A DNA stretch of 64,000 nucleotides from Pecten maximus. Its lineage: Eukaryota. Under the pieces are notes generated by a model. That model had not been told where the DNA came from. It saw only the letters and a program-made list of their open reading frames with translations, and searched no databases. The DNA is taken from the NCBI RefSeq assembly GCF_902652985.1, contig NC_047022.1, positions 16,926,001-16,990,000 of the forward strand. Reading direction: 5' to 3'. Below, one piece after another: positions 1 through 64,000 of the stretch (position 1 is the first letter of the stretch; each line of letters starts with the position of its first letter). The translations under genes and the position numbers were made by a program.

Positions 1-330
1 TTTGAATGATTGTTTTTATTCTTTTATTCTTTATTGTTTGCACAGCTGTTACAGCAGGTTGTATATCTCATGTCATGGCATAGAATTCCTCTCTGATCTT
101 TTTCTTCTGGTCTTTTCATCTCTCCTCTTTCCGAATTTCCCCATTTTTCATTTATTCAAGTATTACATTGCTCACTTACGTATTCTCCCACTTGCTGCCG
201 TTTACTCAATGTGTCATAAAAGGAAACGGATTAATATAAGTCTTATACTTGTTTCCGAATCCTATTCACATTATGATTGTATGATTGTGTATTGTATATG
301 TATGAATTGAATGAATAAAATAAAGTTTAT
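1..330 (+). mobile_element. LINE 3' UTR/tail remnant
   Basis: GGAAACGG..ATAAGTC..TACTTGTTTCCGAATCC..AATAAAATAAAGTTTA matches the reverse complement of the CR1 3' end at about 13675-13775. Confidence 0.5.
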
Positions 331-1307
331 ATTAATCACGAAAACTTTACACTCGCTCCATACTCGTTTTGGTTTGCGCTGTCGTTGTTCTGTCCTTGAA
401 CATAGAACTTAACCTTAATTGTTCAGTGAGGTAGTAACCAACTAATATAACTACTTTAACATGATGTTTCAAGGGTTGAATTGATGAAGAATATGGCAAA
501 TATTTAATGGTTGACATCATGATTCCCTAAAGAAATATTATATTTTATTATGCAAAATATGACTTGTTACATGCTCGTTGAAATGTCTGGTTGTTTCGTT
601 TTCTTTCTCATTTTGAAATCATATGGCATTGCCATGATTTGACTCATATTGCAAGCAGAGGACACTTCCCGGGCCAGAAAAAAAAAACGGTTCATTTCAA
701 TTATCCCCATGTAAATGTATACTCCATTTGTATCTCGCCATTGTTTAATTGATTTTGAATTAGAAAACGGTTTCATAGACACTACGACATCTTATTTTGT
801 TTCTATTTATAATAGAACGTAACGCAAAAGTCTAACGGAGATTGAAATCGTTGAGGACTTGCTTAGTAGGCAGAAAAACAGTCTTTCCTATATAGCTTTG
901 GCGAACGAAACTCATTGGATGAAACTGATTCAAACCAGAACATGAACGAAAAATCCCTAATGTTAAGCAAACCTAACTCAATTACCGGTAAGTTATTCGA
1001 AACCAAAAATAACCTGCACAAACACTTTTAGACGTTTGTTAACCATAGTTTTGGGGTCATCGCTGTTAATGTCATGTTGACTAATTTTGGCTCTTAGAGA
1101 ACTATTCCATTGCATACAATAGTGAAGTTTGCTACTTATTTTCTGAACTTGTGGCATTTACAATGTCGGTGCATATTTGTATTCAGAAAACCAAGGTAAG
1201 ATGTGTGGCAGACATCTGTGAGAACAAGTTCTATGTATGTTTATTATCCATATGTTTGTATATTACTGTGTCTATTATCCCAAGGAACAGCTACTGGTAT
1301 AATGTAC

Positions 1308-1435
1308 CACAGGCGTCTGCATCTGATTAGTATTTATAGAAAACAAATATTAGCCCTTACTCCTACTTTTGTTACAGTAGGAGTAAGGGCTAATAGGTTT
1401 CCTTTCTAATAACTAACCAAATGCCGACGCCTCTG
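1308..1435. mobile_element. Palindromic MITE with CACAGGCG terminus
   Basis: Imperfect TIRs CACAGGCGTCTGCAT / ATGCCGACGCCTCTG. Central perfect 20-bp stem (1348-1367 / 1376-1395). Flanks AATGTAC / AGTGTAC resemble a 7-bp TSD. Confidence 0.7.
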
Positions 1436-2461
1436 AGTGTACTAACGTTAACGCTCTACCTGTTCTTTAAGACTAATTTTTTTCGTTGTAACATTGTACA
1501 TGTTTTAACATTTAAGATCCCGACTTCCTTCCAGGATTTTCATTTTGAATTTCCCGGCTGGCAGGAATATGGAAGGGAAAGGTGAAGGAGGTGGGGAAAT
1601 ATCTAATGATCCCGTGGACATGGTAAGTTCATATTCACAACAAAAAGTTCTACATCGATTAGATATTGATATGTGTTTGGAACATAAATTTATGTGAATG
1701 ACGAATGGATCATTAACATTTAAATCAAACAGGTAAAATAGGACTAACTTATCTCTGGTATGAAAACTGTAGTTGTTTGTTATACTTATAGTATAATATG
1801 AAATAAAATTAAGGATATGTATCAACAAAAAAATCATTATTAGGATGAATAATTCGTCACGATGAGTATTATATCAACATTTAATTGATAACTTTTGCTT
1901 ACAAACTTTATCGTATTCAGCGTATTGACTGTGTTTATAAAAAAAAGCGTTTAACACAAAATAAGACGTTTGTCACATTATCTTAATATAGGCCATGTTC
2001 TAAGGGTAAACAGATTGTACACGTTTAATTTAGAAACAAATTGAAGACAAGTATCATTTTTTAGTACAATATCCATTTTACTCTTTCGTTCGTCAGAAAT
2101 ATTAAGAATCATTATTATGTAATGGCAAGTGTTTTCGAATAAGTAAAACTTAAGTGTAAACAATGTAAAAGAATAAAAACTAATAAATTTACTCATTTAA
2201 CTTTCAGAAAAAGAACAGAAAAAAATTAATAGCTGAATATTATTTTGTTTAATCATTGATATGCGTTGTTCAGAACAGTACAGTATATACTAATGTATTT
2301 ACATGTATAACATACTTATGTGTTAGAATATACAGTCAGTAAGGTCAATTTGCAGTCATTTAATGCGTATCAAAATATTACGGCAAGATTTGTGAAAAAG
2401 ATTTGAAAAAACTCATTTTTTATTATTATATAATTGTGTACATAGTTTATGTACTATGCAG

Positions 2462-2568
2462 ACTTGATTTTATAATTGATGGTATTAATAAATAAAAAGA
2501 AAGGTATCAAAAGCACTTGATTTTATAATTGATGGTATTAATAAATAAAAAGAAAGGTATCAAAAGCA
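2462..2568. repeat. Exact 53-bp tandem duplication
   Basis: ACTTGATTTTATAATTGATGGTATTAATAAATAAAAAGAAAGGTATCAAAAGC twice. Confidence 0.9.
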
Positions 2569-3219
2569 ATTATGAAGGTTCTAACACATAAACTCTCTGA
2601 ATGTTTCATATCACAGGTACATGTATGTATTACTTAGTCTATGTTTACATTACACGATATCAGAAACAATAAGGCATTACCTTTGAACACAAAAAATGAA
2701 TAAATAAATATAAAGAAAAAAAACCTGGTCTATGAGACTTAACCTTTAAAACATCTAAGTGATTACCGGTAATTTTTACATTTTCACATAGAAAGAAACA
2801 TAGAAAGAAACCCACGGAATCATATTAACTATTGATTGTAAATTATCATATTTTTATCTTTCGTCAAATTCATATCGGATTACTGCTTTGAAAATTGCAT
2901 AAATGCAGGTAACATGACTTTAGAGTCAAAATCCTGTGAAAAGCTGACAATACGATACTAGTACTGTGGCATGATGGAAATATATAGATGAAAGTTGTCT
3001 CAAAAATATATCAGAAAGATATATGTAAAAATATTGCATAAAACAACAACAGGTTTGTGTAACAAAATATAATGGGTAAACGTCACCCCTGGAGTATTGA
3101 GGGTGTATTTATACTTATACATGTATTATAATAAATTGTGAAAGTTTAGAGAGGTATGACAAAACAGTTAAAACCAAAAATAGCTACACATGTAAATATA
3201 ATATACCACAAAAACTGCT

Positions 3220-3340
3220 AATTGCTACATAGAATGAGTTTGTCACAAAAATCGCTATATAGAATGAATTTGTCACACAAATTGCTACATAGAATGAATT
3301 TGTCACAAAAAATTGCTATATTGAATGACTGTCATAAAAA
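3220..3340. repeat. 30-bp tandem repeat, about 4 copies
   Basis: ATTGCTACATAGAATGAATTTGTCACAAAA units. Confidence 0.85.
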
Positions 3341-4129
3341 TGCAAAAACGGAAGACAAAAAATAACATAAAATACCACATTCCCTTCTTGGTAATTATTC
3401 CATTCCATATATTACCTCTAATTTTGTATCTATTTTGTACATACATAGTACATACATATATATGCCATATATACATATTTGACTGTTCTTATTCATAGCT
3501 TTCAAGTTAGAGTCAAAGAATGCTCTTATGTATGAAAAAGTATGTTTCAAAGTGTTGCATAATATTCGCAGTGTAAGTTTTGTTAATTTAGATAAATATT
3601 TAACACAAAATGATAATGGCAAACATCTGACTTAAAAATCAATGTACAAATGTAGAAAATACACAGCCTAGTCACACAGGAGAATTACAGATGCTATAAT
3701 ATAAGCTTAAAGAGTACAATGTTTGCATTTGAAAGTTATATCTGAAAATAAATCTTATGACATAACTGGCCTGTTTTACCAAGTTCTACAACATGAATAC
3801 CGTAAGACATGTGTAATAACACTACTGTGACATCATAAATATTTCATGATGTCACGATCGTTAACATACAGTATAACGTGAGATGATCATGTGTGCTTTC
3901 TTTCTTGGTTTGGAGCTTTCAGATTATTGTGTCCATACAAATGCCTGGTTTTTAGCCCATGCAACAATAATATAGCATTAATACATATAACAATATTCAT
4001 GGCTCCATAGTAACCACGGAAACGAAAGTTTATACACACCAAATGTTTCATGCTTTACAGTATGATGTTACATGATTGTCTCTGTAGAGAAACATACTGT
4101 ATACTTTATTAGGATTTATTAGGATAATT

Positions 4130-4560
4130 AATGGATGCAGGCTGGAAGCCTCTATATCCATATCAACGATATATGTACATAAAATAAATAAATGATTGAT
4201 TTCCAGTATATCAATTGCTATGTTTCCTCAATATATCTAAAATGTTAAACTTTAAAATGAATATTTTTCCAGTGTTTATCTAGCATTACTTCAAAGTTGT
4301 ATACAGTATCTGCATCTATAATATTTTGCGGCAAATTATTCCATACATCTATTATTCTGTTACTGAAGAAATTCTTTCTTAATTCTAGATTACAACGTTT
4401 CTTAAAAATTTTCTCAGAATGACCTCTCGTCCTACAAGAACTGTCCATTTGGAAAAAGTTCTCAGTTACTCTATAATCATAAAGTTTTTTAACTATTTTA
4501 AAAACATTGATAATGTCCCCTCTAGTTCTCCGATGTTGTAAAGTTGGAAGATTTAGTCTC
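4130..4560 (-). mobile_element. CR1-type LINE 3' fragment
   Basis: LPTLQHRRTRGDII..RTRGHSEKIFK..RKNFFSNRIIDVWNNLP, the typical CR1 ORF2 C-terminus. Confidence 0.8.
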
Positions 4561-5710
4561 TATTTATTGTACTTGTTCAATGATTAAATTCATATGCTGC
4601 TTGCTTAAAGGCAAATCAAATTAAAATTAGTGAACTTATCTTAAATTGATAAGTTCCATATGACATAGCCACGAATGTTAGATTAAACCTATTTCAATGC
4701 ATCTTTGTTAACTGTGGAACTATCATTTTCATAAAATTTTGATATTTACACAGATTTGCAGGCACATCACAGGCAGACATGATTGAATATTATTAAGTTA
4801 CATAACACAACCAAAATAATATCTTTCAGAGTGTCACATTTCGATGACTACAGTGTCACCTTCATCAGACTAATGACCAATGTGAAGCGTACTAGCACTG
4901 ACATATGTCGTGTTGAAGATAGTATTTTCTGGACTCGATTGACTGTTCAGGATGTTTCTTCTCTATAACGATCCTATGGATCTAAATCGGACACAGGTGG
5001 ATCAAAGATGGGAGGAGACATGGGATGGTGAAGGTGTTAGCATTGATGGGAGGCTTGGGGTTGTAAGGGGTCTTAGCATTAGTAGGGAGCTGGTGGGGGT
5101 GGTAATATTGGTTGGGGGTGGGGGGGTAGGGGGCTAGTTCAGCTATGGGTCCAGACACTTTCAACAACTTTTAACATAAAATGAAAGAAAGTATACATGT
5201 CATTTAATATATATCATAGTGCTGTAAACAAATTCCTGGTATATCGTATCATAACCTGTATACAAACAATCAGACTCATGCTGAATACAAGTAACATGTT
5301 ATCAAATGATTGAACAAGAAATATGCCCCTGAGTCATTAAGGGCTAGAATGAGAGAGTGATTTAATATCAGATAGGGTTTCAATATGAAAACGGGCAGGG
5401 TTTGGGTTGACAGCTGGAGGCTTTACCTAAGGAGACCCTTAAACCTAGGGAAACCTCTTCACCTAAAAGATATTCATGGCTCCTTTCCTGATTTCTTGCC
5501 ATATGACTTCAAGCCAAGTTTACATGCAGTTCAATTAATAATTTAATTCTTATAAACAGTAAAAATAAACAAATAAATTATACATTCAGTGAAGAGAGAC
5601 TTTTTTTCAATTTTACATTACATTATACAAGACTATCTTGACAAAGATGTTTATTTTTGGACATACTATCATATACTAATTGATCTTAACACACAAAAAA
5701 AGGATACTCT

Positions 5711-8700
5711 TCACTGTGCTAATCCACACATATCTAGACTTGCATTCCAAAGTCGTCCACATGCAACATCGTCTCTTGCCAGCTTGTTTTCATTAGAAAC
5801 TACACTTCTAGAGAAGTACTTCCCTGTAACTGACATGACACCTTCGTCTACCGCCAGGAATATACTGGTTTGAGCACCGCCTCTGTTGTCTAAACACAGG
5901 TGCCTGATGTTTAGAAAAAGAAAAGAAAAAAACATGTCAGCTTGAAAATGATTCAGATTTTGTATACAGTACCATAATTGCCCATATTCCAATTAGCACA
6001 CACATATGGATGCGCAATCTTTAATTTTAGTTAACACTTAATTACTTTTGTAAATTGTCAAATATGCCATCATGATTTGCCTCTTTATTTGATTCATAAC
6101 TTTTGGTCATATAAGCAATTATTTTAAGGACACTTGTAAGTTATTTTTCTTCATTCAATATGTTGTGTTATTTAGATACCTGTATGTCTATATATCATGG
6201 GTGTCATGCTTGAATACACAAAGGATAAAATCTTCTGATTCTTTCATTTGGCCTAGATATTTTATATCAAGGGGCGCTTATCTAGAGATACATATTTCAT
6301 CCATAAACACATTAGCATCCTCTTACCGTAATACAAATTTCCAAACAAAAAACAACAGATAGGTCCATTTAGATTTGAAGGGAATCCAGATCTCAGAGTT
6401 GATAACACCTGGGTGAAGAGAGTTAGCTGTCACGCCAGTACCTAAAAATAAAACAGTCAGAAAAATTATATGTCAAATTGTGCTCATCATAATAGTTCAT
6501 ATTAAGAACATCTAAAATTAACAAGATTCGGAAATATCAAAAAGGAAACAAACTGTTAAAGACAGCTAAAATTCACTTTAGTCGTTTAAAAAAATATGTT
6601 CTCAATTTCAGAGAATCTCCAGTCTGTCTTTCAATTAAAATTATAGTTGCTTCAATATCTATATAAATTTATTTTGGTTTGAACAATATTATAAAACAGT
6701 GTTTGAATCACTTAAAAGTCACAATTGATCAACATAACTTATCAAACAATTGATTATTTATTGAGAAAAAGATCTACAAAAACATTCTGACACCAAAATG
6801 GGGAAAATATGGCAGATTTGTTTTCAGTATCTTTGTCACCACAGTTATGTCAGGATATCTGGCCGACCATCGATCAATGTGCGATATACAGTGGTACATG
6901 TATATATAAGCTGCAGGTAGTTCTAGCTACAAGTAGGTAGTTATAGGTGCTATATATTGTCAGTTCAAGGCCCAGTCAGGGCACAAGTCTTAAAATTGTC
7001 TTCCTTCATCATTTGTGTTACTATCTTATATATCATATATTGAGTATCCTTTCAAATGAATTGTATTATGTAACTTACCAGCCAGTTTTTTTGCTAGTTC
7101 CCGTGCATGCATAACATTGGCCAGTTTACTGCATCTATAGTCAAACAGGTTAGGGTACCGCATTCCTTCCCGATTTGGTCCAGTATCAAAGTTGAGAGGA
7201 GTCCAATGCATTTTGTGCATAAAGGAGCTGACATTTATAATACGTGATGGAGAGGATATCTTCAGAAGGTCCGTTAGTAAGTATGTAAGAAGAAAATGAC
7301 CAACGTAGTTTGTTCCGAAAATGAGGTCAAACCTCTGACTTGTTAGAGTCAAGCCATTTTCTGGCTCAGATGCAATACCTGTAAATCAGAAAAGTATATT
7401 ATCATTTTAATCAGGAGTACCAAGATAACAATGTATTCAAAACATTTTAATACTGTCTAGTTGTTAAATTTCATGGGGTTAATATTTAGCAGTTGTCCCA
7501 GTCAGACCTAGATAGTATGCAGTATCAGGTTTCACACATCCACACCTTGTAGAGATACTGTAACACTTCTAATTTTTTTTTTTTTTTTTTTTGGTGTATA
7601 TACATTTAAATATTCTCTTGGTAGCTGTTTTTTGCGCTATATTCAATGACTACAAATATGGCAAAATTAAATCCTCTCCAATATTACAGTAACATGGGCA
7701 ATTGGCATTCTATATTTTGTGTACCTGACATTATGTTATCACATACAAAGTTGTCAAGGACTAGGCTTTAGGCCTTTTTATGTCAGACTCACTCATTCAC
7801 AAATGTAAGACAACATTTATCAAAAAGAAAAAAAATGTACATGTTTAAGATTCTGGTAAAGTTCAAGCCAGTTTTATATCATTGAATAAAGAATGATAAA
7901 AGTGTTTTATTACAGAGTCAAACTTTCATTACTATGGGTATGTCAGTGACAGTTTGGCATTTTTACTCATAGGAGAGGGTTTGTTTGTTTGTTTTTGTTT
8001 AACGTCCTATTAACAGTCACGGTCATTTAAGAGCGTGCCAGGTTTTGAAGGTGGAGGAAAGCCGGAGTACCCGGAGAAAAACCTCCAGCCTACGGTCAGT
8101 ACCTGGCAACTGCCCCATGTAGGTTTCGAACTCGCAACCCAGAGGTGGAGGGCTAGTGATTAAGTGTTGGGACACCTTAACCACTCATAAAGTCACTCAT
8201 AAAGTCGGGACACCTTAACCACTCGGCCACCGCGGCCTCCCAGAGAGGGATATGGGAAAGTGTTTTGGAAAATTTAAATAATTGACCACGTACTAGTATC
8301 ATATTATATAGTACAATTACCTTATAGGTTTATGTCTACAAGGAAGTTTTTGACAAATTTCAATCACTGACTGGTATCACTAGGGATACATGGACTTTCC
8401 TCACTAGATGAAGTTGTAGGGAAGTTTTTGACAAAATGGATATCATTTCTCATTAGAGAAATACTTTACATATTGTGGGGCTTTTCATGACATTTAATAT
8501 CATTCATCATTTAAAATACAGCAGAAATTTAAGTCATATCCTTTCTTGTATGTATAGTTCACTTCAAATGTCAGATATTTTATCATATGTCTGAGTACAA
8601 ATGTAAAGACACATAATTATGTGTTTGTTTAATACTCTGTAAAACATCCAAATAGAGGATATCATACATAAATGGTTATGTGACATGGAATTTAATATAT

Positions 8701-11700
8701 CAATTCAACAAGCATTCTGTGAGTATTGCTAAACCAATACATGTCCCCTACCGGTGCCCTCAAGTTAGAACTTTAGCCAAATTTGAGTAAAAAAGTTTAG
8801 CCAAAACTGAAACATGATCATTGTATGAAAATAAGTTCATTCCAAACAATCATGAATGTGTAAATTCAACTGTATTGGGTTGAATAAACAATGTTTCCTG
8901 CCCCTAAAAGATATTCATGTATTCTTTTGGTATGTCTACTGTACAGAGTAAAAGAATCTAAAGTGAATTTAAATTGAAATGTGTAATAACAGCCTTGGAT
9001 TGAAATATAAACATGATTCTGCATAGCACAGCATAGTAGTACACTGATTTTATTCCAAAAGAATCTCATATCAGTGAAGCATTCAATACAGAGAAAACAG
9101 TTAAGTCCACATTATGGAAAACATTTCTATACGAAAGTAATGCCATACACCCAAAGAACCTCTATGCAAAGAATCAGCATCCTAATACCATTATTAAGTG
9201 AATGGTGTGCCATTATAAAACTTTAACCAAAACTCTAACCGGCCGGATGGATGGACGGACGGACGGACGGACGCAGGCAAAACCTATAGTCCCCCCGGTT
9301 TCACCGGTAGGGGACTAATAAATTGACATGCCATGAGCCTTTAGGAATGTGATGTATACAATCATGATACAGCCACCAGTGTAAGATTCTGTTTATCAAG
9401 AAACTCATGGGCATATAAGTGAAAACATTCACATTGACTTCTATGAGTCAAGACAAGCAAATTTTCCCTACAGAAGCCATCATTCAACATCCAGTACTCA
9501 TTTTGATGTCATAATATAGTGTTATGTATATATAATTATGTACATTTTGTATGTTACAATATCTATATTACATGTGAGAACTGCTTGTCAAGATATTGTA
9601 TAATAAAATTTAATATGAAATTGAAATTCTTATAGTAATCTTATCATATGAAAATAAGCTTTGTGCATACCAGCATTATTGATAAGGATATCTAGTCTTG
9701 GCTCGGATCCATTGATGTGCTCTGCAAATCTTTTAACTGAATTTAGGTCTGACAGATCCAAATATTGATAATCCACATTGTAATTTCCTGTTTTGTCTGC
9801 AAATAAGAGAAATAATCTATTTAATGATAAAAAAGATAATTATAAAAAATATGCATAAATCATAAAAAATATATATTATTTTTTAAGTAGTACATGTATT
9901 ACCTTTAAATTGATGATTATTGCTGATATAAAACACACAGGCAGAAACTGAACAGATGTAAATAAGACAGAGAATTGAGGTGTATCATTTATCAGACACT
10001 CAGGAATACAGCACAGTCATGGTTAACATGTGGACAATTGTAACTTATATGGGAATCAAAGAGTTAGAGGGTACAAATTTATCATAGCAATATTGTTTTG
10101 TTTTGCTTGGTTATATTGCCTCTTGAACAGGCAGGATCAATTTGAGGTAGGGTCTCCTTGTAGTAGTTGGTGACTACCTCATAGAACGACATACAGTAGG
10201 CCTGTCACATGTCATCCAGAGCAATAATAAAGTGTCTCCCCAAGGAGACAACCATGGAAGGAGCATCGAACCATGCACCTCCGATCTTCACCTGAGGTGA
10301 CGTGTCATTGCTCTAACCAGCTGGGCTATTGTGCCCCACTTCTATAGAAATAAGGCAAATAACACTCATTATCATAGACCTATAAATTGGCATCACAGAA
10401 CAAGCTCCACAGCAAAATCATATTGTCAACAGATAACAATCTTTTCCAGTGGCAGAAATTACTGGAAACACTTTAGCAAATCAGTTCTGAATCAAGACAA
10501 GGGGGCTTATAGACTCTCCTATCTCAGATCATCCACTTACCGTGCATGTAACTATGCCTAGCCAAACTGATCTGTCTATTCATAGTTTCATACATTACAG
10601 TATTTACTTAAAGCCCTAATATAGATCTTTACACATAACACATCTGGATTAATGTACTGTATGTATAGGCAAAGACAAAAATATGACTTGTCAATTTCAT
10701 TTTCATCTCAAAACACTTTACCATATTTTCTATCCAATAGGCCTACTTCTTAAACACTTCCTCTTAAAATACCCCTTTTTCTTTCAATTAAATATTGAAA
10801 GATAAATGAATTCTCCCATTGATTTAAAAAAAAAAAAGTCATTAATCTACAAACATACATTGAACCTTACCTTTGATGTATTGTGCAGCTTGTTTGGCCT
10901 TGTTAAGGTTACGACAGGCCAGTATCACACGTGCACCCCTCCAAGCCAGTTCCAGTGCTGTCTCCTTTCCTATCCCAGAATTGCCACCTGTTATTATGAC
11001 AAGCATGTGATATAAACCATCAAGTCTGGTTTTTTTTTAATTTTCTTCCTATAAATACAATGTAAATATACATATATTCTGAATACCTTTCACAGGGTAA
11101 AAACTTAGCAAGACTGTTGATAAGTATCAGACTAGCAGGAATTTCCTCTGCCCAGCCACAGACTTGGACGTTCTGACAGATGTCTGGCATACATGTATAT
11201 AAGGCCCTACATCAGACATCTACACAAAAGGTACATGTAGCTACTTTGTATCTGTCAGAATGTCCAAGTATGGTGTCAGAGCCAGATGAAACTCGGGTTA
11301 GTATCAGGAACATATTGCTTGCTTATTGATATTCTGCCTACTGTCTGTTCTGTCAAAACCTTTTTATTGTTTTCTCTAAAGTAGTACTGTTGAATTCCTA
11401 CATACAGTATAAGCTGCTCCAATAAAGTTTGAGGATAACACGGCAAAAACTTATGACAGGCGCCATGTTGGTTACTCCAATAATATTAGAGGTGTACATG
11501 ACAGGAAACTTTTGACAGGCTGTCACAATATCCACCAATGTAATCAGGTGGAATAAGACCTCATATATACGTATAGGAGTAGTACATGTCGGTTAGCGTC
11601 AGAACCAAAAAATAGCCAAACACTTTAGCTAGCTGAAGTACAGTATAACCTATAGTCCTTATGAAAGTATATGGATCCAAGGGTAGATCCAACACTGTTG

Positions 11701-12502
11701 TTTTGGTGAAGGTTCAATTGGTTCATGGTATATCTTGGCTGGTACCATCTGGTATGCAGAGCGATTGAAGAATAGGGGCAAAGTAAAAAGAGTAGTCAAT
11801 CGAAACAAGATCTGCCATAATGAAGTTGGTTCATTATTAAAAAACCTCTACTGCAGTACTGGTTTCATCTGAACTGAAACCGGTAGACATTCTTAATAAG
11901 AACCAATTTATCCTGAGCTTGTTGCGATTGACTACACTTCTTACTTCATGAAAATATTTTAAAAAGTTGTTTTTTTCAAAACTGTACTGCACCAGCTAGA
12001 AACATTTTTGTTCATACTTACAAGAAGTGGACGTTCTACTAAGTGAACAGGATGGAGCTCATAGATACATATATATGCATACATCGAGTAACTTGGCGCT
12101 CACCTGGTCCAGAGACGTATATACCTGATATACAAGTCTCTGCCTGGTCCAAAGAAATCAATGTTTGGTAGATACCAATTATTGAAAGTGCAAAAATAGA
12201 TGCTACATTGTATCAAATTTTATGTTGAGGATAAAACTTAGCTGAAAGAAAAAGTGGATGTAGGGATAGCATTTTATGTCATAACAATGTTGCGTCGTGT
12301 AGCCTAAGTGGAAAGCTATTAGTTTACCTGTGATAATAACAGTCTTCCCGAACAGGCGTGCTTGACTCCTGTAGTAACGAGTTGTCCCCCATAGCAATTT
12401 GATCACGATCATAAATATAAGTAAGTATATCCCCAAAAATATGAGAGGGTAACCAATATAATACATGCCATCACTGACTTCTTCATCACCAAAGAACAAC
12501 AT
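5711..12502 (-). CDS. Retinol dehydrogenase 11/12/13-like short-chain dehydrogenase/reductase, 6 exons, 341 aa
   Basis: Exons (minus): 12328-12502, 10871-10987, 9671-9796, 7079-7378, 6327-6441, 5711-5903. All GT-AG and phase-consistent, 1026 nt. N-terminal hydrophobic anchor, Rossmann motif [37 protein letters not shown], catalytic [25 protein letters not shown]. Confidence 0.93.
7979..8241 (-). mobile_element. tRNA-derived V-domain SINE, copy 1
   Basis: A-box TGGCCGAGTGGTTAAGG, B-box GAGTTCGAAACC, V-like TTCTCCGGGTACTCCGGCTTTCCTCCAC, (AAAC)n tail. Internal duplication in the head. GAGAGGG on both flanks. Confidence 0.85.
8706..9322 (+). mobile_element. Non-autonomous Helentron/HINE (DINE-like) element
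   Basis: AACAAG start, subterminal IR GTCCCCTACCGGTG (8743) / CACCGGTAGGGGAC (9302), (GGAC)n microsatellite, 3' hairpin TAGTCCCC..GGGGACTA. Confidence 0.8.
10095..10338 (-). mobile_element. Older tRNA-derived SINE of a different family, possibly CORE-type
   Basis: Minus strand begins GGGGCACAATAGCCCAGCTGGTTAGAGC...GGTTCGATGC and ends in an (AAAAC)n-like tail. Confidence 0.5.
11131..11302. mobile_element. MITE (TIR about ACTAACCCGAGTTTCATCTGGCTCTGACACCAT)
   Basis: Imperfect TIRs of about 50 bp with ATCAG on both flanks. A shorter relative lies at 38589-38664. Confidence 0.65.
11781..11946. mobile_element. Degenerate MITE with AAGTAA..GTAGTCAATCG(A/C)AACAAG inverted termini
   Basis: Imperfect inverted repeat of about 30 bp at both ends. 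Shares CAATCGCAACA with the 43469 palindrome terminus. Confidence 0.55.
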
Positions 12503-13000
12503 TATTGTGTCGTTCCTGATGGATCTATATTAGCCTAATTTTAGAAGCAAAATCTGAAAATCTACAGTTACAGTACATAGGTCATGTCGGCGTGCCCAGT
12601 TACGAATCGAAGCGCCTCCGTGACGCAGACCTGAATATTGGGCGCGTTTGAGTAAAGAATAGGGCCGTTTGTATGGAACGGTTGGTCCAGTTAGACCGAT
12701 GTTCTTCGCTTATGAAATAAAGACGGACCTGACGATTTTATGTTGATTTCAGATCAGTCTTGACGAAGACCCCCAAGGCCTGCATTATCATTTGCAGGCC
12801 CGTCACAAATTATTTATTAGATCTAAGATTGTTCAACATTATAATTCATAACGTTATAATAAGCCAAGGCAGGTGGTACATTTATGATTATACATCAAAT
12901 CTGTACTGAAAGTATAGAATCTACTCAAAAACTTTTAAATGGCAACGCTTTCTCAAAATATTGAGAAGTACGTGTTCGAATCTCGGTGTGGAGAGACTAC

Positions 13001-13271
13001 ATAGCGGAACCGGAGTGGGCTTACCACCGTTGGTAAGGGGGCCTTGGTACTGAGGTACAAATGTAGCTGAAATGGTTCAGAGCACAGGTGCCTGACTCGT
13101 TTTATAAAGTAATAACATATTAGAGTACATTTATCTCATTTATATGTACTCTTATGTGTTATTTAAAAAGAACGAGTCAGGCACCTGTGTTCAGAGCATC
13201 CGTCTTGAGCTCAGAGGTCCTAGCTAGGTTCCAATCCCCCTGTCTGTTACATTTATACCAATCCTGTTACA
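13001..13271 (+). mobile_element. Degenerate solo LTR related to the tRNA-LTR TRIM, interrupted by a MITE
   Basis: Starts TAGCGGAAC, has A-box GTAGCTGAAATGGTTCAGAGCATCCG, then GAGGTCCT..GGTTCCAATCCC, and ends CATTT...TCCTGTTACA, in the same order as the LTRs at 46877 and 47133. Confidence 0.55.
13083..13189. mobile_element. Palindromic MITE (TIR CACAGGTGCCTGACTCGTT)
   Basis: Perfect 19-bp TIRs. Flanking direct repeat TTCAGAG (7 bp), or GTTCAGAGC (9 bp) if the TIR starts one base inward. Confidence 0.85.
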
Positions 13272-13669
13272 GTACACTGATTAAAGAGTGATTTGGCAAC
13301 GGCTTACAATGTACATGCACAGGCGCCTGCTTGTGGTTAGATATATAGAAACAAGAAATATCTTTAAAATAGTTTTAATGTTGTGGTTTTAATGCATTAA
13401 TTTCAGATCCGGTGATTCCACTATCAACCAAATTACAGGCAAACCTGCTCTAACGGGCACCTTGAATAAGCGGTCACCTCCGTTAAGCGGTCAGGGGGGG
13501 GGGGGGGGGGGGGGGGGGGGGAGGAAATATAAAAAAGCTCTGTGGTGCATTCTAGTGCATCATAGACCCCAAAAATCAGAGATTTACAAATTATAACCGT
13601 TTGAAGTTTTTCCCTTAAAACCTTCTTTAAAAAAAGGCAATCGTTTTGATCATTATCAGCTGAGTCTTA

Positions 13670-15620
13670 GTTTAAACTTTATCTTATTCAATAATACATG
13701 GCAATATAATATATACAATATGGTTTTAAAAAGGATTCAGAAACAAGTAGTAAGTACTTATGTAAACCTGTCTCCTTGTAGACATACATTAGCTATGGAA
13801 CAGTACTGACAATACTTAATGCTATTTGGATATATATCATTGAATATTTAATTACATTTTTAACATGTGCATGGAAAATAAAGAGAAAGGGTGCAGGGGA
13901 TTGAAAGGGGCTAGGGATAATGCTTACGGTGAAGGTAGGACAAGCGCAGATTTATTCATCGAATTCCGTATATGAAGAGAGGGCATTGGGTCTGTGCATA
14001 TTGTATGAAGTTACTAATTATTAGTACATAAAAAAACATGATGTAATTTTGAATTTTTAGAAGCGTCTAGACTGACAGATGAAACTTTGTACACAATCAA
14101 AAATAATTTGGTTCATGTGATCTGGTATTTCTTGACTGCCATACAGTAAGATATTAACATTATAGTTGGGGAGTAGATGACTAAAACATTGCATTCTAAT
14201 TATATAAGCTGTTGATAGTTAGGACAATGGAGGAGAAAATGTTCAGTAGTTTCAGAAGACAATTTACATGAACAAAGAGGACTATCAACTAAATTTCGTC
14301 TGAACAGGTGATCGTTTAAAGAGCTGCAGTTCATTCGAAGCCTTGCATGATGATTTTGGCCATGTCTGCTATTGTAGTAGTAATAGTGTTTAGGGACTGA
14401 GTGAGTGTCGGTATTTAAGAATGCTTTAAGGTTGGTAATTGAGGGACTATATTTTATGTCGTCGGGGAGTGAATTCCAGAAGTCGACAGAGGAGGGTAGG
14501 AAAGAGTCTTTATATAGTTCGGCTCTTAACTTGACAGAAATCATTAGCTCTTCTTGTGTTGTACGTATGTATATTTAAACGGCGAGCAGACAGAGTGTTA
14601 GTAAGATATGAAGGACAAAGACCATGAATAATCTTATGAAATTGAATAATTTTGTGTTTTCTTCTTCGGACGACAAGGGGGTCCCAACCGGTTTCTATAT
14701 ATAATGTATTGTGACTTGTGAGCTTGGTTGCCAGTGACTATTCTGACTGCTTCAAGCTGTATATTTTCTAACATCTGACTTAATTTGGTCTTAAGATATA
14801 TTATCCCATATGATGTCTCCGTATTCAAGTAATGGTCTTATAAAAGTAAAATGAATTTGGAGAGACTTCCTATCAATGATGAATTTAAGATTCCTAATCA
14901 CAGTAAGTTTATAAGAGGATTTACCAATAGTGTATTGTATATGGTCAGTCCAACTTCCGTTAGATGAGAAAGACACACCGAAGTGTTTGTGGCACGTGAC
15001 TTCTGTTAAGGATGTGTTTTTCATAAGTAGGGGAGGATGGAAAGTTTTACGGAGTTTTTTTGCTAACGGTCATTGTAACAAGCTATTTATTAGACCAATC
15101 GTGAATTTTCGAAAGATTATTATTTAACAGGTTTGCGGTCAAGCCCGGTGAATCCACTTCGACATATAGAGATGTATCGTCGGCAAAAAGCTTATTGGTG
15201 CAATTAGTGTCATGAACAATATCATTTATGAATATCAAGAATAAAAGTGGCCATATAATCGATCCCTGTGGAACTCCTGCTGATATATATGTAAGTAATC
15301 ATAAAACCAGCTAAGCAGATTTCCTGTGATGCCGAAAGATTTTAATTTGGAAAGAAGGCCTCGATGCCATACCCGGTCAAAAGCTTTGCTGATATCACAG
15401 AAGACCATCTGGACTTCTTTACCTTTATCCAGAGCAGAGAAAATATCATTAGAAATAGATACAAGCTGGTTGATAGTGGAATCACCGGATCTGAAACCAG
15501 ATTGAAAGGGTGTTAATAAAGATTTGTCAGTAAGGTAGTTGTACATGTATTATATACACAACGTTCACAGTGCGAGAATATGATGAGTGAAATATCCATC
15601 TTGTAAATAAGAAGCTGAGT
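13670..15620 (-). mobile_element. 5'-truncated, frameshifted CR1-type LINE (RT domain to 3' UTR)
   Basis: Fragments FQSGFRSGDSTINQL, FCDISKAFDRVWH, GVPQGS, LFADDT, IRPLLEYGDIIWDN, SFLPSSVDFWNSLP, C-terminal CSC..ETTEHFLLHCP. Several frameshifts. Confidence 0.9.
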
Positions 15621-15649
15621 CTTGGATCGGGTAAGGGACTGGTGACGTT

Positions 15650-15693
<44 letters not shown>

Positions 15694-18600
15694 GGGAACA
15701 CATTTTATTAAGTCGTTGTGGTTTGCATGATAATTAACAAATCTGGGCTAATATTGCCTGCAAAAAAACAAAACAAAAAATAAATAAATAAATGAATACC
15801 AGGTAGTAATTTTATTAGTTGAACAATAATGGGCAAATTTTATTAATAATGTACAAGTTTATTCATAATCACCAAAAAGTATATTGATCAAGTGACGTGA
15901 TTCTAACAAATAATAAGATAATAGACTAGTACAACAACGTAATCACTTGCAAGTTGCAGCGTTGTAAAATACTTATTTTTAAAGGTATTAGAAATAGCAT
16001 GAGCTCTAATTTGTTTTTAATATGCAAAATACCAAAGAGAACGGATACTGATCAAAAGATCTGTGAAAACTGTATGAATGTCAAGCAAACGCCAATTACA
16101 ATACCTTGACTTGACCCTCCATTTCTTTTTATATGAATCATTTGATGTAATTCAGTTGAGGAATAGCTATACATAATTACAGTAGCCCAATTATTAGACA
16201 ATATTGTAGAGTATGTGCGGGTACAATAAAAAATATTACTTAAATTCTACAAAGAGAACTGTTACAAATTAATTGAATAACAAGCTGTTATCAATAATAT
16301 AATTTGATTAGAGATAACCTTAAAGTTTCGGAGACAGACTGGGATCCCCATCCCAGCTGGTCAAAATAAGTACATCTTTTGTACTATCATATGACCTGCT
16401 GCCAATGAATTCTTTGTCATTGATAGGCTAAGAAAATCAAAACATACTAGGATTACATGCAATACTCAGTAGGAACAGTTATAGATATAATACTACTTAC
16501 ATACGATTTCAGCCAACAACAATAGATACACTGATAAATGAAACATTTCGTCACAGTTTGCACGACAGAACATTAAAGCATGAAAAACAGTATTACCATA
16601 AAGTAAGCGAATGATAATAAACCAGTACACGTAATTTCATATTTCTCTTAGTTAAACAGTATTTCATTTCTTCATTCATTTGCTTTGTAAATATACATGG
16701 CCACGTTTTGAATGCTGGTTCAGTTCTCTGATGACATAACATCTATAAATTTAAACATATAAGGTCTAACATAATATTTTCTTTACAAAAACAAATTGAC
16801 CTAATTTCTGAGTATAAGGGACATTCCATAAGAAAATGATATTCGTTTTCAATTTAAGTACAAAAATTACAATAACACATTTCCGGAGGTATTGGAAACG
16901 GGCGATGTCATCTTCCCGCTTCTATATTCAATCTATGAGAAGACACCCGAAACGTTGTTATTTTTTTTTTTTTTTTTGATATTTACAATCATTCATTTAA
17001 GAAATTCATTTAAGAAAAGTATATAACATCTGGCTCGTGGCGAGTCTTGAATAAATATGTCTCGTACCCTTGATTGGAATAATGATAAAAATACATCAAT
17101 ATCTTCAACTCTTTGTTTAAGCCAAACATAACCAAAACCATGAGCACATTATATGTTCTTCACCCGTTTAACCCATTTTATGGTACGAGAAGAAAATCGT
17201 CAATATATGCGTGTTAATTGGCATAATCTTAATTGGATGATTGTGTGTCAAGTCCTAGAAATAGGTCACTGCGATCTATCTTGGACCGTGACGGAATTGA
17301 CCGAATGTGAGGTGGTCAACAAGAGGGCCATCAATTGCTGACCCATGTCTTGTCAAAGTTGAGATATTACATCTCTTTGCATCTGGTAAATATTTAAAGA
17401 AACAAAAAAGCAAAAATCAAACAAAATCAAACAAACAAAACATATTAGCCCCTACCCCTTCTTATAAGAACAGGGGCTATTCCATAAAATAAGAGTAATG
17501 TAAGATGTGTTAATGAAAACTATGTAAATGCCGATAACACAACGTTTCATTATTTTCAAACAAAACGTTCTACGTGGTCCTCTCACGTTTCACTTAATAT
17601 TTATACAAGCTTATTTGTACATATAGATGCTAATTAGTATTGAAAATGAGCCTGGTTCCAGTTCAGTTAAATCTTTTATTTCGAGTTACAAATGTATATC
17701 AACATGTTTTAAAACACACGGAATGAATGGTATATGCATAATAAAAATTTAATTAAAAAAAAAATTCCACTACAAACCACACATATTGCAGGATTAAAAT
17801 AACATTCGATCTATATTGAGTGTATTGATAACCCCTAGGCATCAAGATTTTAGGCCCTTGACATCCCCGACAAAGCCTAGAAAGACGAAATGACTGTATA
17901 TTGTAGTTTAATTCATTTCTAGCTTTACTGTATTTAACTCTTAATTTGCATTGAAAGGTACGATTATTTGGTGTCATTTGTACAATCCTTTGTTTAGATT
18001 TAAGTAACACTTGTAAGTCTTTGCAGCAAGGAAACACACACACAAAAGGAAAATAATGATAACAATAAATGAATGAAAAATGCAAAGATAAAAAGCTTTG
18101 CTATAGTTATAAAATAACTCAAAACCTGAGATACAGTATATTCTGCACGAACAGCCATGCAATGAAACACCCACACCACCCGATTCCTTGGTGTATCGTT
18201 TGAAGAGACAACCAACACTATCTTTATCAGTTTAGCAGGCATGGGCGGGCGCTTCGTTTTGGAATTTCATTCCTCTATGTACGAGCTGTACATACATTTA
18301 TTAAGGATGTCGGAGGCTTTGCTCTTTTTCCTCGAACTATTATAAATATATCATAGGATGAAATCATTAACATATATAAATAAAACAACTTTTTGACCCA
18401 CACGGAACAATGTCGTGGTTCCATTAATTAGTAAGTTCACATTTGATAAGTGAAAAATACATTACAGGACCGTTTCATACGAAACAAAGAATTGTGTTGA
18501 TAAAGTTATGATACATCTGATATGAACTACCCGGCTCTCGGAGGAGGTACACACATAAAATGCCCATATATTTTACTTCTAAAAATCATTCTATTGTTAT

Positions 18601-19200
18601 ACCGACTTGTTAATCTCTATTACACATCCTCACACTCATATCTTCTCGCATACCTTTCACCTATTGTTTAAAGTGTTTGCTTTTTGGGTGATGTACCTTT
18701 TGATATGTATGTTGCCCCATATCGCAATTATGTCTTTTTCAACCAAGGGAAATACAATTATAAATATCTTACAACTTTGCAGATAATGTTGGTTACATCT
18801 CACATGTTAGAAATGCAATGAGATAGAATATACCCCATGACCAAAACATGCTTTAGTTATATGCCATCACCCAACGATATAATGAAAACGTGTGAAAAAA
18901 TTGCAAATATCACAAACTAAGCTTGATAAAACTCTGTGTTCTCCCTTACAAACAAACAGGGAAACTATGTCAAGCGAAATGCTATAACTAATAGCCATTA
19001 TACTGTCAGTCTATGCAAAAATATGTCCATGTTAGTGATAAATCATTTAGGAGCAGACCCGACACATTCGTGTAGTGCATAACTTTAGATGACGGCGGCC
19101 ACGACAGATGTTACGGCTGCTGTTAATAATGATGAAGATAATAATGCCATAACGACGACGATGACGGCAGACACTGTTACTGCTGCTGCTGCTGCTGCTG

Positions 19201-19206
19201 TTTATT
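19201..19206 (-). promoter_or_regulatory. Candidate polyadenylation signal of the NWD gene
   Basis: AATAAA on the minus strand about 80 nt past the stop codon. Confidence 0.4.
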
Positions 19207-19288
19207 ATAAAATAATGGTGACGACAACATGACGATGATTATGTTTGGAGTTAAAAGTGTTCCGGACAAAACGACTTTTTTTTGTAAT

Positions 19289-19936
19289 TCAATAATCCGT
19301 ATCCTCGTCGGTGTCCGGATCGTTCGTCGCATACTGTTGGTCAGCGTCGGTCACAAGATCAAGCTTTGCCTTTGTTACTTTAACAACATAGAAAATAAAC
19401 ATCTTTTACATTTTTCTTTTACATGTATGACTCTTACCAAATTAAACACACTAAAACAATTAACACACTAAACCAATTGATATTGCATGTAACTGAATCA
19501 AATTCGCTTGATAGGCATCTCAGAAAAAAGTTCCGTTTATAAATTATAATGCTTTGCAAACGTAGTTATTGAAATAAATCGATTGGAATGCTGTCGTTCA
19601 TATATTTATTTTACAAAAACAGAACTTGTTAGGTTTTCACACATGTATGATCCCTCCAATTGCTTTGAAATGTTATTATTTAAGTTTACATGCCATGCTG
19701 GTGAATTTGTTAATCAACAGGTTTTGAAGCAAGCTTGGTATAGTTTACCTGTTCCTTTAAACAACTCGTTGCCAATCACCCCATTTACAGGATTACCGTC
19801 CCCTTTAAGTCGCCATTGCACTAGACGGGCAGTTGGACTTTTCGTTGATGTAATGATATACTTGCTATCTGCGCTCATTCGACAAGCAACAACCTAAAAA
19901 TGTAATTGACAATCAAAGATTACATGTATTGTTTTT

Positions 19937-19988
<52 letters not shown>

Positions 19989-22900
19989 TAAAATACCGTC
20001 GAGACAAAGTTAAAGCAATAACCCTCGTCACTCTACCACAATGCCGACTACAAAATGATTCCATGAGTAAAATATTGAAAAAAAAAAATACTGTTAAGCA
20101 CTCCATTTTAGCTTGTGTAAAGATACAATACATGCCATACAGTGACAGTTGAAATGATACAAACCGCTAAAGTTTAAGAAGAAATCATTTATGTTGGAGG
20201 CTATGTATTCTTGAAAAAAAAAAAAGGAAAATGGATTTCCTTAATTTAAAGAACAGGGAGGAAACTGGGACTGCAGTGAAATAATATTAATTCTTACAAA
20301 CAAGGAGTAGGGGTAACAAATGGGGTATACCTGAGTGGAATCGAGACTATGTCATTCAATTGTGTGATATCACCGACGAAGTATGTTTACCCCAAAGTTC
20401 AAAAGAAAAAAGAAAACAGAAACGGAATTTGCCTCAGAATGGCCGCATGTAACTTATAATTATCCCCAGAGCCTCAACGGGGACATGAAAGTTGCAAGCA
20501 ATAGGGAGTATATGCCTTTCCTTACCGTATTTTCCATTCGGAAGCTTGCTAGACATCTCAGTGTCGACTTTTCCCAAATTCTTATGGCATTTTCAGATCC
20601 ATACGAAAAGAAATAAGGACCCGATTCTTTTGCAAAAACATCGACGGAACTAGTATGTCCCTCCAACCGACTAATCATTTCACCTAGAAAGTATTAACGG
20701 ATATATAGTACGTAACTATAAACTATATTGTGTTTCCTTAATACTTTATCTGCAAATGCATTGTACACTAATCGATATACAGTGTAATCATAGTAAGTGT
20801 GCTATTTTTTTTTTAAATTTGTTTCTGTACCTAGTGGTTCCAGTGCCATCACTCAATTCCTGTTTTCAGGATGTAATTGAATCCCATATATACTTTACTT
20901 GCTCACTCTACGAAATACCTGGGTCTATTCTCCTACTTTTTCAATGACCTCCATGCTAATTTATATATGTGTATGCGTTTTAAAATAGTTTTAAATATCG
21001 ATTTTAAATTAGAGCCAATATTCCATTCTCATATTGGTAGTCACTGCCATTGTATTACCTGTTTTTCTGTCCCAAACTCTGAGGATGAAATCCTCGTGCG
21101 CAGTAAGTATTCTTTTGCCGTCAATCACGTGTATCTCGTCGACTGATACATCTAAGCCCTTCCTGTTGTCAATTTCATTGTAGCGTGCTTGGTATTCAGC
21201 ATCATCACATTGTGTGACCATTGCTCCTTTGTAGTCCGAAATGTAATGAAGATATCGATGCATAATTAAATTGAAAAAAGTGTATTACAGTCTTAAAATT
21301 AACAATATATTTTGATTTTATCAGTAAGCCCATTTTCATGGAAGTTCGACGTTTTATTAAGTGGTTTTTTTAAGTTAAGAAAAAAGTGTATGGAAATGTC
21401 TAAAGAAAATGCAAAACATCACAGAAGAGAAGAGTTTTAGACTACAAAGTTTGGTTTCCTTTTTAAAGGAATACACAAGGAATACACGATACACAAGTTA
21501 ACATTAAATTTTTCAGATGTCTCTTATCTAACGCTTTTAACAACTATGGAAAAGGGAATACCATGATTGTCACATGTAGCTTATGTGATGTGTATATGTT
21601 TGTGTATTCATAATAAACGACAAATGTATAACATGTATTTGTGTAATAATTTATACAAAGAGACGTAAATTGAATTCGTTGATATCCCTTTCCGTTAAAT
21701 AGTTGCCCCAATACAGACAAATACCATATCATTTGTATTTTTGACAAAGAAGTTTTGATGAAAACATTATTACCAGACGTTTCCAAACATCCACTTACCT
21801 TTTCCAATATCCCAAATGACAAATGACGCTGGTTTGTCCTTGGCTTTTTTATCTATACGTTGTATATTAGAATTGATACCAAAAATAAATAGCTGTCCGT
21901 CGTCGGACAGAGCTGCCTTCTTTGTTGGTATACCTTTGTATGGATGCTCAAGTGAAATAGAAGTGATACACTGCAAGCTTTTAATGTCAAACAAAAGCCA
22001 TGGACCATCCAATATTCGTCCTGCCAAAACAGTCCATCCCTTGTTTACCTTAAAATAAAGATGTCAAGAAGGAGGTATTGGCTAAAACAGGAATAGGTTA
22101 AATTAGCAATGGCTACAAGGGATTAGGTAAAATCTGTATTGACTTAATGGGATAACGATAAATAAGTGTTGATTAAAAAGGAAATGTTAGATTTGTATTG
22201 ACTAATAAGGATAATGTTAAATTAGTATTGACTAACAGGGAATAGGTTAAATCATCACTGAGTTAACGGGGCAAGGTTAGATAAGTATGGACTAAAAGTG
22301 GTAAGATTAAAACTAGCATTGCCAAAAAGGGATTATGTTCCATTAATATAGACTAAAAGCGATTAGGTTAAATTAGTATTGACTAACAAGGATAATGTAA
22401 GATTAGTATTGACTAACAAGGATAATGTTAGATTAGTATTGACTAACAAGGAGAATGTTAGATTAGTATTGACTAACAAGGATAATGTTAGATTAGTATT
22501 GACTAACAAGGAGAATGTTAGATTAGTATTGACTAACAAGGATAATGTTAGATTAGTATTGACTAACAAGGAGAATGTTTGATTAATATTGACTAACAAG
22601 GATAATGCTAGATTAGTATTGACTAACAAGGATAATGTTAGATTAGTATTGACTAACAAGGATAATGTTAGATTAGTATTGACTAACAAGGAGAATGTTA
22701 GATTAGTATTGACTAACAAGGATAATGTTTGATTAATATTGACTAACAAGGAGAATGTTAGATTAGTATTGACTAACAAGGATAATGTTAGATTAGTATT
22801 GACTAACAAGGAGAATGTTTGATTAATATTGACTAACAAGGATAATGCTAGATTAGTATTGACTAACAAGGATAATGTTAGATTAGTATTGACTAACAAG

Positions 22901-25900
22901 GATAATGTTAGATTAGTATTGACTAACAAGGAGAATGTTAGATTAGTATTGACTAACAAGGATAATGTTAGATTTTATTGACTAACAAGGAGAATGTTTG
23001 ATTAATATTGACTAACAAGGATAATGCTAGATTAGTATTGACTAACAGGGATAAGGTTAGACTGGCATTAAAATGGGCAAGGTTAAATAAGTATTCACTA
23101 AAAGGGGTAAGGTTGAATTAATGTTGACTGAAAGTGATAAGGTTAAACTAACATTGACAAAAAGGGATTAGGTTTAATTAGTATTGACGAAAAGGGATTA
23201 GGTTAGATTACTACGGAATAAAAGATGCAGGGTAAGAAATACTTTCCAACGTTAACAAACACCTACTAACTCATATATAAAATACTAAAGAAATGTGCTG
23301 AAGATAACTGTCGTCAATATTGAAAAGACAAAACTTGATTGGTTTGTCTGTTCTATTGGCACGCCAAAGATTACGAAAACGGATAACCATGTTATTCGAT
23401 CCTTTTCAATGTAAAGAGAAAGCCAAGGTCAAAGTAGAAGGCGAATAAGATATATTATTGCCTTTCCTAAGAAATAGAGAATTATATAAACATTTGATAA
23501 GAATAAATAAAGAACATTTCATTATTTCAATTAAATTTTGCAGAATTATTTAAAACTGACAGGGCAGCCATTTGAAATATTCTTAATATATTCTAAAGGT
23601 TTCGGAAGAGATATTTCGCTTTTTTGAAGAAAGAAATGTTAAAAGTTACATAGAACGTCTTCTCAAATCGGTTGTTGTTGTCTTTTTTAACGAAACTAGG
23701 TCTTGGGATGATCGCTTTTGTCTTTCCGGTTCTGGTGTCGTATCTCTTAAACTGTTGTCGTCCTCGTGTATGAGTTAGTATCTCTGTAGAACCAAATCAT
23801 AGAGGCATAATATTTCTGTCAGTCAAAGAAAACTGAAGTATTTAAGTATGCGTAATTGACCGGTCTAAAAGTAAATAACAGGGTATAACGTAATATTCTA
23901 TAGTAAATTAAATATACTATTTGTGAAATTGAGAAAGACCCAAAGTAAAAATATCATTATGTTATACACTCCGATTGAAAAAAAAAATTTTTCTAATAAA
24001 TCATCAAAACATTGAAAGAAATATTTGTAATATCAGGTTGAAACGATTGAAAATAATACCTTCCAAGAAATTCAGTTAAATGTGAATCCTCGTTAATGAA
24101 CAGTGTTGTAAAATAGTCAGTATAATGTTATTACCTGACCCATCATGTTTGACATGGACATCTAAAGTGTAGCCGGAAAGGTCGCCTTCAAAGACTTTGT
24201 CTATAGTCATGCTGTCAATGTTGATTATCTTCATTTTCCGTGTTCTAGTGACGACAACTATACGTTTATCGTCTAGGACCTTAACCACTCCGAAAGGAAC
24301 GTCCTGAAAACATAATCATATCGTATATTTTAACATATGACACATTGTACAAAGAGATGCATATATAGATCCGGTTTTTGTTATCAAACATATCATATTT
24401 TCTAATCTAATGTATGTAGATGGTATGGCTGGTGCTTGGCTGTTACTGCAAGGTGATTTGAAAGAGTCATGTCATAGAAATATCAAAACTTGGATCAATT
24501 ACTATATCGCTTCATCTGACCAAATTTGTCATTATCGACAACTTAAAAGCTCAAGTCCGTCCTTCCTGTAATAATTATCTGCTTACATGACGAAATCATA
24601 AGCTTCTTGAAAATTCACCATATTTGGTAGAAGCAGGGATAGACGATGATCATGTATCCATGCTTCATAATGCTTTTAGGGATAAATTTAAATTCATGAG
24701 CGGATGACAAAAATGTAGAACAATTTTGACAATATACAATTATTGATCCATTATGAAGTGAATACGATGATTCATCGACCTGCTCTTGTAATTTAGAGTT
24801 GACATCGTGGTTGAGCAAAGTGAAAATGTTAAACAAAGGTATGCAATAAAATATCTAAAGAAACAGAACACAATGTTTTACAATAATAGTTTAACGTACA
24901 TTGTAAGAGCAAAGTAGCTTATTAAACAACCAAGTTATTCAAGTATTACTAACCAACGGAATATGACGGACAACTGTTTTTGTCTGGACATCATACACCT
25001 GTAGGCTACAGCAATCATCATCTGTCCGGTTTGTCTGGGCTAGTACCAGTACATAGCGAGCATTGTTGTTTAGCGGAAGAAAGTGTCTAGTAACGGATAA
25101 AAAACATCGTTAGGTTTGAAACAAAATGGTAACAAAATTCAGATTAAGTACGAACTGAAGTATCATTCTGTTACGGTATTATTCCAAAAAGAAAATATTT
25201 TCCCTCCTTGCACAGCTTTGAATTTGCGCAATATTGCTGTGACCTTCTCTTAGCGGAGCGTATATTTCTCTGAAAAAAATGGACAGTTTGGGTTTGATAA
25301 GCATTACTCCAAATCCAACAACCTGATCCGATCTTTTTTTTAAGAAACACTGATCTCAGGCACTGAAAATGCTTGGTACATTGTTGAAATCGTCAGTGTA
25401 GCTAGTTTTCCACGAAAAATTCACAAGATCATTTGAAGGTAAATTGACTTAAAGGCAAGACAACTAATTTGGTTTTCATTGTAGGCAACAAAAATAATGA
25501 TTTACATTGCACTCCGTCAACACGTTCTTCCTTGTTTTCTTTCAAGGATGAAATTAATATTATTTAAACTTTATTTAAATGTTTAACGAAATTAGTCAAT
25601 AGCTATGATGACAGTCGTCACAGGTTGGCAGTTTTAAGTTTTATAGTTTACCTTACTTTGTGTCCCAAAACCGGACTTTGGTTCTTCTTCTCTTTCTCGT
25701 CTTTTTCCAAATCCCATACACAAACCGTGGAGTCGTCATCAGCCACAGTTACCATGGTTTTCCACGACCAACACACTGCGCCACACAAATCACCCGAGTT
25801 GGTCAGGATACACGAACGCTGCTTCTTGGCGAGGTTCCACACAACAACGCCGCTAGTGTCTCCAGGAAAGTAAAGCAAATTCCCGCAATCTGCTATCCTA

Positions 25901-28900
25901 TAATTTCGAGCGTAGTCCGATTGGAACCCTAAAATGATGTAAAATGTAGTCACTCAACGATGGCATTATGAGTAAAATTGCATCGTTTTCGGTTTAATAG
26001 AAATTTTCATAGGCTCAACATTAAATGAGAATACTATATTCTGTACCTTTTATTGATTGAAGCTTCTCTCGCGTCAACAAGTCATAAATGTGGAGGTCAT
26101 TGTCACGAATGTTAGAGAGGATGAATTGTTTTTCATCTGGGGTGATTACTATCGCATCAATAGTGAGATCTGTTTGATGATGTCTTTTGCGATCGGGGTT
26201 GAACACCTCAAACCATTCACTCAAAGTGTGGTCTGAGAACCGAAAGACTGTGATGTAATGCTGGTCAGCGTCAGTTAGGACCACGTAGTTTTCAGATGCT
26301 GAAACAACATTACAAGTGACATTTTCTGTATCTCATTCGTATCATTCGATTTCAATATAACGATTGCAAATAAGAACAAGTAAGAGTAAGGAATAGGTGT
26401 TTTTTATTATATTATTCCATAGAAGGTTATAGTTTTACCTGCGATAGCTGAAGGCATATTTTCACAGAACTGTTTAGAGTAGTCAGAGTTTTCAAATTTC
26501 GCAACGCTTTCACCATTTTCCAAGTTGTAAACATGAACAGTCACATCACAGAAGAGGGCAAGTAAAGCTTTTCCTATTCCTCCAACAGCCGACTGACAGC
26601 CTATGCCTTCATTGATGGAGAAGACAACCTCGCCGGACTCGCGTAAAACAATGTAACTATTCTCATAATCTACAAGGATCATCTGATCATTGCAAACAAA
26701 CCGGACTCGAGATGGATCCTCGTCTATGCCATCATAAGACTTGTGTAATTTCCCTTCAACCAAGTCCCATGTCTTTACAGAGTTTTCATCGTCATCTGAA
26801 CCTGAAGAAGGCATAAATCATAAAACTATAAGTGTTTTTCTTTCAAATCATGACATGAAAGCAATCCTGATTCAATCCTCAACCCATTTAACCTATTTTG
26901 ACAGTATTATTTCTGTATTTGGTTTTTGCTTAGTTTTAAGAAGTCTCCAAAAAGCCGAATTAGTTGCAAATTTACCTGAAATATCATGTTAATATAGGCA
27001 GTGATAAAACTTCTGAATTCAGTTAAGATATGCATAAGTAATTAACTTCTACATAAATTAATAAACCGATAGACAACTACGTTGTTAACTAACTAATACA
27101 TGATTATATAGGATTATAGGTTGATGATTAAATAAGTTAACCGATATTTAAACATTTCAACCAGATTTGTAACCAAACTAATTTTAAGGAATGCATCGTG
27201 TCTGGAGTCTGATTCTCTTTCACTATGTCCGATCGGTATGTTTGCAATACTTATCGCATACTGAACGCCTTGTGAAGACGGCGTGGTCGGAAAAGTGTAT
27301 CTCTCAGAGAGATTTAGATTGCTATTTTAATAAAGAAGAACTGGCATAGTAATTTATCAGCATTTAATGACTGCCTGAAAGTTTTTAGTTTCTACTAAGA
27401 ACAGACCAGTATTCATCCTCGCAGGACATCACACATAATCCTTATTTGTAGGTTACATTGCTGTGATATATAATTTTAGTAGGTTTTCAGGAATTACTCA
27501 ATTACTATTCAACACGGCTGATTGGCTAAGGCAATAGTCTACAGGAGGACGTTCCGAGTCTTTACAGTCATAATACTACATACATTTTATATGAAACAAA
27601 GATTTCGGCTTCCGACTAATGCGTTTTGAAAGTAGTTATATCTACGACAGAGCTTACACGATACAGCTAGTTTGCCGTCATCTCTGATGTCCACTGATTT
27701 GACGGGACCACTGTGCCCAGTCATGCAGTAGACTAGCTGTCCACCAGGCTTCGTAAGGACTTCCTGGTCAGGTGAGAGGTAAGGCACACTGCATTGTTCA
27801 CACTGGCGCAGAAGATCGGCTGTGTGCTAAATAATAAAAAAAAATCCACAGAAGTACAGGTCCGCACGAAAGCAGATGAGAAACTTTATAAAAATACACG
27901 ATGTGATATGATGATGTGATTAGATGTGATAATGTTATATTGGTCATACCTCGTCCCCACATAGTCGGTCCATTAGTTGCGGTGCCAGCTGAAGTGGATC
28001 GTACAGTAATGCGCCCTGGGACATTTCGAGTGCCGCTCCCAAAACATCAAGTTCAAGATCATTTTGGAAGATTTTCCGGGCGATAGCAAAGTCGTCAAGA
28101 ATATGTCTTAAAAGCAAGTGTTGTATTTTAGCGTATTGGTATTAGAGTGAATTATTAGAATAGAGACTTCTTCTATACAAACACACATAACAGGTTATTC
28201 CTAGACCATCTCGTACAAGTTATTAAGATAATTGCAAGCACAATTCCGCTTCGGGTCACAGTGCTGACAGGAGCACACAACCGCCTTATCAAACGTTTGG
28301 CGATGCATGTCTCATTGTAACGGAAAGAGAAACGTGATGATGGTAACCACAGACGACATGTCAAATATCAGATGATTGTTTCTTTGAAAACTCAGAGCAT
28401 ATTTACTAAAAAAAGTCTACAATTCGCCCATAGCTGATAAAATGTAAATGACATATACATGTAATAAAGTATGCCTACCTGACAGATGTAGCTACAACTT
28501 TTGCCTGTAGGAATTCATAATTCATGAGACACTTTGTCTTGAGCTCAGTGGCATCGCCTTGCTTGATCATGTGATAAGGAGCATTATTCAGCCTTCGCAG
28601 GTTGTAAGAATCACCATTGATAAGAGGCTGACTTGCAACATGACGATCTTCCTCGCCACTTTTGTTCTGACCTACGTATGGTTTTTTTCTCTCTGTGAAT
28701 TCAAGTTTATACTTACACAAATGTAGTCATCGATACACCATAGAAACAAATATTGGATAAGTTAATGGCAAATGTAGAACAGCACGTGTTGAAAATGCAA
28801 TTTTATTATTTAAAAAAAGTTATTCAAGAAACTTATTCTTATGAAAATTAAAGAAAGATAATTTTACTTACCTTCGGCCCATTTACCATTGAAAAAATCC

Positions 28901-31900
28901 GCGAGACCTCTGTGAATCTGATTAGCCACTTGTAGAGTGCAGTATTTCTCACTTGCTGCCTCCTTAAACTGACGATGATACCAATTCAACACACTGATGC
29001 CGTCAGACCCTCTCTCAACTATAAAAATGTATTAAAAATATCATTATTCAATGTATCAGATCACTAATATATTGACCTTCCCATTTCGTTTAAATGTCAA
29101 TTAATTCGGTAATTCAATTGGGGTTTATAAGATCCTTCACTTTTATGTACACACGTATACATTTGAGAGATCCATTCAATAATGTATATCTAATTATTAG
29201 TGGATCAACGATTGTAATGCTTTGACTATGGTACAAACGTTTAGTTTGGGAAATATCGGACAATAGATTTCTACTATAAATTTTAGTCAATACAATTTGC
29301 TGTATAAGAACATGGCTGTAGGTTAAACCTGTCTTTCTCTGGATAAAATAGATACACATGTTGGAGGCTTTAGTTCGCCTCATTGCGACAGCACAGCAGA
29401 CTTCCATCAAAAAAACATATGACATATTAGGACGCTGTTCGAAATTAAGCAATATTTACCAATGTATTGTTGTATGTCCGTCTTCAGTCTGACCAGCAGC
29501 AGGGGAGGTAACCGCCTGACAGGAGGTACCCAGAACTGATATACGTCATTTAGTACGTCATCATCACATGACAACACGTCTTCTAGTTCCGACTCTGACA
29601 ATCCGCTTTTAGCTGGAGTAAACAGTGGCCATGTCTACAGACGATATAACTCCAAACAACGCATATCAAGTGTGCAACATTTAAAACATAACATTATCAT
29701 TTGATAGAAACCCTTCCTGTAGTGAATATCCTTATTTCTTTTTGAACTTATTGTTTCTGTTCACTTAACATAAGATGAATAGAATATCTTTCAACGAAAC
29801 TCTTCACACAATAATCAGTAACTTACTTGGTAATCTAGTCTTCTCTTCGAGTGTGTTATTGATATGGCATGAAACTTTGAAAAAAAAAAATCTAAAATAA
29901 CAACAACAACAAAAACAAACAAACAAAAAAGGGAAAAAAGGGAAAAAAAACTCACAAGCTGTTAAGTAACCAATTGTCCTTGACACGAGCATCTGTCCAT
30001 GTTTGCTTTCCATTTTAGAAAATAAATATTCAATGCTGCCTTTGACCGTCTGCTGGAGTATAGTCTCATTGTCGTTCCAGTAAGAGTGCCATTTGGAAGC
30101 ACTTTCGAAAGACAGATTCAGGAATAGTGGCAGAGGACATTGGCGAACGCACTCGTTAAGTTTGGCCATCTGTGGGGGACTTAGTGTTCTTTTACGGGTT
30201 CGCAGCCATTGCTGTATTATAGTCTCCGCTTCAGAGAATGTCAGCTCTGGCACAGGCACAAACTGTTCTTTTTCTTGGAACATAACCTGAAATTTTATAA
30301 GAGAATAGACTAAAAGCCTCCAATATAGGATGTGCCTATAAAATGCAAATCAATCGCAATTTTCCTTCTTTGAATAATTGCTCTGTTAGGTCGAAATACT
30401 GTCATTTAAAACATAAGTGATCTTTTGTCTTTTTAAGATAATCTTCGACTCCTTTTTGATAACGTCTTACAAGACATACATTATACTTAAACTTCGAATG
30501 AAAATAAACATTCATTTTCATAATTTGTGTGGCGGTGCGTTCATTTTGTATACTGTCTACCTTAAGTCTCGGAAAACACTCATTATCCTCAATTGTAGAC
30601 ACGATTACTTTGACGTGTTTGGATAGAGTCCGAGGTAACCAGAATAAACTTCGAGCGTTAAAGGACACATCGATTTGGTCCAAGGCGTCCAAAATGATGA
30701 CAAGAGGTTGGGATGCTGAAGCAAGTTCCAGTGAAAGCGCTGATTCTTTGGATAATTCCTTGAGACTCTTTTAAAATAAAGACATTAATCGGTCTTAGAT
30801 TATGAATAAATAAGAGTTAATGTTCAGAAATCAATCTAACCAATCAAAAAATAAATTACATGGTTTTCAAAGAAAATCACAAAAATGCCCTGCAATCACG
30901 GCCATTTCCTTGTCGTTTCGGTTGAACAGGTTAGCCCAAAGTTGTTATTTTATGAAATTATGATTAACCTAGTGATTTGGTGCTGCTTTCCGACGAGCCT
31001 CGACATAAGTTCTAAAGATCTATAATAACAGCGGCAGGTCCGTCAAGATTAAGGCCTGAAGTGTTACATTTTACATCATTGACGAACCGACCCAAATACT
31101 TTAATTGGCAAACACACACGGCTGCAAAACAATAAAAAATGGAATGCATGAAAGTGCAAACGGATACTGTTAAAATACTGTAAATTACTTTTCGCGTATC
31201 ATTTATTTTCGCGATAATACAAAAGGAGAGTCAATCACCTATTCAAATCATAACATGTATTCGCGAAAATAGCGAAAGATGTAAGTTCTCTAAATAAAGT
31301 ATTCGCGAAATCTAAGTGATTTACAGTATATATTGGAATCAAAACTTACCTCCGGCATATGTGATGTCTGGTTATAGATGGCCTGTATTTGTTTGATGAT
31401 GCTTATAAGGATTCCATTGATATTTGAGCTGTCAGGTGTCGTGCCAATAAACCTTTTTAATTGTATAAGATCAATCTATGATACAATGTAGTTGAATACC
31501 AAAGACATAAATCTGGTTTCTGATTCATAGTTAAAATAGCAATGGTAAATTACTGTAAACCAACAGATTTTCGCGTGCAATTGATTTTCGTATATTTCGC
31601 GCACGATTCAGATTCCTGAAAATCAATCACCGCGATATAGTTTCTACCACAGGTACTGTAGGCATTTTATGACTATAAATCGCGAAAATAAATCGCCGCC
31701 AAAATGTCGTTAGGCATGAATTCGCGAAAAAAAATGGGTTTACAGTAGTTCATGCAACGGAAATTCATATTTGGATTCGATACATTGCTTCCGTATTTTG
31801 TTGGCATACGACATTTTTTTTCCCCTTCTGTTTTACATCCCGTTGAGATTGCCTGTTTTTTTATCATTTGAAGTCGCTTGTGTATCAAATGTACAACTCT

Positions 31901-33888
31901 TTATAGAATTACTCACAACAACCACTTTGCCAAAAACATGGTAAAATTCCCCGAATTGCAATTAACGCTGCAGAGGCGTAGCCAGCCTCGTTTGAATAAT
32001 AGATATAATTTACATTATATTAATGCAACTCGCTCGCGAGGGTCGAAAAGAGAACTGAAAATGCGATATTGCTACCCAGGGGTGCAAATCTCTGTATTAT
32101 AATGTAAAAAACTATACTATTGCCCATTAGAAATGAATCGCATTTGATTCACACAATGCACTTTGCTTTTACAAAATGTATACATCTTTTTATAGTGTTT
32201 CCATAATTCCTGTTCAGTGACACATTAAAAGAACGAATATACTGATTAAAAGACGACAGAAAAATGATATGAATGAACGTGACTATGCAAGCACGTCTGA
32301 CGGGTAACACAGGCGAATACATTGCTTTTGCATTTATCCAAACTAACCGTGTCTTCATAACAATATCAATAAAACGATTAATGATTTAGTTCTTAACAAT
32401 GACGTTCATAATAACGACAGCATCGCAGGAACGACGATTAAAATTGTTTTCAGGCAATGAAAAAGATATACATGTACTAAAGAGTTTTACCTAAGTACGA
32501 TAGCGGGATTTGTGTTTGACATCCAAGACGGAATGAGACGAGCTACCATTGCCATCAGAGACGTTTTGCCACAACCTGAGGCTCCATGAATGATCAAGGG
32601 TTTCGTGCTTGTTGATCGTATGTAGGCTTCTACATTCTGTAAGCAGAACATTATTATTAGTTAGTGTTGTCATTGTGGTTCGTGTAGTTATTGTAGTTAG
32701 TGTTGTCGTTGTGGTTAGTGTAATTGTTGTAGTTATTGTATTTAGTGAGTTATTGTAGTTATTGTAGTTAGTGAAGTTATTATAGATAGTGCAGTAATTG
32801 TAGTTACATATGTAGTGTAGTAATTGTAGTTATTGTAGTTATAGTAGTTAGTGTAGTTATTGCAATTAGTGTAGTAATTGTAGTTAGTGTAGTTATTGTA
32901 GTTATTGTAGTTGATATACAATGTAGATGTTGTAGTTAGTGTGGTTATTGTAGTTAGTGCAGTTACTGTAGTTAATGTCGAAATTGTAGTTATTGTAATT
33001 AGTGTAGTCATTGTAGTTATTGCAGTTGATATACTATGTACATGTAGATAATGTAGATGTTGTAATTGATGTGGTTATTGTAATTAGTGTGGTTATTGTA
33101 ATTAGTGTGGTTATTGTAATTAGTGTGGTTATTGTAATAAGTGTGGTTATTGTACTTAGTGTGGTTATTCTAGTTAGTGTGGTTATTGTAATTAGTGTGG
33201 TTATTGTTATTAGTGTGGTTATTGTAATTAGTATGGTTATTGTAGTTATTTTAGCGTATATACATTGTTGTACATATTATCAATATAATGTCAGGAGACT
33301 GAGTGAGCACATTATCAACTACCATTCATTGTTGACATCCGATGACCTAAGGTAAGTTATAAAATCCTGAATACGATATATATTGTAGAAGAAGAACATC
33401 AGAAGTTGCAATGAAGCATAAAAAACTTCAAATATAGGTATATCCGTTTTGGTGTTTTGCAGTTCTCCTTAAGGATTGACAAGCTTCAAATGTACATGTA
33501 TTTGATATTAAGATTCTTACAAATAGCATGGTAAGTGTAACTGTGACGCTATAAGTCAATGAATATATACACGGGTATACACACGGAGTGCATATTATTG
33601 TTAGAAATAAAATTATTCAGAAAAAAATATTAAATCGATTTTATTATGGGTTAATGCACCTTCCGGATAATGTGTATATATCTAATATATCATTGTAATA
33701 TCAATTACTGTACTGTATATGTTACTATAATGATATCTAAAGGTGATATTCGCTTGTGTATCATTTGTACAGTTTTAATTACATCCCGTTTAAGCATTGG
33801 AGAGATAAAAATGACAAAGAGGACAGAACTAATGTGTTTACATGTATATGTATATCAATATAAAAAAAACGACGACGACGACGACGAC

Positions 33889-33921
<33 letters not shown>

Positions 33922-36900
33922 AAGCATTGGAGGGGTAGTCAGGTTTGGACTCTCCATAATCAACTGCTATTACAGGAAAATTAAAACGGGATAGATATTA
34001 CTTTGCTTACCGCCAGAGTCGTTTCTCGTCCACAAAAATTCCCGCATTTCTGTTGACAGAAGCTTACGTGTTGACAACACTCCAGTATCAGGGGGTTGGT
34101 AATCTCTGTAGCGGACCTCTGTTTGATGCCTTCTTCAATCAGTCTTTCCGTTTGTGAAATGAACTCTTCTGTCATCTTTTTAAGATAGGTTTTGTGATTT
34201 TCATTCGTGGGATCTATACCTGCATATGAAATAAACGTACAAGGAACTTCTAATAAATTGCCGAAATGTACGATTTAAAAAAAAGTAAAATAACGGCCTG
34301 AAAACTTACACCTACGGTTAACTATTTGTAACCAGCCGCAATATACCGCTCTGCTAGAGAGAACTTCTCATTACCTCGACCGGTTAAGTGAGCCAGAAGT
34401 CCTCGTTTCGATCCCTAGCGGAGGTATAATTTATCATGCACTCCTGACACCCTTGTAAGGACTCGGGATTTGTACTAAGCATTACTTTTTTTTTTATTTA
34501 TCTTGCTCTTGGTTGCAACTTTTTCCATATTAATTATTACTGCGCGCGAAATTTCAAACAGATTCTCACCATCGTTTGTCCAGTTGACTGGAAAAGGAAA
34601 CACGTTTTTCTTTGGCAATCTTTGTTTCATCTTGGTCTCTTTCAGGACTTCAAGCAATCTTCAAGACTCCTGCCAATATTCCTGCTCTCCGTCCATGTCT
34701 TAAAAATAATCATTTCCAAAATGCGTTATATTGCTTGCAAATTATGAAACAAAGACTGGTGTCGTTATTGTCCTATTCGTTAACTGTAGTTATTAAAACA
34801 TTTTCCGAACTTTTATTTCATCAATAAATTATAATGGCATAAATATTCTTCTTATATGGATGATTCCATGTACGTCTAATTCAGCTGTTTCATTGCATAA
34901 CTTGACAATTACATTTCATTTCATTTTAATAGAAATGGTCAAGATATAACATAACTAATATTCTCCTACAAAATTGAAGAACCTTATATTACACTGTTTT
35001 ATCCTTGTGTTTATTTCCCAGTTTGCAATGTTGTATGTGCTCAATACGCATTTAAAATACGACGGGCCTTTCAGTCCACTCACAGATTTAGTGAGGTCAC
35101 GTGACTGTTAAATACAACATTAACACCGTTACAGATTTTGCAAAGTGCAACTTTTTGATCACTTTTTTTAACGGGGTATCTGGAATCAATGGAAAGAGTA
35201 TACCAATATTTACTTGAAAAGTTCTTTGGAGTCTGATTAATTATTTTAACGATTCCCTTCAAAAAAGTTTATTTACATTGCCCTAATACGTTATTTTTGA
35301 CTTTATAATGAAACTGTCCTCCTCTTTGTCGTGATAATCATTCAGGTCCACAGCAAAATCTACATTGATTAGTTTATTTCCTTTTCAAAAAGCCTTATTT
35401 GGTCATTTTTTTTAGACAGAATACAAGATTACACTTTTGGAAAAATAGATCGATGTTGGTGTGTATGTCCAGATATTTGAACTCTTAATTATTTTTTGTG
35501 TGTCATAAGGTGGCATAGAACCGAACAAACATCACTACATGAATGCAATGAGTCGTGTTTTTAATGAAATTTATTATTTGCAGATGATCTCCAAAGATAC
35601 ACCATCATGTAAAACGTTTTCAGTTATACGTACAATCTGGTAGATTCAATATTAGTTGAAAACCACGGTCTCCATCGTAACCATGACAGCCGATCCCGGC
35701 TTTGATCAGAAATACGGTGTCAAAGGGAAAGTAGAAGACAATTTTTCGTAAACCTCTATTCATAACTTGTATCATTTGATGTTGTTGAACTATATCTCAT
35801 CAATTCAAACATAAAACATGCGGAACTTGTAAACGTTTAAATAACGTGATGACATTAGAATGTTGAAGTTGCAACAAAGTACAACAATGTTTATTTTACA
35901 TGATTACATTAATGAGCAACAAAACGTGGTGCAAAATTAACTCACATGTGTATTACTTATTATAATTGTATGATTTAATACATACCTATAAATTTCTTGA
36001 GGCGATTTGGATCAGGAGTTTTCAAATTTTCGATATTATTTATCCTCCGCCAAAACCAAAGACAGTGTTTTTCGGGCTCAGTGACGTCAAGTAGGCCGGC
36101 TCGAACCTCTTTTTCTGTAACTGTTCATTTGAGGTCGGTTAAATGGTGTTGCTTTTATCATGAACATCAACACAAAACATGAATTTAAAAAAGATCGTTA
36201 TCCGTGCTTAAAGATACATCAGTATTATGTTCCCGATAATTATGTTTTAACATTTGTATTTCATAAAGCAATTCTACGACTTAAAGAACAGTAAAATCAT
36301 AATATTCATAAGTTGAGACACGCCAACAATCAAGCTGTTGGACATTTTTTTTATGTAATCAATAACTTACCGTAATAAAGGAAATACATACTAGAAACGT
36401 AATATTCTTCAGCTTCATCCTCAGGGAGGCTGATTCGGGCTGCCTTGTCTAATGCGGATTTTATGATATCTATCTCCTCATTCGACTGGGCTTTGGCTGC
36501 ATTATGTAATTCCGTTTCTTTGCTCCTGTAGTCTGGCAGAATACGACTTCTGGGCTGGAGAACAAATTCCGGAGGTAAAGCATTGTCGTCGCGGACATAC
36601 CACCTGTTTGAATGGCGATAAGTTGCCGCATTACTGAACTTTATAAAGGTAATTAAGTATCATTTTAGAAACTACAAATATACGAATGCAAACTGATCTG
36701 AAAAACAAATTGAACTGGGGTCAAGTAGGAATGTTATGAATCATAAGCCTTGTTATTTTATTTTATTTTATCTTATTTTAGTAATTTGTATGTATTCTAA
36801 AATATTTAAGGCCATACCAACCTGGTATGTCAAAACACTACGCAAATTAAGTTTTCTCCACTGAACCGGCTAATGGCGAAAATAAACACTTCCTCTTAAA

Positions 36901-39499
36901 AAGCAATGTCCACCATTCATTTAAATCAGTTTTCAAAAAGTCACTTCCATTGTCTCTGTCAGGATCATCAGTACAATTATAAACATATGTGAATTATTGT
37001 ATCATCACGTTAATGCGCATGTTATACAGTAACAAAAACTTACTTGTTTAGGAGAGTTTTGTGATGGTCGTTCTCCACCACCCCAAAAAGTGTATTAAAA
37101 TGGTCCACACTGATTGTTCGAGGAGGCGGTCGGTATCCATACTTGTTAGCTAGAAGTGACTGTAAGGATGAATGGTTAGAAATAAAGGCAGTGGCATCGC
37201 ATACAGATATCAATAAAATCACTATGACGGATTGTATAAAAGAGCCTTTACAACATGTAACCACATACTTATGATAATAACACCCACGGCTATGAATCCG
37301 GCGAATGGGATTCTTAGAATGGAACATGTGCTAGAAAATGTCACATGCAGTGTATTGACAAATCTCGGGGAGTAAATATTGTATTCATGTTTCAGTTACT
37401 ATCGTTTTGTCATTTTCTATCCAAAATTATTGAAAAATATTTTTGAATAAACACATCTTCCAGAAAAAAAATAGCATGTCACGAATCATTGCCCACAATG
37501 AATTTAATTCAGTATAATGTACTATTAGTGACAAGACTATACATTGTCGTTTATTACAGACTGCATAATTTTATAGGGTATTTCTTTTTTGTTTATTTTC
37601 ATTGTGCGATCAAATTACAGTTTGAGTCGCTTGGGCGGAAAAGGAATAATTTGGACGGAGATGATTGTTTTAATTATCAAAAAGTCACAAAATCCAAATG
37701 AACGAGACGCCATGATATTTGAATTTTTGAACCCTATTCGAAACACCTATCTGTATATGGTTACATGGTAGATACATTCAAACACCCCAGAATACGAAAC
37801 ATATCCAAAAGAGGCGAAGATTAAAACTGTTAATCTGTAGATATACTTTTATGTTAAAAGCATCCAAACACGTAAAAAAGAACACCAGATCATATATATG
37901 TCATGCAAAAGATGAAAAATCTACGTTTTATGAGAAAACATATTTTATTTAAGTTAGAACGCCTATACAAGAAAATACCTAGATGTAAACGAAATCATCT
38001 CAATCTCGGTTAAAATCTTTCCATCAATACCTGCGAAAGAGAATAGACTAGATATTCCAGAGGAGTTGCCTTGTCAGCGTTACCCGTATTACTATTTTGG
38101 TTGAATCAACATATTGTCAATCCGTCACCATAAGAACCGAAAGATGACAACAAGACCAATATGCATAAAAGCTTGCATCGACACGTCAGAATTCATATTA
38201 CATATTGATAGATGATTATACATTTCTTTTCAAAATGTGGTGTCAGACACTTACGATGAAGTTAGGACCTGTTGAGAGTTTCTGACACAGCCTTAGTTCA
38301 TTCATACACAGATCTTCAGTAGTGTGGTCATCAGACGCCTCGTCTCTGACACCCCATCTCATGTCTACCACCTGGAAATCATAGCCCTTCATCCGACAGA
38401 ACGAACGCAGCTCTGGGTAGGCCCTCTTCATCCACTTATTTCTCTCGTGCATGGTGTCTTTAATTATGTAGAATATTTTCAAATTAAATAATGTCAGGGA
38501 ACTTTCAATCTGACTTTTTATCAATGTGTATCAATGACTACATCTGAAGTAATTTCCAGATAATCAAACTGACAACTGTACAAAAGGTTAAGCCGAGTTT
38601 CATATGGCCCTGACACCATGTCTGGTGTGGGACATGGTGTAAGGACAAGAGGAAACTCGGGCTTTTGATTCATATGTTGGGTGTATCTAAAGTTATCTAG
38701 ATAACTGGGACGAAATTAAAGTTCTGACCCTTTTTACGTTGGCGAAAGCAGTAATACATTTAATCTAATACTATTCATATGCAATAGATATTCGGTGTAC
38801 AATATTTACAGTGAAACCTGACTTTACCGACCATTAACTTTAACGACATTCCGTATTATTCGACCATATCCATCGGAACAGCGACATGTTGCGTTGTTAT
38901 TGTTGACACTGGCTGTGCCGACAGACTATCATATCCGACACATTGACTCAGTCTCAAGGTGAAAGTCAGGTTTCATTGAGCTAGATTTTAAATGTAAACA
39001 AATAGACGTTCCTATGTGATATTCAAAAGCTGTATGTGTGTTCTGCTGAAGGCACATAAAAGGTGAATTATTAACTAGGTAAATATAGAAACTCAAATCT
39101 ATTGAATATGTTGTGTGTTTTTTTTTTACATGTAACCTTCAATGTAGATTACATCGTTGTGATACGTTAATTTAGCGGGTTTTCAGAAATTACTACACTA
39201 CCAACCAATATGACCGATTGGCTCAGGCAATAGTCCCTGATATCAAGTGGGGATGTATATATGTGAACTTTGTAAAAATATCCAACGTCACTGTGCCATG
39301 AACTGAGTACCTACCAGTGAATGTACTGCTGGTAAATATTCGTACTATTCTGCATTTTTGTGGAACACCAATGCTCACGTTCCCAGTGAGGAATGCATTC
39401 ACAACATTCCGATCGAGCTTCTCTTCGGTTCTCTCTCGTTCTATTCGCAAAATAGCCTGACCAATGCTCTTCTGGAAACCCTCGGACTCTTTGGTTTTC
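19289..39499 (-). CDS. NACHT and WD40 repeat protein (NWD1/NWD2-like; DUF4062 - NACHT - WD40), 27 mapped exons, one in-frame TGA
   Basis: Exons (minus): 39315-39499, 38255-38457, 37044-37159, 36392-36603, 35986-36120, 34570-34698, 34011-34219, 32491-32636, 31350-31452, 30561-30767, 29956-30286, 29460-29612, 28872-29018, 28479-28692, 27950-28106, 27658-27826, 26439-26801, 26047-26298, 25652-25928, 24954-25086, 24135-24303, 23650-23783, 21799-22048, 21059-21226, 20526-20683, 19749-19893, 19289-19377 (stop TGA). Phases chain correctly, 4954 nt. Motifs: RIFTSSTFTD..ERN and VDMRWGV (DUF4062), Walker A GASGCGKT, Walker B LVIILDALDQ, PLPLFL, GLSESELEDVLS, WYHRQF, WD40 repeats (GHSGPV..VKTWD, VCVWD, LRVWD, GHTSSV..IRIWE). 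In-frame TGA at 34661-34663. Confidence 0.9.
19939..19986. repeat. (AG)n microsatellite
   Basis: Read directly. Confidence 0.95.
22370..23060. repeat. 30-bp minisatellite, about 23 copies, with degenerate flanks 22070-23215
   Basis: Unit GATTAGTATTGACTAACAAGGA(T/G)AATGTTA; intronic in the NWD gene. Confidence 0.95.
31176..31328. mobile_element. Tc1/mariner (pogo-like) MITE
   Basis: TACTGTAAAT...ATTTACAGTA termini with TA flanks and internal TTTTCGCG / CGCGAAA subterminal repeats. Confidence 0.65.
31551..31747. mobile_element. Tc1/mariner (pogo-like) MITE
   Basis: TACTGTAAACC...GGTTTACAGTA termini with TTTTCGCG / CGCGAAAA subterminal repeats. Confidence 0.7.
32660..33250. repeat. 9/18-bp low-complexity tandem repeat
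   Basis: (GTAGTTATT/GTAGTTAGT)n grading into (GTGTGGTTATTGTAATTA)n. Confidence 0.9.
33871..33920. repeat. (GAC)n(GAT)n compound microsatellite
   Basis: Read directly. Confidence 0.95.
38589..38664. mobile_element. Short MITE of the same family as 11131-11302
   Basis: AAGCCGAGTTTCATATGGCCCTGACACCATGTC ... GACATGGTGTAAGGACAAGAGGAAACTCGGGCTT. Confidence 0.55.
38807..38978. mobile_element. Degenerate pogo/Tigger-like MITE
   Basis: TACAGTGAAACCTGACTTT ... AAAGTCAGGTTTCATTG inverted termini. Confidence 0.55.
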
Positions 39500-41993
39500 C
39501 TAACAAGTATGAAATACATTTACATATGTGTACATCATACAGGCTTGATATGATTAACAATATGACTGAAAACAGCAGACAGCTTTCTTAATCTGCCAGT
39601 GCTGATGACCTTTTTGTTCTCGTCACTGTCACAACTTTTAAGCTCAATAAAATACAGAATCATGAAAAGATAGCAAGGCACCCCACATGATAATATTTTA
39701 GTGACGACGGGCGAACTCTCAGAGGACGGGATTGTTATCGATTATCTATACACGTAATAGTAGTGATTCATAATGAATTGAATCAAGACAATATCAACCA
39801 GGATAGATGTGTGTCATAAAGTATAGATATAGCTTTTCTACATCGATTTTCAAGATGAAGGCAGCGTGTGTATAGAATTATAGTTGTTAACACTAAGCAA
39901 CGGAAAGTAATTAAACTTCATAGATAAAAAAAAAAACAAATTTCGTAAAGTGTCAAATTTCATTTTTTGCGTTGCCACCAAATAAGTGTGATAGCAAGTC
40001 GTCAAAGCGAACAAAACGAAAAATAGATAAATTGACACTGAACGTATTAGCCAAGAATCATTCTTCTTATAAATGTAGATTCTCAAATTAAAAAAAAAAA
40101 ATGAAGAAATTTACGAAAATGGAACTCATGTTAACAATTGTAACTATGCTTTTTTACTTAAGGTACGTGTCCACACTTCTGACATAAAATTTCCGTTCAG
40201 GTTTATTTTACCTGTAAACCCATGGCTTCTTACGAAGCGACTACGGTAAACACACCTGGCCGTATATGCCCAGGGTTACTGAGACAACACTCTCAGTGAA
40301 TCATATTGTAACACCGTCATGCTTGACCGCAGACACCTTTCCGACTTCCAAACAGGTTTTGCTGGTGAGGTACTGCATTAGGTATTTAACGAAACTGAAA
40401 CACGTTATGTAAGATTCCATTGAAAATGTATACTGTACCCGCAGTGGACCCCAGGTTACCTAGCACTTTTACAATCCAAGGACATACAGTACCATCTGTG
40501 TATTTCACCTATACATTGCCCAATATTAGCAAATCCAATGGCAAACATTATTTCCTTTCAAATAAATCCAGAGCCATTTCTGGAACTAGCATCATTATAA
40601 AAGTATAACAAGTTGTTTATTCATTTGTCTGAAAGGTACTGCTATCAATATTTTACCTGGGTATTGATTATAAATACCAAAAAATCATAGACACATGTAC
40701 CTACCCCCTCTGAAGTGGTCTGTTGTTACATAGGGTAGGTGAGTTTGCAACACTGACAGTTGAAATCTAAAATGTAATTTTAGAATTCAAGCATAGGAGT
40801 GCCTTTGTAAATGTCATATGGTTATCCATGGAAAAGTATAATTTCGTACCTGTTACCTGTTTTGAGATGGATTTTTTTTTTTAAAGTTTCTACTTATTCT
40901 CGCTGTAAACGAACCAACAATTTGGTTTATTAGGACGAGTTGGTAGGCCTTTGTGAATACAAAGTGTTCCATTTTCAAAAGAAACACAGGCAAAACCATA
41001 GCTAATCTCGCAAACACCCTGGTGTCTGTACAAACTATTTCAATAGCAAATAACATTTGCTGGAAGTCTGGTCATGAACCTTAACAGCTTTAGAGACGAC
41101 GGGAAATAGCGAGCGGAGTTAAAAAGCAAGTCTACCATTGCAAATATGCCTTGGTAAAATAGTGTGTACACTTTGTAATGTATATCATATATATAATTAA
41201 ACATACGAGTCGCATCTCATACCTTTAAAGACAACGTGAATTGTCTCAGGACAACGCTGGCATTGTACTTAAAGTTGTATGATGAGTAATTTAAAGCGTC
41301 TGTTGCAATTTGTCAGGTATTCTAAATAACAATGTCAAAAGCCCCAGCGTATTCACGGGAGCTTTAAATGAAGATTGGGTAAATAACAATCCGTTGTTAC
41401 ACGTAACATAAACTTATTCATTTAAACGAGCCATAAGTAAACGAAACATGGAAGCTCTAACTAGAGGGACTATTGTGTTTCGGTCCCAAAGTGGGACAAT
41501 GCTTTCGTGATGACATCTTGTTATCGTGTTGTTACTAAACCCCAGCTCCATATTTAAATATCCTTCCAAAATCAATTCTAAAACAATGCCATTCAAAAGA
41601 CTAATTGAGTATTATAACCTAAACTGACAGCCCGATAATGAGTATGTTCAACTGGAACTAGCTAATGACTGTCTTTAAGGAGACATACGTTGCACCTATT
41701 ACATACATGTAATCTGATGACTTGTCACTGGCTAAGGCTCGATAGTAATGATAAATGAGATACATGATCGTTATTTCCAAGTTAAATTGTAAATGCCAGT
41801 TGCAGTGAAGATAAAGCCATGCAAATACAAATTCATATGTTTTTTTTCTCAAATCTCGCTGTACAGGTTGGATCATACAAGAACAACACATTAACCTGTT
41901 TCTGTTATAGTCAGAATCCTTCCAAAATGGTCTCAGGTAGTTCAATACCATTCAGTAACTTGTAGACTTCCCAAATGACAAAACTGATCATAC

Positions 41994-42016
41994 CTTAAGA
42001 GGTTGGGGGATACCAT
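41994..42016 (-). CDS. Candidate first coding exon of the NWD gene (MVSPNLLR)
   Basis: ATG...AG|GTATGA donor in phase 2, the phase the 39499 acceptor requires. TATA-like GATATATAGA about 80 nt upstream. No homology support. Confidence 0.35.
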
Positions 42017-43468
42017 GATTAATCATTTTAACTCGGCAGTGCCACCAATGTAAGTAGTAGGGAAAAGTGCCGGTGCTGGGCCACCTCTTCCCTCTATATA
42101 TCCCTTACCGCTTCCCTGGCGCCCCCAGATGATCACATAGGGAGTTCTCGACTACAAATGTTTTACGACAACTTGAAATAATATTGATATAAAAAAATCG
42201 CTGTTATAATTTTGACCTGATGTTGATCTTATGTAAGGCGAAAACTCGTGGAATGGTTTACAACACAATTTCGTCCCTCAGTAAGTGGTGGTGTATATTA
42301 ATATAAGCTATCAATAATGGGTACAATCTCATAAGAAACTACACAAATATATGTTATGGACACATACCCTTTTTGTTTGCTTCCTCCGGATCCCATCCTG
42401 GCTTTATGGAGCTCACACGAACTTCTTCCTTTGTATTAAGTCTATCATGACATCTCCTAGCAATCGGATTGAAGATTGGTCACTTTACATTACTTGTTAC
42501 ATACTCGAGTCCTATGTTAGGTTTGCCAGCCTCTCCGAGCCATTCTGTTGTTTTCTATCTTCCAATTCCATAAAATGATTTGTGTCTTCATGCAATTCAA
42601 TTTTAAAATATCGAAAATACAATGAGTCATTTGCCGATTCGCGGAACCGATGTACCTCTTACCTGGAATTTTCATACAATATATTGATATATGTCTTAAT
42701 TATAGTGTTATATAGCGACCTTTTAAATGCAGAACATATCGACCCGACTGTGTGCATGCTACACAGGATTTTAACTGTTGTGAACGTCTATTCAGCAGGA
42801 TTGTTAAGCAAATGGTATATACATATACCAGTCTGCTGGACCAGGAAGTAAAAACGATTGTCATGTGTTATTGGAGTATAATACAGTCTTTAGAAATTGG
42901 GAGGTCGAGTTGCGCAATGGTAACACATTCGCCTTGCGGCTGTTTGCTAACGAGGTTCGATTCCCTGTGGGTTTTCCTCACGTACTCAGGCTTCGTCTAT
43001 GTTACAGTAAGTTTCATCCTTCCGGGCCAACATGAGTGATTAATTAATAGAAGTTGATAAAAATAGAAAATGTTTTATATCACGATATTTGGTTGGTGTA
43101 TTACTTGGATGACCACTATTCAAGGTCACAGGGGTAGAATTTCTTAGCATCCAGAAATCGTTTCTTCTTGTTGACTAAAAAGCCAAGAATTGAGAAATTT
43201 CGCTGGTACATGTAGGTTCAATGGTTAATACATGACGAACTATGAAGTATGTATCATGTACTATCACCTCAAACGACGTCTTTTAAAAAGTTCTATGATC
43301 AATATATCTGACTGGAAGGTTCATTGAATGATGCTTCAGAAAGTTGCAAATAGAACTGGCCTTGACCCACTTTCAAGATAACAGAGGTCAAATATGTTAA
43401 AACGTCCTTGACGACCTCTGATTTACAGCACGGCATTGAAACAAGACGTTTGATTGGTACGTTCTTTG

Positions 43469-43568
43469 GCAATCGCAACATCTCGGGGAAATTTCCGGCA
43501 ACACTCGGAAATCTACTGGAGTAGATTTCCGAGTGTTGCCGGAAATTTCCCCGAGATGTTGCGATTGC
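43469..43568. mobile_element. Perfect 100-bp palindromic MITE
   Basis: 49-bp perfect arms around a GG spacer. Flanked by GTTCTTTG (8-bp TSD), or CGTTCTTTGG (10 bp) for a 98-bp element. Confidence 0.9.
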
Positions 43569-44750
43569 GTTCTTTGGATAACACCCGATAAAATTCGTGA
43601 AAACTTATGACCTTGGCCCATAATCAACGGCACAGAGTTGGATAACATAAACACGTTCTTGGAGTTAACATAGGAGACAAGGGCTTCATCTCTGTCTTAA
43701 TGATTTTTGTTCCAAAACAATTAAATTACCTTAAGCGCCATTACACGAACACTTTTTAATTCATTACGTCATTGGTGAGTTAATATAAAGACGAAATATT
43801 AATTGACATATGCTGTACCTAAAACTGCTTGAAATGCTCAACACACATCGAACGCGCCTACGGTTGATGAAGAAGACGTGCGAGGCCCGCGAGATCCTTG
43901 AGGTTTTCGCCGTCCATATACATGTAGGTACCTCATGGAGTGGAAGTACGGCCGTTTGTTACCAAAGCTTACATTTTGGTTTACATATGCAAAAATAAAT
44001 TAATATGGCGTCGGTGTTTATGGACATGGATGATTTAGCCGCCCTGTCAGCTGATTGCCAATCAAGAATTTATACTTCATTTATACAGCCTTATCTGAAA
44101 TCAGGGATTATCACGACTCTTGCAAGGAGCTGTACTAGGCCTAGGCTGTTCATCGAAGTTGCTTCGACAAATACTTGAAGCAATAGGATCAACTACAACC
44201 ATAATGAACTAGAGTTAATGTTATATGTTTTTAGGAGTGACAATTGCATGGAGCGAAACGGTTAATGACTCGTAAACCAGGTTTTTAGGAAAATTGAAGC
44301 TGTCAAAAGCGTACCTTCAAAGTTTGCATTAGCAACAGCAACCACAAATCAACATTTAAAATCAACATGTTTTATATAGATTTAAAAAGGGGTTTCAACT
44401 CCGTCGACAGACCTTTCGTTGTGGAAACCTTTAAAAACGTCGACCGTTATAATACAAAGCAAGGAGAATTGATTGGGTGTGACTGGATGTCAAGTTGTAA
44501 GTTAAAAAAGTTAATGACGATAGGCTTCTCTATAGTCACCTTACTGGTCCCGTAAGAATTGGAAAGTGGAACGTAAAGTGTTGGGGACAGGGATAACGTC
44601 CTCGCCGTTGTTCGGCGAGCAATCGTTGTTGACGTTCGCGATTAGATTAAACGTAAATGTCTTTGTTATGTGACATTTGTTTGGTACATCTCTCCTAATG
44701 ATGAGGAGGATACATGGCAATATTAAGCCAACTTATCATTTCAGTTTGAG

Positions 44751-44810
44751 GAAGGAAGGAAGGAAGGAAGGAAGGAAGGAAGGAAGGAAGGAAGGAAGGA
44801 AGGAAGGAAG
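44751..44810. repeat. (GGAA)n microsatellite
   Basis: Read directly. Confidence 0.95.
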
Positions 44811-45329
44811 TGTCACGTTATCACAAGTACAGTTTTTGATCTATATAATTAAAAATTATATTCCTTTATCATGATTTAAATTCTAAAGATTGAGATGCTA
44901 TAATCAAAATCTTGTTAATTTGACTGTAAAACTTATCATTTGCCTCTTAAAACTTTATACAAAATAATACATTTACAATTACAATGTATATATCTACTCG
45001 AAAAATTGTAAGCAAGCTCAAAATCTTTGATTGTGACTTTAAAGAAAACATAAATATGTGTTAATGTAAGTATATAAATCAATCAATCAACCAATCAATT
45101 AATTGAAATAAATCAATCAATCAAGGATGTATGCTACTATATTTCGATTACAAGTTTTCACTTTCCTTGTCTAAAGCTGAATATTCCACCTTTTTTTATG
45201 AAAAAGTAGTAAAACTGACCTACTTCAAATGGAAACCACGTTTAAAGGCGAACATATTTCTGTCATTTTTGACACAGTTTCACTTCAAAATGATTATTTT
45301 CTATGTTTATTTTTATGACTGTTACAGGA

Positions 45330-45490
45330 TAAATGGAATACATGGTCAGTGTCTTAAAATATAAGCTGAATTTTTGGCTCGGGACAGAAAGACAAAAGTG
45401 GCTCGCCAAGGCTCGCCACTTCTGTCTTTCTTTACCCTCGCCAAAATACAGCTTATATCTTAAGACACTGACCATGCATTCTCTATTTAC
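45330..45490. mobile_element. Pseudo-palindromic non-autonomous element with TC/TC mismatches
   Basis: Arms of about 78 bp, CATGGTCAGTGTCTTAA...TTAAGACACTGACCATG. Centre GTGGC-TC-GCC-AA-GGC-TC-GCCAC. Confidence 0.7.
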
Positions 45491-46338
45491 ACTGCAGCCC
45501 TACTACAATTTGTATATAACTTTACCAAGCTCACTTGAAGGTTATGAGTCCATAACCACCAAATCTTTATTATGAAGTCATTATTATAGCAGAGGCATAT
45601 ATAGATGTATATGTCTCTGATTATAGTGACGTCATAATTGTCACGTCGGCGATAACGAAAGATGGCTGTTGAAAAGGCTGTTCCGTCATTGACGATAAAT
45701 ATAATTTGTCCATTCATCGTCGGAGCAAAATTCCTGGATATAGTCTTTTAAAATCGTTGTCAAATGTAAATATAAGCTAGCGCGCTTCATTAAATTTGCC
45801 TTTGTCCAGTTGGCATTCATCAGCCCATAACTTCCAATTGAAAGCAGTTCAATGCTTAAGTAAATGTTTTCTCCAGAGAAAAATGTCCAGTCACTTAGAT
45901 CTACACAAATATGAAAAAACTATTAAAAATCGATGATTTTAACAAAAAAATCCTCGATTTTTAATTTTCAATGACTTTTTCAGATGTTATTTTTGAAAAA
46001 ATCCTCGAATTTTAATAACTTTTCAGATTTGATTTTTTTCTTTAAAAACGAAGCCTTTTCACTGAGTTCGCTCCTGTGCTCAGTCTATTCAGTACATGAG
46101 TATATACATTCGGAACTCCTCGGGTATTCTTTTCAATTTTTCCGAGCTTGCCGGAAAGGCCCGAGGTTATCCGATTGGAGTATATATATATATATACATT
46201 ATATACATCGCCGGAATATAGGTCCGGAAAATATTCTTTATTTATAATTACATTTGAGCTTCCTGTAGAAAAGGGGAATTTTACGTTTGTTTTGACCCTG
46301 ACAAATATCGCGTAATTCGTTGTTGTATCAACAACACA

Positions 46339-48605
46339 ATGAGTAACGCACAAGAAAGAGCAAGGAACAAAATATCTACATTTGTTACATTGTTGGAGAA
46401 GAAAGGCATTCGACTTCTTGCGGTAGATTTCGATGAAACATTGATCTCAATCCATTCTGGGGGGTGCTGGAAAGACAGTGCAGAGAAACTGTCGCAGCAT
46501 GTTCGACCGTGTGTTCGTGATTTGATGGAAGAGGCCTTGCAACGTAACGTCAATGTTTGCATCGTCACTTACTTCACTCAGCCATGGATCATCAGAGAAA
46601 TGCTGAAATTAGTTTTCAAAAGGTGGGGGGCATTGTGACAGTGATGTATACGTAGTTATGATGTAATATAATATTGCATGAAATGATGTCATTTGTATTT
46701 CTTGATTTATATTTTTAATTGTTTACCCTGTTTTTTCGCTGCTAGCCATTTTTTTGTATATTAAATAAAACAAGAGTTAAGTAGTCTAATTGCCAATGAT
46801 TTTATTTGTAATATCTTTAAATTAAACAAAAGTGAATGAATTTGTAATAACAAAGTTTCAAATCCAATTGTATAATTGTAGCGGAACTGGACCGGGTCGA
46901 TCATCGGCGACCAGGTACATGTAGCTCAATCGGTAGAGCATCCGGCTAGTGTTCGGAGGTCCTGGGTTCGAACCCCGGTCTGGCCGTGCATTTTTCCACT
47001 CCTACTACATTTGGTGTCTGTGACCAAACCTTGTTTCAAGTGAGGTGAATACTTGACAAGGGGATACCCGTACCTGGGTTGTGAGTTGTGAAGTCTTCGG
47101 GGTCAAAGACTTAAAAAAAAGGGAGGGAAGAGTGTAGCGGAACTGGACCGAGTCGATCATCGGCGACCAGGTAGCTCAATCGGTAGAGCATCCGGCTAGT
47201 GTTCGGAGGTCTCGGGTTCGAACCCCGGTCTGGCCGTGCATTTTTTCACTCCTACTACATAATTACTTCCAGTTTGTTATATCAAATAGATGTAAAATGG
47301 GTAATTAAGTAGGGAATAAACCGGAAAAGCAATTAGAGAAATGACAAAATGGACACACAAGGATTTTAGATTAGCTTATTATGAATATGTACACAGGGAT
47401 TTTTTTCGCATTACTTAACTAAATTTGTTTTTAATACCATAGTAAAAAAAAAAATGTATATATGTAGTCAGTCGGTAGCAAATGTAGTCCTATATTTATA
47501 CCCTACATTTAGGTTGTTTAGATTGCTTTTGCAAAGAAAGCTGAAATCATATGCTGATGAAACAATATTTATGTGTCCTAATCATATATTAGCTTGCTAT
47601 TATGCAGAATATCTTATCCAAATGGTTAGCATATGCTGTAGACCTCCCATATTATGTTCAGTGAGGGAGCCACCAGTTTCTGCAATGTGACTCGGCTGCC
47701 TCTAATCAATCCTGGCTGTTTACAGAGTGATTAACCATGGCCAGCTATAGCAAACACATTTAAAAGGATATTACATAGTACTGTATATGTATAGTATATA
47801 TCCTATACATGTATATAATACTACATAGTTTTGATAGTCTTGAGTACATAAATGAATGTTGATATTAGTTATCATATATGGTGGTTATTATTATGCAAAT
47901 TATATTACAGATGATGCAGTGTTTTGGATAGTGTTAATTATATAACTTAAATTCCCTGTTTCGTGTTAATGATTAATTTTATTAAGTAGACTGAAAATTA
48001 ATTTCTGTATGAACCCTCAAATAATATAAGCCGCATCTGCATATCCACTCCTGTAAAATTTAACATTAAAGTTTGGGTCTGGCTTATTAAATTTGTGAAC
48101 TGATTGTATATGTCTTATCATCTCAAATTGACGATTCTTCAAAAATGAAGAAAGAGGCTTTTTGGTGGGATGGGGCTTATTTAATGTTTTACCAATAAGT
48201 TTAAACATGCCATTAAATTTCCATTTTTTGTTATTTACCAAAGTTGTGTGACATTGACTTATTGACATTGACATATATCTTTATTGTTTTTTTTTATGTT
48301 TCAGAGATGTAGAAAAGATTTATGTTCAAGCCAACACAGCAGAATTCCGTGAGAAAAACAAGCATCAAATTCTCGGCAAAGAGGCCCATTTGGCAGCAGT
48401 ATGTACAGAATTATATAATCAAAAACATGTGATCATTAAACCTGAAGAAATCATTCTGTTTGACGACGACATGGATAACATTGACACAGCAATCCAGTTT
48501 GGACATTGGGCTGTGGCTGTTAAAGATGACATAAGTTATCTCTCGTTTGATGACTTTTCCAGGATGTTTAGGAATTCTGCAACCAAGAGAAAAGTCAGTT
48601 CCTGA
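46339..48605 (+). CDS. Small capless HAD-superfamily phosphatase-like protein, 2 exons, 194 aa
   Basis: Exons 46339-46622 (AG|GTGGGG) and 48305-48605 (TTTCAG|), phase-2 join, 585 nt. Motif I LLAVDFDETL, motif II IVT, motif III K in GKEAH, motif IV ILFDDDMDN. Confidence 0.88.
46877..47259 (+). mobile_element. Non-autonomous miniature LTR retrotransposon (TRIM) with tRNA-derived Pol III unit in each LTR (Helenus-type)
   Basis: LTRs 46877-47009 and 47133-47259, both TGTAG...CTACA. PBS TGGTGTCTGTGACC at 47012. PPT AAAAAAAAGGGAGGGAAGAG at 47113-47132. TSD TAAT at 46873-46876 and 47260-47263. Confidence 0.9.
47165..47236 (+). tRNA. tRNA-Thr(AGT)-like sequence inside the 3' LTR (probably not a functional tRNA); second copy in the 5' LTR at about 46909-46986
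   Basis: 72-nt cloverleaf: acceptor GACCAGG/TCTGGCC (1 mismatch), D-arm GCTC/GAGC, anticodon arm TCCGG-CT[AGT]GT-TCGGA, T-arm TCGGG-TTCGAAC-CCCGG. T6 terminator at 47241-47246. Confidence 0.55.
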
Positions 48606-50554
48606 AAGTATTTGTAGATGTTACCCAGCGTGCTGCATTGCTTAGTGTTAGTAATTTATATATGAACATGAATAAAAATGTCACTGGTGTTAACAATATA
48701 GTTATAATAACTCGCTTGTTAATCACTGCTAAATAATTACCCGGTAATAAGCTGTTATGTAAATTAGCCTTTTTAGAAAAAAAAGGGTACCACGACGTAC
48801 CAGGCACAAGTAGAGCAAATTTGGTATAACATTTTGCTATTGTATGATCATGCACTTAACTAACATAAAAGTATATGAGGCATCAGACATTTGTTGATCA
48901 TATAAAGGAATGTTTATTAACAGCAATACAGGTTAATCAAATTGTTGAATATCCATTTTTATCTGCAAAATATTATATTAAATTTTTAATCACACTTAAC
49001 CAACAAGTTCATGTTTTAATAATACATATTCTTTAATCAGCTGATCTGAAATTGAATGTTCAAAATGACTCCATTGATATACAAAATATATGAAAAAAAG
49101 AATTTTAGTTTTATCTTTTTATTACACAATTCGAAAATATCAGTACATACATTATTATACATCTTGTACTCTAGAAGTTAATATATTCATTATTGTTTAT
49201 TTTAAAGATAATTTCAATTTTTAACAGAAAAAATAGTAATATTTCATCAATTCTTATTAAGAATGTCTTTAAATGCTTTGTTCGTATAAAGAGCAAAAAT
49301 ATATTTTTCTTTCCTGGTCTGTTATCTGCGACTCAGTTTTTTTGTACCTAACCAGAATTTATGTCAGTTAAATTTACTGTAAGTCATAATTATACCTTAA
49401 TTACATGTATAATATAACTCTTACTGAAGGTCGTAATATATCTCACTTATAGATTTGAAAAGGTTTCCCTGCATATGCAAGATTTTTTCCAAACATATAA
49501 GTAATAGAAAACATATTTTGTTGGCATAATAAATTTTGAATCTACTGAATGCTAAAATGGCACACTGATAATGTGAACATTTCATTTTTATTTGTATCTC
49601 GGTTGTTTGTCATCTTATCCTGTTTCATTTTAACTGTATGTTTTTTGTATGTCTTTTTGTTTCTGTATTTTTTTGTTTGTTGTTTTCCAATGGCAGTAAA
49701 TCAAATTATTCATCTAGATGGTGAGAATAACATATCAGATTCTATTTTTTGAAAGTGTGATGAAATATCTTTGTACATAAACATATACGTATATATATAT
49801 ATATATATATATATATGGTAATGTATGTGGTGCTGAAATGTCGGCACAGTAATTAAACCCCAAGTCTCTGTAATTTAGGGGTTCATTCTTGTGATAATCT
49901 AAGGGCTATTATTAGTTACAGTACATGCTCTAAGTACTGTGATTATGGATTTTGTTTTCAAACTTGTTGACAGAACATCACTTTCTACAAATTAAATATT
50001 ATCAGACATTTTATCAAGATGAGTTTAATCAAGATATATAAGTTTTCATGTACAACAATCTTTGTGTATTCAAGTATTTTTGTAAACTTTAGATAAGCTT
50101 AAATGTTTATTATAATATGTTTATTATGGAGAATGACCATGATAAAGATATCATCAAATTTCTGATGTCACTGAATGGATAACAGTTTTGGAGAGTCTAC
50201 CATCTTAAGATTCATTCCTATTTCTAATAGATAGGAAAATTCAGGTCCAGGTATAAACAACTCAAATTAACACAAAAAAACCAACAAAAAAACACAAGTT
50301 GTTGCATCTAAATTTCTGTGATCTCTTTTGGAATCTATAAAATCAAAACTTTGACGATGCAATTCTGTAGAAGGTATTGATAAATGAAAGTTCAGCTGAA
50401 GAGAAAACAGTTATATATATACTGTTGACAACCACATGTACAATACTTTTTTGTTGTTAGTACCACAGGGATTTTACACAAATTCCAGACCCGAAGTCCA
50501 AAATTTATTGTACATGAGCATATTATATGTGTGCGTACTATACATCAGCAGTTT

Positions 50555-50777
50555 GATGCCGCGGTTGCCGTGTGGTTAAGGTGTCCCGACACTTTATCAC
50601 TAGCCCTCCACCTCTGGGTTGCGAGTTCGAAACCTATGTGGGGCAGTTGCCAGGTACTGACCGTAGGCCGGTGGTTTTTCTCCTGGTACTCCGGCTTTCC
50701 TCCACCTCCAAAACCTGGCACTCCCTTAAATGACCCTGGCTGTTAATAGGACGTTAAACAAAAACAAACAAACAAAC
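50555..50777 (+). mobile_element. tRNA-derived V-domain SINE, copy 2
   Basis: Near-identical to copies 1 and 3; ends GGACGTTAAAC(AAAC)n. Confidence 0.85.
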
Positions 50778-51479
50778 CGATGGATATTTTGTGCTAAGTC
50801 TCTGTGGTTCATGTATGACATATGGTTTTCCACTTCTGTTATACATATAGTAGTTGTGACTACTCCATTGTGATTTTTGTGTGAAATGCTTACAACCATC
50901 ATGCCCTTCCTTTCACACGGTAAGTACATGTATGTATGTGTGTATACAGACATGTGCATTACATTGATTTCTGGAGAATATTCCTATTTGCTGCTCAGTG
51001 GTTGCATATATTGCTGTGGTTGAATCAAGCATTTTTTCAATCTCCTACCTTTCCTGAGCTGCTGAATTTATTCAATCTGCTGTCAATTTGTCACTCTTCT
51101 GCTATGTACCATGGTGTATTTTTAATCAGCTGGTGATCAAGTACCCCTGTTCTGTGTTGTGGTACCCGGGGTATATTTTAGTCACCATATCGCACCTCTG
51201 CCTTGTACAGTGGTGTTTTTTAATTTAGTCATCAGGTCACACTCCTGTTCTGTATTTGTGGTACCAGGGGTGTACTTTTTGCAACTCTTCCACTATGTAT
51301 TGCAGTGTATTTTTAGTCATTTGCTCACATATTTGCTCTGTACTGTAACATATTTGTAGTCTCCAAGTCACACATCTACTATGTACTTTGGTGTATCTTA
51401 TTTTAGTCATTAGGTCACACCTTTGCTATGAACTGGGATGTCTTCAGAGTCACAAGGTCTACTACAGAATGTACTGTGA

Positions 51480-53085
51480 AATTTGTTTTTGTACTGTGAC
51501 ATAGTTGTAGTCACCAGGTCACACTTCACTATGAATAAGAAATTTTTGTAGTCACCATCCAGGTCACACATGTACTGTGAAATATTTGTAGTTACCAAGT
51601 CACACCTCCACTGTACTGTGACATATTTGTAGTGACCAGGTCACACCTCCACTCTACTGTGACATATCTGTAGTTACCAGGTAACACCTCCACTCTACTG
51701 TGACATATTTGTAGTCACCAAGTCACACCTCCACTCTACTGTGACATAGTTGTAGTCACCAGGTCACACTTCACTATGAATAAGACATTTTTGTAGTCAC
51801 CATCCAGGTCACAAATGAATTGTGAAATATTTGTAGTTACCAAGTCACACCTCCACTCTACTGTGACATATCTGTAGTTACCAGGTAACACCTCCACTCT
51901 ACTGTGACATATTTGAAGTGACCAGGTCACACCTCCACTCTACTGTGACATATCTGTAGTTACCAGGTAACACCTCCACTCTACTGTGACATATTTGTAG
52001 TCACCAAGTCACACCTCCACTCTACTGTGACATAGTTGTAGTCACCAGGTCACACTTCACTATGAAGAAGACATTTTTGTAGTCACCATCCAGGTCACAA
52101 ATGAATTGTGAAATATTTGTAGTTACCAAGTCACGCCTCCACTTTACTGTGACATATTTGTAGTCACCAAGTCACACTTCCACTCTACTGTGACATATCT
52201 GTAGTTACCAAGTCACACCTCCACTCTACTGTGACATATTTATAGTTACCAAGTCACACCTCCACTCTACTGTGACATATTTGTAGTGACCAGGTCACAC
52301 CTCCACTCTACTGTGACATATCTGTAGTTACCAGATAACACATCCACTCTACTGTGACATATTTGTAGTCACCAAGTCACACCTCCACTCTACTGTGACA
52401 TAGTTGTAGTCACCAGGTCACACTTCACTATGAATAAGACATTTTTGTAGTCACCATCCAGGTCACAAATGAATTGTGAAATATTTGTAGTTACCAAGTC
52501 ACACCTCCACTCTACTGTGACATATCTGTAGTTACCAAGTCACACCTCCACTCTACTGTGACATATCTGTAGTTACCAAGTCACACCTCCACTCTACTGT
52601 GACATATTTGTAGTTACCAAGTCACACCTCCACTCTACTGTGACATATTTGTAGTTACCAAGTCACACCTCCACTCTACTGTGACATATCTGTAGTTACC
52701 AAGTCACACCTCCACTCTACTGTGACATATCTGTAGTTACCAAGTCACACCTCCACTCTACTGTGACATATTTGTAGTTACCAAGTCACACCTCCACTCT
52801 ACTGTGACATATTTGTAGTTACCAAGTCACACCTCCACTCTACTGTGACATATTTGTAGTCACCAGGTCACACCTCCACTCTGTGTACTTTGACATATTT
52901 GTAGTCACCAGATTACACCTCCACTCTACTGTGACATATTTGTAATCACCAAGTCACACCTCCACTGTACTATGACATATTTGTAGTCACCAGGTCACAC
53001 CTCCACTCTACTGTGACATATTTGTAGTCACCAGGTCACACCTCCACTCTGTACTGTGAAGTATTTGTAGTCACAGGTCACTCTT
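51480..53085. repeat. 41-bp minisatellite with higher-order variant blocks
   Basis: Unit GTAGTTACCAAGTCACACCTCCACTCTACTGTGACATATTT; degenerate lead-in from about 51080. Confidence 0.95.
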
Positions 53086-54666
53086 CTGCTCTGTAATATC
53101 AGTCTGTTGTGTATTTGAAGTCAGTTTCAAATTAGCTTTGTATTGCATTCTGAGAATTTCTCAAAATTGCTGATCTTGACCTACCTAGTTTGTACCCATT
53201 TATTGCAATATGGTTGGGTTTGGAATGTTTTGCTATGGGAAATTTAGTATATAATGCTTCATGAACTTCTGACAATTAGCTTAGATTAAACTTATTTACA
53301 TACTGCTGCTATAAATATGTTATTTTTGTATCAATATTACACACATTTACATCTAGTCGTCATTAATATATATACATGTACAGTACATTTTGTCACTGTT
53401 ACTGTTTTAAATGTTTTAAAGTCGAGTGATGTTTCAAATGTTTACTTGTAATTTCAATGTCAGCTAGTGTTTGTGTTATTTAGCTTTGTTAATGTTTTTT
53501 AAGAATATTGTTTGGTAAATGTTACTTGTTGTTATGAGAAATATATTTTTTTGTTTTCATGTTGCTGTGTTTCAAAAAATACAACTGAACTTTTATGTAG
53601 ATGTGTATTTCATATCATTCCTAAGTTTAGATGTTGGTTGATTTTTATTACTCAATATACATTTTTGGATTGTTTTTTCCCTCGAGTCAGGTTGTCTTGA
53701 ATTACAATATCTTTGAATATTAAATTATGGATCTTTTATGTATAATGCAGCTTCTTGTCCATTACTGAATAATAATTTACTTTAGTATAAAGTATATACC
53801 AACACACAAGTTTTAAATATGTACAAGAGGCTGACCTCTGATTTGGTTCTCCACTAAATGCTATACACTTTGTTTTAGAGTTACTTCCCTGTTTTAGAGT
53901 AACTTCCCTTGTCTGGGTAGTTCAATTTCAATTCATGATCAGTTGCTGTACGTCTTTATTTACTAGTAGACAAAACTGTAATTTATTATTGAATATTTCA
54001 AATTATCAACAGATAATAAAAATAATACTGTTATTCTGTAAAATGCACTGCAAATTTTTAAAGTGGTATTAATCTAGAAAATGAATGATGTCAGAATAAA
54101 GTGAAAGCAGTATTGGTATATTTTTACATGACAGTATCAATAACATTAAAGTTATAATAAAACAATAATCTTACTTGGTTAACATTATCCTCATTGACAA
54201 ATGTTGTATGCTTAAGCCATGTTGAAGTTGAAATGAAGATTGACATCTTTTTTAAAAGTTCTTAAGGCTTGTACTGAATTTATTAATAATGTTACTTACA
54301 GTATGTATATCTGCCCTCAAAAAGAAGAGAGACATATTGTTTTAAAAGTGTCATTGTTGTAAGCTGTTCTGATACAATCTTCCTGTGGCATGTAACCTTA
54401 TTGAACAGTTTTAAGATATCTTGATGAAAGGTCATGAAACATTTACCCTGTAATTATGTGTCACTTGATCAACACTGCTGTTCAATGTACTATAATTTGC
54501 TCAATGCTTCATTTAAAGATAACTAGTATTAATTTGTCTGTGTTTTTGAAACATCAGAATTGATTAACTTCCCCTAGGTCATTTAAGAATACTTCTACCA
54601 CAATACCCTGTGTTATTCAACTCTCAGACCATCAGTTAATCATTACAGCTGTTGATTAACAATCTG

Positions 54667-55056
54667 TTTATACCACACGTGGTATAAACTCTGTACGCAT
54701 TTTGATTGGCTAACACGGTGAACTTTGACCCAAGCTGCAATTATTATTGACGTCATCAATAATCTAATGACGTCACATCACCGGGTCCCGGATGTCACCG
54801 GTACACTTTTTATTTGCATAGGCGAAATTATACTTGGCTACGTTTCCCTTTGATTCAAGCCGATATTATTGTGGTAGAAACAGGTCACACGACTCGAAAT
54901 TGTTGGATATGGAATTTATTTCACACTCGTAAGTTATCTTTTAAAAGTTGCAAAAAACACTCGCTAAAGCTCGTGTCTTTTGTAACTTTTAAAAAATAAC
55001 TTACTCGTGTGAAATAAATTCCATATCCAACAACCACTCGTTGTGTAACCTCTATA
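54667..55056. mobile_element. Non-autonomous element with 5' short hairpin and 3' pseudo-palindrome of about 170 bp
   Basis: Hairpin TTTATACCAC-AC-GTGGTATAAA at 54667. Long inverted repeat at about 54883-55050 with centre CAC-TC-GCT-AA-AGC-TC-GTG. Confidence 0.65.
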
Positions 55057-57789
55057 TATACAATAGTAAGTGTGATTACTTTAATTGGATACTTTTAGTT
55101 ATCATACATTTATTCACATCCTACCAGATTAATAACAGAAAATAGATTTTTATATTCCTGTTCACAAGGGGAGACTGGGTGATACGTTCTTACCCACAAA
55201 AACAAATATCTCTATACTAAGCAGCTTATTTTTAGTTTGATATCTGATAGAAATATTTCCATGATTATCAACAGTGAAGACCAAATGAAGCATTTTGATT
55301 GGTCAAAAAATAAATACAATGTATTTAGACTACACAAGTTGATACACAAGTTGATTATTGGATTGTGATAATCCCATTTGCATCAAATACCTGTCTTTTT
55401 ATACCAATAAAAATCTATAGTGTGGCACACCAGAAAGAAAAGTTGGAAGACCAGAAAGAAAAATTGGAAATCTTATGAACTATTATTTAGGAACCTGCAA
55501 GATCTGCATTACTTCAATTATAATTATATAATCATACCAACACTCCTAGAAATGAAAATGTAGACCCATTGTAACAGATCAATGTCTGGATTCTATAGTC
55601 TTTAGCAGTTACGTTATCGTGCTAAGTAAGCTAGCAATCATTTGGACCATAATCGAAAATATTTGCATTCAGAGGGTCAAAAAAAGATTTTGACAATAAT
55701 TTTTTTTTAGGAGATTCCAAATGCTTTGTCGATAAAGAAATAATATCGGTATATATCATATATTTGCATTTACATTGGTGCATACAAAGTAGAATATACC
55801 TACATGATAAAAAGTACAAAACACTCCTTATATACATAACATTACAATCTTGCTGAAAGTTTATTTGATTATTAGTCTTTATTTGCTGCTTCATATGTTG
55901 ATAGTCTATTTAGAAAAGTTTTGAAAACTTAAGTGAAAAGGTGATATTTTATTTCTTGTCACAGTAATTCATCTGATTATCTCCCCTGCATCACTAACTA
56001 CAAGAATATAATGGATTGTAGATAAGTTAAAGAAGATATGGTTGCTTTATAGAGAACTCCTAAAATCTCTCTCAAAATTCTGAAATAAAATTTTCTACAT
56101 CTGATATTCATGTACTGACATTCATAATTTGAGGCAGGAAATGCAGTTTTGATTATGAATCTGAAATGAGGCATCAAGTAAATTTTGAAAATACAATACT
56201 CTCTTTCATACCAAATTACAAAAGGGACATAAATACTCAAATTGTTAAGTTTTGCTTGTGAGTGATGTGGTTTTACATCTTGTTATGTTTACAGAGTAAA
56301 CATTTACTTGGCTGATAACATGTAGAAGTAAGAGTATGTATAATGGATCAGTTGATATTTTAAATTCTTGCCGTGTGTCTAAATCATATATGAATCCCTT
56401 TATAAGTCTTATATAAGGTTTATGCAGGGACTTATCTAGGGCTTCTCATGAGATTATATTTGCCCATAATTCCTTGTCATCTCAATCTTATTTCCTAAAC
56501 AGTTTTCCCCAAGTAGAATAACTTTCATTTTTTTGTCAATTGAATGTTCAAGCATTCATCTATTCCGCTTTTTCTGTTTTTTAAACCGTCTATGCATTAT
56601 GGTGCAGTTTAAGTAATGATGTTAAAAAACAGAGAACTATATTGACAATAACTTTTGTCTTTATACCTGATTTGTACAACCAACCACTAAAATTACCAAA
56701 ATCGTCGAAAATGCAGCAAAATTTCACAATTTTAGGTCTTGGGGTCCATCCCCCCCCCCCAACACACACACACAAAAAAAAAAGGGGGGGGGGGGGGGAG
56801 GGTAGATAAGTCCATGTTTGCAATGATGTATGTCATACGATGTAACACATGGGAATTTCGAGATTTATATACATGAACACTTAAAAGACCCTGTGAATTT
56901 TAGATAATGATAGGACAAACTGATTTGCATTTGTACTGGCAGATATACTTTATTATATTTTGTGTAATACTTATGTGATAATTATCATTTTTTAACGAAT
57001 ACTACGTTTGTAAAAACACATATATCTTGATGAAATGAAATATTTTGTACATTTATCAGTTTTGTATACACATATAAGGTATCAATCTAAATAAATTTGC
57101 ATGCAAATGTATTCTGATGTTTTAACAAAACAAAACTGACTCTTTTGTTGCTTATGCACAATTGAAGGAAGATGTACCAGATAATGAAATTCATCATATT
57201 GCAATTTTTTTTAAAGCTAAAGGAAATTATATCTGTATAGGTTTATAGGTAACCCCAAGTTGTCATCTTTTAAAAGTCTATTACTAACTAATTATAATTT
57301 CAAACATTTATGTTGCCCTTAAAACTTTTAAGTATGTTATTCATTTTTTTATGACGCTCAAAATTTGTTGATTATTATTTAAGGGAAAGAAAAAAGCTAA
57401 GTACTGTTTTGTGGGCACTTGGGTTCCTGGATTAATTGTGTCCACGAAAGCTAATATTTAAAGCCCATGTCAAATAGTTCAAAAATACGTTGGCGTACAA
57501 GTTTGAAATAAGGTATTTAAATAAATCAATGAAAATAAAAACCCTTCAATAAATTATGATTTTACAGTATGTATATGTCATGCACATTTTCATATATATT
57601 CAATATCTTATTGTACTTTTCTTAGATACTGTCTCAGTGAAGCGAGAGAATATTTTGGTACTGATGTATGATGGGTACTGATCGTTGTATTTTTGGTCCA
57701 GTTCTTCCTAATTGATTGATGAATGCTGATTGATTACATAAGACTGGGAGGTTAGCAATGATTACGTAAGACTGGGATGTTAACAATCG

Positions 57790-58700
57790 CTTGAAAGTGA
57801 ATGCTGATTGAATAGAAAGGATTGGGAAGCTAGCAATCGCTATAAGTGAATGCTGATTGAATAGAAAGGATTGGGAAGCTAGCAATTGCTATAAGTGAAT
57901 GCTGATTGAATAGAAAGGATTGGGAAGCTAGCAATTGCTATAAGTGAATGCTGATTGAATAGAAAGGATTGGGAAAGGCTAGCAATCGCTCAGAATGTGA
58001 ATGCTGATTGAATATGAAAGGATTGGGAAGCTAGCAATCTGCTATAAGTGAATGCTGATTGAATAGAAAGGATTGGGAAGCTAGCAATCGCTATAAGTGA
58101 ATGCTGATTGAATAGAAAGGATTGGGAAGCTAGCAATTGCTATAAGTGAATGCTGATTGAATAGAAAGGATTGGGAAGCTAGCAATTGCTATAAGTGAAT
58201 GCTGATTGAATAGAAAGGATTGGGAAGCTAGCAATCGCTATAAGTGAATGCTGATTGAATAGAAAGGATTGGGAAGCTAGCAATTGCTATAAGTGAATGC
58301 TGATTGAATAGAAAGGATTGGGAAGCTAGCAATTGCTATAAGTGAATGCTGATTGAATAGAAAGGACTGTGAAGCTAGCAATCGCTATAAGTGAATGCTG
58401 ATTGAATAGAAAGGATTGGGAAGCTAGCAATTGCTATAAGTGAATGCTGATTGAATAGAAAGGATTGGGAAGCTAGCAATTGCTATAAGTGAATGCTGAT
58501 TGAATAGAAAGGATTGGGAAGCTAGCAATCGCTATAAGTGAATGCTGATTGAATAGAAAGGATTGGGAAGCTAGCAATTGCTATAAGTGAATGCTGATTG
58601 AATAGAAAGGATTGGGAAGCTAGCAATTGCTATAAGTGAATGCTGACTGAATAGAAAGGTTGGGAAGCTAGCAATCGTTATAAGTGAATGCTGATTGATT
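57790..58700. repeat. 49-bp minisatellite, about 18 copies, with degenerate flanks 57715-58880
   Basis: Unit AAGTGAATGCTGATTGAATAGAAAGGATTGGGAAGCTAGCAAT(T/C)GCTAT. Confidence 0.95.
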
Positions 58701-59315
58701 TCATAAGACTGGGAGATTTAGCATTATTGAAAGTGAATACTGATTGATTACAAAGGATTGGGAGATCATCAATCATTATAAGTGGATGCTGATTGATTAC
58801 AAAAGACTGAGAGGTTAGCAATCATTGTAAGTGAATCCTGATTGGTTTCATTAGACAGAGGAGGTTAAAAATCATTGTAAAGTGATAAATCACATCAAAT
58901 AAGGTTTTCATGGGATATTGCAACACATCTTTGTACATTTCCCCCTACTTATAAAGCCTTTTGGCGAAATAATTTATCGGTCATCAACAGATGTAAGAAC
59001 GATATGCACCTTTGTCGATTTTACTCTTCACATTTTCTAAGAGATATGTTATGGTATGGTGTGATTTTTGAGTCTTTATACTCGAAACATATCCCATGGG
59101 GCATTTTACTTGCTCTTCTTTCTATACTAGATTGTAAAGGATCTGAGATATGCTATTTTCCAACAATATTTTTAAGTCATCGTTCGATTGACTTATAAAT
59201 GCTGATATTTTGTTTTTGTTTCACTTCTGTTTTAACATCTTCATATTTTTCCGTATAATTTTTGATCCCATAAAACTATTTGTTTGGCGTTGTAATGACC
59301 TTTTAAAAGTCATGA

Positions 59316-60218
59316 TTTTTAGCTCACCTGGACCTGAGGGGCCAAAGGGGCGGGGCCCAATAGGGGAAATAGAAGTAATTCCTTTAAATCGTTAATAGTC
59401 ATAAAGTTATGAATGGATTGGAACCTAATTTGGTCAGAAACATCCTTAAGGAAGGGGAACAAACTTTGCATAAATGGTGACTCTGACCACCGGGAGGCCA
59501 AATGGGCTGGGCCAAATAGGGGAAACAGAGGTAATATCTTTGAATCGCTTCTAGTCATAAAGTTATGAATGGATTTGACCCCAATTTCGTCAGAAACATC
59601 CTTGGGGGAAGGGGAACAGATATTGCATAAATGGTGACTCTGACCCCCGAGGGGCCAAATGGGCAGGGCCAAATAGGGGAAATAGAGGTAATTCCTCTAA
59701 ATCGCTACTAGTCATTAAGTTATGAATGGATTTGAACCCGATTTAGTCAGAAATATCCTTGGGGAAGGGGAACAGATTTTGTATAAATGGTGACTCTGAC
59801 TCCAAGGGGCCAAAGGGCGAGCCCAATAGGGGAAATAGAGGTAATGCCTTTAAATCCTACTTGTCATAAAGTTATGAATGGATTTGAACTCGATTTAGTC
59901 AGAAACATCCTTGGGGGAAGGGGAACAGATTTTGAACAAATGGTGACTCTGACCCCTAAAGGGCCAAAGGGGCAGAGCCCAATAGGGGAAATAAACATAA
60001 TTCATCTAAATCTCTATTAGTCATAAAGTGATGAATGCAGGTTCTAAAAACAATTCTTGAGATCTTTCAGACCTTAGAGAGTCTGGACTTCATTATTTCT
60101 TTAAAGCAGTTGGGATCCCCACAGTATATACAGATAAAACGAATTGAACATGAACATTATTTTGACATTTGGTCTAATCCAACCAGGTGAGCGATACAGG
60201 CCCCATGGGCCTCTTTTT
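59316..60218 (-). mobile_element. Non-autonomous Helentron/HINE carrying a tandem array of about 155-bp units
   Basis: TTTTTAGCTCACCTGG ... CCAGGTGAGC subterminal IRs and terminal hairpin AGGCCC-CAT-GGGCCT. About 4.5 units, with GGTGACTCTGAC at about 59476, 59633, 59789 and 59942. Confidence 0.8.
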
Positions 60219-61973
60219 TGTTTGACTCCTCATTTTGTGTTATCCTTACCAAGGTGTATGGGCGGTGCTGGGTAAAGGTTTGTGGTTATATGTTGTTATG
60301 ATATTTCTTTGGTTGAAAACCATATATTCTAACATTGTTCTTGCTAGAAAAATATTATTTAACTACTTGTATCAAATTGTATTCGCTGGTAATGATTTAT
60401 TGAGCTTTAATCAGCCACTTTACTACTACCAAAATATCAATATACTATTTTTACTCTCGATATCATGTCATACGAGGCTTCGGTTTGGCTAAAATTATAT
60501 AGGTATGGAAACATCCTTTCCTTACTTTCCGTTTACTGAAGACAATGACACTGGTTTTAGAAATCCACCTTTACATCAGTTGTAACTGTGATTTAGTTGC
60601 GGTTTTAGATGCTACCAATTATGAACATTATGAATTTGATATCGAGTAATATAGTTATAAAAAATCAATATGAATTAGAATTTAATACATTGGGAACTGA
60701 CTTTCACGTTAAATTGTCATGATCTTGTTACTATGAACAAGCTAGGATCACAATAAAGACAGTACAGCTTATTTTACTATTATGTAAGACACTTGATAAC
60801 GTTTATACCAGGAAACTGCGATGCTCATTTGTGTTAGTGGAGTATATCGTGTTATTGGATAGAGGGATGTTTTAGACGTGTTTACCATTATATAACTATA
60901 CCCATGCTAAGTGTGTGTTGTTTGGTTCCTTTACGTCTATACTCCAGGCTGATATTCAATCAGTTACATTTTATTGTATTTGATTTTAAAAGAAAGATCA
61001 TACGGCTTCCTTTTGTTATATGTTTCAAACGACGAACTCGCTGTCCAAAGAGAATTAGTTTGATTAATAAAAAATTGATATCAGTATTGTTCTTGTTTAT
61101 TTTCGTTTATTTTGTTTTGGTTTTATTTTGACGCTGATGTCGCCTTTGAATTTGGGGAAAAGTCACTGTCGAAATTAGGTAAACAATTTCCTTGCATCAG
61201 GTAAAGCTCAAATAGCATGTTGTATTGGTATACTGGCAATGTTGTATCACACATGATATATATGTCTGCAACCTAGATTGTATGGTTCAGCGAAATACAT
61301 TTCACGGTTCAGCGACCTAGGTCATCTCTGACTTAAATTTCGTTAACGATATCTCCATTAGAAGGCTTATAAAGCTGGTCTGCTGTCACTTCTGAAAGTA
61401 GCTACTAGGAGATTACTGTAACCTAATTTGCATGCTTCAGTGACGCAGACAGTTCCCGGACTAATCTTAATTTGTTGAGAAGGTATCGGAAACTAAGTGG
61501 TCTCCAGGTATTCTGATTACCTCAGATATTGACGAGCACGCACTCGGTAATCAAAGCTGACAAGGTGTTTTGTAATGAGATCAAAATTGCATCACAAGAC
61601 TTTCACAAACTGTAGAGAATTAATAGATGTAAACGATACAATATAGGTGATGGTAACCTAATTTCTATGACTCGGATAATTCTTCTGTGAACTTTTTTAT
61701 CTGTGCTATTTTAATTTGAAAACAATTGATATTGACAAATAAAACATGAAATTCGATTGATTCAAGTTCCTTTTTCTAATAATTCTCTTTTCATTTAACG
61801 GTCTGTTTGTATTGTTCTTTTTTTGCGAACATACCTACAAATTTCCAAACATGTATGGTCAAAAACGCAGATGTAATAAAACAGCCATACCAATACTTGT
61901 GATTTATTGTGTGAAAATGATCATTGTAATCGATGTCCACATCAATACCTTATTAACGACAAAATGTAAAACA

Positions 61974-62194
61974 TGTGGCCGAGTGGTTAAGGTGTACCGA
62001 CACTTTATCACTAGCCCTCCACCACTGGGTTGCGAGTTCAAAACCTACGTAGGGCAGTTGCTAGGTACTGACCCTAGGTCGGTGGATTTTCTCCGGGTAC
62101 TCCGGCTTTCCTCCACCTCCAAAACCTGGCACGTCCTTAAATGACCCTGGCTGTTAATAGGACGTTAAACAAAAACAAACCAAACCAAACCAAA
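61974..62194 (+). mobile_element. tRNA-derived V-domain SINE, copy 3
   Basis: Same family; tail (AAACC)n. Confidence 0.85.
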
Positions 62195-64000
62195 CGTGTT
62201 TATAACGAATTCCACTGAATCATAGAAACTAATTCTATGTCAAATTCCCGATTTTGATTTATTTCGTAATATGCAGAAATTCGCATCAAAGATGTTCGTC
62301 TTAAGGAATTTTTACTGTACTGCTTATTAATTGCTTGCTAACATTTAATCTTAATTTATCCAGAAATATTAAAATTCCAAACTTATCAAAATCTATACGG
62401 GTCCAAATGTAAACATCATAATACTGTGTAACGTGAAATATTCGTTGTGTACAATTTTTCGTGATTCCTATGGAACCACGAATTTAAAAACAACGAATAA
62501 TGTTATATGTATTATTGAGTTATTGTTGCGTGGGGTTACCTCGAAAGGTTATACGGTACCTACGAAATAATTTCAAAGTATACGAAAACATTTCATGTTA
62601 CACAACATCAAAAATATTCGTTATAATTAATCAAGGATGCAACTTAAAGTAGATACGAGAGCATATATATGACAGCCAGTTGAAATGTCGTGTCTGATGT
62701 TATATTCTCTGTTAACTTAATCATACCATATAAATGTAAATATAATGTAAATAGAATGTAAAACCACTGAGGTATAGACGGAACAAGAGCAATCAGGCAC
62801 AGGTAAATCCGGCTACACATTCAGAAGTGCACATGCAATTGAATATTTATCAAATGATATTCCGTCCCATCGCAAAATTGCGACAAGTTCGTATACATTT
62901 GCATTAAGTGAAGATACATCTCATCATTAGCATTAGTGATGCTCTGTGTGTCTGCAATGCGTTTTATCAGACAAAAGAATCATTTATAAAATGAAATATT
63001 AATTTGTAATGCGTGTTATCAGGTATCGTACTATAAAGTAAAACCTTCAAACATTAAACAGAAACATTATTTGTCAAATGAACTGATTTGTTTATAATAT
63101 TTACTCGTATCTTCACACATATTTCGAATGAAACGAAATCTTTTATAATTAACTTCTTTGATATTGGAACTAATCTATGCTTTGATTTTGTGACATAGAT
63201 AATCTAAATGGTCTATTTCATCCTTGCTATGTAAAGACCATCTCTGGAATCAGAGATTCAGTAGAAGGAAGTGTGTTGTAACTCATTGCAAGGAAAGAAG
63301 AGAATATTTGCGCCAAAATCATAGATATTTTTTTCGTTGTAGTTGAATCATCCAGGTGATGAACGCAGGTCCTCTGGACCTTTTATGAGGACGGATAATG
63401 TCTCGCCCATAGCTCGTCAGAAAAGATCGCCAATTATATCTCGTCATTCTTAAATTCTATAAACTATTTCGTAATGTATCTGACACATCATATTTACCTT
63501 CATACTTTTGTTAATGTAAAAATATGTGTGGCTTTTAACGTGACATGTAGGTAAGGAAATATATTACGCCGTAGGCGCGACGGAGAATCCAATGACGTCA
63601 AAGTCAATGGGTTTTATCCAGAAGTTCCGGTTATACATTCTGCTGTCGCTTTACGTCATACTATTACACAGTAAAATCTACGATGTCTGTAATATTCATG
63701 AAGCTTTATCGGTGACGTTTTACCATGGCATACACTTTTATTGTACAGCTCTCTCGAAATAATTAATTGCGACATAACAATCGCAACGTTTGTAATATTA
63801 CAGTGACATCTTAATTCAAAGGTCAAATTAATATGACGTAAAGGTGGTCAGCTGATAAGCAGCACATGAGCATTTGATTAATAGACCGGCTTTACTAATA
63901 ACAATATGAACATTTTCCTCTTTGCTTGACAATACTAGATTACATTTGTCTACATAGAGCAGTAAAACAAAAGAAGGAAAAGAAAATAGACAAAAGAAAA

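What the first reader, a model, noticed from the sequence alone, without database searches (positions are those of the whole stretch)
34661..34663. Single in-frame TGA separating the DUF4062 domain from the NACHT-WD40 body of an otherwise intact gene
Seen: exon 34570-34698 reads D-MDGEQEYWQES-TGA-RLLEVLKETKMK at about codon 304. Its splice sites are canonical, and the other 26 exons show no stop or frameshift. The simplest inference is a recent CGA-to-TGA CpG transition giving a null allele, or a consensus error. Alternatives are readthrough or recoding, or a weak in-frame AAG acceptor just after the stop. If the transcript escaped NMD, it would give a free N-terminal domain of about 303 aa uncoupled from its NACHT switch, which matters for a STAND/NLR-like receptor. 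The context TGA-A is not the leaky UGA-C type, and I saw no convincing SECIS.
Basis: partly seen in the sequence, partly recalled or inferred. Interest (0 to 1): 0.7.

Follow-up and report, generated by a model that had tools for sequence, protein, structure and literature searches.

The report
Heterozygous stop mutation in scallop gene
The stop codon is real, but runs from one scallop sample also carry a version that reads arginine, as related scallops do, so this is likely an ordinary broken copy of an NWD1/2-type gene and not a recoding signal.

Summary
The TGA is real: minus strand 34663-34661, codon 306 of a 28-exon, 1660-codon NWD1/2-like gene (TIR-like DUF4062, NACHT, WD40) of Pecten maximus, and the only internal stop. 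It is not fixed. DNA contigs read CGA (Arg) in 3 of 5 runs and TGA in 2 of 5; one sample shows both. The TGA travels with a second change two bases away (TCT to TTT, S305F), so the window's TCT-TGA, seen in 0 of 5 runs, is likely a blend of two haplotypes. Both orthologues and all five scallop paralogue proteins have Arg; 0 of 24 homologues have Cys or Trp. The body after the stop shows no decay (75.5% versus 75.3% identity). The stop does not free a domain: in a model of the orthologue it falls inside the TIR-like fold, before its last strand and helix. Best reading: a heterozygous CpG nonsense allele, likely null. Readthrough and selenocysteine are unsupported. Allele frequency and expression remain untested. 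Ordinary.

The parts
34661..34663 (-). TGA at codon 306; the other allele is CGA (Arg). Polymorphic base at 34663.
   Evidence: G on + in X1, X4, X5; window base kept in X2, X3
34664..34666 (-). Codon 305: TCT (Ser) in the window and on the CGA haplotype, TTT (Phe) on the TGA haplotype; Ser is the state in 7 of 7 scallop homologues.
   Evidence: 34665 G>A in X2 and X3 only; alignment
34570..34698 (-). Coding exon 7 of 28 (129 nt, phase 1-1, skippable in frame); encodes the fourth core helix and fifth strand of the TIR-like fold in the orthologue model. Also holds N335K (34574), phase unknown.
35986..36120 (-). Coding exon 6 (135 nt, phase 1-1); left out with exon 7 by the public NCBI model.
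42368..42396 (-). Likely first coding exon, ATG at 42396, MGSGGSKQK.
   Evidence: homologues begin MGSG; no RNA support seen
34100..39400 (-). Exons encoding the DUF4062/TIR-like domain (about codons 60-370); approximate bounds.
   Evidence: Pfam DUF4062 on orthologues at 23.8 and 23.2 bits, just under the 24.7 cut-off; model and TIR matches
29956..32636 (-). NACHT exons; Walker A GASGCGKT at codon 424, Walker B-like VIILDALD at 512.
   Evidence: the motif labels are recalled
19289..42396 (-). Whole coding span of the NWD1/2-like gene: 28 exons, 4983 nt, 1660 codons.

Best explanation
The TGA is one of two alleles at codon 306 of a scallop NWD1/2-like gene, the other being CGA (Arg), and it is likely a recent CpG nonsense mutation carried in heterozygous state that would silence that copy. 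Shown: both alleles in one sample, Arg in orthologues, no second lesion. Inferred: CGA is ancestral and changed by C-to-T transition at a CpG; the window is an unphased consensus that took T at 34663 from one haplotype and C at 34665 from the other; the stop transcript (91 nt before the next junction, 21 junctions and 4,065 coding nt downstream) would go to nonsense-mediated decay; any 305-residue product would lack the last strand and helix of the TIR-like fold and likely not fold. The intact allele and at least four paralogues likely mask the loss.
For:: at 34663, X1 (S1), X4 (S2) and X5 (S3) read CGA; X2 and X3 (both S1) read TGA; no gap inside the exon. Nearby bubble branches have about equal depth that sums to roughly the flanking depth (X1 6.6+6.25 vs 11-14.5; X4 25.4+22.4 vs 36-38); one match in G000. 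Arg in 7 of 7 scallop homologues and 11 of 24 overall; own-genome paralogue has CGT here; 4 of 4 paralogue loci fetched have an open homologous exon; identity to the Argopecten orthologue 222/295 before and 1019/1350 after the stop; no excess of changes in the window after the stop (67-76 vs 95-108 in Argopecten; 96-100 vs 111-121 in Ylistrum). At least 15 sites in 34450-35030 differ between S1 contigs, in line with the 1.71% heterozygosity reported for the species (PMC7191990).
Against: Only contigs were laid, not raw reads, so allele counts and phase beyond the 3-base bubble are unknown. X4 shows the same two bubble branches as S1 and may be the same genotype; S1 may be the window's own source; so there are only about two independent genotypes, and TGA was seen in one. 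Genome-wide depth is unknown, so a collapsed near-identical duplicate is not formally excluded. Two derived changes side by side on the TGA haplotype (S305F, R306*) are unexplained: one multi-base event, or a haplotype already under relaxed selection. NMD was not tested; in molluscs it is only suggested (PMC12277549).
Confidence: 0.88

Rival explanations
1. The TGA lies on a recent duplicate (pseudogene copy) that the assembly collapsed onto the functional gene.
For: Two derived coding changes adjacent on the TGA branch; local difference between branches about 2.6-2.8%, above the species' reported 1.71%; the family has several paralogues.
Against: One match in G000; never more than two branches at the exon-side bubbles listed, with depths that sum to about the flank; the stretch is mostly intron, where higher diversity is expected.
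Confidence: 0.05
2. The TGA allele is rescued by splicing: exon 7 (or exons 6 and 7) is skipped in frame, or an in-frame acceptor after the stop is used.
For: Exons 6 and 7 are both phase 1-1; in-frame AG sites at 34647, 34638 and 34587 have pyrimidine counts (9, 9, 13 of 18) within the range of true acceptors (8-14); NCBI model XP_033746932.1 joins a donor 21 nt into intron 5 to exon 8.
Against: Both orthologue models keep these exons at 59-75% identity; skipping removes core strands or helices of the TIR-like fold; the NCBI model also runs into an intron at its C-terminus, so it looks like a prediction routed around the stop (inference).
Confidence: 0.04
3. Pure assembly error: no animal carries TGA.
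For: The window's exact TCT-TGA is seen in 0 of 5 runs, and the window alternates between the two S1 branches at nearby sites.
Against: TGA is the retained branch in 2 of 3 runs of sample S1, in contigs of depth 10.8 and 20.5.
Confidence: 0.01
4. Programmed readthrough or selenocysteine at this UGA.
For: Single in-frame TGA in an otherwise intact, conserved frame.
Against: The stop is not conserved and not fixed; 0 of 24 homologues have Cys or Trp there; the 3' context is AGA, not C-led; no Rfam match at E up to 1 in 14000-43000.
Confidence: 0.01
5. The stop releases an active N-terminal TIR-like effector uncoupled from its NACHT switch.
For: DUF4062 is a TIR-like NADase family and the isolated TEP1 domain is active (bioRxiv 10.64898/2026.05.01.722283).
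Against: R306 is model residue 252, in helix 245-266; strand 272-278 and helix 289-321 follow, and TIR matches span model residues about 5-313. The same paper saw no NADase activity for full-length human NWD1 or NWD2.
Confidence: 0.01

Closest known systems
Heterozygous nonsense (stop-gained) variant at a CpG, CGA to TGA
   Same: Single C-to-T transition at an Arg CGA codon, sense allele present in the same sample, no further decay, premature stop well upstream of many junctions.
   Different: A second change two bases away (S305F) rides with it, and the window shows a blend of the two haplotypes. No report of this allele was found.
NWD1/NWD2-like STAND proteins (DUF4062-NACHT-WD40; human NWD1, NWD2, TEP1, NPHP3; insect NWD2)
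   Same: TIR-like N-terminal domain, NACHT, NWD1-type winged helix (PF25469), WD40 propellers. Orthologues XP_069135782.1 (Argopecten) and XP_060071031.1 (Ylistrum).
   Different: A scallop paralogue: it forms a 3-member clade sister to a 5-member scallop clade (quick tree). One-to-one orthology to human NWD1 or NWD2 was not tested; enzymatic activity unknown.
Selenoproteins and programmed stop-codon readthrough
   Same: In-frame UGA inside a long conserved frame.
   Different: Not conserved, not fixed, Arg not Cys in homologues, no Rfam element found.

Membership tests
Segregating nonsense allele | Sense allele present at the same site in the species | tested here: met
   CGA in 3 of 5 DNA runs, TGA in 2 of 5; both in sample S1
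Segregating nonsense allele | Orthologues encode an ordinary residue one mutation away | tested here: met
   Arg in 2 of 2 orthologues and 5 of 5 scallop paralogue proteins; CGT in the own paralogue
Segregating nonsense allele | Loss of the allele's transcript or protein (NMD) | not testable with these tools
   Only contigs available; geometry fits NMD
Segregating nonsense allele | Allelic, not a collapsed duplicate | tested here: inconclusive
   One match in G000, two branches of about equal depth; no genome-wide depth
Fixed (unitary) pseudogene | Stop fixed in the species | tested here: not met
   CGA in X1, X4, X5
Fixed (unitary) pseudogene | Further lesions or faster change | tested here: not met
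   No other stop or frameshift, 27 of 27 introns GT-AG; no excess change after the stop. Protein-level test only, on a blended consensus; dN/dS not run
Selenoprotein | Cys or Sec at the homologous position | tested here: not met
   0 of 24 homologues have Cys
Selenoprotein | SECIS element in the 3' UTR | tested here: inconclusive
   No Rfam match at E up to 1 over 14000-43000; no dedicated SECIS tool
Programmed readthrough | Stop conserved across orthologues | tested here: not met
   Arg in both orthologue proteins; homologous exon open in 4 of 4 own paralogue loci fetched
Programmed readthrough | Leaky 3' context (UGA-C, CUAG; recalled) | tested here: not met
   TGA AGA TTG
Programmed readthrough | Stimulatory 3' RNA structure | not tested
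   Not folded, since the stop is neither conserved nor fixed
NWD1/2-like DUF4062-NACHT-WD40 STAND | N-terminal DUF4062/TIR-like domain | tested here: met
   On the orthologues: DUF4062 E 5e-5 and 8e-5, just below the curated cut-off; model pLDDT 85.8, best matches TIR domains (4c6t Z 10.4, rmsd 3.6, 146 aligned) and nucleoside deoxyribosyltransferases
NWD1/2-like DUF4062-NACHT-WD40 STAND | NACHT NTPase, NWD1-type winged helix, WD40 repeats | tested here: met
   PF05729 and PF25469 above cut-off on P0002, P0004, P0009; PF00400 above cut-off on P0004 and P0009, below on the truncated P0002
NWD1/2-like DUF4062-NACHT-WD40 STAND | NADase activity of the TIR-like domain | not testable with these tools
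   A Glu (E125) is shared by the 12 proteins aligned; its match to TEP1 E1008 was not tested

The most novel reading that the evidence does not exclude
The stop allele is an old, maintained polymorphism that removes the TIR-like effector of a STAND receptor while a downstream start (as in the Argopecten orthologue's predicted isoform X2, which joins exon 8 directly, or Met317 after the stop) still makes an effector-less NACHT-WD40 protein that dampens signalling: a natural on/off variant of a candidate immune receptor in a wild bivalve.
Probability: 0.04. Interest if true: 0.55.

Novelty: new member of a known kind. Interest (0 to 1): 0.12.

Why it matters
As read here it matters little: one more loss-of-function allele in a highly heterozygous broadcast spawner. 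It has practical value for annotation: the gene should be modelled with 28 exons and Arg306, and the public 1255-aa model XP_033746932.1, which lacks exons 6-7 and both ends, is likely wrong. It also offers a natural null allele of a gene whose domain family was only recently described as TIR-like NADases, which could be typed in hatchery families. It would matter more only if the allele proved common or made an effector-less receptor.

Tried and rejected
Expression: no RNA holder listed for 33900-36800, and RNA? runs X6 and X7 laid 0 contigs on 34450-35030; this is no evidence either way. A search for shorter relatives gave 5 proteins at 35-39% identity, no scallop fragment or transcript-derived copy. 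Rfam over 14000-43000: 0 matches. PDB sequence search with the 22-row alignment: the 60 rows shown of 696 were WD40 proteins and Apaf-1, none for the N-terminal domain. Foldseek on the model: no match at E up to 0.001; TEP1's DUF4062 structure was not among the 50 rows. The careful tree did not finish; the quick tree of 16 rows is quoted. Upstream of the stop the window has more changes than Ylistrum (23-29 vs 15-16; 1 of 4 outgroups gave chi-square 4.45) but not than Argopecten; not taken as relaxation. An apparent lost acceptor before exon 25 was rejected: the AAAG at 21226 gives the same length as Ylistrum and the paralogue. dN/dS was not run because no orthologue DNA was held. Paper searches for this allele or for mollusc NWD1 work gave nothing relevant in the listings. 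Earlier scan findings: 0 near, 0 by words, 1 unrelated. Rows left out of the residue count: P0002 (skips the exon), P0003 and P0008 (isoforms of P0009), P0029-P0033 (fetched later, not aligned).

Full report
Observation. The gene is on the minus strand. Bases 34663-34661 read TGA inside an exon at 34698-34570 that translates D-MDGEQEYWQES*RLLEVLKETKMKQRLPKKNVFPFPVNWTND. The exon is 129 nt, phase 1-1, with AG and GT ends. Aligning homologues to the window and choosing splice sites gave 28 coding exons from an ATG at 42396 to a stop at 19289; the 4,983-nt frame has stops only at codon 306 and at the end. The first exon is inferred from the MGSG start of homologues. The 181 bases around the stop match one place in G000.

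Identity. One exon matches XP_033746932.1 of Pecten maximus at 100%. The closest full-length relatives are XP_069135782.1 (Argopecten irradians, P0009) and XP_060071031.1 (Ylistrum balloti, P0004); in a quick tree of 16 rows these three form a clade (support 100) sister to five scallop paralogue proteins. Pfam finds NACHT, the NWD1-type winged helix and WD40, and DUF4062 just under its cut-off, on the orthologues. The genome holds at least four more close paralogues (72-78% on a conserved exon; 12 matches, 6).

The decisive test. Five DNA runs hold the stretch. At 34663, contigs of X1 (sample S1), X4 (S2) and X5 (S3) read G on the plus strand, which is CGA, Arg. Contigs of X2 and X3 (both S1) keep the window's base, TGA, and differ at 34665, which turns TCT into TTT. 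So sample S1 has two branches in one 3-base bubble: TCT-CGA (Ser-Arg) and TTT-TGA (Phe-stop). The window's TCT-TGA is in 0 of 5 runs. The window also alternates between the two S1 branches at 34510, 34525, 34555 and 34574, so it is likely an unphased blend. No gap falls inside the exon. Limits: these are contigs, which drop one branch of a bubble and are unphased between bubbles. X4 shows the same 168- and 189-nt branches as S1 and may be the same genotype; S1 may be the window's source. X5 has private differences and one 1,350-nt contig with CGA, which shows CGA in a second genotype but not the absence of TGA there.

Which allele is old. In an alignment of 24 homologues the column is Arg in 11, including 7 of 7 scallop proteins (ESRRLL), Gln in 4, Ser in 3, one each of Asp, Glu, Val, Ala, Ile, Phe, and never Cys or Trp. 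The nearest own-genome paralogue has TCC CGT AGA here, and the homologous exon is open in 4 of 4 paralogue loci fetched. Both TGA and TTT are therefore derived (inference). CGA to TGA is a CpG transition; the CDS has 23 other CGA codons.

No decay. Identity to Argopecten is 222 of 295 (75.3%) before the stop and 1019 of 1350 (75.5%) after; to Ylistrum 73.5% and 70.3%. With four outgroups the window has fewer lineage-specific changes after the stop than either orthologue. Walker A and B motifs are intact. This fits a gene that is functional on the other allele. It is a protein-level test on a blended consensus and says little about the TGA haplotype itself.

What the stop would do. It lies 91 nt before the next junction, with 21 junctions and 4,065 coding nt downstream, the geometry that triggers NMD in chordates and is suggested for a snail (PMC12277549, passages seen). 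An AlphaFold2 model of the orthologue's residues 55-400 (12-row alignment, pLDDT 85.8, pTM 0.78) has five core strands at 7-14, 44-48, 84-88, 214-222 and 272-278. Its best structural matches are TIR domains and nucleoside deoxyribosyltransferases over model residues about 5-313 (4c6t Z 10.4, rmsd 3.6, 146 aligned). R306 is model residue 252, inside helix 245-266. A 305-residue product would lack most of that helix, the fifth strand and helix 289-321, so it is not a free domain. DUF4062 was recently described as a TIR-like NADase family; isolated TEP1 886-1113 is active, while full-length human NWD1, NWD2 and NPHP3 showed no activity (bioRxiv 10.64898/2026.05.01.722283, passages and section 11 seen; a second preprint, 10.64898/2026.06.25.731849, passages seen, does not mention NWD proteins).

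Rivals. Recoding and Sec fail on conservation, fixation, residue and context; Rfam finds nothing in 14000-43000. Splice rescue is possible on paper: exons 6 and 7 are skippable in frame and in-frame acceptors follow the stop, and the NCBI model leaves both exons out by reading 21 nt into intron 5. That model also starts late and ends in an intron, so it is likely a prediction routed around the stop; whether it has transcript support I could not see. A collapsed duplicate is not excluded without genome-wide depth, though only two branches of about equal depth are seen beside the exon.

Context and novelty. At least 15 sites in 581 bases differ between S1 contigs (16 with one doubtful row at 34479). 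A heterozygosity of 1.71% is reported for this species (PMC7191990, passages seen). In such a genome heterozygous stop alleles are expected (inference; 4.6% of single-base changes in this CDS make a stop). I found no paper on this allele or on mollusc NWD1-like genes in five searches (listings only); supplements were not read and variant tables could hold it. Verdict: real, explained, ordinary. Interest 0.12.

Noticed in passing
window 36370-36392 (-) and P0002: NCBI model XP_033746932.1 (1255 aa) starts at an internal Met, uses a GTAAGT donor 21 nt into intron 5 to skip exons 6-7, and ends by running into the intron after 23650; likely a mis-model caused by the stop.
   Followed up: partly
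P0003, P0008 (Argopecten isoforms X3, X2): Two predicted isoforms of the orthologue start at the Met of the stop-bearing exon (X3) or join exon 8 from a new first exon (X2), giving NACHT-WD40 without a whole TIR-like domain. Transcript support not seen.
   Followed up: no
P0010, P0011 (Mizuhopecten): Both Mizuhopecten hits fall in the paralogue clade; no member of this gene's clade from that species came up. Loss or missing annotation not resolved.
   Followed up: partly
window 34112 and 34574: Further coding differences: A373S in X5 and N335K between S1 branches; no synonymous difference among the listed rows in exons 7-8 (the table was cut).
   Followed up: partly
window 34288-34443 and 35840-35936: Short high-copy repeats in introns 7 and 6 (summed contig depth in the thousands to tens of thousands).
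   Followed up: no
window 46258-48605 (+): Head-to-head neighbour gene with an LLAVDFDETL motif, resembling a HAD-type phosphatase (recalled); no Pfam hit at E 0.01 on two exons.
   Followed up: partly
window 5714-12500 (-): Short-chain dehydrogenase gene downstream (adh_short on one exon).
   Followed up: partly
window 14060-15549 (-): Broken non-LTR retrotransposon reverse transcriptase in several frames (RVT_1).
   Followed up: partly
window 22366-23167 and 32700-33280: Tandem or simple repeats inside introns of the gene, seen as repetitive open frames.
   Followed up: no
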